The notes under the pieces were generated by a model. It searched no databases. It saw only the letters and a list, made by a program, of their open reading frames with translations, and had not been told where the DNA came from. The translations under genes and the position numbers were made by a program. 64,000 nt of DNA, taken from positions 40,796,001 through 40,860,000 of the forward strand of contig NC_083234.1 in assembly GCF_032191835.1 (NCBI RefSeq), given 5' to 3'. This document shows, piece by piece, positions 1-64,000 of the stretch; position 1 is the stretch's first letter, and the number at the start of each line of letters is the position of its first letter. Origin of the DNA: Heteronotia binoei. Lineage: Eukaryota.

Positions 1-1211
1 GGATCACAAGCAGCAAAAAAGAAAAAAATGAAATAATAATGTTGCTGATGGCAGGATTTTTATACTCTATATTATGCAGTCCAGCTCAACCTAGATGTGA
101 TGCTGCAGAATATACTCTTAACACTTTTTCAGGTATATTAGGATTCCTATTTTGCAGGATTGTATCCTTTCCAAGGTGCTTGAAAATTATTTTTTGTGTG
201 TGGGAGATGGGGTGTGTGAAGGGTACTTGTCCCCTTGTGGAATTTGGGCCTCTGGAGGTACTTAGCACTCTGTGGAACCAAACCTAAAGCCTGTATTGCT
301 CAGTACAGGCCACTGGGGTAGAAGCTTGTTATAGTGTGGATTTCAAGTACAGGAGGGGAGCATACAACCTCTCTGACAAGAATATTTCACCATGTTATGG
401 AGTCTTGCTTCACATGTGAGACTTCCTTCAGTTACAGTAGCCCTAAGAATTGTGTTGGTACATGAACTTTAATGTGCAAGAAATTGTGGCTCCATTGAAA
501 TCCCGAAGATTCTTGCTATTTAGCTTAGTGAAAAAAATAAGATTTTTCACTTGACATTGTGTACCATAAACGCACACCAGTAATGGAAACCAGAGGTAGC
601 CCAACCCAATGGGCGGCGCAGGCACTGCCTGGGGTGACAAAATTTCAGGGGCTCTCAGCTAATTGGAAAAAAATGTTCCGGGAGAATACAATCCATCCCC
701 ATCCCAGACTCTTAGGGTAACATAGTCTAATGCATGGGAGCAATTATATTTCTCTTCCCTCCATTCAAGTGAATGGAGTGAAAAGATCCATGCACCTGTA
801 TGCAGCAAGGAAAAAAGGCTGCAACTGGTGGGGGGAAATTAAGCAAGGAGAGTACAGTTGTTCCCACACACAATACAGGATGCAAGGGGATGGGGAGAGC
901 AAAATAGATTGAGTTAGTTCTGGAGACCAAACAGAGGCTAAAATTGCTCTCATACTTAAGAACTGCCTGGTATACACATAGCTACAATTAAAATTTACAC
1001 CAGTTAATAGAATAAATCCTTAGAACTGATGGGAAATAGTGGTCACTTAGTGTAAAATATAATTGAAGCCCATTCATCCACTAAGAATTATGTTTGGCCT
1101 TATAATACCTGCAGAGTCCCACTCCAGAATGGGGGTTGGCTTATCTTTTCAAAAATATGTGCATAATTTTCATTGTGATTTTTTTCGCACTTTAGATATT
1201 TTTGTGCCATT

Positions 1212-1265
1212 TATATATATATATATATACACACACACACAACCACACACACACACACATATATA
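1212..1265. repeat. Compound (TA)n(CA)n microsatellite
   Basis: Direct reading: tatatatatatatatatacacacacacac...acacacatatata. Confidence 0.95.
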
Positions 1266-1697
1266 AAAGTATGTATTTATAATTTAATTTTTTTGCCAAG
1301 TACTGGAATAAACAGTGAGCATATCTGGTATATGTCATTATTTATTTATAAGATTCTGGGGGTTTGTTTTTAAAAAGCAAAAACAAAAAACCCACCTCCA
1401 TTGTTCATATAAAGATTATTTGAAACATATTGCAGCAACAAGAAAGATGCAAGTTATTTTCTCTGCTTATTTTTATAATTAAAAAGATGCATAACATTAT
1501 GAAGCCTATGGTGGATTCCTTATAAGAGAAAATTAAAAAAAAATGGCTGATTTAAGTGTCTGCCTTCTTTTTTTTGAGGGGGGGGATGTTTTTTGTCAAA
1601 CTTCAGTGTTGATTTTCCATTGAATGTAGCAGAAGACCAAAATGATCCTCCTTGAACCAAGGGCCTTGGAAAGCTGCATTTTATCCAGTCAGAGCAT

Positions 1698-1850
1698 GGT
1701 CCATTGTCTACTCTGCCTAGCTGTCAGGCAGAGACAGATCCCTCCCAGCTGCAGCTACCTGAGGTTCTTTACCTAGAAATGTCAGGGATGGAATGTAGGC
1801 ATTCTGCATATGTACAGCATGGGGTCTATCACCTGAGCCACAACCCCTCC
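1698..1850 (-). mobile_element. Degenerate tRNA-derived SINE (Squam2-like)
   Basis: Resembles the young copy at 33314-33524 (cctgagccac, ggtccattgtcta) but is heavily diverged. Confidence 0.55.
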
Positions 1851-2087
1851 CCACTAAGGAATAGAGACTATTTTGCAGGAATGCAGTATATTCATGTGGT
1901 CTTTTAAAATATCTTAAATTCATCTAAGACCACTGACAAAACATCTGCCTCAGTGTTTGCACTGAAACAGCCTTAGATCCTCGGGATCATTGGTCCATCT
2001 GCCTCAGTGCAGTCTGCTCTGACAGCAGCTCTTCAGGGTCTCAGACCACAGGTCTTTTCATGGCTCTGCAGTCCTTTACCTTGAGAT

Positions 2088-2279
2088 CAGTGTTCCCTCT
2101 AAGCTGAGTTAGTGTGAGCTAGCTCAGTTTTTTAGCCTTTAGCTCACACATTTTTGTCTTAACTCAGGAAAAATGGCCCCAGAGCAAACTAATTTATACA
2201 GTCACTCACAACTTTGATGCCAGTAGCTCATAAAGTAGAATTTTTGCTCACAAGACTTTACAGCTTAGACGGAGTGTCG
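2088..2279 (+). mobile_element. hAT MITE, CAGTGTTCCCTCTAAGCTG TIR family, copy 1
   Basis: 5' end cagtgttccctctaagctg; degenerate 3' end cagcttagacggagtgtcg; perfect 8-bp TSD CTTGAGAT at 2080-2087 and 2280-2287; paralog at 7356-7547. Confidence 0.9.
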
Positions 2280-2730
2280 CTTGAGATTGATCCTGGGACA
2301 TGTTAAGTATTATTTCAATTTAATCAACAGGGAATGAGCTACTGGTTAACAATTACACATCTCAATGCTTCAGGGTGCTCTCAGTCCAATAATAGCCATC
2401 AGACTTTGTTTCCTCTAGCTTATCTGAATATGCTTCTTTTAGAACTAAGGGTGTGGCTTCTACTCCCATTGTTACTGAGGCTTCCTACAGCAATCCTATA
2501 CTGCTGTCCTGGCCACTGGTACTCTGATGAAGAGAGTCTCTGTGGGAGTTAGGCTGCACCAGGTAGAAAATGGCTTCCCTGCTTTCCCTTCACTGCAGAA
2601 GAACCCACCATGCACAAGTGAGTTCTGACATATGGCTCCTTCATATCAAGAGGGAAATGTTCTGGCTGTATATGTGCCCAGTTAAGATTATAGTCTTATG
2701 TCAGCTGTCTTTGTGAATTTAAGATATTTC

Positions 2731-2838
2731 CAGGGCTTTTTTGATAGAAAAAGCCCAGCAGTAACTCATTTGCATATTAGGTCACATGCTCTGATACCAA
2801 CCCAACTGCGTTCCTGTGCATTCCTGCTCAAAGCCCTG
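2731..2838 (-). mobile_element. Short hAT MITE, CAGGGCTTTTT TIR family
   Basis: Ends cagggcttttttg and aaagccctg; perfect 8-bp TSD GATATTTC at 2723-2730 and 2839-2846; contains octamer ATTTGCAT. Confidence 0.9.
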
Positions 2839-4033
2839 GATATTTCTGAATCCATGTCTTAATATGAACGTCAGATTATATGTTCATCTAGCTTGGTATT
2901 ACTGTCTATTCTGATTGACAGCAACTTCCCCAGTTCTCAAGCACTGAAAGGACTTTACCAGGTTCTGCTACCTGAAATGTCAATGACTGAACAAGGGATG
3001 GTTATTGTACCAAAGAACCTGTAATTATTGACCCATAGTCCTTTCTTAAATTATTGTACTTGGACCAGAACACATTCTAGGCCTCAGGTCTAATACTGTG
3101 ATGTATCCCCTGTAATCATCTATAAGATGAGTGCTCAGGGATAAACTAGAAATCTAAGCCTACCCTTCATAAATGTATGCTTTTGAACTTCCAAGGGCTT
3201 GGGGAAAGGGAAGGCAGAAGTTACTAGTTCATCTATAACAGGTGTGTGTAGGAGCTTTAATAAAGAGTTGAGATATGATCTAACATGAAAGAACAGCACA
3301 CCAAAGATAAAAGTATCTTTTAAACAGCTACAGATTTGTAATGTTTCTCTAGGGGATAGAACTAATCTTGATTTTTCATGGACAGGTTTCTATCGTCCTA
3401 TCCAATGAACCTCTTAGCAAGGGAGTTGGTTAGCTATAACTCCTGCAGAGATCCACTTAATATCATGCAAAAGAACACTCAAATCTGATTTCTTGATGGA
3501 AAAGAAATAACACTGGTTTGAGCAGACTAATTTTATTCAGAAGAACAAAGACTGCATTCTAATAAAATTTCACTTTTTATTCCACTATCACATGATGCTT
3601 ACTGAGATGAGAAATTGTTCAGATCACTGGAAGAAAAATGCATTGTTTCCAAATTAAGGGCAGAAAAGGAACGAATCTGTTGAAAGCTATGCTACCCAGT
3701 GTTTTCATAGGAGAGATCAGTGTGGGTATCAACATTTTCTAGCACAATCCTCAGCTGGGGTCTGGATCAACTTCCACAGTTAACCCAGGTGATCTTCCAT
3801 ATTGACCTTTCCACCCTTCCAACTATGCTTCTCTAGGGATGGTTCACTACCACAAAGCAGCTGGAGAATGTGAGGGCAGTTAACCCTTCCTACCCCTACA
3901 TAATTTTGCCAATCAAAACTGATACCACCATCACTCCCACATCACAGAAAGGCAAAAACAGAGTCCCACACACCCAGAGAGCTAATTACACTCTGGAAGG
4001 AGGGATTGGTTTTATTATAAAACTCTGCAAAGG

Positions 4034-4225
4034 CAGGGCTTTTTTTATCAGGAACACACAGGAACGCAGTTCCAGCTGGCTCGGCATCGAGGTGTGTGGT
4101 CTAATATGCAAATGATTCCTGCTGGGCTTTTTCTACAAAAAAGCTCTGTGTGAAACAATGGTGGCATCAGGGGGTGTGGCTTAATTTGCAAATGAGTTCC
4201 TGCTGGGGGGTTTCTAAAAAAACAA
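4034..4225 (+). mobile_element. hAT MITE, CAGGGCTTTTT family, with duplicated 3' half
   Basis: cagggctttttttatcagg ... ctacaaaaaagctctg at 4148, then a second copy of the ggtgtgg-ctaat-tgcaaatgagttcctgctgg segment; homologous to 2731-2838 and 9223-9366. Confidence 0.8.
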
Positions 4226-6964
4226 CAACATCTGAACATGAATAATCCTGCTAGCTAGTTCCATAACACTGATTAGCTACAAGAGGAGGGGGAGTGTAGC
4301 AGAGTCCCAGCATTGTGAGTGCAAGGGAGCCCAAGTGATGAGAAGCTGAGATAAGGAGGAAGGCCAGGGGACTATACCCTCTTTTCTTCAGAGCAGCAAG
4401 CTTAAACCACACAGTACAGGACTTAGTTTTTATTTCTAAAGTCTTAAGGGCAAAAACAATTATGAAACTAGAAAGCATCTGGGATGCATCCAGCATTTCC
4501 TCCCTTGTCAAATGTATGATTATCTACTTACAGGGCAGAGGCAATGATATGTGCCCAATGCTATGATCTTCTGGCCCTTAGTGAACAGGTTTGTTCCCGT
4601 GAAGCTCAAGTTTTTCACTTGGAGAAGCAGAAATGTTTGCAGCTCAGTCCTTCAGGGATATGATAGAGGTATCCCCGCCCCACTCCCAAGCTGCCATCGC
4701 CACTGGCAAATACATGTCTCAGGGCAAAAGGGGGTCCCAAATTTAATATGGGGTGTAATAGACATACCCCTTCATTACATTTATACAGTGCTTCCTGCAA
4801 AATATGAAGTTTATGCACACTGGCTTCTTGTAACCCATGTAAGGCAGTTCACTATCATCCTCAACTTGCAAATGGGGAGATAACCTTGAGTGAGTCTTTG
4901 GCAGCTGTGAGATATGAACCAGTGGTTTCAGAAATTCTGTTACACTATACTAGCTCCATGTCCCCATGCCATATGGCACAGAGTCTTTTTTCACCCAGAA
5001 CTAGGCCTACAATCATACTCTATGCAATGCAGTGCTAGATAGTTGCACATGTGTCTTCCAGATAAAAAAGACCCACCTGGACAATGGAGCTGTGTACATA
5101 TAGATCCTGTCATAATATATAAAGAAGAGCATCAAGTGAAATGGAGGACCACAAGGTTGGATAATATCCTTCCTCACCCTTTCCTTAAAAATCTGTGCAT
5201 ACCAGCAACTGTACACATTCATTCCTGGCTACAGGATGGAGTTTTACAACACACAAAAAATATAAACTTATTTGCATGCAGTATTTCTCATCTAGCTAGA
5301 AAAACCTCCTGCAATGCACACATGGGTCTTCACTAGATCATGGCAACCAAGTCAATTACTTCTGTTTGCATGTGGTGAAAGAAAGCAAAACACAGCCAAA
5401 GAAATTGAAGACAACCACAGTCAAAGTACCTCTGATGAGATTTTTTTTAAAACCAAAACATTTTATTGTATTCCAATTTGCCTTTAATAGCTTTACAAAC
5501 TAGTAGTTGAGGGTGGTTCACCACAAGGGAACATATTTGAAATACAACCTGTCTCCCTAAAGCCTGCAGGATGAATTATTTAAACACTATTGGCTTGTGT
5601 GCCCTGTAGAAACACAAGCCAAGCTAATGAATGACATTTGATAACCAGAGGCCTGCCTCACTGCTGCTAATCAGACACAAGAATGACATCATCTATAGGA
5701 TGCTGATGTCTGAAGTATTCCTGGTTCAGTAAATCCATGTAAGTCACTGCTAGGGTTGACTCCTTATTCTTGTAGGGTTAAAACAAAATCTTGCTGGGGG
5801 AGGAGGAGAATTTCCTCATTGGTCATGCTCCATCCTACTTTCTGGTATTTCACAGATGGAAATAAGGACATGGTTAACACCTGCACTCTCATACTAAGGA
5901 TCACTATTGATTTTTTTAAAGAATCATACACCACCAGAATCCTGTCTGAGATGGATCATTACCCAAGGCCTCACCTATATAATGCTGAAGGCTCTATATG
6001 TTACATTTGTTTATTTTTTTAAAAGCAGAATTTTAAAATCCACTGATGGTGTTTTGTTTTTCTGTTTGGAGACATACTTGCAAAAGCACAGTTGTTTTAG
6101 CAGTTCAAAGCATACCTCAGCTGCTACACTGCGTGAAATGGCAGGCTGTGCATTACATGGTGCAACAGTGTTCACATTCACATAATTACTTGCAGATGCA
6201 TGAAAGACAAGATGCATCCTACACAGTGAGAGCACCAGCACTTCACACTCACAAAATTGTAATAAAGTATCCCAAAAAGGCAATTGTGAGGACAAAACAG
6301 GGACAGTGATTTAGCAAGGACAGGGACCAGAAAATATGAACCACCTGGATCACGATGCATTCCAGTTCTGCTTCCTGCTCTGTAGAGATTCCCTCTGGAT
6401 TAAGACTTCTGCTGCTTCACACACCCACCCTCCAAAACAGTTTTTCTCTCAACCAACTCACACAGGCAGAATCCTGGTCTCAGAACACACCCTGGCTGGT
6501 AGGTGTGTGCATTAATGAGTAGCCACCAGCCTATAAAAAACATTGAAGCAGCATCTACCAGTAAGCACCCAGTGAGAAAACAACTGGCTAGGGAAAAGGT
6601 AATCTTCACTCATGTATACATAATACAGTATGTATGTACTATTACATAATAATATCAGGTACTGTGTCCTTTGAATTTATGACCTTTCAACCTTGTCGTT
6701 TACAGTTTTTTTTCCAGCAGTCACATAGGCTCTGGTATCTGGAAACTTGTCCCACAATAAAAATGTATTATTCTTTAAGGTGCAACAAGACTCCTGTTTG
6801 TTTTTTATCTTCCCACTTGGTGACCAATACAATATTTGGTCTGAAGTACCAAAATGCCTCAGACCATTCCTGCATTTTCATGACACTCCAGACACTACCT
6901 AAAGACGTTGCCAGCCCCAGTAGGAATTAGACCAGAGATGTGTGACTGCCACTGAAAACAGCAG

Positions 6965-7292
6965 CGGTGCTGGATTAATCCCTGTGGAGGCCCCTAGGCA
7001 TTCAAAATCTCGAGGGCCTCCTCGCAAATTATCTCAGAGTTGGAACACCCGCCCCACCAACCATGACCCCCGCTGCAGCCTGCAGGCACCTTCTCAAAAG
7101 CCCCTTTGACAAAGCTGCGGGAGGAAGGCAGAGAGAGGCAAACTTGCAGCTGCACCAGGCAAGTCAGGCAAAGAGCAGCTCAGTTGCTGGCTGAGAGGGC
7201 TGCAAGCAGGGGGGAAAGCTGACCCAGGGCCCCTAAAGGCATGGGGGCCCATAGGTCAGTGCCTACTTTGCCTAATTGTTAATCCAGCCCTG
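6965..7292. mobile_element. hAT-type MITE with (CAGG)GCTGGATTAA TIRs
   Basis: Left gctggattaa and right ttaatccagccctg are inverted termini around a GC-rich core. Confidence 0.7.
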
Positions 7293-7355
7293 TCTGTGTC
7301 TCTTCTTCACTCTCATTTGTGAGACCTAACAATACATGATACACTATGTAACAAC

Positions 7356-7547
7356 CACTATTCCCTCTAAGCTGAGTTAGTGTGAGCTAGCTCACATATT
7401 TTTAGCCTCAAGCTCACATATTTTTGTCTTAGCAAGAAATATGGCCCTAGAGCAAACTAATGAATGCCGTAGCTCACAACTTTAATGCCAGTAGTTCACA
7501 AAGCAGAATTTTTGCTCACAAGACTCTGCAGCTTAGAGGGAACATAA
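7356..7547 (+). mobile_element. hAT MITE, CAGTGTTCCCTCTAAGCTG family, copy 2
   Basis: Co-linear with 2088-2279; TSD GTAACAAC/GTGACAAC (7/8). Confidence 0.9.
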
Positions 7548-8698
7548 GTGACAACACCATAGTAAAAGTTCCCCACAGGCACTCCATTTCATCAGCTGCT
7601 GCTTGCAGGGGTATAAAATCCTGCAATATGGTAATATCATTTCATGCCTCACAAACATTAACGAGGAGAGAAGGAGCTGCTGGGCTGCTAATTTCAGCGG
7701 TAGCCAAAATCTCCTATCACATTTACTTACAGCCTTTGATCTACTCTGAGATCACAGAGTATCATAAAAGAATCTGGACTATTTTTCCTCCTCCTCAATT
7801 TCCTTAATTTCTAGATGCTTAACTTTTATATGGGCCCTTCTTTGCATCAGAACAACAAACAATGTGAATGGTCAAGTCACTGCTCGCCATCAGAACTGAG
7901 ATGAGTGGGCACTGGGAGATGATTTTGATATGGCTCAGAACCAAGGGTTGACCACTATTCTTGTCTTCTTTAGCTCTGTTATGCGACAAAGAGAAAAAAC
8001 ACCTAAAACTTTCCTGGCCCTCACCCTTCCTGCTTCTCCTTTTTCCCTTCCCACACCCCCCCACCCCTGCCCCCAACGGCTAAGGAAGGAAAGGAACAAG
8101 AAACCTTTTGGCACTTAAAATGACTGTGTGTAAAATGGTTGGGTGTGAAGCTTGCAGTTATTTCTCTTCCCAAAGTTGGGAAAGGTTTTTTGCTTCTTTA
8201 CCACTACCCTTCAAATTATTTTAAATCTTTCATGTCTGGAACTTCCTTGTACCCCAAACGTGACTGAAAGGTTTTGAATATAACAGAGAAAGCTATTTTA
8301 ATATATAAATTACACTGCTATCCCACCTTACTTCGGGACAGTGAACATAGCTTCTCATTTTACTTTTACCATAAATCAGGCAGAGAGAAGAGAATAACTG
8401 AGTTTCATGATGAGCAGAGATTCAAATGTAGGTCTCGCATTTTAATCTACCAAGCATTGCCAACTACCAGGTACTCCTCTGCTCCATTCCTTGGCAAGCC
8501 CCTTGTTTTGAGCCCCTCAAATGGCATTACCCACGACTCTATTCTTCATCTCTGTCAGAAACATTTTTTCTGCTTAGCCTACATCTGTAATGTGATTATG
8601 AATTGATGTTGTAAAGAACAACTACATTTCACCAGCTATGTAAGCTCAAATATAGGGGCCTTGTGGCCAGGGTTGTTATTGGGCCTCACATACCCACA

Positions 8699-9172
8699 TA
8701 GGGTTGCCAGGTCTGACTCAAGAAATATCTGGGGAGTTTGGGGGTGGAGCCAGGAGCAACAGTTTGACAAGCACAATTGAACTCTGAAGGGAATTCTGGC
8801 CGTCACATTTAAAGGGACCGCATGCCTTTTAAATGCCTTCCTTCTATTTGGAAATAATGGATAGGGACACCTTTTTGGGGGGTGGGTAATGGAATTGGAC
8901 TCCAGGTCCAATCTTTTTGAAACTTGGTGGGTATTTTGAGAAGAAGCATTGAATGCTATGCTGAAAATTTGATGCCTCTATCAAATTCCCCCCCCCCACA
9001 AGCCCCAGATAGCTCAATTCTCTATTATGCCCTGTGGGAATTGGTCTCCATGGTATAATGGAGTGCCCAACAGACATTTCCCCCCCCCATGCACTTTCTG
9101 ATGACCCTGAAACAGGGGGAGGGCCTCCAAAATAGGGGATTCCCTGCCCCCAATTGGGGATTGACAACCCTA
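8699..9172 (+). mobile_element. hAT MITE, TAGGGTTGCCA TIR family
   Basis: tagggttgcca ... tgacaacccta; perfect 8-bp TSD TACCCACA at 8691-8698 and 9173-9180. Confidence 0.93.
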
Positions 9173-9222
9173 TACCCACAACACATTTCCAATTATATAC
9201 AAAACAGAACAACAACTCTTAC

Positions 9223-9366
9223 CAGGGCATTTTTTGAGAAGGAACGCACAGGAACACAGTTTTGGCTGGCTTGGTGTCAGGGGGTGTGGCCTAATATGCA
9301 AATGAGTTCCTGCTGGACTTTCTACAAAAAAGCCCTGTGCAGAAAAATGGTGATGTCAGGGGTGTA
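9223..9366 (+). mobile_element. hAT MITE, CAGGGCTTTTT family
   Basis: cagggcattttttgag ... ctacaaaaaagccctg at 9337; homologous to 4034-4225. Confidence 0.8.
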
Positions 9367-9774
9367 AATGAGTAAATTTCCCCAGTGAGATCACAAAAGT
9401 GTGTGCATGCTGTGCTTATTTTGGCTACTTTGTGAGTGTGTGGGTGTGCGTGCGTGTGTTCACTTTCATTTAGTGGAAGTGTAGCTCCTGGGGGACAAGG
9501 AAATAAAGATTGCATTCAGTGGAAATGAACTGCTGCATTTTTATTTGTTTGTTTCAGGGAATGGGAAAGTTTCCTGGCTCCACCCCACCCCCCCAAAAAA
9601 GTCTCCCAGCTCCATCCCAAAGTCCTTAGGTATCTTCTGAGTTGGGCCTGGCAATCCTAGTCTCTTCCCAAATCCTGATCTGACACTAACCATGACATCA
9701 TACTAATTTTATTTTATTTTATAGGCAGTTTTTAGAGACACCTGAGAGGGTTTTTTATATATGTTTAGTTAACA

Positions 9775-10563
9775 TATGGCCAAGGATCTGCCTACCTTAG
9801 GGACCGTCTCTCCCCACATGTTCCTCAAAAGGTACTTAGATCAGGAACAGAACATCTATTATTGATCCCCAGGCTGAGGAAGGCAAGACTGAAAACAACT
9901 AGAGAAAGAGCCTTCTCCAAGGCTTGATAGCCTGTGATAAAATCTCTTTTCTTTTTTTTAATGATTGTTACGATACTGTAAGTTGAAACCAAAGCTATGA
10001 ATTTTGTTTTTTGTTTTTGTCTTATTATTTAACAGATCCTGGTTGAAGAACAAGCGTACTTACTTCTGACAGTAGGGTAATTGATCCTTGAACAATTTTT
10101 AAATGTTTAAACAGTGTTTAAAGCAGAATGTAATCGTAAAATCTACTTTTCTTATTCCCCCTTTCCCTGCTCTTGCTGTTTCCTTACCTAAAATTTCAAT
10201 AAAAATCTTTGATTGATTGAGAAAGAGCCATCACTGCTGCACACTGGTGGAACCAACTGCCTGAGGAGGTCAGAGCTTTGAGGGAACTTGCCCAGTTCCG
10301 CAAGGCTTGCAAGACAATATTATTCCAGTTAGCTTTTAACTGAATGACGACCACTGCCGCGATTTTAGACCCAATTGGATGCCTAGGAACACTGGATGCC
10401 ATCCTAAATCATACAGAATTAGCACCAAATTGTTTAAACTGTTTTAAATTGTTTATTTTAATGTTTAATCTAACTGTTTTTATTGTTATTCTATTATGTT
10501 GTGAGCCGCCCTGAGCCTGGTTCGGCAGGGAGAGCGGGATATAAATCAAATAAACTAAACTAA
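9775..10563 (+). mobile_element. L2 LINE 3' fragment interrupted by a ~306-bp insertion
   Basis: agggaccgtctctccc, ctggtggaaccaactgcctgaggaggtcag, and terminal gtgagccgccctgagcc...tataaatcaaataaactaaac typical of squamate L2 3' ends. Confidence 0.75.
9913..10218 (+). mobile_element. AT-rich retroposed 3' end (L1-like) with 11-bp TSD
   Basis: Flanked by GAGAAAGAGCC at 9902-9912 and 10219-10229; ends with aataaaaatctttgattgatt. Family assignment is tentative. Confidence 0.55.
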
Positions 10564-10947
10564 CATCCTTCTCTCATCAATTTATGGATTTGAAAAATTC
10601 TATGAATTTCTCAGGGTCAGATATCATAGCTATTTTTGATAATATTATCTCTTTACTTAATTCCTACTTGACTACAGACAGTTGTCATTGCTATATAAGA
10701 GTGTGTTGGTTGGAAGAGAAGTAGAATATGACTGGTTCAATGGGTAACCCTGTACCCACTCACGGAGACAAAGAAGCAGGACTTGACTGCTGGAAAACAA
10801 TAGTTAGAAAAGGACAGCTGAAAATGACAGTTTGGGGGTGTATAGACTAAGGCTAGTGATGGAATCTGGGGAGTTTTGAGGTTTCACTGTTAAAATAACA
10901 GAGGAAAAGTTACAGTTACCAGTTTCAAATTTGTTCAGGTCTAATTA

Positions 10948-11369
10948 CATGATACAGAGTGGTAAATTTCAGTACTGCAGTCCAAGTTGTGCTCACAATC
11001 TTAGTTCAATCCCGGCAGAAGTTGGGTTCAGGTTCAGGTAGCCATTTCAACTTCTAGTGTCTCGGCCCCACTGATGGACCTCCTGATGGCACCTGGGGTT
11101 TTTGGCCACTGTGTGACACAGTGTTGGTCTGGATGGGCCATTGGCCTGATCCAACATGGCTTCTCTTATGTTCTAATGTTCAAGGTTGACTTAGCCTTCC
11201 ACCTTTTCAAGGTCAGTAAAATGAGTACCCAGCTTTCTGTGGGTAAAGTGTAGATGACTGGGGAAGGCAATGGCAAACAAAAAGTCTGCCAAGAAAACAC
11301 TGTGATGTGACATCACCCCACGGGTCAGTAATGACTAGGTACTTTAAAAGGGGACTACCTTTACCTTTA
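10948..11369 (+). mobile_element. Sauria SINE (Squam1), interrupted
   Basis: cagtactgcag head, caaggttgact..gccttcca, ggtcagtaaaatgagtacccag, ggggaaggcaatggcaaac, and tail ggggactacctttaccttta. Confidence 0.85.
11045..11179 (+). mobile_element. CR1 LINE 3' tail nested in the Sauria SINE
   Basis: ggccccactgatggacctcctgatggcacctgggg...ggcctgatccaacatggcttctcttatgttc; same tail as 29745-29915 and the 67-bp array. Confidence 0.85.
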
Positions 11370-14300
11370 ACTACATGGTACTGTTGCTGTGTGACACACA
11401 CACACCTCAGTTCTCCCTGCTCCTGTTTAGCAGATATGCACTGGCAGTTCCACCCTCAGAACTTAATTCCTAGGCACATGGGGCTCAATTAGTGTTCTTA
11501 GGCCTCCTAACATGGTAGGAGACCTCCTGCTGGCAACTCTTGTTACCCACTGCTACGCCAAGCAATGGCATGAGAAAAATAATTATTTTTAAAAGCTGAT
11601 GCTTTACCATACAGTTTCTGCAGTTTCCTAAAGAGACATGACATCACTTCCATTTTTCCCAGAACTGATGTCATGGCTCATTTGACACTGGTGCCCCCCC
11701 CCCACCACAAGTGCCCACTCCTAAGTTCTCATCGATTGCTGGGCAATCCTAAACCCAGTTCAGGTCAGGACTGTGGTGCATGAGGAGAGAGTGTTTAAGC
11801 CCCTACATGTGCTGTTTTATAAATCTAAAACAGTCCCAGGAAGTCACTGGTTGCTCAATGGAGCATTCCTTCTGGGGAAAATCTTGCTTTGTTTAGACTT
11901 TTGCTCACGGTGATCTCCTGTCTCAGGAGTCAGCATATATTACTACAAAAACAATAATTATTTTTTTAATTCACTGTTTTGATTGGAGACATCCCCAGTT
12001 TACTTGAGAAAAGCATCAAGCTATTGCCAATCACGCTGAAATTCTAGCAACTCTGACATGAAGCAGGGGCATACAAACACTGCAATTGATGGCCAAAACA
12101 GACATGACATTTAAAAACTATGTTAATACCAGCCATTAGAGGGGGGATTTGGATCAAGGTTTGGGAGAAGAAACAGGTCTCAGCAGGATATAACACCACA
12201 CATTCTACCCTCCAAAGCTGCCCTTTCTCCAGAGGGACTGATATCTGTAATACGAAGATTGGTTGTAATTCTGGGAGTTCCCCAGGCTGCACTTGAAAGT
12301 TGGCAACTCAATGCTGGCAACCCTACCATTGGCAGTCTCTCCCACATCTTTCCCCATGCAACCCTACTGCTGGCAGCCTCTCCCCATGCTAGCTGTCTCT
12401 TCCCATGCTAGAGGGAGAGACTGCCAGCTGCCTGCCCCTCACTGAAGGAGGGGAGAAAAGAAGAAGAGCAGGCTCCTACCACCACTCATGCCTTCCCCAT
12501 CCAGGCTCAAGTAGCTGGCTTCTGGCAGTGGCTTCTGCCTACCTTGCATGGGGCAAGTGCCATTCATTGTCGGGCCTGGTAGGGAGGCAGTGATTCTGGA
12601 ATCCTATCATGGACTTTTGCCCAGGGCCCCAGAATCCCTATGACACCCCCTGTCCAAGAGCACCACTTTTTATTTTCCCCCATGGGAGTGAATGAAAGCC
12701 ATTCTTAAATATTTTCAAGGAAGTTGAGAAGTCAGAAACATCACTAGAACAGGCAAAGCTCCCCCCGCCACTGACCCCAGCCACCTAATTATTACTATCT
12801 CAGGTTCTCATGTAACTCTTTTGGTGTTGTGGTCTCAATATTTAACCTTCCACTCATGATAGGCTAACAGAAAACAATACAAATATTTAGAAAACTAAAA
12901 ATCAGTTTATTTAAAAATTTTATTTGTGTTTGTGTGTGTGTGTACACTTGTGGCAAACTGTACTAGTCTGGATTGAGGTAGAGTAGTAACAGAGGCTTCA
13001 TATAGTCAGGGCCTATTTTTTTCTTGAGTTAGAATTCTGTTTTGGGGGGATTCCAGTTCACTTCCACAGAAAGAACTCCATGCAAACAGAAAACTAGCAC
13101 AATAGAGAGAAATGTTCTACCCTTTCCCTTTGCTTGTTAGTTTGGTATTCTGTATGCAGGGAGTCTTCGGTATGCAGCGGATCTGTGCATGTTCTGTACT
13201 CAGTAGCACATAGCACCCTTTGTGGAGTCTCTGACAGTCTTCACTGTGCTATGTACTCTTCTCCCAACAACCCAGAACACAGTGAATGACCAAATGTTAT
13301 GACCTTTGAATTCATATGAATCCACATATGAATGCTAACACTACAAAATGAACTTTGTGAATGCCCCAATCCAGATACTTGGCTGGATCCAATCAGTTTT
13401 TTCTGATGGTAAAAAAAGAAGGAATCCTCTCTGATCATCCAAAATGGCCATACTGGGGTTCATGGGACTTGTGTGAAAACAAAAGACCCATGCAACAGGA
13501 GCTAGAGCAAGGAAGGGAATTGGGTGAGATTGAGCAAAAAAGTTGGCTGGATCCAACCCACGTATTCCCTATTTCTTTAACCTATACAACTGAAAGGTCA
13601 AAGTCACATTTACTGAGTTACTTTTGAGATTCTCCATTATGTTCTATCTATTCTTTCAGATTTTCTCTCTGTGAAACTATACCTCACAGAACTTTAATTC
13701 TGAAATTTGAACATGTACTGCCACAGCATTCAGTTCCATGATTAATTTGCATCTTCTAACCCCATAAATGAATATGAATTGATAAAACACTGCAAAAAGC
13801 AAACTTAATGTACTCATATCTAGGATTATATCAAGATTCTTTGATGTTGGGTTTTACTGATGCACACATTCAGTAGTGAAATACCATCCAGACAACATTT
13901 ATCTATATTCATGTGAAGATTACTGCTTTTTTTTACAGTGTTTTGCACATGCACATTATTGGGGAGAGGAAAACACAGATTAACAGAAGGAACAGAAAGA
14001 TGTGATAAACTGTGCACGCACAGTGCTTTGTGCAAAATTCAGATATAAAAACAGTGGGTAATTTCTAATGCATCAACTCAGCATTGAAACCAGACATAGT
14101 AATTCAGAACTTCAAACTTCAGTGTGAAGTATAGATGAAGACAATTTCACAAACATGCCTAGACTGAGATTGTTAGATTCTGGATATTCACAGCATATAT
14201 TATATCTTTCCTTTTAAAAGAAGCAGCTAAAAAATATCAAGGGTTGGAGAGTTGCCCAGTTTCAGAATGACATGTACTGAAACTGTAAGTGAGCTAAGGT

Positions 14301-17300
14301 TTCAAATAAAGCTTTCTCAGATATTTCTTCATTAAATTATAGGCCACACCAGCTAGACAGCATCTAAGACACAGCACACTGTTGCTGGCATGACATGGTT
14401 AAACCTCAGTCAAATAGGATTCAAGATGACAAATGCTTTATCACTCCATCAGAGGAAGAGACAGAGCAGATCCACCCTTCACACCACTTGAGGGACACAT
14501 GCTAAAGCGGTAGCCTGAGGTCAAAGAGCAAGCTTCCCTTAAGGAGGGGGAATGGAACTTCATGTATGAGAATGAGTTTAGCAGATAAAACAATACTGAC
14601 AGCATTGGCCAAACCCATAATACAAATATTATGCAGCTTCTCCTTCACAATCCTGCCAAATACTGAGTTCACAGGAGATTACAGAATGGGACCGGAAAGT
14701 TATTATATCCATTTTAGTTCTCCCACATTTACCTAATCCAGATTAGATTAAATTTCCATACCTGTCTGTTACTTTAAAATCCACAGCTTGAATTTGAGAC
14801 TTAAACATAAGAAATCTGTTAAGGCTCTCTGTTGTTTTTGTTACAACAGATTAATATGGCTACTCCTGTGGAACCTGAAATCACTTGCAAGTAAAATCAC
14901 TTGCAGTTAAAATCCTCAAATCAAATGCAAACTACTGAGGACTTCTGATAGAAATATTGTTTACATATTCTAAGCAGGGGCGTGCACAGATATTTCTATT
15001 CAGGTTTGACTATATTAATTTAAAAAGTTTGGGGTTTTTAACGTTATGACACATTCAGGATGATTAATCAATTTGGTAAGTATTTCCAGTTACATTAAGA
15101 ATCATTTTGGTTTGTTTTTTAATTTCTCCAGCCAAAGAAGTACAATAAGTACAGTAGGTAAGCACCTTCCTACAATCAGTAGGTAAGCACCTTCCTACTA
15201 AATACAAATCTATAACATATCTTTAGCCTGATATACAGAGAAAACTAAGTAGAAGGAAGGAACAAGTAGAAGGAACAGCCTCACTGAGGATCAGGCTGGT
15301 ATCATGGATGGACATGGTAGGGCACTTGCAGAGGACTCATCTCCATCACCAAGAAAGAGGAAATTGCCTCAGAATCTGTGGAATGTTCTTCCATATTCTG
15401 ATGGGAATGGTACTTGAAGGATGCAGAGAACTGTGGTTTTCTCATGTAAGAGCTGAGCTCTGTTTCCTCTGGGCAACTCTCCAACTAAGAAATAGGAGAC
15501 TTTGATGTCATAGGGACTTCTGGGGGCTCCCATTTCCTGGTGGAGCAATGGCAAGGGTGAAAGCAGCAAAAGAGTCACACTCAGGTAAGTCAGCCATGTT
15601 TCACTGCTTATTGCAAGTGCTTCTCCAGCCAGGAATCTGAATGTCTCCCAGAGGCTTCTATGACATCAAAGATCTCTAGAATATGACCATGCTTCATGGG
15701 TGGAAAGACATTGGAGGGAGTAAAGCAACAATTCTCTTGCTCCTGTAAGTCCTGTTTCAACCCCAGAAGGGTAGGTAATATACAATATGTGTGAAGAGAG
15801 TGGATGAACTGGGGGAAAATAAAGCATGGTTGTGCTTGGCATGGATGCCACCGGTACAAAGCCCTCAAAACCAGGAGACAGCCTTGTAGAATATTCTCCT
15901 CAAAATATGTCCTGTTCTGGATTTCTGCTCATGTAGTCAAAAGGCCTGTAGGAATTTATTACAGCTGGGCTCATATTTCATTTTGGACTAAAATTTAAAT
16001 AAAAGTTAGAATCTGAGCTGGGAAATGTTTTTAGCTGTGAACTATTCCCCCCCCCCCTTATATAAGCAGTACAGCTATTTATCATACGACAGAAGTTCTC
16101 ATGATAGCAAAATATTGTCACTTTAGGATCATCACCTGAGTATAAAGATTTGTCCTTAATGTCACCCAGATGTCAATTGAAATGGCATAACACTGTAGTG
16201 TTATAATAACCATAATCTGAATTCCACATGAACTTCTGGTTTGGCCAAATGAGCTTTTTTTGTTCTGAACACACCCCTTCTGTCCTGACCACTTCCTGTT
16301 GAGATCGTAATATTATTTCCATGTAGTAGCCTCGGTCCTTGAGAATATGATTATTTATATCTCTTGTGCTCAATTGAAGTACAGCTCTTTTCACCATAAT
16401 CAGAAAGGTGAAAAGTTTTTCCTTCTCTAAGGTCAGACATGTGATGCACAGAATCTGTGGCAGACAGCAAACTTAGCTGCAAAAATTGCTGCCAGGGAAG
16501 TGTGGTATGGACTGGGGCCTGAGCACCAGAGGAACATTCATTTCTGATCAAAGAAAAGGAACTTTTAAAAATATTTATAACCCACCTTTCTCCTAAGTTT
16601 TTGTAAGTACCTTTATAGTAAATATATATATAATAAAACTACAGGACCAAAATTCCAATATAGCAAGACTATAAAACAAAAACTAGTGGCCATTGTGCAG
16701 CCACTAGCAATTCCCTGCCTCTGACTCCCTCGGATGGAATCACGAGGGTGGGGAGAGCCGATGCAGGCTCAGTGCGGGAGAGTTGACCAATCAAGGGATG
16801 GCTGGCTAGCCAGGTCTGGCAGCAGCTGCCGTCCCTGACCATTCTGGTCCAGCGTGAGTTCAGGAGTGTTGGGCTTAACTGATATTGTTAGGCCAGTTCC
16901 CACTAGTTAGCAGAGTGCTTAAATAAAGCTACAAATGTAGGAGCATCACTTAACCAGGTTACTCAGCTTACAGAGCTGCACAGAGCCATGTTGCAAGTTT
17001 AAAAGCAGAAAATACTCCTCTATTAGAGAAGTACATTTTTGATAGGAAAGAGTAGAGACAGGATACTTACTAACTTACTAGGTAAGGATGGAAGCAGATG
17101 GCAAGAGGGCCATCTGCCTCATGGTGCCAGCAGCAGATGTCATGTTGTCTCTCCTGATGTGTGTAGGGAGAAGGGCATAAGCATTGTGTGAGAGAGGGCT
17201 GACGGAAGTAAGTTCCCTGAGAAAACAATCTACACTTCAAAGGGATAGAGGCAGAAGAGTATACATGTAGGAAAGGAAGGGTCAGTGTGACTATCTAGCT

Positions 17301-18201
17301 ATCTACTCTGTTGCCACAATGTCTGGAGGCTGATACAGGGGACAGCACCTTCACTTCCATGCAGGCTCAGCACGGGAGAGTTGACCAATCAAGGGGTGGC
17401 TGGCCAGCCAGGTCTGATAGCTACCACCCCCGGCCATTCTGGTCCAGTGCGAGCTCAGGAGCAGATGGATGCTGCACTGCTGGGCAACTAAACCATGCGG
17501 CCAGCAGCTTCTACAAGTCTAGCAAGGTTGTAGGGCCTTGGGGGAGGGGAGGCTCTGTGGGGTCCAAGGCTATGGGAATTGGTGTCCAGTGACCTGGTTC
17601 TCCTGCACTCGGGAGAAGCGGCCAGCTATATTCTCTTCCCTTCCTACCTGGGGCCATAGGATGCTGTTGCCCATGGTTCTCCTGCCTGTGACTTGATTTT
17701 CCTGTGCTGGGGAGAAGCGGCCTGCCATATCAGCAGCCATCTGGGCTCTTGGCATGGGACAGCAGTGGCTCAAGGGGGTGTTTGCAACTGCAGGCCAGTG
17801 GCTGAGTGCTGCAGATGAGATGGCTAGGGGGAAGCACCTTGCTTGTGGCAGCAGCGGGCACTCTTGGCTCCTTTTCTGTGGTCCACAGTGGAGTCCCCAC
17901 ATGGGCCACAAGACAAGTGCACTGGGTGGCTGGCAGGAGCAGTGGGGACGAAGCACAAGGCAGTGCTCACCTGTCTCGCACTTCAGCTGGCTTTGAGGCC
18001 AGTGTCATGCTGCAGGGCTACTGTTGTTGATGGCAACCCCTCACCCACTCCATCTGGGGAGATGTGGGAGGTGGGGGTGAGAGGGGCCATCTCTTGTGTC
18101 TGGCCATCCCTACAGCAGCCCACAAGGCTTGCAAACGGTATTGGTCACTGAGGTGGGGTTAAGGCGCAGTAGGGGGTATTGGTGTCCCCCCTTTCTCTCT
18201 C

Positions 18202-18479
18202 CAGTTTAGTGTAGTGGTTAAGTGTGCGGACTCTTATCTGGGAGAACCGGGTTTGATTCCCCACTCCTCCACTTACAGCTGCTGGAATGGCCTTGGGTTA
18301 GCCATAGTTATTGCAAGAGTTGTCCATGAAAGGGCAGCTGCTGTGAGAGCCCTCTCAGCCCCACCCACCTCACAAGGTGTCTGTTGTGGGGGGAGAAGAT
18401 ATGGGAAATTGTAAGCCGCTCTCTGGTTCAGAGAGAAGGGTGGGGTATAAATCTAAAGTCTTCTTCATCTCCTTCTTCC
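18202..18479 (+). mobile_element. Squam3-like tRNA-derived SINE
   Basis: gtgtagtggttaag (A box), ccgggtttgattcccc (B box), cccacccacctcacaagg body, tataaatc and (TTC)-rich tail. Confidence 0.9.
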
Positions 18480-19337
18480 TGGCTGTTGGACGTTCAGAAA
18501 TTCCTCCCGACAAGCCCAATTTGCCCCGCCTGCCTGAAAGGAGGCACATGCCTTGCAGGCAAGTGGTGTGTGTGTTCAGCAAGGAACTCTGGGTGGTACA
18601 ATTCCTGGTTGCAGTTAGGCATAGGGGGACTTGCTAGATGTGCGTTGACTCCCATGGTGACAGTAATGGGATATCTGGTTAATATAGCAGTGTCTGCCCA
18701 ATTAGTAAATAAGTAAATAAATCTCCCAATACGTATATCACACAAAATATGAATTTGCATTTATTCAAATAGTTTTCAGTTTACACTCAAGTTGCAGTCA
18801 AAGGGAGAGGGCAAAGCCTGATCTGTAGAGTACTTTTCCTACTATAACAAATGCCTGCTTTCCCAGCATCATGTGGGTGGGAGTATGAGGGCATTTTATC
18901 TATGGGAGAAACCTGAAGAGACATGGGTTTCCATGGCAAGGTGATCTCATGCGTGTTCATGAGTCTTTTCTTTTCCAAGAGAATGGAAAGAGCTGCTGTT
19001 GTGGGGTGGGGGGGGAATCCTGGTTTTCTGCGTTTGGTTTTTAACCCATTGGGTGCAGTATGCGGAGGGTCATCTCCAGGTACAGCCTGAATTGGAGCTT
19101 TCCTTGCTACCCATATGTGGCCAGGACTCAGGCTTTTCATCACCTCATCCAGACTGAGAGACACTGTTCTTTCCTGGTAATGCATTTTTTAATTCCAGTG
19201 ATCTATAAGGAATACATGAGCTGATAAAAAGATGTCTGCAATGTGTGTTATCTGCTACATGCTGAACTCTTCAGTTTGAATGCCTATCATACAATATGAC
19301 ATTTTAATTAAGTGTCTCTGGACACAAAATCAGATGT

Positions 19338-19630
19338 CAGTTTGGTGTAGTGGTTAAGTGTGCGGACTCTTATCTGGGAGAACCAGGTTTGATTCCCCAA
19401 TCCTCCACTTGCACCTGCTGGAATGGCCTTGGGTCAGCCATAGCTCTGGCAGAGGTTGTCCTTGAAAGGGCAGCTGCTGTGAGAGCCCTCTCCAGCCCCA
19501 CCCACCTCACAGGGTGTCTGTTGTGAGGGGAGAAGACATAGGAGATTGTAAGCCGCTCTGAGTCTCTGATTCAGGGAGAAGGGCGGGATATAAATCTGCA
19601 ATTCTTCTTCTTATTCTTCTTCTTCTTCTT
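19338..19630 (+). mobile_element. Squam3-like SINE
   Basis: Near-identical to 18202-18479 and 30028-30303; (TTC)n tail. Confidence 0.92.
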
Positions 19631-20989
19631 CATTGAATCTTATAAATGCATTATATGGGCTTTAATGTATCCCTTTTTGATTACCATGTTTGAAGCAGGC
19701 TGTGTTAAATACCTAGCGGGAGCTCGGAAGAGGTTGGAACTGCACACCTGGGGTGAGAACCAGCAGCTGCCATGGGGAGCCCCTTGTACAGTTGAGCTCC
19801 AGCAGCACCAGAAGCATGTTACAACAGGCCAGGTTTGACAAACTTTTGGGGTGGCCTTGGTGGGTCATGAACCATCAGGCCTTCTGTGGTGGCCTGTTGT
19901 AGGTGGCTGGGGTGAGAAGGGATTTCCCTGACTTGGGTGGCACACCAAACATCAGTGTCAGCAGATGGCACCTGCCTTTGCCCCCACCTCTTCACAGCTC
20001 TCCAGTCTCATCAGATAGTTGCAGCCGGCAGGGTAGCACCGCACCCAGCATTCATCCCGTGGCTTGGTGCCATGGTGGTCAACTGCTGGGGGACCATGCG
20101 ACATGAGGGACCAAGCGGCAACAGCCTACTGAAGCCCCCTCCATTGTTCCCTCAGCAGTAAGGTGGCCACAGGTAACAATGTGCAGGAGGGGGGTCCAGG
20201 CAAGGCCCCCTGCAGGAAAGCAGCAGTTGCATCTGGGGGACCACCAGTCAGTTGCAGGCCCCCATAAGAGGTTTGGTGGCCTCCTTTTGCTGCCTCATGC
20301 ACCCAATTTCTCTGTACATTTCTCATTTAATAGATTAACGTCCAGGCAAGAAAGTAGGAGTTGGGAGACCTGGAAAGCAGGGTATAATAGCATGTGGGAA
20401 ATCATATCAGTTTTAAAGTTGAAGTACTAATCTATTTCTATAAGGAGGCTGGAGATATCTAAGTATTCCCGTTTTGCCAGTTGAATTATAGAATCATAGA
20501 CTGGAAGGTGTCCAACCCCCTGCACAATGCAGGAAATTCACAAAATCCTCTCCCTAAGTTCACAGGATAAAAAGGGAATATAAGTGGAGAATAAAAAGGG
20601 AATATGGAGACAATGGATGGATGTTAATTAAAATGTCCCATATTTCTGCCTATGCACATGGTGCGGCTTCTCCATTTGGAAAGATAGCTTTTGGACAATA
20701 TGGACTTCTAAGGGGTTCTGTATTCTTTCAGGGCACACAGGGAATAGAGCTATTAAATGCTGCAATCAGATGATTATATCATCCCCATAGCAGTCTCAAA
20801 CATGCTCCTCCAATGAAAACTCAACAGCAGCCTCCACATAGGTTTCTCTGAATGAAGCTGAATGAAGTTTGCAAGCCTTCAAGAAGACAGGCAAACAAGG
20901 TGGTTGTTTAAACCTCTTCCATTCAGTGTCATGATTTTTAAAAATATCTATGCCAAATAGAGGAGGAACACACAACTCTGTGGGACAGT

Positions 20990-21673
20990 AAGTAGATTTT
21001 GACCAGAGGAGCACAATTCAAGCATGGCTCCTTCAGACATGTGGATCCCAGGTTGTGAAAAGCTTGAGCTGAGTCTAGAAGCAGATAGGCAGCTGTTGCA
21101 ATTGTTTCAGAACAGGTGTTACATGTTCAAAGCAGCTTGCTTCAATTAAAATGCATTTTTCACATATTGCAGCTTGTGAGTTGACCTTAAGGGCAACCCG
21201 GAGAAGTAGAGCACATTACAATATTCCAGTGCTGAAGCTACAGTGGCATGGTTCAACTGGAAGAGTCCAAGTTGGGAGACAAGTTATGAATAAGATGTAA
21301 ATGAAAGAAGATGTTCCTATCAATAGAACAGATCTGCTTGTCTGAATCCAACAGCATTATATAATGTGCTGAAGATGCTGACCCTTTTCTAGGGTTGTCC
21401 TTATCAGAACATCAACCTTCCCACCCAGTATCATCTCCATCTTGACTGGATTCAGTTTCAAATTGTTACCCATCAACTACTTTTTGAGAGCAGCTTCTGG
21501 AGACTAGATAGAGAAATACAAAGATGGTTGTGATCTGCATAGTGGTGACAGCCAAGCACAAAGCTATGGATTGGGGTCATTCAGCAGCCTGACATAAATA
21601 TCAAAAAGCAAAGAGGTAAGAGAATTGACCCTTGAGAGTCTTGTGAGGAAATGACCCCTCTTTCCCCTAATAT
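20990..21673 (-). mobile_element. Old L2 LINE RT-region fragment (host of the LTR)
   Basis: Minus strand gives QGSILLPLLFDIYVRLL...HSFVLGCHHYAD, resembling the L2 RT GVPQGS...YADD region. A plausible continuation (LQWL-CF...RTQKV-like) lies at about 27100-27200. Confidence 0.6.
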
Positions 21674-22378
21674 TGTAGTCACCAGCATGGTTGCCAGGGC
21701 GCCTGGAGAAGTGAGCTCACACACACCTTTGGACAGAGGGTGTGAGCAAAACCATCCAGGGACTAAAAGGGACTCATGTGTGCAAACAGCCTAAGTGTGC
21801 AGGCATTCTAAACCGGTATAGAGTGCTTGCCAACGTGCACGGACGTTTCCCCGTCACTGCGTGAGTCCGCCATGGTAGGGAAGAAGCTGCGCCGCCACGG
21901 AGCTATCCAGGCGACCGGTGTTGAAGCGTTGAGCATGGAATCCACTGTGTCTCGCTAACACCGCTTGTAGCCATCTTCCTGCCAGGCTGGACTTCATTCC
22001 TTCATAGTGGGAAGCTCACGTATACACCCTGAGTCACCCTTAGCCCGCAAGCAACCCATTTGCCCCATGAATGGATTAATAGCTCAACTGTTAGTCCTGA
22101 TTGCCTAGCAATACCCTAAACGATAACTCCTGCCCAGAAGATGATGAGAAAAGAGGAAGAACATCTCCTGTCACAACCAAGTCTTTTGTCTACACCGGGG
22201 ATACCTAGGTCAATATTTGATTCCCTATTGTCACCTTCCCAGATAAACCCACTTAATCCCAAGTACCTAGCCATTTCCATACTGACACCCTTGGAGCCGC
22301 CCCAGGTAGGGTGACCATAATGTCTGAAGGCCAGCCAGGGACACGGGGGGGTGCGCTGCGCGCAAAGCGCGCGTGCCG

Positions 22379-22690
22379 CCGGAAACAGGAAGTGACGTCA
22401 CTTCCGGTGACGTCACTTCCGGTGATGTCATGCCACCGCCGGAAACAGGAAGTGACGTCACTTCCGGTGACGTCACTTCCGGTGATGTCATGCCACCGCC
22501 GGAAACAGGAAGTGACGTCACTTCCGGTGACGTCACTTCCGGTGATGTCATGCCACCACCGGAAACAGGAAGTGGCATCACTTCCTGTGACATCATTTCC
22601 CCCGCGTCACCTGCCGGAAACAGGAAGTGACTTCACAGCACTTCCTGTGACGTCCCCAAAAATCCCCCAAATATCACCGCCGGAAACAAT
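22379..22690. repeat. 60-bp tandem repeat rich in ETS (CCGGAAGT) and CRE (TGACGTCA) motifs
   Basis: Three near-perfect units of ccggaaacaggaagtgacgtcacttccggtgacgtcacttccggtgatgtcatgccaccg, then two degenerate units. Confidence 0.95.
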
Positions 22691-23593
22691 TTTGCTCTCA
22701 AATCCTGTATATACTTCATCAGTATATGGGATAAGGCACTTTCTCAACTGTGCTGCATAATGCAGCCTATTTATTTTGTCCTGTTGGCTCTGTTGGCTCT
22801 ATCTGCGCCACCTTCATCACTTTCGGGGTGTGGATCCCCCAGTGGGGTGGTCTCCCGACTCCCTCCGCTGACTGTTTCTGATAGCCCTGCGCCCCCTCTT
22901 TCATTTGATATGTGTCCCGTGCGGGTGCCACCCTCCCGCCGGGAGATGCCGCAAAATGAGCCCCCTTGAGGCTTATGGCGGCAGGGCTCGGGGGAAGCGA
23001 GCTAGACTGCTGTTCTTTTGAGGGGTTATAGAGTGTTTCGAGCCCGTCCCTGTGGCATCGGTCCCATCGTTGTGGGACCCAGGGGGCCGGCGCAGCGGCA
23101 CGCCGAAGCAGCCTGTCACTAATAACACCGGTCAAGATGCAGGACAGGAACCTGGAAGTGACCGACAGGCTGCTTCAGCGTGCTGCTGCGCCGGCCCCCT
23201 GGGCCCCACAACGATGGGACCGATGCCACAGGGACGGGCTCGAAACACTCTATAACCCCTCAAAAGAACAGCAGTCTAGCTCGCTTCCCCCGAGCCCTGC
23301 CGCCATAAGCCTCAAGGGGGCTCATTTTGCGGCATCTCCCGGCGGGAGGGTGGCACCCGCACGGGACACATATCAAATGAAAGAGGGGGCGCAGGGCTCT
23401 CAGAAACAGCCGGCGGAGGGAGTCGGGAGACCACTCCACTGGGGGATCCACACCCCGAAAGTGATGAAGGTGGCGCAGATAGAGCCAACAGAGCCAACAG
23501 GACAAAATAAATAGGCTGCATTATGCAGCACAGTTGAGAAAGTGCCTTATCCCATATACTGATGAAGTAAATACAGGATCTGAGAACAAAATT
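22688..23593. repeat. Long inverted repeat: ~430-bp arms, 46-bp spacer
   Basis: Arms 22688-23117 and 23164-23593 differ at about 10 positions by manual count. The ORF track shows near-identical peptides on opposite strands (22767-23135 and 23137-23514). Confidence 0.95.
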
Positions 23594-23665
23594 GCACTAG
23601 AAGACACAAACACAAAGCTCCCTTACACTGAATCAGTGCTTGGGTCCACCAAAGTCAGTATTGTC

Positions 23666-24258
23666 ACATAAGAGAAGCCCTGTTGGATCAGGCCAGTGGC
23701 CCCTCCAGTCCAACACTCTGCGTCACATAATAACATAAGAGAAGCCCTGTTGGATCAGGCCAGTGGCCCATCCAGTCCAACACTCTGCGTCACATAACAA
23801 CATAAGAGAAGCCCTGTTGGATCAGGCCAGTGGCCCATCCAGTCCAACACTCTGCGTCACATAACAACATAAGAGAAGCCCTGTTGGATCAGGCCAGTGG
23901 CCCATCCAGTCCAACACTCTGCATCACATAACAACATAAGAGAAGCCCTGTTGGATCAGGCCAGTGGCCCATCCAGTCCAACACTCTGCATCACATAACA
24001 ACATGAGAGAAGCCCTGTTGGATCAGGCCAGTGGCCCATCCAGTCCAACACTCTGCGTCACATAAGAACATAAGAGAAGCCCTGTTGGATCAGGCCAGTG
24101 GCCCATCCAGTCCAACACTCTGTGTCACATAAGAACATAAGAGAAGCCCTGTTGGATCAGGCCAGTGGCCCATCCAGTCCAACACTCTGCATCACATAAC
24201 AACATAAGAGAAGCCCTGTTGGATCAGGCCAGTGGCCCATCCAGTCCAACACTCTGCA
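23666..24258 (-). repeat. 67-bp tandem array of CR1 3' terminal sequence (at least 9 units, runs into gap)
   Basis: Units start at 23666, 23733, 23800, 23867, 23934, 24001, 24068, 24135 and 24202. The unit is the reverse complement of the CR1 tail seen singly at 11045-11179 and 29745-29915. Confidence 0.93.
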
Positions 24259-24816
24259 NNNNNNNNNNNNNNNNNNNNNNNNNNNNNNNNNNNNNNNNNN
24301 NNNNNNNNNNNNNNNNNNNNNNNNNNNNNNNNNNNNNNNNNNNNNNNNNNNNNNNNNNNNNNNNNNNNNNNNNNNNNNNNNNNNNNNNNNNNNNNNNNNN
24401 NNNNNNNNNNNNNNNNNNNNNNNNNNNNNNNNNNNNNNNNNNNNNNNNNNNNNNNNNNNNNNNNNNNNNNNNNNNNNNNNNNNNNNNNNNNNNNNNNNNN
24501 NNNNNNNNNNNNNNNNNNNNNNNNNNNNNNNNNNNNNNNNNNNNNNNNNNNNNNNNNNNNNNNNNNNNNNNNNNNNNNNNNNNNNNNNNNNNNNNNNNNN
24601 NNNNNNNNNNNNNNNNNNNNNNNNNNNNNNNNNNNNNNNNNNNNNNNNNNNNNNNNNNNNNNNNNNNNNNNNNNNNNNNNNNNNNNNNNNNNNNNNNNNN
24701 NNNNNNNNNNNNNNNNNNNNNNNNNNNNNNNNNNNNNNNNNNNNNNNNNNNNNNNNNNNNNNNNNNNNNNNNNNNNNNNNNNNNNNNNNNNNNNNNNNNN
24801 NNNNNNNNNNNNNNNN
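24259..24816. other. Assembly gap (558 N)
   Basis: Run of n characters. Confidence 1.
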
Positions 24817-24949
24817 CCCCCCCCCGCTTTCGGCCCCCTTACCTTATTCCAGGGCGGCGGAGTCCAGCGGCGGCGGCGGCGGGGAGTCCTCCGGCGGCGG
24901 CGTCGCGGCGAGGGAGGGAGGGAGGGAGCTGCCGGCGCTGGCCTCCAGG

Positions 24950-26215
24950 GACCAGCGCCGGCTGCTCCGCGGCTTCCCCACGGCCTCCGCTGCTCCCTGG
25001 AGGCCCTCCAGAGACTCTGGAGGGCCTGCAGGGACCAGCGGAGGCCGCGGGGAAGCCTTCGCTGGCCGGCGCTGGTCCCAGAAGGCCTTCCAGAGGCTCT
25101 GGAAGGCCTTCCGGGACCAGCGCCGGGTGCCCCGCGGCTTCCCCGCGGCCTCCGCTGGTCCCTGCAGGCCCTCCAGAGAGTCTGGAGGGCCTACAGGGAC
25201 CAGCGGAGGCCGCGGGGAAGCCTTCGCTGGCCGGCGCTGGTCCCCGAAGGCCTTCCAGAGCCTCTGGAAGGCCTTCCGGGACCAGCGCCGGGTGCCCCGC
25301 GGCTTCCCCGCGGCCTCCAATGGTCCCTGCAGGCCCTCCAGAGAGTCTGGAGGGCCTACAGGGACCAGCGGAGGCCGCGGGGAAGCCTTCGCTGGCCGGC
25401 GCTGGTCCCCGAAGGCCTTCCAGAGCCTCTGGAAGGCCTTCCGGGACCAGCGCCGGGTGCCCCGCGGCTTCCCCGCGGCCTCCGCTGGTCCCTGCAGGCC
25501 CTCCAGAGACTCTGGAGGGCCTGCAGGGACCAGCGGAGGCCGCGGGGAAGCCTTCGCTGGCCGGCGCTGGTCCCGGAAGGCCTTCCAGAGGCTCTGGAAG
25601 GCCTTCCGGGACCAGCGCCGGGTGCCCCGCGGCTTCCCCGCGGCCTCCAATGGTCCCTGCAGGCCCTCCAGAGAGTCTGGAGGGCCTACAGGGACCAGCG
25701 GAGGCCGCGGGGAAGCCTTCGCTGGCCGGCGCTGGTCCCCGAAGGCCTTCCAGAGCCTCTGGAAGGCCTTCCGGGACCAGCGCCGGGTGCCCCGCGGCTT
25801 CCCCGCGGCCTCCGCTGGTCCCTGCAGGCCCTCCAGAGACTCTGGAGGGCCTGCAGGGACCAGCGGAGGCCGCGGGGAAGCCTTCGCTGGCCGGCGCTGG
25901 TCCCGGAAGGCCTTCCAGACGCTCTGGAAGGCCTTCCGGGACCAGCGCCGGGTGCCCCGCGGCTTCCCCGCGGCCTCCAATGGTCCCTGCAGGCCCTCCA
26001 GAGAGTCTGGAGGGCCTACAGGGACCAGCGGAGGCCGCGGGGAAGCCTTCGCTGGCCGGCGCTGGTCCCCGAAGGCCTTCCAGAGGCTCTGGAAGGCCTT
26101 CGGGGACCAGCGCCGGGTGCCCCGCGGCCTCTCCGCGGCCTCCGCTGGTCGCTGGAGGCCCTCCAGAGTCTCTGGAGGGCTTCCAGCGACCAGCGGAGGC
26201 CACGGAGAGGCCTCC
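24950..26215. repeat. GC-rich self-palindromic 165-bp satellite-like array
   Basis: gggaccagcggaggccgcgggg recurs at 25031, 25196, 25361, 25526, 25691, 25856 and 26021, with a diverged copy at 26186; each unit contains its own reverse complement. Confidence 0.95.
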
Positions 26216-29200
26216 ACCACTGCCGCCGGGCCCCGCGCGCGGGCGGGGAAGGCGGGAAGGGAGGGAGGGAGCGTCCCTGCGCGTGCGCAGGGACGCTCCC
26301 TCCCTCACTCCCCGCCTTCCCCGCCCGCGCCCGCGGCCCACCGGCTCCTGGGCTGCCTAAACCGGGACCTTTAATGGTCCCGGTATAGGCAGCCCGGGAT
26401 CCGGGATTGGGTGGCCAGATCCGGGAATGTCCCGGGAGACCGGGACGGTCTGGCCACCCTAGCCCCAGGCCTTGTCGCAACCTGGAAGTTTCCAGGTGCC
26501 CAGGACGAAGGTGAAGTTCATTGGTCAAAGCAAACACCCAATTGGGTGTCACCACGGGACTCGCCATTGGCTCTGCTAATGTCCAGCCTTCGTGCTCATC
26601 ACAGAGCCTCCCATTCCTCCTCCCCGTTGCCTCCCATCCCCTAAGGGCTCAGGTGAGGCCTTATAACCTGTGGACTAGCTACCCACAGGTGTGCCTCTAA
26701 CAGTATCCCAGTTCCGCTGTCTAGATCCATCCCCAATTCTGGCCACAGTTTTGGGTCCATTTCCCCTGTCCTCTTATGTCGCCATTGGGACCTTCCTCGA
26801 AGACTACGATGGTAAATATTACCCTGTGTGTCTACCCTTATATGTTCCTCTATCAATCTATCTGTGTTTCTTAGGCCTGTGTGAATGTGTGATTGTATTG
26901 TATTTTTATCTTGTGTGAAAGAACTATATTATTCTAAATAAATTACAATTGGTTTTACTAAATTAGAGTCCTTTTATTGAGCATTACCCTCTGGATGGTT
27001 GAGCCTGGTATATATTGGTAAAAAGATTCCTAGTGAGCCAGGTGCCCACCTAACTAATTCCCCAACCTCGTTTTGAGGGCATTTAGGCTTACAGTCTGCA
27101 CAGAACAAGGACCAGGCAGGACTAATCTGGTTTTAGAAAAACTTTCTGTGTCCTACTGAGTTAAAAACATGATAACCACTGGAGAACCACCCCCTAATTC
27201 TTACTGACAACAATATATCATGATCTATTGTGTCAAAAACTACCAAAAGATCTAAATGAATCAATAAAGAGTTTATTTTGTTCATCTACAAAGATCGATC
27301 TTCAGAGCTATTAAAGCTGTTTCAATCCCCAAAACCAGGTCCGAGGCCCAGCTGAAATGGATCAATGTCATCCTAAATCTGAACTTGCCTTTCCTCAGTC
27401 TGTTTAATCATCTTTGAAGAATGACACTCATAAATAACTAAGTTCTCAGAATAATGAGCATTCTATCTCTTTAATGCAACTTCTAGCACACTGCCCTTTT
27501 CTTTGTCCAGTGCTTTTAGGACAATGGTAATTCCTTTGTACTTACCAATAGCTACTGAGAATTATTATATTTCCTTATTTCCTTCCCTTGAAATTATATG
27601 TATATTGACATGAAGGAGGAGAATCAATATTGCATAGGTCACCCTGCTCCAAACAGTAAGATGAAATCTAGTGAAATCTATCAGAGTGTGACTGAAAGGC
27701 ATGAAAAAGGAAGGAACTTCATACAGGGCAAAGAAAGTTGGATTGTTGAACCCGTTACCAATAGTTGGTGTAACCTAGAATGCTACAGAAGCAGCACAAA
27801 GCTGTTAGTACACAGCTGTGCCTGGTCACAATCTTGTTGTGCACACTTGGTACCACATGGAGATGCTATGCTCTACTTCCCAGTACAAGACTGGCCACAC
27901 ATTTCTTTTTTAAAAAAGCTGTGTGCACAATGAAAGCTAGAAACCTTTTCAAGTCTAATGCGTGTTTACAAATTTCTAAATTTTGCACAAGCCAAAAGAT
28001 TCTAATAAAACTGAGCCTGCTGAAGACCACAGAAGACAAATTCATCTTCAAAGCTTTCTAGCACATATGAAGAACACGTCAACTCTGTTGTTTTCATTAT
28101 TTTCTTCTTACGCCTTTCGTCTCCTCTCCCACCAGAAGAGGTACCACTTTGTGTTCTCAGCTGTTTTGGCCCAGATCTCATGGAATGACTAAACTACCCT
28201 TTGCTCTATACCTCCACCTCCACATTTACTGGCAGCACTGTAACGATAGATCAGAGAGACAACTATAATGAACTATCTCCAAATTGCATTAATAAGAGGC
28301 AGCTGCTCTGGAAGCTAATAATGTAAAAAAACTTAGTCATGTTTTGAAGAACTTAATAGACCAAGTCCTTTCCATAGCCCGTCTATCACACATATTTCAT
28401 GTCCCTTTATATGTGAATTTACTCACACTCTCTCACTTGCTGCACTGCTTTCTTTCCACCCACTTAAGTAAGATGCAATGCAATGACTTCACTTGATTGG
28501 TTGGACAGCTGCCATTCTACTGCTGATGGCCAGCTTTAGCCTGGAGTGTCAACTGAAACTGCAGCTTCATATTCTATATAAATAGATTCCTTCCTCCCCC
28601 AGCATATACTGCTTACTATGAAAGCTATTTGAGAGCTCTGCATAGTTTTGTATTGTGTCTTGCTGCTATTTCAGTAGTTGCTTTTCAACAGCTTTGCAGC
28701 AGTTGCCATACTAAGACTCAGCAGACACAGAATGCTTTCAGTTTTGCTACAGCTTGGACTCTGGAGGAGCTTAACACCAAATCAAGGTGGGCATAGGTAA
28801 GTGTTGGGCTCCCTTTACAGATTCTAAATTTTGCCTGGATCTTGTTGGCGGCTTCCTTTGGCAATAATCATTTGATGGTTAACAAATGTCTATTACTGTG
28901 TTGTTGCCATAATGCAATAACATTTAGGTTCCTCTTGCCCAATCCACTGCAGGCAAGACTCCCTCAACTTGGACCATTCCCAGTACATCTGGTATCCTCT
29001 ACAATCCAATTATTTCTGAAAAATTTCTTACATGCTAAACTGGTCATGTGATTGTCTCAACACACATCCAGATTGCAAGTCAGTACGTTCCCACTCCACG
29101 CTGCAAGTCAGCAAGTTCTCACTTGAAACAATGACAGCTGGCTTACCACAGCCAAACTGAGCCAAGAAAGGTCACATGAACAGGCTGCTCAAGACCTCCC

Positions 29201-29744
29201 AGGAAGGAGGCTTTAAAGTTTCCTTGAACAGATATTCTTTGAGATAGGAACTCTTTCCCAGTATCCAACTTAAAAGCTTTGCTGCAACTTGAACCCTCAT
29301 CTTGAAGTAACTTTCCACATTAATTTTAGAGGAGACTATACACACCCAGATTTTGATGAATAAAGAGAAGAGCTGTCAGTCAATTTAAAAAGAATTAGAC
29401 ATTCATCTGTTGACTACATTTAAGTACAGGATGTATCAGCTGCTGCTTTGGGCACAGAAGGCCCCAGGTTCTGTTTCTGTCATCTCCTGTTAAAAGAATT
29501 TCAGGTAGCAAGTGTAAAGAAAGACTTTTCTATGCCTGAGACTATGGAAAGTCACTTTAAAAAAAAGAGGGAAGGTGCTGTGGCTCCATGCTACAGCACC
29601 TGCTTTGAAGATCCCAGGTTCCTTGCACACAATTCATGTAACGTTGACTCTGATATGCTATTTGCATCCATACTTTCTGGACCAAATCTGGGAGGCATAC
29701 AATAGAAACACAATACAACATGTATGCCTTTGATTATGGCATAT

Positions 29745-29915
29745 GGCTGTACCACAAGAGGCCTCACATATTTCAGCCTTGGTGCTTGGGGGGAGCAACA
29801 GCGGGAGGGCTTCTAGTCTCCTGGCCCCACTGATGGACCTCCCTATGGCACCTGGGTTTTTTGGCTACTGTGTGATCCAGTATTGGCCTGATCCAATATG
29901 GCTTCTCTTATGTTC
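29745..29915 (+). mobile_element. CR1 LINE 3' end fragment
   Basis: ggagcaacagcgggagggcttc...ggcctgatccaatatggcttctcttatgttc. Confidence 0.85.
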
Positions 29916-30027
29916 TTGTGTCATTCTGTATTTATTAGGGAGGGAACCCTTTTTGGTCCCATATTGATTTGTTAAAAGTTGCAAGTTGTAGCATGAGCCT
30001 GGTACATATATAATATGCTTGACCTCT

Positions 30028-30303
30028 GAAGAAGAAGACGACGACATTGGATTTATATTCCGGCCTCCACTCAAGAGTCTCAGAGTGGCTCACAATCTCC
30101 TTTATCTCCCTCCCCCACAACAGACACCCTGTGAGGTGGGTGGGGCTGAGAGGACTCTCACAGCAGCTGCCCTTTCAAGGACAACCTCTGCCAGAGCTAT
30201 GGCTGACCCAAGGCCATGCCAGCAGGTACAAGTGGAGGAGTGGGGAATCAAACCTGGTTCTCCCAGATAAGAGTCCGCACACTTAACCACTACACCAAAC
30301 TGG
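30028..30303 (-). mobile_element. Squam3-like SINE
   Basis: Reverse complement of the 19338-19630 family with a (GAA)n tail on the plus strand. Confidence 0.92.
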
Positions 30304-31012
30304 CTCTTTGGGGGCCAAAATGTGTTAGGGTCATATTGTTTTCTGCTTGTGTTTTATGCATTTTAATTTATAATGAGGCTAATGTTGGACCCCTAAATGT
30401 TTTTAATTATTTAGTAATAAATACATATAATATTTAAGCTATATATGCTTATAATAATATATATGCTTAAAATATATATGCTTATAATATTTAAGCTATA
30501 TATGCTGTATAGATATTCAGCTAAAGAACCACAGGTAGCAGCTGTTAGGAAGGACCCTTCTCTGCTGGAGGTCCTGGAGTTACTAGTCAAGGGTCACAAT
30601 GCTGGACTAGCTGGTTCAGCAACTGGCCATGTGGAAAGCAGCTTCACATGTGACTGTCTGTCTGGCAATCTGAAAGTGTAAATTAACTCGTTCAACGGAT
30701 CCTATAATATGTGAAATCCAGTTTACTGTATGTATCTTAATGTTTTTATTTTAGTGCTCTTTAATTATTTAATTTAGTTTTACTGAATTGTTCGTAGTAT
30801 GTGTTACACTAGCCCCCCTTTTTTGTAACCCACCATAAGTCTCAATGAAAAAGAGACAATAAACACAGTAATATTTACAGAGTGTATTATTCACCTTTCT
30901 CAATGAGACTCACAGGGGATAAGAGTTATAAGAGTAATAAAATATACAGTTTAATTTTAAGTATCATTAATTTTGGAAAGAAGGGTCATCTTTTGTTTCA
31001 TTCTCTGTTATA

Positions 31013-31228
31013 CAAAGCAGGAGTCAAGTGCATCCTTAAGACCAACTATGTTTTATTTAGAATGTAAGCTTTTGTGTGCTAAAAACACACTTCTTCGATG
31101 AGGGGATCAGGTAAAAGTGTGTTTTTAATAAAACACATTCTGAATAAAACTTAGTTGGTCTTAAAGGTGCAGCTTGACTCCTGCTTTGTTCAACTGCTTC
31201 AGACCAACACGGCTGTTCACTTGGATCT
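31013..31228. mobile_element. Penelope-like fragment with inverted pseudo-LTR and 13-bp TSD
   Basis: Arms 31013-31065 and 31135-31188 are inverted; terminal cagaccaacacggctg; ATTCTCTGTTATA at 31000-31012 and 31229-31241; related to 56530-56930. Confidence 0.75.
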
Positions 31229-31551
31229 ATTCTCTGTTATAGTCGCTCACCCAAAACAAAGCAAATTCCAAAATGTCTCAGCTATTTGCCTTTCTGCCAT
31301 TCAAAAGGAGGTCTCACATTGATTAATTAACTAAGATTTTAGCTGATCCATCAAAGAAAACCCATCAAAGTACACAGCTTTCACAAAGAGGAAATTAGGC
31401 AAAATTAACCCACACATCTATTTACAAAAGACAATGAGAATATAGAACAGAATTCTAGTAGATAAGCCTGTGGCAAGTTTGACCATCAGTTTCCCATTCT
31501 TTGTCCATGGACACTAGACTGGAAAAAGGTTGGCCAGTAGATTGAAAGAGC

Positions 31552-31731
31552 CAGGGCCAGATCTAAGGGGGGGCAAAAGGGGTGCTTGCCCCGGACGCCG
31601 ACGGAGAGGGGGATGCTAAATTGGGTATGGAGTCCACTGTATTCTATGGGACCATAAGATAGAATGGGCCCATAAGGCGACATCATTTTTAAATTTTGCC
31701 TCCCCTCAAAAAACATTAAGATCCAATTCTG
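31552..31731. mobile_element. hAT MITE with CAGGGCCAGATCT-type TIR
   Basis: cagggccagatcta ... aagatccaattctg; TSD GAAAGAGC/GAGAGAGC (7/8). Confidence 0.75.
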
Positions 31732-31899
31732 GAGAGAGCTGCAAAATACAACCTTACCTGCCCCCAGTATATAGCATATTAAAACTGATAGACTTTTTTT
31801 TTCAGTTATATGATTGCAGATAATATTGTATTATATTTTTTAATTGCAAAGTACTCTGGTGTGCTATAAATAATAAAGAAAGGCACTTGCTATATGATT

Positions 31900-32320
31900 C
31901 AATAAAGTCCATCTGGCTCCTAAAGGTATAAAGGGACGACACCAGGAGAACGTCAAAAAGGAAAGAATTCCACAGACATGGTACCAACACTGTGAAGGCC
32001 CTGCCTCTAGTCACTACTCAGGATTCTTCAGAAAATTTCAGTGGACCAGCAGATTTATATCTGAGATCAAATCGTAGAGTTTTAAAGATCAAAACCAGCA
32101 CTTTGAAAGTGTGCCCAGAAATCAACTGACTACCATTGTAGCTAATTTAGAACAGAGTAAATAAGATTGCTGTGATGTATTTAACACCCTTGTGTCTGAC
32201 CAGCCGAAGTTTTCAAGAAGTCTTCCAAGACAGTGCCATGTGGGGTGCATTATAGTAGCCAAGCAAGATTCTCAGAGGCGTTGAAGTCAGATTGTCACAG
32301 TTTGCCATTCTGTCACATTC
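31900..32320 (-). mobile_element. Old L2 fragment
   Basis: Minus strand actagaggcagggccttcacagtgttggtaccatgtctgtggaattc resembles the L2 3' region. Confidence 0.55.
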
Positions 32321-33313
32321 ACTTGTCAGCCAAACATGTATACTAATTTCTGGTTTTCCAGGATTCATGGAGTCTCAAGTTAAAAGGATCCCATGTACTA
32401 AGGCTGTAAAGACTTTTGAGAAGATTGGGGCCTGAGACCACAGACTGCCATTGCCAGCCAGAGCAAACGATATTGACAGATGCTGTAACTATACCTTAAA
32501 AGTTCTGTTAGTGTGGCCTGTTATAGTTGTGCAAACTCCTTCTCAGTATCTCTAGAAATTAAATCTCTGAAGGTCAAATGACAAATGATGTTGGAGCTTC
32601 ATGATGAGACATCCAGACATGTAATTTGGTCTTTAAAAATTGCCACAGGAAGCCTGCTGGATCTATAGCTCTAGGGAATATATAGGTCTATACTAGGGGT
32701 GTGCATTCGGTTTGGCTGAACCGAATAAACCTCCAAATCCCCCCTGATTCGGTATACGGCGCCATATACTTCCGAATCCAATTGGAAGCCATTATATGGG
32801 AGCCATATATGGCTCCCAGTATACTTCCGAATCAATATTTGGAAGTATATGGAAGTCCATAGAAAAGGCAAGAAAGGAGCTTCTGCAGCCTCAGGGGAGC
32901 TGCTTGTCTCCTTTCCCGCCTTTGGAAGCCTTTTCCCGCCTCTCCCATAGCCTCCCTGGGATCAGAGGGGGGGAGGGGGAGAGGAGCCCCAGCAGTTAAT
33001 CCAAAGCATGCATTTGCAAAATGCATTGCAAATGCATGCTTTGCAGAGCTGTTGTGTAGCTGATGGCTGGGCTAATCCCCCAGCCATCAGCAATATTGTT
33101 GTTCTTTTGTTTACTTGGGTATCCAAGCAAACAGTGTTCTCTGGCCAATCACAGAACAGTGGTATTTTTTGAAACTGTTCTGTGTAGGGTCAGAGAACCT
33201 TTTTAAGGAATCTGCCTGGCTGGACTCCATTCCATTGCTGCTGTGTTGGTGTGTGAAAGAGACTGTGCTGTGCTGGCCCTTGGCCTCAGCTGCTGATGCT
33301 CTCTCTCAGCCTT

Positions 33314-33524
33314 ATATGAACATATGAAGCTGCCTTATACTGAATCAGACCCTTGGTCCATCAAAGTCAGTATTGTCTTCTCAGACTGGCAGCGGCTCTC
33401 CAGGGTCTCAAGCTGAGGTTTTTCACGCCTATTTGCCTGGACCCTTTTTTGGAGATGCCGGGGATTGAACCTGGGACCTTCTGCTTCCCAAGCAGATGCT
33501 CTACCACTGAGCCACCGTCCCTCC
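33314..33524 (-). mobile_element. Young tRNA-derived SINE (Squam2-like) nested in the hAT
   Basis: Minus strand GGTGGCTCAGTGGTAGAGC (A box), GGTTCAATCCCCGG (B box), tail TATAAGGCAGCTTCATATGTTCATAT. Confidence 0.9.
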
Positions 33525-34019
33525 ATTCTTGTCCCAGCCTTGCCTGACCTGCCTGGAGAAGAGAAGACATCTAAGGTAAGACAGTCTTGGGGTTCTTGTT
33601 TTTATTTTAGTTAGTAAAAGGACTTTTTAAAACTCAGAGTCCCTTTACTTATCCAGATTTGGGTGGTGGGTACTGGGTAGCTTATTTGGGGTTAGGGTTA
33701 GGGGGTTCTGCTGGGGGTGGGGGCCTGGTGTGGGGGGGTTGCCAATTTGCCCATATCTTACTTTAGTGAGAGAATTTTTAAAAGTGCAGTGTCCTTTTAC
33801 TTTTCCTGATTTGGGTGGTTTGGATTTCTTGGGTTTAGGGTGAAGTTTTTTTTGGGGGGAGGGGTTGGTAAAGTTCCTGTATTGTTAAAAGTCAAGTTTT
33901 TTACTGTTTTAAAAGGATTCTGTGTTTGATTTGTTGCTGCTGTGTTGTGCTGCTGTTGTTCCTTGTCTCTTCTGGTTCTGGTTCTTGTGCGGGGGGAGGC
34001 TGTTTGGCCTAATTTTCAT

Positions 34020-34320
34020 TGTTAAAAAGGTCACTTTTTTAACAGTTAAGTTTCTTGGCCTTTTCTCAGTGATTTGGATCTGTTGTTGTTGGTTTTGCAT
34101 CCTGTCCTGTTGTCTCTTTTCCTGTTTCTGTTTTTTTTTTTGGGGGGGGGTGTTGTTGACTGATTTGGCCTGAGGTTTTTTATTGTTAAAAAGGTCGCTT
34201 TTTTAACAGTTGAGTTTCTTGGCCTTTTCTCAGTGATCTGTTTGGATCTGTTGTTGGTTTTGCATCCTGTCCTGTTGTCCCTTTTCCTGGTTCTGGTTTT
34301 TTTTGGGGGGGGGGGGGTGT
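34020..34320. repeat. ~163-bp T/G-rich direct repeat (2 copies) inside the hAT
   Basis: gttaaaaaggtc(a/g)ctttttaacagtt...gcatcctgtcctgttgtc...tttttgggggggg at about 34021 and 34184. Confidence 0.85.
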
Positions 34321-35032
34321 TAAAAGTTACGTTTCTTTCTGTCACGTTTTGGTTTTTTTAATTACCTATGGTTGGTGTGGGGGTTGGTGTGTGGGCTGTG
34401 TGGGGTGGGTCACTTTCATGTTTTTATAGAGTTATTTTTGGAGTCTGAGGGTGCTTTCGGTTTGGCTAGGGCCATTAAATAGGCTGCCCCACTAATAAGG
34501 ATGTTTTTAGGGATTGTGCTTAAAAAAAATTAATCCAATTTAGGGCTTTATATTCTTTCAAAATTCAACCAGGCCAGATAGGGGCGATTTAAAAAGATTT
34601 TAGGTTTCTCATAAAAAAGGCAGCATGACTACTGGGCCACATCAGGCTCCCTTTTAAAGAGACTAGGGTTGCAGTGCATCTTGCTTTCAGCCACTGAAAG
34701 CTGGTGCATCCTTAGATGTCCATAGGGTAAACCACAGCTTCTCTCTAGTTATAGGGGACACCTAGTTTGCAAGTAAATCCAGTTTGTCCCAGGATCTAGT
34801 TAGGAGAACTTTAACTAGGAGGATATAACAAGGATTGCCTTCATCTCAAGGTAGCCTAACCCAAACCCAAAGAAGGACAGGTTAGGGACCAAAAAACCAA
34901 ACAAACAAGTTTTGGTGGGAGGGTTTTTAAAAAGAAGTCAGGGCATCTGTTGGTTCAGGTGTAGTGTAGTAAGTTAGGTTTGAAAAAAAACCCACTCTCA
35001 GTTCAGGTTGCGTGAGACTAGCCAAGGGTGAC

Positions 35033-37021
35033 ATGAGTGACAGGCAGCAGAAGAGGGGCCCTGGCGGCAAGGCCAAGGAGAAGACTAGAGGGGTAGAGGG
35101 GAGGGGGAGGACCCAGTTCCCCCACACACACCTGTGCGTAGGGCTACTCCACAGCCGCCTTCCAGCACTCCAACCGCTGGCCAGAGTGTGATGAAGAAGT
35201 CCCACCTTGGGCTCTTCATCAAGGCTGCTGCTGGGGCACCCCCAGCAAAGGTGCCATTAGGTGCTGGCACTGAGCAGGGGTCTGCTGCTCATGCAGTCTC
35301 TCCTCCAGCTGATGTTGCTCGGCCTCAGCAGCCGGAGGAGGAACAGCAAGAGCAGCCCTCCTTGGAGATGAGCTTTGGGGACAGTTTTCTGTCCAAAACG
35401 ATCACCCTAAGGAGGGTGTAGAGTGTCGTGCAGGAGCTGGAGGAGAAGCTGGTTGAGAAGGACCAGCCCCCTTCTTCGGTTCCTTCAGGCACCAGCAGTC
35501 CTTCAGGGGATGGCCAGGAGGGGAGGCCGCATGGGGTGGAAGAAATGGAGACACATGAGGTCAGCTTGGGCATCCATACACCTCCAAAGTCTGGAAGCAT
35601 TTCCGACATGGAGGATCCACACTATGCGCAGTGCCAGCTATCATTGGGCCTTGCTGCACGCCGAAGCAGTCAACGCACCACACATGGCGGACACTCTCGG
35701 AGCCATCCTCTCACAGCAGTTAGAGGGCTGGGTAGGCAGCAGGGACGTTGCCACGGACTTCATGGTGACTGATGGTGGCTCCAACATCAAGGCGGTTGTC
35801 CAGCGTCAGGGCCTAAAACGCCTTCCTTGCATGGCCCACCTTCTCCACCTCGTGGTTAAGGATGCATTGGGCCAGATGAAAAGCCAGGATCGTCGGTACC
35901 TAGCCGCAACCCATGAATACTGACTTCTGCTCCAGAAGTGTCAGCACATCACGGGTCACTTCTCACGCAACAATATGGACTTGTATCTGCTACGTGAGAA
36001 ACAGACACTGACAGGCGTGCCAGGGCATCGCCTGATCAGTGACGTCAGCACACGCTGGAACTCCACCTGTGCCATGCTGGAGCGCATGGTGGAGCAGAGA
36101 GCAGCCCTGGATGCCTTTGCCTCTAAGACAAGGGTCTTTCGGGATGAGAACCGTCTCACCCAAGAGGATTGGGTCATCATTTCTCAGACTGTGGAGGTTC
36201 TTGGGCCCTTCAAGACCCACACAGAAATGCTGTCATCTTGACACGGCAAGCATCGCACTGGTCATCCCCATAGTCCACATGGCCCATGAGGTCCTGGCCT
36301 CGTTTCTAGTGCCAGCTCAAGGCTGTGCAGATGTTCTTCCAGCAATGTGTGCCCTGGTTGTTAGGCTGCAGGAAGGACTTGAGGCCCACTTTCAAACTTT
36401 CACCCAGGATAAGGTCTACATGATGGCGACCATGTTAGACCTACGCCTTAAGGCACGATCGCTGAGCAGGCCAATGAGCTCAATCGCTGGCAACACGAGT
36501 TCTCCCAGAAGGTTGAGTGCTGCAGACTCAGGGCAGGCCCAGTGCCGGTAGCTGTGGAGGAAGGGGGTGGAAGCAACTCATCTGCCACTTCCACTGCTGT
36601 TCATCCCCAACCTCCCCGGCTAGGCAGTGTTTCCCACCAGACTCATGCCAAGAAGAGTGCTGAGATGACACTCATCGGGCAGCTTGCTGGCCGCTCTGGG
36701 AGCGGTAGGCCCCTGAGAGCGGAGACAGGTGCTGCAATGGTGAGGGACTATCTTTCGGAGCCCAACGAGTCGCAGGAAACGTCTCCTTTGGACTACTGGG
36801 TGATGAAGGAGGGGGTGCGGCCGGCCCTCTCCTCCGTGATCAAGGCGTTCTTCTCATGCCCACTGACAAGCGTGCACAGCAAGCATGTCTTTTTGCGTAT
36901 GGGTGACATTGTCTGCCCACATCGCAATCGCCTGCAACCCTGGACAGTTGAGCAGTTGGTCTTCCTGAAGGTCAACTTGCCTCTGTTTGGCTCCCCGAAT
37001 GTAGACTTTGAGAGTGAATGA
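35033..37021 (+). pseudogene. hAT transposase pseudogene (BED finger start, RNase-H core remnants, hATC dimerisation domain)
   Basis: Motifs across frames: SKVWKHF...EDPHYAQC (BED), VTDGGSN, CMAHLLHLVV (CxxH), LISDVSTRWNST, ATMLDLR, PLDYW...CPLTSVHSKHVF...HRNRLQPWTVEQLVFLKVN (hATC). It has several frameshifts, premature stops and a deletion near 35640. Confidence 0.93.
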
Positions 37022-37799
37022 AGTGAGCACCTACTAGTGCCTGCATCCTCTCTTGGCCCATGCTTGGAAGGTGGTTGTAAAATGCTCTCCCACTAAGCAT
37101 AGACTAGAGTCCAAAGACAGCCCAAAAACTCACAAATTGATTGGCAGTGCACCCCCCCACCCCTCATCCATCCCCAAAACAAAAGTGAATACTGATTTAA
37201 AATCTGCAAAGCAATCCAAATTTCCCCAGTCCCCATCCACACATGCCTAATAATACTATGTCCCATCCCAGATGAGATGGGACTCCGTCGGGCCCCCCCC
37301 CCCCCTGCACCCGACGGCTGAGACAGGATGCCGCCAGGAGCCCCCCCCCCCGCCCCCCCCCCCCGCAGCTCCCAAGGCTCCAGCATACGTCCTGGCCGCC
37401 TGACGGAGCCCGCCCCTCTGAGATGCCTGCCAGAGCAGGGAACCAATGGGCCCGCCCTTAGGCCTGGGTGAAGTGGCCAAGCCCTGGCTGTGGCCGCGGA
37501 AGGGAGAGGGCAGGAACACCACCCGGCCGAGAGGGTGGGGGAGGCAGGAGCCCTGAGCCCAGACACAACCACAACGCCCCAACCCACTCGACTGCCTCAC
37601 ACAATCTGAGGCCCTCCCGGTGATCTTCCTCATTTGGGGTGCAACTCTGGGTCACCTCCTCATGGTGCACCCTGGGTAATGCAAAAGAGCCTGGACCAGC
37701 CAACCATGCATCACTCAAGGTAAGTCTAAATGCTTCTTACTTTGTGTCAGATACAGAATGATGTGGAGCTAAGTGTGGTCCACCGCTTCTCTTGCTTGA

Positions 37800-38085
37800 G
37801 AGTTGTGTTGTTTGGGGCAAGGCTGGAGAGCTGGCATCTGTAGATTGTTCTGTGGCAGGGAAGCTGGCATCTGGGTGAGACACCGAGAACCAGCATGCTT
37901 GTTGTGCTTGGCCAGCTCTCCCTGCATTGTTTGGGGCAGGGCTGGAGAGCTGGCATCTGTAGATTGTGTGTTCTGTGGCTGGGAAACTGGCATCTGGGTG
38001 AGAGACCCAGAACCAGCATGCCTGTTGTGCTTGGCCAACTCTCCCTGTGTTGTTTGGGGCAGGGCTGGAGAGCTGGCATCTGGGA
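37800..38085. repeat. ~120-124-bp direct repeat (2.3 copies) inside the hAT
   Basis: tgtttggggcagggctggagagctggcatctg recurs near 37808, 37928 and 38052. Confidence 0.9.
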
Positions 38086-38269
38086 TTGCTGCAGCTAGGT
38101 CTGCAGAGCAGACCTTGAGCAGATTGTGTTTTGTGTGGCAGTGACGTTGGCAACTGAGTTTATATTGGATCCAGGCCAGCAGGGTTCATAGAGTAGATAG
38201 ATGGATGTAGTGCATTTCAGTCCTATAGAGATTCTCTTGTGTGAAGTTAGGTTTGGCTTTGGGTGCCCC

Positions 38270-39000
38270 AGGAATTGGACCCCCTGGTCCAATCTTTTTT
38301 TGGCCTTGTGGGTTTTGTGTGGGACAGTGCCCTGAAGCTGCACAGCAGTTTCTCCTCAAAAACCCCTGCTCCCCAGAGCCACTTTTCCCACTACAATTAC
38401 AGTGGGGAAAGTGGCTCTAATTGGTTTTTTCTCATCATTGGGAACAGTGTTCCTTTTGGGGTGCCCACAGATGGGTGCAGCCTTTTGGAACCAGGGGGGT
38501 TGCATGCGGGGGAGTCCCCTGAAGCTGCCCTGCAGTTTTGGGGCCTCTCCCTCAAACCCCCCTCTGGCCAAAGACACTTTCCCCACTGCAATTATAGTGG
38601 AGGAAGTGGCTAATTGGGCTTTCCCCAGCATTGGTGGCGATGGGCCTTTTGGGGAGCCCAAAGACAGGGACCCCCTGGCCCAATCTTTTTGGGATTTGGT
38701 GGTTTTGTAGGGGAGAATCCCCTGTGGGTTCCCTGCAGTTTTGGGGGCTCTCTCTCAGACCCCCTGCCCCCCAGTAGTCTCTAATTATGCCCTGTGTTGC
38801 CATTGATTTCAATGGCCCATAGTGTATAATGGAGGGATAGGGGCACCCTCTTTGGTTTCCCTGGAATGGGACCCCCTAGCCCAATCTTTTTGGGACTTGG
38901 GGGGGTTGTAGGGAGTGTCCCCTGCAGGTCCCCTGCAAATTTTGGGGCTCTCCCTCAAACCCCCTCCCCTCCAGGTGGCTTCAAATATACCCTATTTTGC
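38270..39000. repeat. Diverged ~195-200-bp subterminal repeats of the hAT (about 4 copies)
   Basis: ggaccccc.ggcccaatctttttt...cctgcag(t)tttgggg.ctctccctcaaacccc recurs near 38277, 38470 (partial), 38668 and 38868. Confidence 0.75.
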
Positions 39001-40529
39001 CATTGATTTCAATGCCCATAGGGTATAATTGGGCCATATATTCGGAAATAGCCGTATATCTCCTGTATATACAGCTATTCCAAGTACTGGTATTCAGAAA
39101 TATACGGTATTCCAAATATTTTGACCCCATAAATTTCCGAATCCAATTTTTTCTGAATTTATTTTTTTTTTGCACACCCTTAGTCTATACCTCTAGGGAA
39201 GTCCCCCCCCCCCGCAACAGTTCCCTAATCTCTATGTTGTTTCCCTAATCAAAGCTCCCCCCCAGCTGCATTTAGCCCCAGTAGAAAAAAAAACTGGGAG
39301 AGAACACTTGACCAGAGAATAAGCCAAAGGAGAAGTTGTTCCCCCTTTCCCAGCATCATAGCCCTGATCCATATCTTCCCAGCAGAACCTATCACAGATC
39401 CCCAGCTTCATGCATAGTACAGCCATGAGCAGGTAGGTGGTGCTCTATGATGCACAGTTTCTCATTTCACATGCTGCTGAGGCATATTTTGAACTGCTGA
39501 TAACAGACTGGATGCTTGATCCATACACCGTGGATAGAAATAGGTGTAAATTAAAAAGCTGACTTTCACCTATTAATTCAAAATTGCCAGCCCATATCTT
39601 TGGCTGCAATTTCTGTAATTCTCTTACAAATTATTATTTCCTGTGTGTGTGCTAGCTGAAAAGCATGTGATGCTGGTACACTTTTTTATAGCAAATCAGT
39701 TGTAATGTTTTCATTAATCAATAATACTGACTGTAGAAGATTGAGCACTCTAGCCTCTGCTTCTGGAAAAAAGGGAAAAGCTAATTTTTTAGCTTGAGAT
39801 GGAATAGATCTCAATGATAGGAGTCCCTTGTGACTTACTGCATCCAGATGCCACCAAAATCCATTGATGATTGTCTTGGGGATTAACGAGAAAACCTTCT
39901 AAGAGAGTCTAAATTCTTTGCTGGACCAAGACACACAAAGCCCCAACACATTTTGTGTGTGCAAAGTCCATCCAGTATTTCTGACTTTCATGCATAAAGG
40001 GGTAAAATTATTATGATAAACTTTTTGTGGAAATCAGATTGGCAGATTCAAGATGCTACTGGCAAGACAAAATAGGAGGTTTGCAGTTAAACTCTGGGCT
40101 ATAAAAGATGCAGATTCAGTTTTCATCTGTGTCCCATACATTGCTTGCTCCATGAGCCTTTGAATGCATTGTCTAGCCTTTCCTTGCCTCAGTTTTCCTA
40201 TTGTACAATAGAAAAGGAAAACTCCACATACATTTATTACATGCTAGACTAAAATTAAGCCAAATTAAATCACACATGGGGGAGGACTGAAGCTCAGTAA
40301 CAGGGCATGTTTAGAAGGACACAGATTGAATCTCCAATTAAGACGCAGCTGAAGAACCAGTGTTAAGATAGTCCCCTACGTGAGAACTTGGAGATAATTA
40401 CTATTATCTTTTCTTGTTGACAGTGTTATCAGGTGAATGGTTGTTGTTTTTTACTATAACCAGAGTAGTTTTGGATGATAAAGCTGAAGAGGCATGTAAA
40501 ATCTAGGCATCCCACAAATATGAAGCATC

Positions 40530-41145
40530 ATCTATGGATGGCACACATGCCACCTCTGCTGCGCCAGCTACACTGGCTTCCAGTGAAGTACCAAGTCAGG
40601 TTCAAGGATTTAATGTTGACTTTTAAGGCACTGAGCAGTTTGGGACCTACATACCTTCAGGACTGCCTCCTCTGGTATGTCCATGGGAGGGCATTACGCT
40701 GGTGATCCCTGGCCCTTAAGATATCCAACTGTCCTCAACCAGAGCCAGGGCTTTTTTGGCCCAAATACTATCATGGCTCTGCAGGACTTAATGCAATTCT
40801 GCAGAGCCTGCAAAGCAGAGATGTTCCACCAGGCTTTTGGTTGAGGGTAGCAACAGTTTCCATCATGGCTGGCACTCTCCTCTTTTCTTCCGTCTTTCTC
40901 ATTTTCGCCTCCTCTTCATGCTGCCCACAAGATAGCAACATGGTCTGGAGTGAGTTTAAGTGTTAATTAGAGGCACCATATTGAGATTATTTAGAATAGG
41001 AAGCACTGTTTTATTGATTTTTAACAATGTTACATTGATGTTTTTAACCTTTGTTGTACATTGCCCAGAGCCCTGTGGATTTGGGGACTGGGCGATTCAC
41101 AAATCTAAAATATAAGTAAGTAAGTAAGTAAATAAATAAATAAAT
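40530..41145 (+). mobile_element. L2 LINE 3' fragment
   Basis: PPLLRQLHWLPVKYQVRFKDLMLTFKAL..LGPTYLQDCL is typical of the L2 ORF2 C-terminus; (TAAG/TAAA)n tail. Confidence 0.8.
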
Positions 41146-41734
41146 AGTTAAGTTAGACTTGATATAAGGCAGCTTCATATATATGTTCTTGGTACTCTGA
41201 TATCTAAAGAATAAATATCATTAGGCATAGAAGATTTGTTGGTTGTATTCTGTGCTAAATAAAAATAAACTTGCCATCAGCCTCACTGTCACCAGTCTTC
41301 CCTTCAAAGTCAGCTGCAAACTTTGCTGTCTCATTTCCCAAAGCAGCTCTTTCAAATCCCTTCTCAGAATGCATATCTTTCCTAGATCGTCACAGTTAGG
41401 TCATACCCCCAGAACCAGCCTATACTGCCAGGGTTCAGTGCAGAGACATGTAAAGAAATAATGGAGGGAACCCTCTGAACATATGTACAGCTCAGTTTTC
41501 CACACAACTGAGTACCCACAGCTTATCTGTCTTTCTTGGAACTCTAAGAAGTTCCCAGGTGGCCTCTCATCCAGACATTTGGACCTGACAATTCCACCAA
41601 GACCTGTTAATTTTCAGCAAGTTTACTGGATAACCAAACTGTAGAAATTACCTTTAACCTCAGCTTTACTTTTTGTGCCTTAGCTGCTACCATTAAGATT
41701 TCCCAGACTTTTGGAACACTGTGTATATTTCTGG

Positions 41735-42650
41735 TTGCCATATCTCAAAAAAGGGCATTGCAGAGCTGGAAAAAGTACATAAGAGCGAGACGGAGATGAA
41801 TAGTACATAAGAGCAAGACCAAGGAGCACCTTTCCTAAGAGGAATGGCCAAAGAGCCTGGGATGCTTCAGTTTGTTCGCTTGTTTGTTATCTTTGGTTTG
41901 TAGCCCTCCCTCCCCTGCACAGCAGGGCTCAGGGTGGGTAACAACAGATAACAACATTAAAACAATAAATAAATTAATCATTAAAACCCAGGTTACAACA
42001 ACAGTTTATAACAACAATTTAAATCTAATCACTCAGATGGTGTTGCATGATTTGGCACAGTTTGGTGCATCATCTCTCAGAAGATTGCTTTTTAGGTGTG
42101 TCTCAGAAACCCAGGATCCTGAAGCAGTGGAGGGAACTTGGGAAAGAGGTGGGGAAAGTTGTGGCCCTGCAGCAGCATGTGCAAAATCGGGCAGAAGAGC
42201 CGCGAAGAAAAAGGAGCAGGAGACCGAGACAAAGGCTAGTGAGGAATCAGTCGGAATGTTTGTTCCCAGTCCCAAAATACTAGAACTTGAGGGCATTCCA
42301 TGAAGTTTATGGGTAACAGATTGAGAATACAAAAAGGAAAATAGTTCTTTATCCAAATGCAGAATGTAGAGACGGTTTTAGGCATAGATATTTTTAAAAG
42401 GGGAGTAGACAGATTAATAGAGGATAGGTCTATCAGCAACTACTAGCCCTGGTGACTAAAAGGAAACTCCAAATTCAGAGACAGTAAAATCTCTGAATAC
42501 CAGTGCCAGGAGGCAACACAACATTAGAGAAATGTCTTGGCCTCTATGCCCTGTTGTTGGCCCCCAGATTAACTGGTTGGCCACTGTGTGAAACAGGATG
42601 CTGGACTAGATGGAACACTGGTCTGATCCAGCAAGGCCCTTCTTGTCATT
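41735..42650 (+). mobile_element. CR1 LINE 3' fragment, interrupted by an L2-type tail at about 41870-42035
   Basis: gcagagctggaaaaagt, ttaaaaggggagtagacagatt..gaggataggtctatc, ccactgtgtgaaacaggatgctggactagatgg. Confidence 0.75.
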
Positions 42651-43714
42651 TCCTATTCTTGCCTATCATCTCCTGTCACCATTGTCTGAGAAGGCAATAG
42701 ATGTTTTCATTTCCTGATAAACTTCTATCTTGGTAACATGTGTGCTTGACATGCAAAATTCCAAAAACAAAACAAATTAATATAAATTCTAAAACTTAAT
42801 GCTGGGCACTTTATTAGGATTAGGTCAAATCTGCAGTTCCTACAGCACTGTTGCAGGCCTCATAGAGGGACTGTACAGGAGCTTGCATATTACAATTTAA
42901 AATCAGCAGTTTCCAGCCTCATTGTCCTGCTACAGGTAAGAAGGACTGCAGTGGGCTGGCCTGACATGACTGCATAATCCAGTTTAGCCTCCAGATCTCT
43001 TCACAATGCTACTATGACTCAATAACTCTCTCTGAATGGTATAACTGAATAATACATTGAAACCTGAGCAGTTCTGTTCTACCAGGGGGGGAGCACCCAC
43101 AATGTTGCAATAGTCTTGCAGGCTCTTTGACACAAAACACAATGCTGAGGGTCAAGTTAGAGAGCAGAATCCAGATTCTGTCCTTAGTTAAACTGTAGTC
43201 CAGTTCATGCATCATCTAAGCTATTTCTACATGTGCTACAATCACAAACTGGTCTGGGAAACCATGGATTGAAAGCTATTTTACCAGCACCTACTCCTGT
43301 ATAAGACAAGCTCTAGACTGAAAGATGATCCAAGCATAACCAATACATGATTGGCATGTGTGATTTATAGGTGTTAATCTAAGAAGGTACACATGTATGC
43401 TACTATACATAAATCTATATTTTTCATACCATTTTATAGCATAAAAAAGAAATTTGTTTCCTCTAAATTTACCAAAGAAGTATTCTAAAAACAACTCTAA
43501 TGCACTATTGTAAAGAAATTTAAATATGCACCAAAATTGGGTGGACTAAAATTAGACACTGTTACAATAGGCAACAGCCTTGAAATGTTACCCCTAATCC
43601 TGAAACTGGTACGCTGAATGGTCTGCTAATTGACGGTCTTAGAATGTTAACCCTGGTGTTGAGATTGTCACCCTGACTCAGCCTATCTAGCCACCTGATC
43701 TATGCAAAATACAC

Positions 43715-44080
43715 AGATTCTGCAGTCATTCTGTTGTAGCCTGTCAGCTTCTAGGATCAATTCAAGGTACTAACTATCATGTACAAAGCCTGCATGGCTT
43801 TGGGCCCTTATACCTGCAAGACCACCTCTCCTCTTATGTTCTCCCACGGTAACTCCACTTATCTGTTCAGGACCTTCTGCAGGTGCCACCCTGTAAATGG
43901 GCAAGAACAACAACTGCTCATGCAGTTGCTTTCTCTGTTGTGTCCACCAATTGTAGAATGACCTGCTTCAGGAGATCTGAAAAGCTCCCAAGCTCCTGTC
44001 ATTTCACAAATTATGTAAAATAGAACTGTTCGGGACAGCTTTCTATAAAGTTAATACTGATACAGTATAACAGAATAGTT
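43715..44080 (+). mobile_element. Old L2 3' fragment
   Basis: ggatcaattcaaggtac..tacaaagccc..ggccctt.tacctgcaagaccacctctc..ggagatctgaaaagctcc. Confidence 0.65.
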
Positions 44081-44504
44081 CAGGAATGTGCTTTATAAAG
44101 GGCAAGGAACTGTGGATTATACCACTATGTATATAGGCCATATCATCAGTTTGCTGCACATATTATCTGTTGTTTTTTCATAGTTCTCTACTGATGTAAT
44201 ATCATTTTTCTTCATTATATACATACAGCATCATAATATGTTGCACTTATTCCAATTTCAGTCATCCTGGTCCTAGTACATTGCTCATTTGATGTCTCCT
44301 CGTATTGATTGTATCAACCTACACTGTGCTTTATTAGATGTCTCTTTGTACAGATTTTTATCAGATTACACTGCAGACTATATGTGCAGCAAATTAAATA
44401 CATACATACATACGTGAAGCTGCCTTATGTGATTCCATTATTCAATTGAGCTTGATTTAAACTAGTCAGATTAACAGCAGCGGTCTACATGCCAAGGGCC
44501 CTCC

Positions 44505-44655
44505 CTGCTAAATTGCTGGATGGGAGGCCTCCAATGAATACCAGGGTTGTGATGCAGAGGCAGGCAATGACCACCTCTGAACATCTCTTGCCTTGAAAAC
44601 CCCACCAGGGTTTAGCAGGATTCATCTATGACTTGGCAGCACTTTCCACCACCAA
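44505..44655 (+). mobile_element. 5S-derived SINE (5S-Sauria-like), partial
   Basis: ggatgggaggcc (5S box C region) followed by gcagaggcaggcaatg..accacctctgaacatctcttgccttgaaaaccc and tail gcactttccaccacca. Confidence 0.7.
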
Positions 44656-46205
44656 TGGTATATAAACTAGATCGCTAAATATTGTATTGCTACCCCCACT
44701 CTGGCTGTAAAGGGTTTAGGGCAGCATACAAGCCTTATTCCCCACACACACACACCCCTCCATTTTATCTTCCCAACAATACTTCGCAGAAGGTTGAACT
44801 GAGGGAGGGTGAATGGCTCAGGATCACCACATGAGAGAATTTGAACCCAGATTTCCCCACACTCTAACCACTACATAGAGCCGGTTCCCAGTTTGTGAAC
44901 TGTCGAGTTTATTATGTTTTTATAGCTAGTTTTGAATTTTATTTTGTACACAAGAGTTGGTGTATTGCAAGCATCATTTTCCTCTCGTGCAACAGCAAAA
45001 TTGTCACGTCAGTCAATGATACTGATGGAACTTTCCCATGATCTGGTCTCCATAGTAACATAAAAATGAGATACTAGCCATAAGAGTGACATCATTTACC
45101 CAGTCAGATCCTTTATGTAACACAGTGCCTCAGTCTCTCTGCCTGGATCCACATTGACCTTGCCTCCTTCTCTCTCATAAGAGTTTGATACCTTGCAGCT
45201 CTCTATTGCCATAATCCAATTTTGAAGGGGCAGAAAAGCCCACTTTCTGTAGGCTAGCCCCTCTGGCAGCCTAGCCTTATAATACCATAACAATACCAAA
45301 GACAAACAAACTACAACCCTGGAGTAATGTGCTGGCAAAACACTAAAGATTCCCATGGGTTATGATTCTTCATAGATAAAAATTGGTGTCACTCTGTCCT
45401 TTCTCTGTGATCAAAGTGCTCCATATTTGCACTGGAAGTTAAAAGTGGAACTCTGCTCAGTTTTATTCAAGGGTCTGCTGGACTCAGCTTGCTCCTGGCT
45501 GTCAGTGGCGAGAGCAACAGCCCATTGGGAACTTTCCCAGTAAGTTTAAAGGCCAGTCCATCTCCACTGCCAGAGCACTCAGGCACTGTTGAGGAACAGA
45601 ATCCAGCCATGACACTATCGTCCTCAGGTTTCCCATGATTAATCACTAAACAAGTGAATGAAATAGTACCACCTGCTGGCAACTATAGCAATAGCTATGT
45701 ATGCACATGGACTGTGAGTGTGTGTAAACCAGGACAAATTGGTCATCCTCAACCTGAGCCCCATGCTGCTTCCACATGAAGATGATTCTCTATGTAGCTC
45801 ATTGCTTTTGTAAATGTCTCTGTATTAGCTGCGGCAATGAAGCACCCTCACAACAATTTTCCTAGCACTTTCTTTGACCTTAGCACAATATGGCCACAGT
45901 CCCTCGTCCTTCCACCAGTGAACTTTAAAAAAGGGTGGGAGGGGGTTTACTTGATCAGGACAGCATTGTAATGTTATAATGATCTGTTGCCACAGTCTAC
46001 TAATTCTCAGCTTTCATGTTTTAAAAAAGCCTCTAGCCTTTTTATTGCAGAAATATAAGAAGTAATGCGCAAAATATCTGGGAAAATGTGCACTTTCCTG
46101 TCTGCATAGTGTCTAATGACAATTTGATCACAATATTCTCAAAAATATCACCCCAAACCAGATTTGGAGAAGTTTGCATCAAACTCAGAAACAGAATGTA
46201 TAGAA

Positions 46206-46914
46206 CAGGGATGTCCAACATGCAACCCAGGGGCCAACCCAGGCCCCTAGCAACTGGCTGTTGTCTGCTTCCTTCTCCCTCTCTCTTGCTTCTTTCTGCA
46301 TCACAGCTTGCTTTGCCAGGCTTGTTCAGTCACACAGGAGCTACTGAGCAAATTTAATTTAATTTTAATTTAATTTGCAATTTATACCCCGCCCTATCCC
46401 GCAAGGCGGGCTCAGGATGGCTTACAACATTAAAACATTGCAATAACAATAAATAAAACATATCCAATTAAACACAACAAATTTAAGCCTCTATTTTCTC
46501 CATTGACTAAGGCTCCTCCCTTGGAAAGGAAGGGGGGAGGGATAGCTTGCTTTGCCAGGCTCTCTCAATCACACAGCAGAACTACTGAGCCAAGTTTTTC
46601 TTCCTTCTATTGGCTGAGGCTCCTTCCCCTCCTGCCCCCTGGGGAAAGAAGGAAAAAGCCAGAGCTTCCTTTGCCCAGCTCCCTGGATCACACAGGAGAG
46701 GTACAAACAAAGCACCTTTAAAAGTGCTAATGTTTTAAGCATGATTTATTTTAAGGTTTTTAAAATATATATAGTTAATCGTGTTTGTCTGTGTCCTTTA
46801 TAAAGTTTATAACTCTGCTACCTAGCATTACATTTTTGACACACATGACCTGGCCCAACAAAATCTCATTTATGTCAGATCTGACCCTCATAACAAATGA
46901 GTTCGACACCCCTG
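46206..46914 (+). mobile_element. hAT (Charlie/Buster-type) MITE with a nested L2-type tail at about 46350-46485
   Basis: cagggatgtccaac ... gttcgacacccctg; TSD GTATAGAA/GTATAAAA (7/8). Confidence 0.85.
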
Positions 46915-49900
46915 GTATAAAATATGACATTGTGGGGATACTCCTGAAAGCAGGTGTAAGGAAGCCAAGGTAGAGCAAAACATCCATGCAAAAATAGTCC
47001 TAGCTTCAGTCCCACAGGTGACATGCTACCCCTGTGTCTAGCCCAGTATGTTTACTTGGCTATGAGTTCCATTATGTCCCATGAAGATTCCCAAGTAATT
47101 CTTTGGCTTTTCTTCTTAATTGTCATTCTTCACCATAAACAAGTTCTAAGCTTATACAATAGCACTGTCCCACATTTATCATTTCCTGCCTTCTCTTCGT
47201 TGTCTGTTTTACATTGTAAGCTCCTAAAGGGCAGAGGCTGCCTCTTCTAAACTGGTGCTTGCCACCTGGGTTTTTAAAGCATTATTTCATTAATTTATAT
47301 TTTTATACAAGTACTTGGTAAAATTGCAGGCTGTCTTAGAAGATGCCATTCCCTCTTGGAGAAGGGAGTCTTGGAGAAAGGAATAAGGATCTGCTTGTTA
47401 AGATGGATGTGGGGGCCATTTAAAACAAAGCAAGTATGCTTTTGTTCTTTAGACTGAGTGTTCTCACTAAGATACAAAAGTATGCAGATGTAGGTGCTTA
47501 CTTAGTTGATGAAAGCTCACACAATTAATACTGCTGTTTGTTTTTTAAACTACTATTATAGCTATTTAAATAATGTTTGTGTTTGTTTTTTACTTTCAGT
47601 CATACATAGTTCCAGAACATGTGCAAAGCCTTCTCCTTGGCATGCTAGCTCTCTGTGTGGAAAGAACTGCTTTTGTATGGAATTGCTTTTTGTATGGAAA
47701 AATAAAGACAGCTTGAAGTGGCATAGCAGTGATGCCAGTTTAGCATATTAATGAAAGTTAGGCAAAAGAAAGGGTCTTTTCTACCAGCATACTGGGAAAT
47801 CCCAGACTTTACATTCCTGTTCTCTCCCCTCCACCCTCATTTGAATTGATCCATAAGAAATTGATTTAGCATGCCTCCTTACTGGCACAAATTAAGAGGC
47901 AAACATATTCATAATTTTAGGATCTTTACATACTGCACAGTCCATATGATTAAATCTAATTTCTTTGGGAGAAGAGGGAGGGTTGTGGACCTCCATGGTT
48001 GTAATTATGGGGGAGGAGGGGCAGCACAAGTGAAATGTGTGTCCCCTTCAGTGTTAGAAATGTGAGGACAGAATTTGCTTTCTGTTTGCTTTATTCCCTT
48101 CTCCTGGTTATTTTGGGGAGTTCATAGTCACCACAAACTAACTAAGCCTCCTTGGGAAAGTAGCTGCTGCCGGCCAGAGGTTTTTTTCATTTGAAAATGG
48201 CTGCCGGGGAGGGGGAGGGTGGTGATGGTACCACCCAAGTCTGGCTTGATTTTCTTTTAACCATTAAACCCATACTTACAAAACAATAAACTTCCATTTG
48301 TAAAATAACATCTAAGCTTTTGTGGGCTTCTCAGAATGAAGGGTCCTTCTGTTTCGGGACAGAGTTTTTGCCCACAGCCTAAAGACCCCAGAGATGTACC
48401 AGAAACGACCACACAGACTACAGCTGAACACCCACAAAGCAAAGCTATATATATATATATATAAAGCATTTCATCCCGCCCTTTCTTTCCTTTTTTGATT
48501 GTTTGTTTTAACAATACTTTATTTTCTAGGAAACTTTCTCATTTTAGTTGTGTTTGAAATCAAAGTCCCAAGCGTCTGGAACCAGCCACCACAAGGAATT
48601 CTTTTGCAATGTCATTCTCAACTCCCAAAGTATTCCCGAGTCAATTCTCCTGGAATGTCGGCTTCTAATCACTTGCTCATGCTTTGCATACCTCCCTGGG
48701 GTACTGGGTTGATGAGGAGGATGTTGCTCATTTTCAGCATGTGCATCTTGGTGGAGGGAAGGGGGTCTGACAAATGGAAATCTATGGAATTTAATCATTC
48801 CTAATGAATGATGCATTCCCCTCCCCCAGCCCTGCTAATTCTTTGAGGTTGTGTTTTATTTAGATCCTATCATGCAGATGAGCACAGCGCACGCACCCCA
48901 CAGAGGACGTCAGGGAGAAATTAAGCAATTTCCTTGCTCTTTGGAGTCCGCATATTTGAGATCATTATTCCTCCCTAAGTCATCTGTGTTCAAAATTAAA
49001 TAAATGCCACCAATTAAAAAAGAAAACAAAGGCACAGACATATGTTACATATTCCTGATGTTCCAAAGCAGATTTTCTTTTTTTACATAAATAAAAATGC
49101 CATCCTTCACCCACTCACTTTGGCAAGTGTTCTCTAAAGTTAAAAAATAGCCCAAACTAAGTAATCAGGAAAAACCACAGTGGGGTTTCAAAGCTTTGCT
49201 GTTAGGCCATGTAACCAGTCCAATACAGCAGTGTGGCACTGGATGCACTGCTAAGAGTGTCCATAAGTAACTGTAGCCAACGCTGCTGCATGTGCCCATT
49301 TTAGCAGGTGCAGCTTGCTGAGTCACAAAACTGTGCCTGCCAAAATTCCCTCTTCTACACTACAGTAACAACACAGAAGCCCATTCACTATTGCATCTGG
49401 TGGTCTGCAGACAAGCAGGGATGGACATCCTAGAACAGCTCAGAAATCAGGTCAGAATCATCAGCTCTACAGGACCAAGTGACACCTCATTGGCCTGTTG
49501 TGTCATGTGACTCCTGGTGAATTGGCAGCTGCAATATCACCCTCTGCCAATCTGTAAGGGTGGAACTGCAGTGCAGCAAAGAGAAGGTATGCAGTTCTTT
49601 CCTCTAGCAAAGCTGCCATGATGGTGCAAAGTACGGGCTCTGTGTTGCACTGCTAGTATCACTGATTCATAACCCTTGGTATCAAGGCCTGAAATAAAAG
49701 TACAAATGCATGACTGCTTTAAAGAAGAGTGCCCTTCCTCCAAGGAGTGGCTCCCTTTTATCCTTACAACCGAAGACTGCTAGCAACCAGTGGGAAAGGG
49801 AGGGGGCAAAGGAAATGACATTGCACCAGCAGCCCAACATCACTTCCAGTACAAACATGGATGTGACATCACCATGTTGGTGTGATGCTTTAGGATCCCC

Positions 49901-50657
49901 CAAAGGGGACCCTAGAGCATCACACTGTTGTGATGATATCAATTCCAGGTTTCCCCCCATCGCCCTGCCAACTGGCAGTGGAGCCAGTGAACAGAGGCAG
50001 GAGAGGCCACAGCAGAATACTTGGAAAGCCTTCAACAACCCCATGAAGTAGGATGCTGAGAGAAAATGGAAGGACTAAGGTCACTCAATAAGTTTCCTGA
50101 TGTGGGGATTTGAACCTGGGTTTCCCTGGTGTTCAGTACTCTAATTACATGAACTTTATTGTCTTAATCCAGAAATCCGAATATCAAGTAAAAGCATTAT
50201 TATCTGTTTCTTTATTTAGAACTGTAGGTGAACACAGTGTTTTACAGAAGAAAAAGACAAATCCCTACCCTAAGGCAATCCCAACATTAATTAGACAGGG
50301 GGCATGAAGGAAGGGGGACCTGGGCTGAGTGCCGGGAACTGTAATTGCCTATCCTTAGGCCTCATTTCAGTTGCAGATGACTGCAGACTCAAGTTGCAAC
50401 TCTGTGCACACTTACCTGGGAGTAAATCTCATTAGACTCCATAGGACATTCTTTTGATTAAACATTGCACAGGATTGGGTTCCATAGGGTTATAGCAAAA
50501 AGTGCTTAGAAAAGGTGAATTTGGACTTGAGGCTTAAGAGAAAGGTAGCTCTACATTACGGAAGGATGCATCAAGCATATGGAGCAGTAGGGGGCAGAAT
50601 ATTTTAAGTAAGTGATCAGGAGACCTTCAAGCAGTTTAGGAGCTAGAACTGGGGAAG

Positions 50658-50863
50658 TAGGGTTGCCAACTCTGGCTAGGGAAATACCTGGAGATTTGGG
50701 GGATGGAGCCTGTGGACACGAGGGTTTGGAGAAGGGAGAGACCTCAGCAGAGTATGCCTTACAGTCCATCCTTCATTTCCTCCAGGGGAACAGATCTCTG
50801 TAGTCTGGAGATCAGTTGTCGTTCTGGGAGATCTCCAGGTTCCACCTGGAGACTGGCAACCCA
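50658..50863 (+). mobile_element. hAT MITE, TAGGGTTGCCA family
   Basis: tagggttgccaac ... ctggcaaccca; flanks (t)ggggaag / ggggaag. Confidence 0.8.
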
Positions 50864-50891
50864 GGGGAAGTGAAAGTCAAGGGCAGAGGTG

Positions 50892-50976
50892 TGGATGGAT
50901 GGATGGATGGATGGATGGATGGATGGATGGATGGATGGATGGATGGATGGAAGAATGGATGGATGGATGGATGGAT
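50892..50976. repeat. (GGAT)n microsatellite
   Basis: Direct reading. Confidence 0.97.
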
Positions 50977-51699
50977 AGAGGGAGGGAGGGAGGGATTTTT
51001 AAATCCTTGCTGTTTTTAGCACAATAAGCCACATTCATGTTTATAAAATTAGCTCTAATTCTGGCAGCTGTTAGATTAAGGAGAGCTGCTTAATGGGTAA
51101 CAGTCCCTGTTCTTCCCATTAAAAAGTAACTAATTTCTTCTCCCAATTGATTGACCATTGCAAGGAGAACTGGGTTTAGATCCTCATCACCACATAAAAT
51201 TCACTGGGTGACCTTGTTCCATTCAACCTCTCAGTCTAACCTACCTCACATGGTTATTATAAGAATCAAAGAAGGAAGGCAGAACTATGTGTCCCACCCT
51301 GAGCTCCTAAGAAGAAATGCCGACTAGCGGTGTAATAGATGTAAATGAACTTGCCTCACAAGAACCTCACAAAGATGGCTAAGCCAAAGATGGAAGCACA
51401 GATCAAGGATAAATCTTGTGTATCAGAGCTAAGCAGCCTAGTGCAATATGGATTTCTATATGGATTCCTTTATATATGGGCAGTGACATCATTTCAAGGG
51501 ATGAAGCAATGATACACTGGCATTCCCTGATACAGCCTGTGCCACACTTGACAGATGCAAGGGAATCCCAGAAGCATCATCAGTGCCCAGAAGGCATAAG
51601 CGCATCAGGAATCCTGACTGGCTAGGCAAAGATGAAGGCAGGGCTTCAGCTGTTACAAGGAGAATGTCTGCCAACTGCAGATGGTAACTGGATCCAGTA

Positions 51700-52450
51700 A
51701 AAAGTCACAGGTAAGTCACAGTCAGCTTATGGTGACCCTATAGGGCAGTTGTCCCCAACTTTTTTTGTCGCAGGGACCAGCCCCAGGGCCGGCCAGGCCA
51801 CAACGGCCCCAGAGCTGGCAAGGTGGGGGTACCCAATTCGCCCCCATCCCTTCGGTGGAGCTTCCTCCTCCTCCCCCATTTCCTTCTCCCTCCTCTGCCC
51901 CGCCTTCCCACAGCCTTGTCGCCCCCCATGCAGCCTCGCCGCCCCGTTTTCACCATTTTAAGGCCAGGAAAGGGGCCATGAAGCACTTTCCAGGCCAACC
52001 TCCCCCCCACGCTGATCAGCTGATCCAATTGGCCGAGAAAACCGTGGCAGCATGGCTGTTTCAGCGGGTTGCTCACCGCTGCCGCCGCAGTTTTTCACGC
52101 CAATTGGATCAGCTGATAGGGGGAGGGAGGTCGGCCTGGAAGGTGCTTCACGGCCCCTTCCCCGGCTTTAAAATGATAAAAATGGGGGGCAGCGAGGCTG
52201 TGCGGGGGGCAGGCAGCTGTGTGGCCCGCTTGGAAACAGGCCATGGACCGGAACCAGTCCGTGGCCCGGGGGTTGGGGACGCCTGGTGTAGGGGCTGTAG
52301 GCAAGAGATAAAAGAGGTGGTTTGCCATTGCCTTCCTTGGCATAATGGCTGTGAAATTCCCTGGTGGCTTCCCATCCAACTACTAGCCAAGGCCAAGCCC
52401 TGCTTAGATTCCAAGATCTGACAAGATCAGGCTAGCTTGGGCCATCTAGG
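51700..52450 (-). mobile_element. 5S-derived SINE split by a MITE
   Basis: Minus strand from 52450 reads gatcttgtcagatcttggaatctaagcaggg...gtagttggatgggaagcc (5S-like); the 3' tail ggtcaccataagctgactgtgactt is at 51700-51745. Confidence 0.75.
51746..52285. mobile_element. hAT (Charlie/Buster-type) MITE with an internal palindrome
   Basis: cagttgtccccaac ... gttggggacgcctg; TSD CTATAGGG/GTGTAGGG (6/8); internal inverted arms at about 51945-52055 and 52080-52190. Confidence 0.85.
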
Positions 52451-52855
52451 TCAGGGCCCTGCAGTTGTTGATCTATCTACTCGCTTGCATTCAAGATTTG
52501 TTGAGTTTATTTTTATGGTTTAAGAGTATAGTCAATGGCATCCCCCCCCCAACAATTTTCCAAGGAGTGATTTCCTCTCCTCCATTTTATCCTTACAATA
52601 TCTGTGAGGTAGGCCAGGCTGAGTGAGAATGTCTCAATCAAAGTCAAACGGAGTTTTATCGTGTGGGGGGATCTGAACCAGGGTCCCCAACTGTCAGTAC
52701 TCCAACAATTGCACCACACTATATTTTTATCATCCCCTTCTTCCAGAAGGCTTGAAGGGGGCATACAGGATTCTTCCCCCATTTTATCCCAACAACAACC
52801 ATGTGAAACAGAGGAAGCATGACTAGTCTAAGGTAGTGTCATGTTTAGCATGTTG

Positions 52856-54244
52856 TGTAAGCCAAAATGCCCTCAAAACGAGCTTGGGGAATTGTCTGGT
52901 GGGCACCTGGCTCACTCAGGATCTTTTTACCTGTGTGTACAGGATTCCACGTCCAGAAAAGTAATGCTTAAAAATATTAGGGACTCTAAGTAAAACCATT
53001 AAAATTTATTAAGAAAAATATAGTCTTCCATACAAGATAAAATACTCATAAAATCACACATTCAGTCCTAGGAAACATAGATAGAGAGACAGAGGAACAC
53101 ATGGTTAGACAAACAGGGTAATATTTACCGATCGTAGTCTTCAAGGAAGGCTCCGATGGCGACGAGCAAGGAAGTGGGAAAGGGGACCCGAAACTGATCA
53201 GGAATCGGGGATGGGTCTATGCAGCGGAATTGGGATACTGATAGAAGCACACCTGTGGGTAGCTAGTCCACAGATTGCAAGGACTCTCTTGAGCCCTTAG
53301 GGAATGGGAGGTATGAGGGAGGAGGAAGGTGGTCAGCTGGTGCATGACCTCACGAAAAGGGGAGGTTTCGCAGTGACTATAAGGGCTGGACTACTGCAAC
53401 AACCAATAGAAAGTTCATTGGTGGCACCTAATTGGGTGCTTGCTCTTGACCAATGGACTGGCTTGGACTGGGTGCTTGCTCTTGACCAATGGACTGGCTT
53501 GGATCCTGGATGCCAATGGACTGGATACCAATGACCAATGGACTGGCTTGGATCCTGGATACCTGAGTGAACTTTCAGGTTGAAATGGATCAAGGGGAGG
53601 CTCCAAAATGACAGTTGGGAAGAAGAATAGAGAGATTACTTGGGTGGGGAGATACTTAGGACTATTAGACTTATCTAAAAGGGTGACAATAGAGAGTCAA
53701 ATCATGGCCTAGGTAACACCCAGTTTGTACAAAGGAACTTGGCTCTGGCTGAAGATGGTCTTCCTCTTCTTCTGTCTTCTCCTTGGCACTAATCTTTGTC
53801 TTGAGTTCTGTCAAACAAAGAAAGTGGCGGTTGGACGATTAACCACTCCTGGGGTGGGTAGGTTGCTTGCAGGCATAGGTGACATCTGATGTGCATGTGA
53901 GCCATCCGCTTCGCTGGAATGGAGTCAAGCCTTGCAGGAAGATAGCTGCATGAGGTGTTAGCCCTCCACGGTGGATTCCATGGTCAGTGCTTCAAAACCA
54001 TTCACCTGGACAGCTCCTGGCGGCGCAGTCTCTTCCACTCCATGATGGACGTCATGCGGAACGACGGGAAGTCTTCCGTTCTCCTGGTGGGCACTCTTGT
54101 ACCAGTCTAGAGTGCCTTTGTAGCGTTATGGCTGCTAGTACTGCATAAGTCCCTTTTGCCCCTGGATAGGTTTACCCACACTCTCTGGCCAGACGTGTGT
54201 GAGTCACTTCTCCAGGTGCTCTGGCAACCGAGCTGGTGATTACG
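52856..54244 (-). mobile_element. Solo ERV-like LTR (1389 bp)
   Basis: Termini TGTAAGCC...GATTACG (CA mutated); 6-bp TSD ATGTTG/ATGTTC; AATAAA on the minus strand about 150 bp from its 3' end; homologous to 21674-27093. Confidence 0.88.
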
Positions 54245-55768
54245 ATGTTCTGTAAGGGAGTTTTTCCCCACAGTTGGGCTAGAACACGGAAGAACCAGGT
54301 CAAATCCTCATCCTGCTATGAAATTCACTGGGTCTCCCAAGTCCTTGCCCAACATGCTAAACACTGGACTAGATTGGCTTGCATTGAAACCTATGGAGGG
54401 GACTGCAACCCAGCTATAGAGATTTTTGGAAACACTGTAGTCAGTGCATGAACAGACCGAATACAATAAATTTGGATTAAAATGAAATTATGAGATTGCC
54501 TGGATTAGGATAACATTTCTCCACAGACACACAGTTTTATAGTGGGTCCAAACTTAGTTCAAAGACTTCTTGTTTCCCCTGTTTTTCCCATTGAGTTTAC
54601 CAACAAGCCAGGCTCACCAATTGTGTAGTTTGATTCAAACTGTATTTCTAAAGCAACTTCCTGCATTGTTTCCAGGTCAGATATATTCAGCTAGGATCTG
54701 TCACAGACACAGCAAGGGCACACAACCTGATTAAAGAGTAGATAAAGGTTTGTTTAGGAATTAACATACTTCATAGGAAAGAGGAGAGACAGAGATAAGG
54801 GGGGAGGGACTGAGTGTGGCACTTCCAAGAAGAGGGAAATTGCCCTAAGTGTAGCAATCTGGAGACAGAAATAGAACGACACTTAACAGGAGAGAAGGTG
54901 CTGACTTTACCATCCTATCTAATTGTCTTCCTGCTGTCCTCTGCAGGGTCTTCTTCTCTTCTTCTTTGTACACCAGGCATTGCCTTTTCCAATAGGATTG
55001 GAGAGGTGGGGAGAAGAAATGTTGTTGAGAATATGGCATAGAGGACAGGAAGCAGCTGTCAAGCAAACAAAACCTCTGTGTCCAAGTTGCAATCTTTTAT
55101 TGTAAACTAAAGTTCACAACTCTGTGAAAAATCCCAAAGTAACACATAGAAAGCTGCAAGGCAAGGAATAGTCTACCATTGTCTTTTCAAAAATCAGAAA
55201 TACCTATCTGAATAAAGAAATGAAATTATACAATGCATCCCTCTTCCGCCATCTACTGGCCAATCTGAGATCTTTCTCTTGTGTTTCGGAGAAGTGACTT
55301 TTCTCATTACCTGGTCCTTTACAAAAGGCAAACCTTCGTCCCTCCCTCCAGAAATAGATTTGCCTTTTTGTTCTGCAGGGCAAGCACTACTTTTCCCTGT
55401 ATCTGTGCACATGTTCAGACCAAAACATGCTGTTGCACCTGAATAGGGGTCAGAATGATATGCATCTCTTTTAGATTGCCAAAGAGCCATTATTTTACTT
55501 GTCTGTCATCCAACTGTGTTGGACCTGTAAGATGCACAGCACTTCCAAAGCCACAGTTCCAGATCCTACCAAGCTTTACCCAAACTCAATATGTTCTACT
55601 TCAATTTCTCCCTATCCCAATCCTTGCCCTCCAGTCAGGAGGCTACTATTTTTGAAAGCGAATATTAGCAATTCTCTGGGTTGGAGAATCAGTTATACAT
55701 GGGGTGTTTGCCCTGACAGGGATGCTATTAAAAAGCAGAGTTTTTTCCTGCATCTGCACACCATCATA

Positions 55769-56037
55769 GAGACAGTCTGGTGTAGTGGTTAAGTACATGG
55801 ACTCTTATCTGGGAGAACCAGTTTGATTCCCCACTCCTCACGTGCAACTGCTGGAGTGACCTTGAGTCAGTCATACCTCTCTCAGAACTGTTCTGCTCAA
55901 GAGCAGTTCTGGCAGAGCTCTCAACCCTACCTACCTCACAGGGTGGTTGTTGTGGAAAGGGGAAGGGAAAGGAGATTGTAAGCCGCTCTGAGCCTCTTTC
56001 AGATAGTAAAGGGCAGGGTTTAAATCCAATCTTTTCT
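55769..56037 (+). mobile_element. Squam3-like SINE
   Basis: ggtgtagtggttaag, gtttgattccccactcct, gtaagccgctctgag, tttaaatccaatcttttct. Confidence 0.88.
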
Positions 56038-56141
56038 GTGCATCTCCCAGATCTTCCCCTCCCAAACCTGCTTTGCTGCCTCACATTGGGAAAGATCACA
56101 GCAAAGCAGGATGGCTGCCCAATGGCAAGGAATGTTTAGAT

Positions 56142-56464
56142 CAGGGGTCCTCAACCTTTTTGATCCTGTGGGTACATTTGGAATCCTGACACAGCATGGT
56201 GGGTGCAGCAACAAAATGGCAGCCACAAAATGACTGTCATAGGAGGCAGAACCAACCACAAAATGATTGCCACAGCTTAACTTCAGTTACACAGTGCAGA
56301 TTCTTCTGCTGCAGTGGCTCAAAACAACATGTAAAAAATCTGCACAGCCAGTCACATCTCCAATAGTCAGTCAGAAGCCTTGGTGGGTAAAAGCCCCACC
56401 TGGCCCACATGCTTTCTAAAACACTTGGTGGGTTCCAGAATGGGCACCATATTGGGGAGCCATG
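56142..56464 (+). mobile_element. hAT (Charlie/Buster-type) MITE
   Basis: caggggtcctcaac ... attggggagccatg; perfect TSD GTTTAGAT at 56134-56141 and 56465-56472. Confidence 0.9.
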
Positions 56465-56529
56465 GTTTAGATTTTCCCAGTGCCGCTCATACCAGTTCCA
56501 TTTTCAGCCCCAGTATCTAGGATACAAGA

Positions 56530-56930
56530 TAGAATCAGGTGGGTAGCCAAGTTGGTCTGACGCAGCAGAATAAAGTTTGACTCCAGAGGCACCTTTAAAA
56601 CAACGAAGTTTTATTCAAGGTTTATTCAAGTTTTATTCAAGGCTTTTGTGTGCATGCACACTTCTTCAGATACAATGAAATGGAAGTTATCAGTCCATAC
56701 ATATAGGCAGAGGATAGGCAGCCAATTAGCATACAGTATAATGAAAATATTTAACAGATGCAAGGACCAAACAGGAATAACAAGCTTGGGTTACCATTTG
56801 TTTGGGTTTAATTCTGGGGGGGAAGCACAGTGAAGGAAAGGGATATGTCAAAATTGGAGGCTTATGAGCAGATGTATCCATAAGTGTGGAATGCTGAGAA
56901 TAACTGACTGAGACCCTGGCATTGTGCTCT
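56530..56930. mobile_element. Penelope-like element terminal fragment
   Basis: tagaatcaggtgggtagccaagttggtctga...ggcacctttaaa...ttttattcaagg...gtgcatgcacacttcttcagatac; same terminus as 31013-31228. Confidence 0.65.
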
Positions 56931-56944
56931 TTAGGATACGAGAT

Positions 56945-57390
56945 GTGATAGTACCACTGTATACTGCGTTGGTCAGAGTCCATTTGGAGTACTGTGTCTA
57001 GTTTTGGAGGCCTTTTTATAGAAAGAACTTAGCAACTTTAGAGCAGGTGCGGAGGAGAGCAACAAGGATGATTCAGGAGTTGGAAACTAAGCCTTACAAT
57101 GGAAGGCTATGGAAATAGGGGATGTTCACCTTGGAGAAGAGGAGGTGAGGGGTGTGCAAAGGCCTGTCATTCAGAGGAGGACAGGGTGCTATTACAATTG
57201 GTAGTGGAGGGTGGGACTTGTAATAACGAATTTAAATTATGGGTGGGGGGCATTGGCGGGATATTGGGGGGGATTAACAATAACAGTGTTGGAAACAGTT
57301 GCCCATGGATGTTTTAAGTCATCCTGAATGGTGCAGGGTGCTGGACTGGATGGTCTTTAGGCCCCTTCCAACTTTTGAATTTTATTATTT
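56945..57390 (+). mobile_element. CR1 LINE 3' fragment
   Basis: ttggtcagagtccatttggagtactgtgtc.agttttgg, gaggagagcaacaaggatgatt, ggccccttccaact tail. Confidence 0.85.
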
Positions 57391-57589
57391 GCCCTAACCC
57401 CACCCTTGCCGCTGGATGGGGGCTTTTGGAAACTTTTTAAAAACCAGTAATAGACATATTGAAATTATTTATAAATCAGGAATAGGGCCCATTGTGGAGG
57501 AAAATAGAACAGACTCTGGAAGGAGGCTCTGGGTGAGTGCCCCCACCCTTGCTGTCTTCCCACCCACCCAAGTGAAGGCATTTACTCCC

Positions 57590-58060
57590 CCCCCACACCT
57601 CCAGGGGAGCAGATCTCTGCCATCAGGAGAGTAGTAATTCTGAGTGATCATCAGCCCTCACCTGGAGATTGGCAACAGTGGTTCCCCAGGAGGAGATGGC
57701 TGGTTTGGAGAGTGGAGTCTATAGCACTGTACCTGCCGAAGGTTCAATCCCTCCTCAAGGTCACCCTCTCCAGGCTCCACCCCTCAAATCTCCAGGAATT
57801 TCACTACCTGGAGTTGGCAACTGCTGATTCACACTGGCTGTCATAGGGGGGCTGTTGCTGCGCAGGAGCAAGCATCCAGGCCTATATAAGTCATACCACT
57901 CAGGTGGCATCAAGTCTAGGGTAGCTAACCTCCAGGTGGATCCTGAAGATCTCCTGGGATCACAACTGAACTCCAGACAACAGATCTTTCTCCCTATCCT
58001 GGAGAAAATAACTGCCTTTGAGGCTGGACTGTATGCCATTCTAGTCACCTGAGGCCTCTC
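57590..58060. mobile_element. Cluster of degenerate TAGGGTTGCCA-family MITE fragments
   Basis: cctggagattggcaac, cctggagttggcaac and tagggtagctaacctccagg, similar to 50658-50863. Confidence 0.6.
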
Positions 58061-58424
58061 CTTTTACTGACAAAAGTTGGTTGCCTAGGAACAGCCTCTG
58101 GCTAGGGGAAAGGCTGAAGGGAGGAGGGAGAGAGGGAGTGGGCTATTGATGGGGCAGCAGAGGTCTGTTGCAAGCAACGCTTTTGTGAGGCCAGTTAACA
58201 GAGGCGATACAGAGAATAGTTGGAAATGTGGCTGTCTCTGAGTATGACTGTTTTGGTGATTTGTTCAGCATTCCTAGGCCTGCAGTAGGTGGGAACAAGG
58301 GAGTCAGCCAATGGGAAGCCAGAGATACTGAGTGAGCCTTGATGGGCCAATTATTTGTTGAGTGCATGGAGTACATGGAGAGCTCCACTTGGCCTCCACC
58401 AAAGGGAATTATTATTATAGACGA

Positions 58425-58572
58425 TGCCTGGAAGGCTTAGGATCAGGTATGATTAGTACCTGGATGGGAGACCACCACAGAAGAAGGCAAGGGAATACCA
58501 CCTCTGTTGGCCTTGAAAATCCCATGAGGGGTTGCTATGTTGGCTATGACTTAACAGCACTTTCCACCACCA
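58425..58572 (+). mobile_element. 5S-derived SINE (5S-Sauria-like)
   Basis: gattagtacctggatgggagacc matches the 5S internal promoter region; tail gcactttccaccacca. Confidence 0.7.
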
Positions 58573-59564
58573 TATATATAACAATATATCAATTGCCTCT
58601 ACACATCTATTACAGAGATGCTACCATCTCACCACTTGGTGAGAATGCACTTGAAAATAGGCTAGTGCCCACATGTTGGCACATTACAGTGAATCTGTCA
58701 AGGCTACTTGAATAAAAACTTTTATGATACTTAGATATCATGGTCTTTTGAAATCCTATGTGTTCATATAATTGTTTGTTTGTTTAAGAATTTCACAGTA
58801 CACTCACTGAACTACATCCTCCACAGTGCTGTGTTGGAAAGCCTTCATAGCAAAGCAGGTTTTTACCTATAATATAAACACAATATCTGGCTGTTGCTCA
58901 CTCATTCTGAATCCTCTGTGGTAATCAGCTTCCTCTGTGCTGCACATACTGGTCCCTCCCCCCTTGCTTTAAAGCTGTGTGTCTTTAAGACACTGACATC
59001 TGGATTTTATCACATGAAGCTGTTCTTCAGCACTGACAACAACAATGGTGTCTGTACAGTCTTACGATTTAGACTGGTTCCAAAAGGTGTGTGAGGGGGG
59101 TGTTTCTCAGCAATTACCCAGTTTTGCAGTCCCTGCATTCCAGCCAAAAGACTTAAGGGGAGGGGCTAATTTTCGACTGAAGAGTTTTCCTTAATTGCTG
59201 TTTGACATTCACACTGTGTGCGCTGTCACAAACGTGTAAGATTAACCTGTATCTGCAGTGCAACAAGGAAAATTGTCTATTGCCAAGCTGATCCTTGATA
59301 TGCTTGTTAAGAAATGAAACAGCACCAGCCTGAACCTGACAGAGATGAGCTGGAAAATGTGGAGTGATTCACTACATAGCCAAAGCCAACTGGACCCCAA
59401 AATTTCCTTTGGAAGTCTCCTTTGTGAATGTGGGTGATGAATAACCACCAGATAGTGTTTTCTGAATATGCCAGTATTTGCTGTGTATTCATTAAATGTT
59501 CAGGGAGGGGCTGCAGTTCAGGAAGAGAGCACATGCTTTGCACCTAGAAGATTCCAGGTTCTGT

Positions 59565-60725
59565 AGTCTTCTTGGTTAACTCATCCACTCAGGGCCTCTT
59601 TCAATCTGGGTTCAGGCTGGGCTATGGGACAGAGACTGCCCTGGTGGCTTCAGCTGATTACCTCCATCTGAACATAGACAAAGGCCATGATTCTCTGTTC
59701 CTTTACCTGGACTCATCTGCCCTCTTTGATACAGTGGTCTGTGCCATCTTGCAGAGGTATTTGCAGGCAGAAGTAGGTCTCCAAGGATGTACCCTGGACT
59801 GGTTCAAATCACACCTCACAGACCAGATTCAAGCTGGTCATTAGAGGCCAGTTATCAGTGTGGCATTTGTCCTGTGGGGTTGCACAGGTGCTATCCTATC
59901 CTCATGCTATTCAACTTCTAAGTAAAGCCCTCAGGACAAATCATTTGCAGTTTGGGGGTTTGCTGCCATCAATATGCTGACAATAGCCAGATCCATATTT
60001 CCTTATCTGAATCTCCAAGTGATGTGGTAGAGGTCCTGAATCACTGCCTGTCTGCTGGGGCTAAATGGTTAAAAGTGAACAAACTGAAAACTTAATGCTA
60101 ACTAAACAGGGGTGGTGCTGCTGGTTGAGAAGGTGGAAATCCTGAAGGATCCTGTGGGTCCCAGCTTTTATGGAATTCAGCTGACCCTTGCTGACTCAGT
60201 TAAGAGCAGAGGAAATACTTGTTCTGATATCACTGCTGGAGAATCACGTTAATGCAGCTACAAAAAATATTTTCTTCCAACTAGCCCAGAAGATGATCCC
60301 CACTACCCTGACTCAGCCAAGCTGGCCACCTGGATCCATGCAATGGTAACACTGAGAACAGACTACTGTAATGCACTGTCTCCCCTTTAAGTCAGTTTGG
60401 AGAGACAAGTTAATGTAGACTGCTGCAATTCACAATCAGGAACAAGGCAGAGCATGCATATTACTCCCATTCTACAGGCACCCCATTGGTTGCCCATCAG
60501 TTACCAAGTTTCAATCCAAGGTATTGCTTTCACATACAAAGCCCTTCACAGCCTGCAGGACCGTCTCTCCCCAAATGTTCCACCATGACAGCTTCACACA
60601 TCTGAGCAGGGATTTCTGCAGGTTGCACCCTGCAAATAAAACAGCAATTGCCTCTACTCATGCTTTCTCTGTTATGGCTCTCATCTTATGGAATGGCCTG
60701 CTGGATGAAGTCAGAAAGACTATCA
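59565..60725 (+). mobile_element. L2 LINE RT-to-3' fragment (decayed)
   Basis: FQSGFRLGYGTETALV...LDSSALFDTV...LDWFKSHLTD, then GV.QGAILS, HQYADN, and HITPILQAPHWLPISYQ. Confidence 0.88.
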
Positions 60726-62049
60726 ATCCATTTACTTCAGTGCAAATAAAATGGTATGACTCAGCTTATAATTGCACTGTAAGCATCTAGAGTTTAAGGC
60801 TGTGATCAGACAGCAGGGTTGGCATGGTCTGGCTGTGCCTCTCATCTCTCCAGAATTATTTGCTCCAGAGAGGAAGTGACCAGACATACCTCCCTTCTTT
60901 TTAAAAAATACCTCTACTTTATGTATGTGCAGAAACAGTTATTTACCATGGGCAAATATGCAGTTATGCACATATCACTATTTTAAGAGGAAAACTGGCA
61001 GCCAGTAGAAGCCGCAGACCTCCAGAAATCTTTAGTATGCAACAGGGTGACTAGATGGCCAGAAATATGCAGTGGAACAATTAGAGCAATAAATACCAGA
61101 CTTTTTCAGGGGTCAAAGAAGTCCGGGGAAAAGACGGGGGGACTGAAGACTGGGGACTGGAACAGAGGACAGATATTACTCTCTGGAGGCATATATTAAA
61201 TCTGGTAGGGAGAAGGAAGAATATTGGACCAAACAGCCTGTCTGACTGCAGCCTAAGAGTAAGATGCTGGGGAGAAAACCTCTCTGTCTGAGCTCCAGTC
61301 AATCAGAAGACAACACTGAGGCAGATGGTCCAATGTCTGACTTGGTATAAGGCACCTTCAGGTGTTCATATTTCATATCCAATAATAATTTGATCTCCAT
61401 GTTTTTATACTTGACAGTTATTGTTTAGTAACATTTGATTATTATAAAAAGATAGACTGTAACATTTACAGTTCACTCTTCTAAGCCCATTGACTTCAAA
61501 AGAATTGCACTGCTAGTCAAGAATTACACTGCTAGTCAATTTTTTAGTTCAATACATTATAAAACATTTGGATTGATTAAAAAAGTGGATCCTGATTAAT
61601 TTGACAGAGAAGAGGGGTATTTTTACTATTTTTAAAAGTTGACAAGCTCCATCTTAGACAAGGCATTCCCTCCTATGTGAGAGAAAAGAAGGGAAAACTT
61701 CTTCTAAAATGCCATCTCCTCCAACATGTAGAAGCATCAGATTAAGCTCTGAGAGACCCAGGTTCAAATTCAACTCACTGGGTGACTTTGGGCCAGTGAT
61801 TCTCCCCCCTCTTAACCTACCTTCTAGGGTTGTTGTGAGGATAAAGGAAACAAGAATCATGCAAACTACCCTGAGCTCCTTGGGGGAAGGGAGGAATACA
61901 AATATAATGCATACTTGAATACAGAATCCAAAAATAACTATTTTTTCCTACTTGGGGAGTTTTGTTTTTAAATGAAAGTTCAAATCACCAGTTAGTTAAC
62001 CAAAACAGGGCAATCCTGTGCTCTTGCTGCACCAACTTTGTTAGCAGCC

Positions 62050-62406
62050 TAAGGTTGCCAAGTCTTTACCTGGGAGCCAGCAGGGGGGTGAGAGGGAGCT
62101 TTCCAGGAGTAGGGGGTGGGGTGATGTCACCACAGACAACATCCCCAGCATGATGACATCATGTGACATCATCACACTGGAGATGTCACATGGCATCCCT
62201 CTGGACTTTGGGCAAACTCTGTGGTAAAATTGGGCTCAAACCATAGGGTTTTGCCCCAAAACCAGAGCATTGCTGCATGACACTCTGGTGTGATGATGTC
62301 ATCATGACAGGGATGTCACATGCAGGTGGGATTGTTGGGGATAGGCTACCCAGCCAGCCTACAAATCAGAGAAATCTCTGCTCTCACCTGGAGACTGGCA
62401 GCCCTA
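62050..62406. mobile_element. hAT MITE, TAGGGTTGCCA family, internally quasi-palindromic
   Basis: taaggttgcca ... tggcagcccta, with tgatgtcac/gtgacatca repeats. Confidence 0.75.
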
Positions 62407-62447
62407 TAAGCAGACAGACTCCTCCTCCCACTGAGTGGCAGCTAAGT

Positions 62448-63569
62448 CTCTCTCTCGGCTTGGCTTCGCGAACGAAGATTTAAGAAGGGTGCAATAGTCC
62501 ACTTCTGCTGCAGGCTCGCTGGTGGCTGACAAGACCAATGCGGGACAGGCACGTCCGGCCACAGTGGCTGCAGGGAAAAGTTTGATTTAGGGTTGGTGCT
62601 GTAGCAGTGCGATTCTTCCTCAATCTCCTTTTGTCCTCAAGACCAACTATGAGTGCGTTCTCAAAAGAAGAGACAGCCTGGTGGATGGTGTGCCTCCATG
62701 CTTTGCGATCTGAGGCTAGGTCAGACCACTGGTGATGGTTGATGCGACAGGTGCCAAGGGATTTCTTCAAGGAGTCCTTGCACCTCTTCTTTGGTGCCCC
62801 TCTATTTCGATGGCCAGTGGAGAGTTCGCCATACAGGGCAATCTTGGGAAGGCGGTGGTTTTCCATCCTAGAAATATGTCCTGCCCAGCGCAGCTGCGTC
62901 TTCAACAGCAGTGCCTCGATGCTGGTAACCTCCGCCCGCTTGAGAACTTCAGTGTTGGTCACAAAGTCACTCCAGTGGATGTTGAGGATGGTGCGAAGGC
63001 AGCGCTGATGAAAGCGCTCGAGGAGTCGCAGGTGATGACGGTATAAAACCCACGATTCGGAGCCGTAGATGAGGGTTGTCATCACAACCGCTTTGTAAAC
63101 ATTGATCTTTGTGCCTTTTTTCAGATGCTTGTTGCTCCACACTCTTTTGTGCAGTCGGCCAAATGCACAGCTTGCCTTTGCCAGCCTGTTGTCAATCTCC
63201 TTGTCGATCTTAGCATCTGAGGAGATGATGCACCCCAGGTAGCTGAACTGCTGGACTGTCTTCAGAACTGATTCACCCACAGTGATGCAGGGAGGGTGAT
63301 AATCTTCCTGGGGTGCAGGCTGGTGGAGAACTTCTGTCTTCTTCAGACTAACTTCTAGGCCGAATAGCTTGGCAGCCTCTGCAAAGCAGGACGTCATATG
63401 CTGCAGAGCTGATACCGAGTGGGAGACGAGTGCAGCATCATCAGCAAACAGTAGCTCTCGGATGAGTTTTTCCATTGTCTTGGAGTGGACCTTTAGTCGC
63501 CTCAGGTTGAACAGGCTGCCATCGGTGCGATAGCGGATGTAGACACCATCGTCATCATCATCTTAGCTC
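62448..63569 (-). mobile_element. 5'-truncated RTE-clade LINE, young
   Basis: 11-bp TSD GGCAGCTAAGT at 62437-62447 and 63570-63580; short 3' UTR TAAATCTTCGTTCGCGAAGCCAAGCC plus (GA)n tail. Confidence 0.93.
62480..63562 (-). CDS. RTE ORF fragment: RT C-terminal half plus C-terminal zinc-finger-like motif (lacks its N-terminus)
   Basis: Open for about 360 codons: DDGVYIRYRTDGSLFNLRRL, LLFADD, FSYLG, YGSESW, QLRWAGH, CSHCGRTCLSRIGLVSHQRAC. Confidence 0.88.
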   Translation of the reverse strand, partial: DDDDDGVYIRYRTDGSLFNLRRLKVHSKTMEKLIRELLFADDAALVSHSVSALQHMTSCFAEAAKLFGLEVSLKKTEVLHQPAPQEDYHPPCITVGESVLKTVQQFSYLGCIISSDAKIDKEIDNRLAKASCAFGRLHKRVWSNKHLKKGTKINVYKAVVMTTLIYGSESWVLYRHHLRLLERFHQRCLRTILNIHWSDFVTNTEVLKRAEVTSIEALLLKTQLRWAGHISRMENHRLPKIALYGELSTGHRNRGAPKKRCKDSLKKSLGTCRINHHQWSDLASDRKAWRHTIHQAVSSFENALIVGLEDKRRLRKNRTATAPTLNQTFPCSHCGRTCLSRIGLVSHQRACSRSGLLHPS

Positions 63570-64000
63570 GGCAGCTAAGTACTTAGAGAGAAAAAGACAT
63601 GTATCCTTTATACAACTACCACCTCAAAAACCATTAATATGAGACACTGCCTGGTCCAAAAAGACATAAAATGGATGCCAGCCAAAAACAAGCTTGGGAA
63701 AATATTTTTGAAGATGAGTCAGAGGTGGCTGACCAACTAACATCCCTCTCCCCACCCTAAGGAGATAGGTCTGCTAAGAAACTATTATCTCATCTTGAAT
63801 TAATCTAGTCAAGACCCAGCCTCACTTCCCCCGACCCATCTACCTTAATTTAGTAATATTTAGCCCTGTGCACAGAACCTAGTAGCCTTTCCCATTCAGT
63901 AATTATTGGGTCATCAAGAAACATTAACACCTATAGTTCACTTCAGGTAAACTCATCAAGTTTACCTGAATCATTGCTCATCTCCCAAAAAACAATCAAG

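What the first reader, a model, noticed from the sequence alone, without database searches (positions are those of the whole stretch)
22306..22690. Mobile CpG-island-style promoter cassette: tandem ETS-CRE composites plus NRF1-like sites
Seen: each 60-bp unit holds two TGACGTCA and two ACTTCCGG sites as overlapping GGAAGTGACGTCACTTCCGG palindromes, giving six full CRE sites in 180 bp. There is a GCGC-rich NRF1-like motif at about 22352-22375 and TGCGCGTGCGCA near 26278 at the other end; CpGs are undecayed. Established: overlapping ETS/CRE motifs (GABPA with CREB1) and NRF1 sites typify housekeeping CpG-island promoters. Inference: the transposon may amplify and deliver a ready-made promoter, here into LTR U3.
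Basis: partly seen in the sequence, partly recalled or inferred. Interest (0 to 1): 0.7.

Follow-up and report, generated by a model that had tools for sequence, protein, structure and literature searches.

The report
Transposon end stacked with ETS–CRE motifs
A cut-and-paste transposon with over 2,000 copies in this genome carries, near one end, a rare housekeeping-promoter motif (six copies here), which likely serves the transposon itself rather than delivering a working promoter, because inserted copies lose their CpGs as fast as other, likely methylated, transposons.

Summary
The motifs are real; the delivered-promoter reading is mostly unsupported. The array is the left-end minisatellite of a 4.2-kb non-autonomous hAT-type transposon (22307–26461, 8-bp target duplication, 2,027 exact left ends genome-wide) inserted in a solo LTR, about 4.1 kb from its TATA-like box. 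It holds six canonical ETS–CRE 16-mers. The genome has 4,572 such 16-mers, against 3 reported in human. Six is an outlier: 100 unselected copies average 1.2 (maximum 4). CpGs are not protected: CpG transitions in the array run 7–11 times the non-CpG rate, like a control hAT (7.0). An older hAT-like family carries the same motif at the same distance from its end; 6 of 100 listed sites keep both CpGs. The tandem motif also recurs in viral terminal repeats and an unrelated repeat in metagenome contigs. Best reading: an old transposon-end element, likely bound by host ETS and CREB factors to the element's own benefit, multiplied here by slippage and decaying after insertion. The left 'NRF1' site fails the consensus; the right one is exact. 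RNA reads are inconclusive. The scan had no look-alike of this DNA, only a similar idea elsewhere.

The parts
21642..22306 (+). Solo LTR, part before the insertion (likely U3); begins TG, 4-bp target duplication GTCT
   Evidence: orientation from one polypurine-like flank (L110) and from TATAA/AATAAA order (inferred)
22299..22306 (.). Left 8-bp target-site duplication GCCCCAGG
   Evidence: present once at the empty site in other LTR copies
22307..26461 (+). Non-autonomous hAT-type DNA transposon, 4,155 bp, no transposase seen in the readable part
   Evidence: 78 of 100 sampled copies have a matching 8-bp duplication
22307..22317 (+). Left terminal inverted repeat TAGGGTGACCA
22338..22375 (.). 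Hypervariable G-run and (CG)n tract; not an NRF1 consensus site
22376..22555 (-). Three 60-bp units, each with two canonical ETS-CRE 16-mers (CCGGAAGTGACGTCAC on the minus strand, 15-bp period) and one 18-bp palindrome
22556..22690 (.). Two degenerate units without an intact CRE (TGGCATCA, TGACATCA, TGACTTCA)
22687..23594 (.). Internal palindrome, 431-bp arms 98% complementary, 46-bp centre (centre flipped in 8 of 77 readable copies)
23666..24257 (.). 67-bp tandem array, 8.8 copies, resembling a reptile SINE/LINE tail (recalled); no Rfam match
24940..26213 (.). 165-bp GC-rich, internally palindromic tandem array, 7.7 copies
26279..26290 (-). Exact NRF1 consensus site (consensus recalled); at least one exact site in 51 of 78 complete copies
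26362..26450 (.). Six CCGGGA repeats inside the right end, candidate transposase-binding sites (inferred)
26451..26461 (-). Right terminal inverted repeat
26462..26469 (.). Right 8-bp target-site duplication
26470..27093 (+). Rest of the solo LTR: TATAA at 26662, AATAAA at 26937, ends CA

Best explanation
The array is the left-end minisatellite of a young non-autonomous hAT-type transposon, and its ETS-CRE motif is a feature of that transposon end which is likely kept because host ETS and CREB/ATF factors binding there would help the element's own copying, not because it gives the host a promoter. Shown: the element, its copy number, the motif's position about 65-95 bp inside the left end in two families, the unit-number variation and the fast CpG loss among copies. 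Inferred: the CpG loss reflects germline methylation after insertion; the threefold repeat here arose by slippage or unequal exchange; the motif is old; factor binding would keep the end of a minority of unmethylated donor copies open to transposase (or it descends from the promoter of the lost parent's transposase gene). The landing in a solo LTR is likely chance.
For: Element: TIRs and 8-bp duplication; 2,027 exact 36-bp left ends; 3,047 exact 22-bp right ends; duplication found in 78 of 100 copies. Motif load: 4,572 exact 16-mers, control 1, versus 3 in human (PMC3464117 passage); 20 of 20 further palindrome hits read were the same broad family. Position: first motif 72-97 bp from the TIR (10th-90th percentile, n=93; 79 bp here); an older family with TAGGGTTGCCA-like ends has it at 64-81 bp in 9 of 11 loci with a findable TIR, and matches the young family only over the motif. 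Decay: CpG/non-CpG transition ratio 11.1 (CI 6.6-22.7) and 7.1 (CI 6.2-8.3) in the array, control hAT ORF 7.0. Older-type pattern: 7,337 sites, both CpGs intact in 6 of the first 100 listed, with TG and CA forms both common, so CG was the starting state (counted by hand). Yet the young family starts again from intact CpGs (68 and 69 of 74 copies at the first motif) while downstream units are fixed as TGACATCA. Recurrence: the 16-mer lies in terminal repeats in 8 of 12 viral loci, and a 37-nt exact match occurs in an unrelated repeat.
Against: No binding, accessibility or transposition data exist here. No autonomous partner was found, so 'relic of the parent's promoter' and 'useful to the non-autonomous element' cannot be told apart. 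The test for fewer CpG losses in donor lineages was inconclusive (p=0.18-0.25, with misaligned columns; two shared CpG losses show donors also decay). 18 of 100 copies lack any intact 16-mer and 3 lack the array, some of them with intact ends, though deletion may have followed insertion. The youngest subfamily has the most 16-mers (1.73 vs 1.1), which youth alone could explain. Mutation rates report only average germline methylation; a minority of copies or somatic tissues could be unmethylated. The right end decays more slowly (ratio 3.6-4.0), as do the LTR copies (3.5).
Confidence: 0.55

Rival explanations
1. The motif is an inert passenger: a captured host promoter piece (Pack-TIR) or a relic with no present role, carried and duplicated only because palindromic minisatellites slip.
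For: Every internal module of this element forms arrays or palindromes, and the units fold as strong hairpins (z -8.2). Minisatellites in transposons and animal Pack-TIRs are described (PMC6947457, PMC8277862; passages). One of 18 other ETS-CRE loci read is a CpG-island-like non-transposon site (L342), so host sources of the motif exist. CpGs in the motif decay like any other.
Against: The motif holds the same position in two families that share little else and is intact at the start of the young burst despite being hypermutable. No host source longer than the motif was seen among the loci read; a genome-wide source search was not possible because family copies fill the hit lists.
Confidence: 0.22
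2. One reading: the element delivers a ready CpG-island promoter or enhancer to new sites, here to an LTR.
For: Canonical GABPA/CREB1 16-mers, an exact NRF1 site at the other end, CpG o/e about 1 in the array against 0.13-0.19 in the flanks, and precedent for MITE-derived enhancers in Xenopus, where 47 of 7,230 hAT-N16_XT copies overlap liver open chromatin (PMC12676858 passages).
Against: CpG decay equals that of a control transposon; methylation blocks ETS and CREB binding (PMC3464117 passage); the LTR is solo and its TATA-like box is about 4.1 kb away; no read-start pile-up at the array, and 14 reads in one run enter from unrelated flanks (unstranded, likely other species, weak).
Confidence: 0.13
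3. The repeats are binding sites for the transposase itself and resemble ETS-CRE by accident.
For: hAT transposases bind short subterminal repeats (established, recalled); the array is subterminal.
Against: The array is at one end only, whereas GGGAC occurs at both ends and six CCGGGA repeats line the right end. An accidental exact 16-mer that also recurs in viral termini is unlikely.
Confidence: 0.06
4. The array and the neighbouring hairpin were captured from the terminal repeat of a DNA virus such as a parvovirus.
For: 31 of 33 nt match to both ends of a 5,596-nt viral record and 27 of 27 nt to another record's terminus; adjacent long palindrome with a flipped centre in 8 of 77 copies.
Against: Matches stop at the motif (17-33 nt); a 22-nt pattern from the palindrome arm and a 20-nt pattern from the unit had 0 viral matches; the motif predates this family in an older hAT-like family.
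Confidence: 0.04

Closest known systems
ETS-CRE composite motif of housekeeping promoters (GABPA + CREB1; PMC3464117, PMC4555227)
   Same: Exact canonical 16-mer CCGGAAGTGACGTCAC, six times here.
   Different: In human it occurs 3 times (226 for the 11-mer core), and the motif is promoter-enriched, conserved and mostly unmethylated in mouse cells; here it occurs 4,572 times, in transposon copies wherever read, in 15-bp tandem, and decays at methylated-DNA rates.
Non-autonomous hAT elements with TAGGG ends (Blackjack/MER81/MER94-like; end sequence recalled; PMC5753468 lists them as hAT but gave no end sequence in the passages seen)
   Same: Short TIR starting TAGGG, 8-bp duplication, no coding capacity, short GC-rich subterminal repeats.
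   Different: 0.5-6.2 kb and built of several minisatellites and a 0.9-kb palindrome; ETS-CRE array at the left end; subgroup not tested.
Tandem repeats riding on MITEs (Xenopus Xstir/Xmix, clam DTC84; seen as review passages, a reference title and an abstract start)
   Same: Copy-number-variable minisatellites spread inside a non-autonomous DNA transposon.
   Different: Here the repeat unit is a canonical two-factor promoter motif.
Animal Pack-TIRs (PMC8277862) and MITE-derived enhancers of Xenopus (hAT-N16_XT; PMC12676858)
   Same: Non-autonomous hAT carrying regulatory-looking DNA to many places.
   Different: No parental host locus found; no evidence of open chromatin here; motif shared with an older transposon family.
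Terminal repeats of DNA viruses, e.g. parvovirus B19 ITR/P6 promoter (PMC7552014, PMC5996831; passages)
   Same: Tandem CRE/ETS motifs close to the end of a replicon, CpG-rich; B19 expression is reported to be regulated by CpG methylation.
   Different: No homology beyond 17-33 nt; the viral repeats drive a real promoter and origin, which is not shown here.

Membership tests
hAT superfamily, non-autonomous | 8-bp target-site duplication | tested here: met
   GCCCCAGG here; 78 of 100 copies, at most one mismatch
hAT superfamily, non-autonomous | Short terminal inverted repeats | tested here: met
   11-bp TIR, 10 of 11 complementary
hAT superfamily, non-autonomous | No transposase of its own; dispersed insertions with empty sites | tested here: met
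   No Pfam hit in the 3 left-end ORFs tested; the longest ORF among 78 complete copies is repeat-derived (the other long ORFs were not read); empty site in 24 of 24 LTR copies. A stretch of N in this copy is unread.
hAT superfamily, non-autonomous | Autonomous partner with the same ends | tested here: inconclusive
   Not found in 30 PF05699 loci, 10 extended loci and 30 PF14291 loci; the abundant intact hAT has TAGGGATGTGCA ends. Searches score only the best candidates.
hAT-Blackjack subgroup | Transposase phylogeny or end sequence matching Repbase/Dfam entries | not testable with these tools
   No repeat library on hand; resemblance recalled only
ETS-CRE motif | Exact (C/G)CGGAAGTGACGTCAC with 3-bp overlap | tested here: met
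   six copies; definition from PMC3464117
ETS-CRE motif | Bound by GABPA and CREB1 in vivo | not testable with these tools
   no ChIP data
CpG-island promoter | High GC and CpG o/e over at least 200 bp | tested here: met
   22308-22690: GC 0.58, o/e 0.99
CpG-island promoter | Unmethylated in the germline (CpGs not hypermutable) | tested here: not met
   family-wide ratio 7-11, equal to a control hAT; says nothing on single copies
CpG-island promoter | Transcription starts at or next to the motifs | tested here: inconclusive
   no start pile-up in unstranded RNA-seq whose reads differ from this subfamily
Pack-TIR | Internal sequence with an identifiable non-transposon parental locus | tested here: inconclusive
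   all hits read for the array were transposon copies; one CpG-island-like locus shares only the motif core
NRF1 site | YGCGCAYGCGCR (recalled) | tested here: met
   met at 26279-26290; not met at 22352-22375 (3 mismatches)
Solo LTR, insertion in U3 | TG...CA ends, short duplication, site upstream of TATA and poly(A) signal | tested here: met
   the start site itself is not mapped and the retroelement class is not determined

The most novel reading that the evidence does not exclude
The tandem ETS-CRE motif is a convergent 'end-opening' module of mobile DNA in animals: hAT transposons of this lineage, an unrelated repeat and several DNA-virus termini have each arrived at the same motif because GABP/CREB binding keeps an end unmethylated and nucleosome-free. 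In the transposon it would select which few copies become donors, and thousands of sites could also titrate GABP/CREB or seed promoters while young.
Probability: 0.2. Interest if true: 0.8.

Novelty: new variant of a known kind. Interest (0 to 1): 0.45.

Why it matters
Transposons carrying factor-binding sites and minisatellites are known. What is unusual is the scale and exactness: a 16-mer found 3 times in the human genome occurs 4,572 times here, at a fixed place inside transposon ends, with an older family showing its fate after insertion. If host factors at this motif help a cut-and-paste element reach its transposase, that would be a simple, testable answer to how non-autonomous DNA transposons keep bursting in a heavily methylated vertebrate genome. 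Natural copies with 0 to 14 sites give a ready dose series.

Tried and rejected
Autonomous partner: none in PF05699 and PF14291 loci; the one BLAST link (L316) is a different non-autonomous element inserted in an old transposase. Donor-versus-inserted CpG loss: one search gave no result, so a branch-by-branch test remains open; a column-wise count was underpowered and disturbed by misalignment at the arm's tail. Rfam: 0 matches in 21500-27200. Viral capture: no homology beyond the motif. Targeting of CpG islands: 1 of 100 insertion sites island-like. Long ORFs in copies: the longest is repeat-derived. Mouse pseudoautosomal primers share 16-20 nt with the unit (bioRxiv 10.1101/2022.03.26.485930 passage); a search for a link found nothing; kept as a lead only. 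A zebrafish primer hit was irrelevant. Literature: ten searches listed no paper whose title or abstract start describes an ETS-CRE array in a hAT or other DNA transposon; only the top rows were seen, subscription journals, Repbase and Dfam are not covered, and no supplements were opened.

Full report
Observation. Three near-identical 60-bp units at 22376-22555 each carry two TGACGTCA and two ACTTCCGG; six of the window's seven CREs are here. Read on the minus strand each pair is CCGGAAGTGACGTCAC, the canonical ETS-CRE 16-mer of PMC3464117 (passages), to which GABPA binds best and CREB1 adds about two-fold (PMC4555227, passages). With one unit counted, 0 of 5,000 shuffles gave two CREs. The palindrome is an 18-mer, one per unit. 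Units four and five hold no intact CRE. The left 'NRF1-like' tract is a hypervariable G/(CG)n run, 3 mismatches from the recalled consensus; the site at 26279-26290 is exact.

What carries it. The array starts 69 bp inside a 4,155-bp element (22307-26461) with 11-bp inverted ends and an 8-bp duplication, the marks of a hAT transposon (established knowledge). It also holds a palindrome with 431-bp arms, a 67-bp array, a stretch of N, and a 165-bp array. The genome (2.63 Gb; a vertebrate, likely a lizard from recalled repeat types, not tested) has 2,027 exact 36-bp left ends and 3,047 exact 22-bp right ends. I fetched the first 100 listed left ends on contig C1: 78 have a matching 8-bp duplication within 6.7 kb, lengths 467-6,201 bp. 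Median identity of the palindrome arm to this copy is 98% (87 copies). No autonomous partner was found; the abundant intact hAT has different ends and no such motif in the loci read.

Copy number of the motif. The genome holds 4,572 exact 16-mers (control 1) against three in human. All 20 extra palindrome hits read belong to the same broad family. In the 100 unselected copies the 16-mer count is 0 in 18, 1 in 49, 2 in 29, 3 in 1 and 4 in 3 (mean 1.22), so six is an outlier. Among the 30 best BLAST hits, which are biased to long arrays, counts reach 14. The youngest subfamily (26 of 100, arm divergence 0.5%), to which this copy belongs, averages 1.73 against 1.1 in two older ones. A second subfamily sample (26 of 30 loci with a findable end) has mostly 0-1. 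Unit patterns differ between copies, as expected of slippage or unequal exchange (inferred).

Are the CpGs protected? No, on average. Against nearest copies, CpG transitions run 11.1 times the non-CpG C/G rate in the array (n=84, CI 6.6-22.7), 6.7 in the arm (n=74) and 4.0 in the last 150 bp (n=78). In pairwise counts the ratios are 7.1, 7.0 and 3.6, with controls 7.0 for an autonomous hAT reading frame (11 of 30 loci alignable) and 3.5 for 24 LTR copies. The two CpGs of the first motif are intact in 68 and 69 of 74 copies, like neighbouring CpGs. High CpG content here therefore reflects youth. This measures average germline methylation by inference; single copies and somatic tissues are untested.

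The motif predates this family. Of 18 loci with the ETS-CRE core that were not in the 16-mer list, 14 share a diagnostic sequence of an older, diverged family with TAGGGTTGCCA-like ends; one (L342) looks like a host CpG island; three were not assigned. In 9 of 11 loci with a findable end the motif lies 64-81 bp inside it (others 115 and 121); in the young family it lies 72-97 bp inside. A pattern allowing CpG decay gave 7,337 sites; of the first 100 listed, 6 keep both CpGs, the CRE CpG reads CG 14, TG 31, CA 52, TA 3, and the ETS CpG reads CG 38, TG 29, CA 33 (hand count; six of these sites were read as older-family loci, the rest are assumed). So the intact motif was present when each burst began and decays afterwards.

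The LTR. The host is a solo LTR, 21642-27093, with a 4-bp duplication; 24 of 24 other copies are continuous across the site. One copy has a polypurine-like flank that sets the plus orientation; TATAA is at 26662 and AATAAA at 26937, so the site is likely in U3, about 200 bp upstream of the TATA-like box. The array is at the far end of the insert, about 4.1 kb away, and no retroelement body follows. The LTR search had 4,227 candidates; if these approximate copies, about 0.2% of the genome, roughly four such insertions are expected by chance among 2,027 elements (my arithmetic).

Recurrence elsewhere. In viral contigs the 16-mer gave 12 loci; 8 lie in four records, five within about 320 nt of a record end and three in a second copy of a repeat; the other 4 are single matches. 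Matches to the array are 17-33 nt only. One record has the 5,596-nt length given for parvovirus B19, whose termini are described as CpG islands with promoter and origin roles (PMC7552014, PMC5996831, passages). In metagenome contigs the 18-mer gave 38 loci, 8 of them one interspersed repeat that looks eukaryotic (not tested), two with a 37-nt exact match and unrelated flanks. These point to convergence on one factor-binding arrangement, not to shared descent (inferred).

RNA. Four runs hold about half the sampled words. Raw reads of one coded organism cover the element thinly on both strands, with no pile-up of starts at the array; depth is lower over the three intact units than over the decayed ones, and 14 reads in one run enter from unrelated flanks. 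The reads carry other subfamily variants, so this is inconclusive.

Mechanism. Shown: a mobile element spreads and sometimes multiplies a canonical ETS-CRE motif, and inserted copies lose it at methylated-DNA rates. Inferred: the motif is kept at a fixed place in donors, which suggests a use to the element, most likely host ETS and CREB/ATF binding that keeps the left end of a few copies open to transposase, or the promoter of a lost parent. A direct test for selection in donors was inconclusive. Rivals: inert passenger or captured promoter (0.22), delivered promoter (0.13), transposase sites (0.06), viral capture (0.04).

Comparison and verdict. It works like other non-autonomous hATs bearing minisatellites (PMC6947457, passages) and factor motifs (PMC12676858, passages); it is a hAT by ends and duplication, not shown to be a Pack-TIR (PMC8277862, passages) and fails the germline-unmethylated test for a CpG-island promoter. 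Ten literature searches listed no description of this motif in a DNA transposon, within their limits; supplements were not opened. The scan's own notes had no look-alike sequence and two related ideas. New variant of a known kind; interest 0.45.

Noticed in passing
window 22687-23594 and 100 copies on C1: The 46-bp centre of the internal palindrome is inverted in 8 of 77 copies where it can be read, a flip/flop pattern suggesting exchange or template switching between the arms.
   Followed up: partly
L316:2385-3609: A different element starting CAGTGGCG, inserted in an old hAT transposase, carries the same GC-rich internal modules as this family, so modules seem to move between non-autonomous families.
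   Followed up: partly
window about 32860-39030: A broken copy of the abundant autonomous hAT (about 7.4 kb, ends TAGGGATGTGCA, about 940-aa reading frame open in many copies); Pfam Dimer_Tnp_hAT at 36452-37018.
   Followed up: partly
window about 52850-54260, minus strand: A second, more diverged solo LTR of the same family (72-80% identical) without the insertion, with 36-bp tandem CCAAT-box repeats.
   Followed up: partly
L252, L254, L269, L273, L276, L280, L282, L284: An unrelated interspersed repeat in metagenome contigs carries the same tandem ETS-CRE motif inside a short palindrome.
   Followed up: partly
bioRxiv 10.1101/2022.03.26.485930, methods: Two independent mouse pseudoautosomal-region primers share 20 and 16 nt with the unit, and others are ETS-rich, hinting that this fast-evolving region also accumulates the motif.
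   Followed up: no
L002, L062: Other copies carry a long GGAA/GGGA microsatellite next to the 67-bp array.
   Followed up: no
last 150 bp of the element: CpG decay is slower at the right end (ratio 3.6-4.0) than in the array and arm (6.7-11), near the NRF1 site and CCGGGA repeats.
   Followed up: no
window 62483-63562, minus strand: Reverse-transcriptase fragment (Pfam RVT_1, below the cut-off).
   Followed up: no
L054: A 5.1-kb copy whose inside after the first arm is unrelated genomic-looking DNA ending in a CpG-rich stretch, a possible capture of host sequence.
   Followed up: no

What the first reader, a model, noticed from the sequence alone, without database searches (positions are those of the whole stretch)
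22306..26461. hAT-ended composite carrying palindromes, a satellite and captured retroposon DNA inside an LTR
Seen: hAT-type termini with a near-perfect 8-bp TSD enclose, in order, an ETS-CRE array, a 900-bp palindrome, a diverged Squam2 tail (23615-23665), a CR1-tail concatemer, a gap and a palindromic 165-bp array. The two ends share TAGGGTG(A/G)CCA...GGGACA but differ subterminally. Inference: this is a Pack-type or macro-transposon hAT that moved unrelated genomic cargo and acts as a nursery for tandem repeats. It is the most unusual structure in the window; the gap prevents proof that it is one unit.
Basis: partly seen in the sequence, partly recalled or inferred. Interest (0 to 1): 0.8.

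Follow-up and report, generated by a model that had tools for sequence, protein, structure and literature searches.

The report
Cargo-filled hAT transposon inside a solo LTR
A roughly 4-kb non-coding "cut-and-paste" (hAT-type) transposon, filled with repeat arrays, hairpins and retroposon scraps, jumped as one piece into an old retroviral LTR of a reptile-like genome. This kind of element is already described in lizards and maize, so it is a good example rather than a new kind.

Summary
The element runs 22307-26461, not from 22306. Its 11-bp inverted ends are TAGGGTGaCCA and TAGGGTGgCCA. The 8-bp target-site duplication GCCCCAGG is perfect.

It lies in a 1.29-kb solo LTR (21642-27093; TG..CA ends; 4-bp duplication GTCT on both outer sides). 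A second solo LTR of the same family (54272-52856, minus strand) runs uninterrupted across the homologous site. Both ends therefore entered in one event, and the two contigs either side of the N gap belong to one locus.

- a 60-bp ETS/CRE array
- a 431+46+431-bp palindrome
- a 51-nt SINE-tail piece
- a 67-bp array of a LINE/SINE 3' end
- a 165/330-bp array of near-perfect hairpins

Nothing in the element codes for protein.

No gene fragments were found, so "Pack-type" in the strict sense is not met. No inner termini are visible, so a macrotransposon is untested. No tool reached other copies, so whether the cargo travelled with the ends stays open.

The closest precedents are Anolis hobo-N elements and maize Ds2/Ds-l4. 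The same window also holds a 6.5-kb hAT with arrays and a nested SINE. Verdict: a new member of a known kind, of moderate-to-low interest.

The parts
21642..22306 (+). Host solo LTR, left part. It starts with TG. Its 4-bp duplication GTCT lies at 21638-21641.
   Evidence: Aligns at 72-80% with the paralogous solo LTR 54272-52856 (minus strand). Boundaries and duplications were read directly.
22299..22306 (.). Left copy of the 8-bp target-site duplication GCCCCAGG.
   Evidence: Identical to 26462-26469. The paralogous LTR has a single homologous site.
22307..22375 (+). Left terminus: 11-bp inverted repeat TAGGGTGACCA (22307-22317) plus 58 bp of unique GC-rich sequence. It has no CCGGGA motifs.
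   Evidence: It has no significant fold of its own (z -0.5).
22376..22686 (+). ETS/CRE array. A 15-bp sub-unit is nested in a 60-bp unit. There are three identical 60-mers, then two decayed units. It holds 12 CCGGAA/TTCCGG cores.
   Evidence: TRF, register print, motif counts against shuffles. CpG observed/expected is 1.02.
22687..23594 (.). 908-bp palindrome: 431-nt arms at 97.7% identity and a 46-nt spacer (23118-23163). It has no duplication of its own and no coding signal.
23595..23665 (-). Fragment of the 3' tail of a tRNA-derived SINE. The SINE sense strand is the minus strand. No CpG remains.
   Evidence: 86% over 51 nt to the SINE copy at 33327-33377. The tRNA-like head of that copy lies at 33450-33522, minus strand.
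23666..24258 (-). 67-bp tandem array (at least 8.8 copies, 97%) made of the terminal 67 nt of an interspersed LINE/SINE-type repeat, including its 8-mer microsatellite end. It runs into the gap, so its true length is unknown.
   Evidence: Units differ mainly at the single CpG (CG/CA/TG). CpG observed/expected is 0.10.
24259..24816 (.). Assembly gap of 558 N with estimated length. It was not filled or looked up.
   Evidence: Continuity of the locus across it is inferred from the flanking LTR halves and both duplications.
24817..24939 (.). GC-rich (79%) unique segment. It starts with a C run, then (GGC)n-like and (AGGG)n motifs.
24940..26213 (.). 165-bp array, 7.7 copies, organised as a 330-bp higher-order repeat. 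Alternate units are 99-100% identical. Each 165-mer is two near-perfect hairpins with arms of about 43-47 and 30 nt. It carries 8 of the window's 12 CCGGGAC/GTCCCGG heptamers.
   Evidence: hairpins -65.6 and -44.5 kcal/mol, z -17 and -11.
26214..26342 (.). GC-rich palindrome with a stem of about 55 bp, centred at 26284.
   Evidence: -72.4 kcal/mol, z -13.
26343..26461 (-). Right subterminal region and terminus. It has two hairpins and 8 CCGGGA/TCCCGG motifs in 119 bp. The 11-bp inverted repeat lies at 26451-26461. An inverted copy of the terminus sits at 26407-26419.
26462..26469 (.). Right copy of the 8-bp target-site duplication GCCCCAGG.
26470..27093 (+). Host solo LTR, right part. It ends in CA. 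Its 4-bp duplication GTCT lies at 27094-27097.

Best explanation
This is a single non-autonomous hAT-type DNA transposon. It has 3,597 readable bases plus a gap, about 4.2 kb as scaffolded. It was cut and pasted in one event into the U3-side interior of a pre-existing solo LTR, duplicating the 8-bp target GCCCCAGG.

It encodes nothing. It must have been moved in trans by a hAT transposase that recognises TAGGGTGRCCA ends, probably together with CCGGRA-type subterminal repeats.

Its interior is a patchwork. Some parts are probably family-own: GC- and CpG-rich, hairpin-forming sequence, namely the right subterminal region, the GC palindrome and the 165/330-bp hairpin array that shares the subterminal heptamer. 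Other parts look like 'filler' DNA of other origin: old, CpG-depleted retroposon 3'-tail pieces and the 908-bp inverted duplication.

The most likely route for the filler is the one accepted for maize Ds2/Ds-l4 and Anolis hobo-N elements. That route is error-prone, template-switching repair of the gap left by excision, which also produces inverted duplications. The arrays then grew by slippage or unequal exchange, favoured by their hairpins.

Shown: one insertion event, hAT-type ends and duplication, non-coding content, the module map, recent local amplification, and one locus across the gap.

Inferred: trans-mobilisation, the origin of the filler before the last jump, and the repair mechanism.
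For: One event:
- Perfect 8/8 duplication and 10/11 inverted ends, against 0.17 such pairs per random window.
- The paralogous solo LTR is collinear across the site, with 11 nt between the same landmarks in both copies.
- The host LTR's own 4-bp duplication GTCT brackets the whole block, gap included.

hAT type:
- 8-bp duplication and 11-bp ends that start TAGGG (the YARNG motif). The Ac/Ds ends are C/TAGGGATGAAA (PMC3260210).
- The same window has a transposase-bearing hAT (Pfam Dimer_Tnp_hAT, 4e-13) with ends TAGGGGTGTGC and a perfect 8-bp duplication. It also has MITEs with ends TAGGGTTGCCA and 8-bp duplications.
- The right end carries 8 CCGGGA motifs in 119 bp.

Non-coding.

Mixed origin of the interior:
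- CpG observed/expected is 0.6-1.0 in the GC modules, 0-0.10 in the retroposon pieces and 0.23 in the window.
- The retroposon pieces match interspersed copies elsewhere in the window.

Family-own origin of the 165-bp array: all 12 CCGGGAC/GTCCCGG heptamers of the window lie in that array or the right subterminal region.

Local amplification: three identical 60-mers and 99-100% identical 330-bp units.

Precedent:
- Anolis hobo_AC and hobo-N elements have 11-bp TAGG... ends and 8-bp duplications. They incorporate genomic DNA containing old CR1, Bov-B and Sauria-SINE fragments (PMC3014272).
- Maize Ds2/Ds-l4 carry filler DNA and share only the 11-bp ends (PMC3260210).
Against: - No second copy of either end or of any GC module exists in the window, and none could be reached in any collection. 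Family membership, trans-mobilisation and 'filler before the jump' all rest on analogy.
- The two subterminal regions are unlike each other. The left one has no CCGGGA at all.
- The duplication GCCCCAGG fits neither the Ac-type (nTnnnnAn) nor the Buster-type (nnnTAnnn) target preference. Those preferences are stated from my own knowledge of Arensburger et al. 2011.
- No transposase with matching ends was found. The 6.5-kb hAT in the window shares nothing with this element except a SINE-tail match.
- The gap hides an unknown part of the interior.
Confidence: 0.7

Rival explanations
1. Accretion in place. A short hAT MITE consisting of just the two ends landed in the LTR. The palindrome, the retroposon tails and the arrays arrived or grew afterwards, by nested insertion, inverted duplication and slippage.
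For: The arrays show very recent amplification that could well post-date insertion. The modules differ sharply in CpG content. The 6.5-kb hAT nearby contains what looks like an ordinary nested SINE.
Against: - The retroposon pieces are only 51-67-nt tail fragments, with no SINE or LINE body and no duplication of their own visible on the readable side.
- They look older than the surrounding modules: CpG-free, and 86-88% identical to other copies.
- The palindrome has no duplication of its own.
- Novick et al. used the same 'older than the carrier' argument to favour capture in Anolis (PMC3014272).
Confidence: 0.2
2. Macrotransposon, or alternative transposition. The left end of one hAT-type element and the right end of a different neighbouring one were used together, moving the ordinary genomic DNA that lay between them.
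For: - The two subterminal regions are unrelated beyond 11 bp.
- The last 55 bp (26407-26461) have both an end and its inverted copy, like a miniature element.
- The interior includes old genomic repeat debris.
- Such events, and the inverted duplications that come with them, are documented for Ac/Ds (PMC3260210; PMC4270019 and PMC9910405 listed).
Against: - No inner terminus for the left element exists anywhere in the 3,597 readable bases at up to 2 mismatches.
- The GC-rich modules are not typical bulk genomic DNA. Their CpG observed/expected is 0.6-1.0 against 0.23 for the window.
- The 165-bp array shares its heptamer with the right end.
- hAT ends are often asymmetric.
Confidence: 0.12
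3. Assembly artefact. The scaffold joins two unrelated contigs across the N gap, so the 'element' is a chimera of two loci or haplotypes.
For: - The left contig breaks inside a tandem array and the right one starts in a C homopolymer. Both are typical places for an assembler to fail.
- The gap length is only an estimate.
Against: - The outer flanks are the two halves of one solo LTR. They abut exactly, apart from an 8-bp duplication, when compared with the paralogous LTR.
- The LTR's own 4-bp duplication GTCT is present on both outer sides.
- A chance join would not reproduce either feature.
Confidence: 0.04
4. Not hAT. The element belongs to another superfamily that makes 8-bp duplications, such as P or some Mutator-like groups.
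For: No transposase is linked to these ends. The duplication sequence does not fit the known hAT target preferences.
Against: - The ends start TAGGG, like Ac/Ds and like the transposase-bearing hAT and the MITEs of this same window.
- The 11-bp end length equals that of Ac/Ds and of Anolis hobo.
- P-type and Mutator-type ends look different (my own knowledge).
Confidence: 0.04

Closest known systems
Anolis carolinensis hobo_AC and its non-autonomous hobo-N1..N15 families (Novick et al. 2010, PMC3014272)
   Same: These are hAT elements of a lizard. They have 11-bp ends that start TAGG and an 8-bp duplication. The non-autonomous forms are 1.3-3.4 kb or more. Their central regions are family-specific and built by incorporating extraneous genomic DNA, which often contains old CR1, Bov-B and Sauria-SINE fragments.
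   Different: The end sequence differs: TAGGCTTGMTC there, TAGGGTGRCCA here. The target preference NTRNNYAN is not met by GCCCCAGG. Tandem arrays, long palindromes and ETS/CRE motifs are not described for them in the passages read. No copy-number data exist here.
Maize Ds2 and Ds-like-4 elements of the Ac/Ds family (Du et al. 2011, PMC3260210)
   Same: They have 11-bp ends (C/TAGGGATGAAA, sharing TAGGG) and an 8-bp duplication. They share little or nothing with the autonomous element beyond the ends and subterminal hexamer repeats. They carry 'filler' DNA of other genomic origin, and about half lie in repetitive DNA such as LTR retrotransposons. Compound elements of several kb occur.
   Different: They are plant elements, and the subterminal motif is AAACGG rather than CCGGRA. 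Some Ds elements carry gene fragments, and none was found here. Mobility by Ac has been tested there; nothing has been tested here.
Ac/Ds macrotransposons and composite insertions from alternative transposition (PMC3260210; PMC4270019; PMC9910405)
   Same: Two hAT ends move a large stretch of unrelated DNA and make an 8-bp duplication. Inverted duplications accompany such events.
   Different: Those cases contain the inner ends of two complete elements. None is visible here, though the gap is unread.
Tandem-repeat-bearing non-autonomous DNA transposons that seed satellites: Tetris in Drosophila virilis (PMC4079207) and DTC84 MITEs in Donax (PMC3879986)
   Same: These are non-coding, modular elements whose interior or long inverted ends hold short tandem arrays. 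Palindromes at unit junctions are proposed as hotspots for copy-number change. The elements are regarded as sources of satellite DNA.
   Different: They belong to different superfamilies or target sites (foldback; AA duplication) and to invertebrates. Genome-wide satellite arrays of the same unit were shown there. No array of these units outside the element is known here.

Membership tests
hAT superfamily (as a non-autonomous member) | 8-bp target-site duplication | tested here: met
   GCCCCAGG is present on both sides, 8/8. The paralogous LTR has one site.
hAT superfamily (as a non-autonomous member) | Short terminal inverted repeats beginning with YARNG | tested here: met
   TAGGGTGACCA and TAGGGTGGCCA, 11 bp, 10/11 match. 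The YARNG criterion is as used in PMC3014272.
hAT superfamily (as a non-autonomous member) | Subterminal short repeats (transposase-binding motifs) at both ends | tested here: inconclusive
   The right end has 8 CCGGGA/TCCCGG motifs in 119 bp. The left end has none, but has 12 CCGGAA/TTCCGG motifs within 400 bp. Whether these are one motif class (CCGGRA) is conjecture.
hAT superfamily (as a non-autonomous member) | Target-site preference nTnnnnAn (Ac group) or nnnTAnnn (Buster group) | tested here: not met
   GCCCCAGG fits neither. This is a statistical preference judged on a single site, so it is weak evidence.
hAT superfamily (as a non-autonomous member) | An autonomous partner with the same ends that encodes a hAT transposase (BED finger, RNase-H-like core, hATC domain) | not testable with these tools
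   The only hAT transposase remnant in the window (35.4-37.0 kb, Dimer_Tnp_hAT 4e-13) sits in an element with different ends (TAGGGGTGTGC). It has no sequence similarity to this one. No genome-wide search was possible.
Pack-TYPE transposon (Pack-MULE/Pack-CACTA sense) | Non-autonomous TIR element whose interior carries fragments of host protein-coding genes | tested here: not met
   Six ORFs were scanned against Pfam and gave only sub-threshold or repeat-driven noise. A phmmer search of the palindrome-arm ORF against 1.84 billion representatives gave one weak hit at E 1.5e-4. Two word-index protein searches gave nothing. A splice-donor-like AAG|GTAAGG on the minus strand near 24840 is unexplored.
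Macrotransposon | Inner termini of the two participating elements present inside the mobile unit | tested here: inconclusive
   No inner terminus at up to 2 mismatches exists in the readable 3,597 bases, except the inverted subterminal copy at 26407-26417. 558 N remain unread.
Macrotransposon | Each outer end also occurs in the genome as part of an ordinary element of its own | not testable with these tools
   This needs the whole genome. There are no other copies in the window or in the collections scanned.
Satellite-seeding transposon ('nursery') | Tandem arrays inside the element with evidence of local copy-number growth | tested here: met
   There are three arrays. The 60-mers are 100% identical over three copies, and the 330-bp units are 99-100% identical.
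Satellite-seeding transposon ('nursery') | The same units found as longer arrays outside the element | not testable with these tools
   None occurs elsewhere in the window. The genome was not available.

The most novel reading that the evidence does not exclude
The element may be a mobile regulatory cassette. In this reading it is a hAT-mobilised, CpG-island-like block whose left arm is an array of intact ETS-CRE composite sites (6 TGACGTCA plus 13 ETS cores). Those sites would double as the transposase's subterminal binding repeats (CCGGRA). Each new insertion would then deliver a ready-made, possibly unmethylated, promoter/enhancer together with hairpin arrays that seed satellites.
Probability: 0.08. 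Interest if true: 0.55.

Novelty: new member of a known kind. Interest (0 to 1): 0.3.

Why it matters
This is a tidy worked example of something already described: hAT elements of squamates, like maize Ds, are not just deletion derivatives. They are patchworks that carry other DNA, here retroposon tails, a long inverted duplication and hairpin arrays. The locus also shows how an interrupted repeat and its own duplications can certify a scaffold join across an unread gap.

If other copies with the same interior exist, the family would spread dense ETS/CRE sites and CpG-rich hairpin arrays around the genome. That would matter for regulatory evolution and for the origin of satellites. With one copy in hand, this remains a possibility only.

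Tried and rejected
- Rfam, E-value mode, 20-29 kb. Only sub-gathering miRNA-model hits appeared, on both strands of the perfect hairpins. I take these as generic hairpin noise.
- Pfam on six internal ORFs, and phmmer of the palindrome-arm ORF against 1.84 billion representatives. No real homology was found.
- The search for homologous proteins with the ORF spanning the left end and ETS/CRE array, and with the ORF spanning the right end. Nothing was found. The hope of reaching other genomic copies through called ORFs failed.
- Exact-pattern scans of metagenome contigs (right-end 20-mer, left-end 24-mer) and viral contigs (right end, ETS/CRE 29-mer, 165-bp hairpin core). All gave 0 hits.
- A full-text search for the MITE end sequence returned only unrelated primers.
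- Palindrome as a long-read adapter artefact. The spacer is 46 nt, close to a SMRTbell adapter's length, but its sequence does not resemble the adapter as I remember it. The arms also differ at 10 sites. Rejected, on memory only.
- ETS/CRE array as adenovirus-like enhancer or ITR sequence. The resemblance is at motif level only, and no viral contig contains the array. Rejected.
- Palindrome as a nested foldback or long-TIR transposon. No duplication flanks it. Unresolved, and not favoured.
- The 55-bp right-end hairpin as a separate MITE. The 8 bp to its left (ATCCGGGA) do not match the 8 bp to its right. Rejected as an independent insertion at this site.
- The 3'-tail hairpin of the 67-bp unit. 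A 7-bp stem exists, but the fold is no better than shuffles (z -0.5), so no structural claim is made. The idea that the array arose from repeated reverse-transcriptase template jumps is less parsimonious than one duplication followed by array growth.
- The 6.5-kb hAT as the autonomous partner. There is no similarity beyond a shared SINE tail, and the ends differ. Rejected.

For the empty-site test, the two LTR flanks were placed side by side only inside a script for alignment. No restored LTR sequence is given. The gap was neither filled nor looked up.

Full report
**What is there.** The window is vertebrate DNA and looks squamate. It contains tRNA-derived SINEs, LINE tails, solo LTRs and hAT elements.

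The region was read directly. The element's left end is TAGGGTGACCA, starting at 22307. Its right end, read as reverse complement, is TAGGGTGGCCA, ending at 26461. The 8 bases outside each end (22299-22306 and 26462-26469) are both GCCCCAGG. The duplication is therefore perfect, and the element starts one base later than the finding states.

I scanned the whole window for pairs of positions up to 10 kb apart with a perfect 8-bp direct repeat flanking a >=10/11 inverted repeat. Apart from self-hits inside the 165-bp array, this pair and four others turned up. Thirty first-order-Markov random sequences of the same size gave a mean of 0.17 such pairs.

**The gap and the question of one locus.** The N run is 24259-24816, 558 N. 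I did not fill it or look it up. The element has no coding frame, so 'in frame' does not apply. The real question is whether both sides belong together, and three observations say they do.

- The flanks are the two halves of one repeat. BLAST of the flanks against the window found a second copy on the minus strand at 54272-52856, 72-80% identical.
- A global alignment of the juxtaposed flanks with that copy is collinear straight through the insertion point. TTGGAGCCgCCCC lies on the left and CAACCTGgAAGTT on the right, with 11 nt between them in both copies.
- Both copies are solo LTRs. Each starts TGTG.GG and ends GGCTTACA. The host copy (21642-27093) is flanked by GTCT on both sides, and the other copy by CAAC on both sides.

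So the host LTR's own 4-bp duplication brackets the hAT-ended block and the gap. A chance scaffold join would reproduce neither the 8-bp nor the 4-bp duplication. I rate a mis-join at about 4%. Because the outer flanks carry one 8-bp duplication, the two outer ends entered in a single integration. Anything hidden in the gap can only be nested inside that unit.

**Interior map.**

- 22307-22375: left terminus, with no notable structure.
- 22376-22686: the ETS/CRE array. A 15-bp sub-unit (GTGACGTCACTTCCG) is nested in a 60-bp unit. The first three 60-mers are identical, and the next two are decayed, mostly at CpGs. The window has 7 TGACGTCA sites, 6 of them here (0.24 expected). It has 6 ACTTCCGG sites, all here (0.42 expected).
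- 22687-23594: a palindrome with 431-nt arms, 10 mismatches and a 46-nt spacer. It starts where a sixth array unit (CCGCCGGAAACA...) breaks off. It has no duplication of its own.
- 23595-23665: a retroposon tail piece. 51 nt match, at 86% (E 2e-12), the 3' tail of a SINE copy at about 33305-33530. That copy's tRNA-like head lies on the minus strand (ARAGORN, 33450-33522).
- 23666 to the gap: at least 8.8 copies of a 67-bp unit at 97% identity. The unit matches, at 88-93%, the common terminus of interspersed copies at 11112-11179 and 29884-29921. It includes two 8-mers of the terminal microsatellite. Units differ mainly at their single CpG (CG, CA or TG).
- 24817-24939: a 79%-GC unique stretch.
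- 24940-26213: a 165-bp array whose alternate units are 99-100% identical, so the true period is 330 bp. Each 165-mer is two related hairpins (-65.6 and -44.5 kcal/mol, z -17 and -11).
- 26214-26342: a GC palindrome (z -13).
- 26343-26461: the right subterminal region. It has two hairpins, and the outer one pairs the terminus with an inverted copy of itself at 26407-26419.

**Coding and RNA checks.** The long ORFs in the GC-rich arrays are open by composition. Pfam gave nothing meaningful. The palindrome-arm ORF gave one weak low-complexity hit among 1.84 billion representatives. Rfam gave only sub-threshold miRNA-model hits on both strands of the hairpins. The element is non-coding.

**Is it hAT?** The 8-bp duplication, the 11-bp ends and the TAGGG start (YARNG) fit. 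Ac/Ds ends are C/TAGGGATGAAA (PMC3260210), and Anolis hobo ends are TAGGCTTGMTC (PMC3014272).

The window supplies its own controls.
- 32694-39182 is a 6,489-bp element with perfect duplication GTCTATAC and ends TAGGGGTGTGC / TAAGGGTGTGC. It has subterminal ATTCGG motifs and a decayed transposase with a hATC domain (Pfam 4e-13).
- 8699-9172 is a MITE with ends TAGGGTTGCCA / TAGGGTTGTCA and perfect duplication TACCCACA.
- 50658-50865 is a related MITE with a 7/8 duplication.

So ends of the TAGGG(G)T type with 8-bp duplications are the local hAT signature.

Points against a clean fit:
- The duplication fits neither known hAT target preference, though this is a single site.
- No matching transposase is known.
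- The subterminal regions differ. The right end has 8 CCGGGA motifs in 119 bp and the left has none. The left side does hold 12 CCGGAA cores, one base different, within its first 400 bp. That may or may not be the same motif class.

**How much is 'unrelated cargo'?** Two lines of evidence divide the interior.

- CpG observed/expected is 0.98-1.02 in the left end and ETS/CRE array, 0.88-0.95 in the GC segments, 0.64 in the 165-bp array and 0.6 in the palindrome. It is 0 and 0.10 in the two retroposon pieces. The window is 0.23 and the host LTR 0.34-0.49. The retroposon pieces look like old genomic DNA. The rest looks young or unmethylated.
- The heptamer CCGGGAC/GTCCCGG occurs 12 times in 64 kb: 4 in the right subterminal region and 8 in the 165-bp array. 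This suggests the array grew out of family-own subterminal sequence rather than being foreign.

The retroposon pieces are bare 3' tails without bodies, and the palindrome lacks a duplication. This fits filler acquired by template-switching repair better than it fits ordinary nested insertions. The same argument was made for Anolis hobo elements, whose embedded CR1, Bov-B and Sauria-SINE fragments are older than the carrier (PMC3014272). I cannot show that the filler was present at the last jump. No other copy of the ends or GC modules exists in the window, and none was reachable by protein-word searches or exact-pattern scans.

**Macrotransposon?** The readable 3,597 bases hold no inner terminus at up to 2 mismatches, other than the inverted subterminal copy near the right end. 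The 8 bp left of that copy do not match the right flank. The idea stays open only through the gap and the unlike subterminal regions. I give it about 12%.

**Comparison and verdict.** The structure works like maize Ds2/Ds-l4: 11-bp ends, filler DNA, and frequent location in LTR retrotransposons (PMC3260210). It also works like Anolis hobo-N families, which incorporate genomic DNA with old retroposon fragments (PMC3014272). As regards its arrays, it resembles tandem-repeat-bearing non-autonomous elements such as Tetris and DTC84 (PMC4079207, PMC3879986).

It is not shown to belong to any named family, and its ends match none of those listed for Anolis. It is also not unique in the window: the 6.5-kb hAT carries a nested SINE and three short arrays.

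I therefore class it as a new member of a known kind. The unusual features are the dense, partly intact ETS/CRE array and the almost perfect hairpin arrays in a CpG-rich context. Interest is 0.3.

The most novel reading still open is a mobile promoter-like cassette whose transcription-factor sites double as transposase-binding repeats. I rate it at about 8%.

Noticed in passing
window 32694-39182: A 6,489-bp hAT element with perfect 8-bp duplication GTCTATAC, ends TAGGGGTGTGC / TAAGGGTGTGC and subterminal ATTCGG/CCGAAT motifs. It has a decayed, frameshifted transposase at about 35.4-37.0 kb (Pfam Dimer_Tnp_hAT 4e-13) and a nested tRNA-derived SINE at about 33305-33530. It also carries three short tandem arrays (34013-34318, 37846-38082, 38308-39017). 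It shares no sequence with the finding's element apart from the SINE tail.
   Followed up: partly
window 8699-9172 and 50658-50865 (also ends at 12315-12325 and 57.6-58.1 kb): A hAT-type MITE family with ends TAGGGTTGCCA. The 474-bp copy has a perfect 8-bp duplication TACCCACA. The 208-bp copy has a 7/8 duplication and a damaged right end.
   Followed up: partly
window 46209-49430: A pair with perfect 8-bp direct repeat TAGAACAG and inverted ends (CAG)GGATGTCCAAC / GGATGTCCATC. The end resembles the TIR listed for Anolis hAT-N5_AC (CAGGSRTGTCCAACCT) in PMC3014272. The interior was not examined.
   Followed up: no
window 52856-54272 (minus strand): A second solo LTR of the same family as the host LTR, 72-80% identical, with TG..CA ends and 4-bp duplication CAAC. 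It has about 100 bp of extra short repeats (CCAGTCCATTGGTCA-like) near 53460-53560 that the host copy lacks.
   Followed up: partly
window 24837-24851 (minus strand): Just right of the gap, the minus strand reads ...CTGGAATAAG|GTAAGGGGG. This is a consensus-like splice donor that follows (GCC)n-rich sequence. It could be a captured first-exon fragment or chance. It is too short and too low in complexity to test.
   Followed up: no
window 62483-63475 (minus strand): A 331-aa ORF with the C-terminal part of a reverse-transcriptase domain (Pfam RVT_1, 6.6e-6, below cut-off). It is probably a LINE remnant. Its 3' end was not compared with the 67-bp unit.
   Followed up: no
window 23118-23163: The palindrome's 46-nt spacer contains CTGGAAGTGAC, an ETS-like core resembling the array unit's CAGGAAGTGAC. 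It may hint that the palindrome and the array share an origin, or it may be chance.
   Followed up: no
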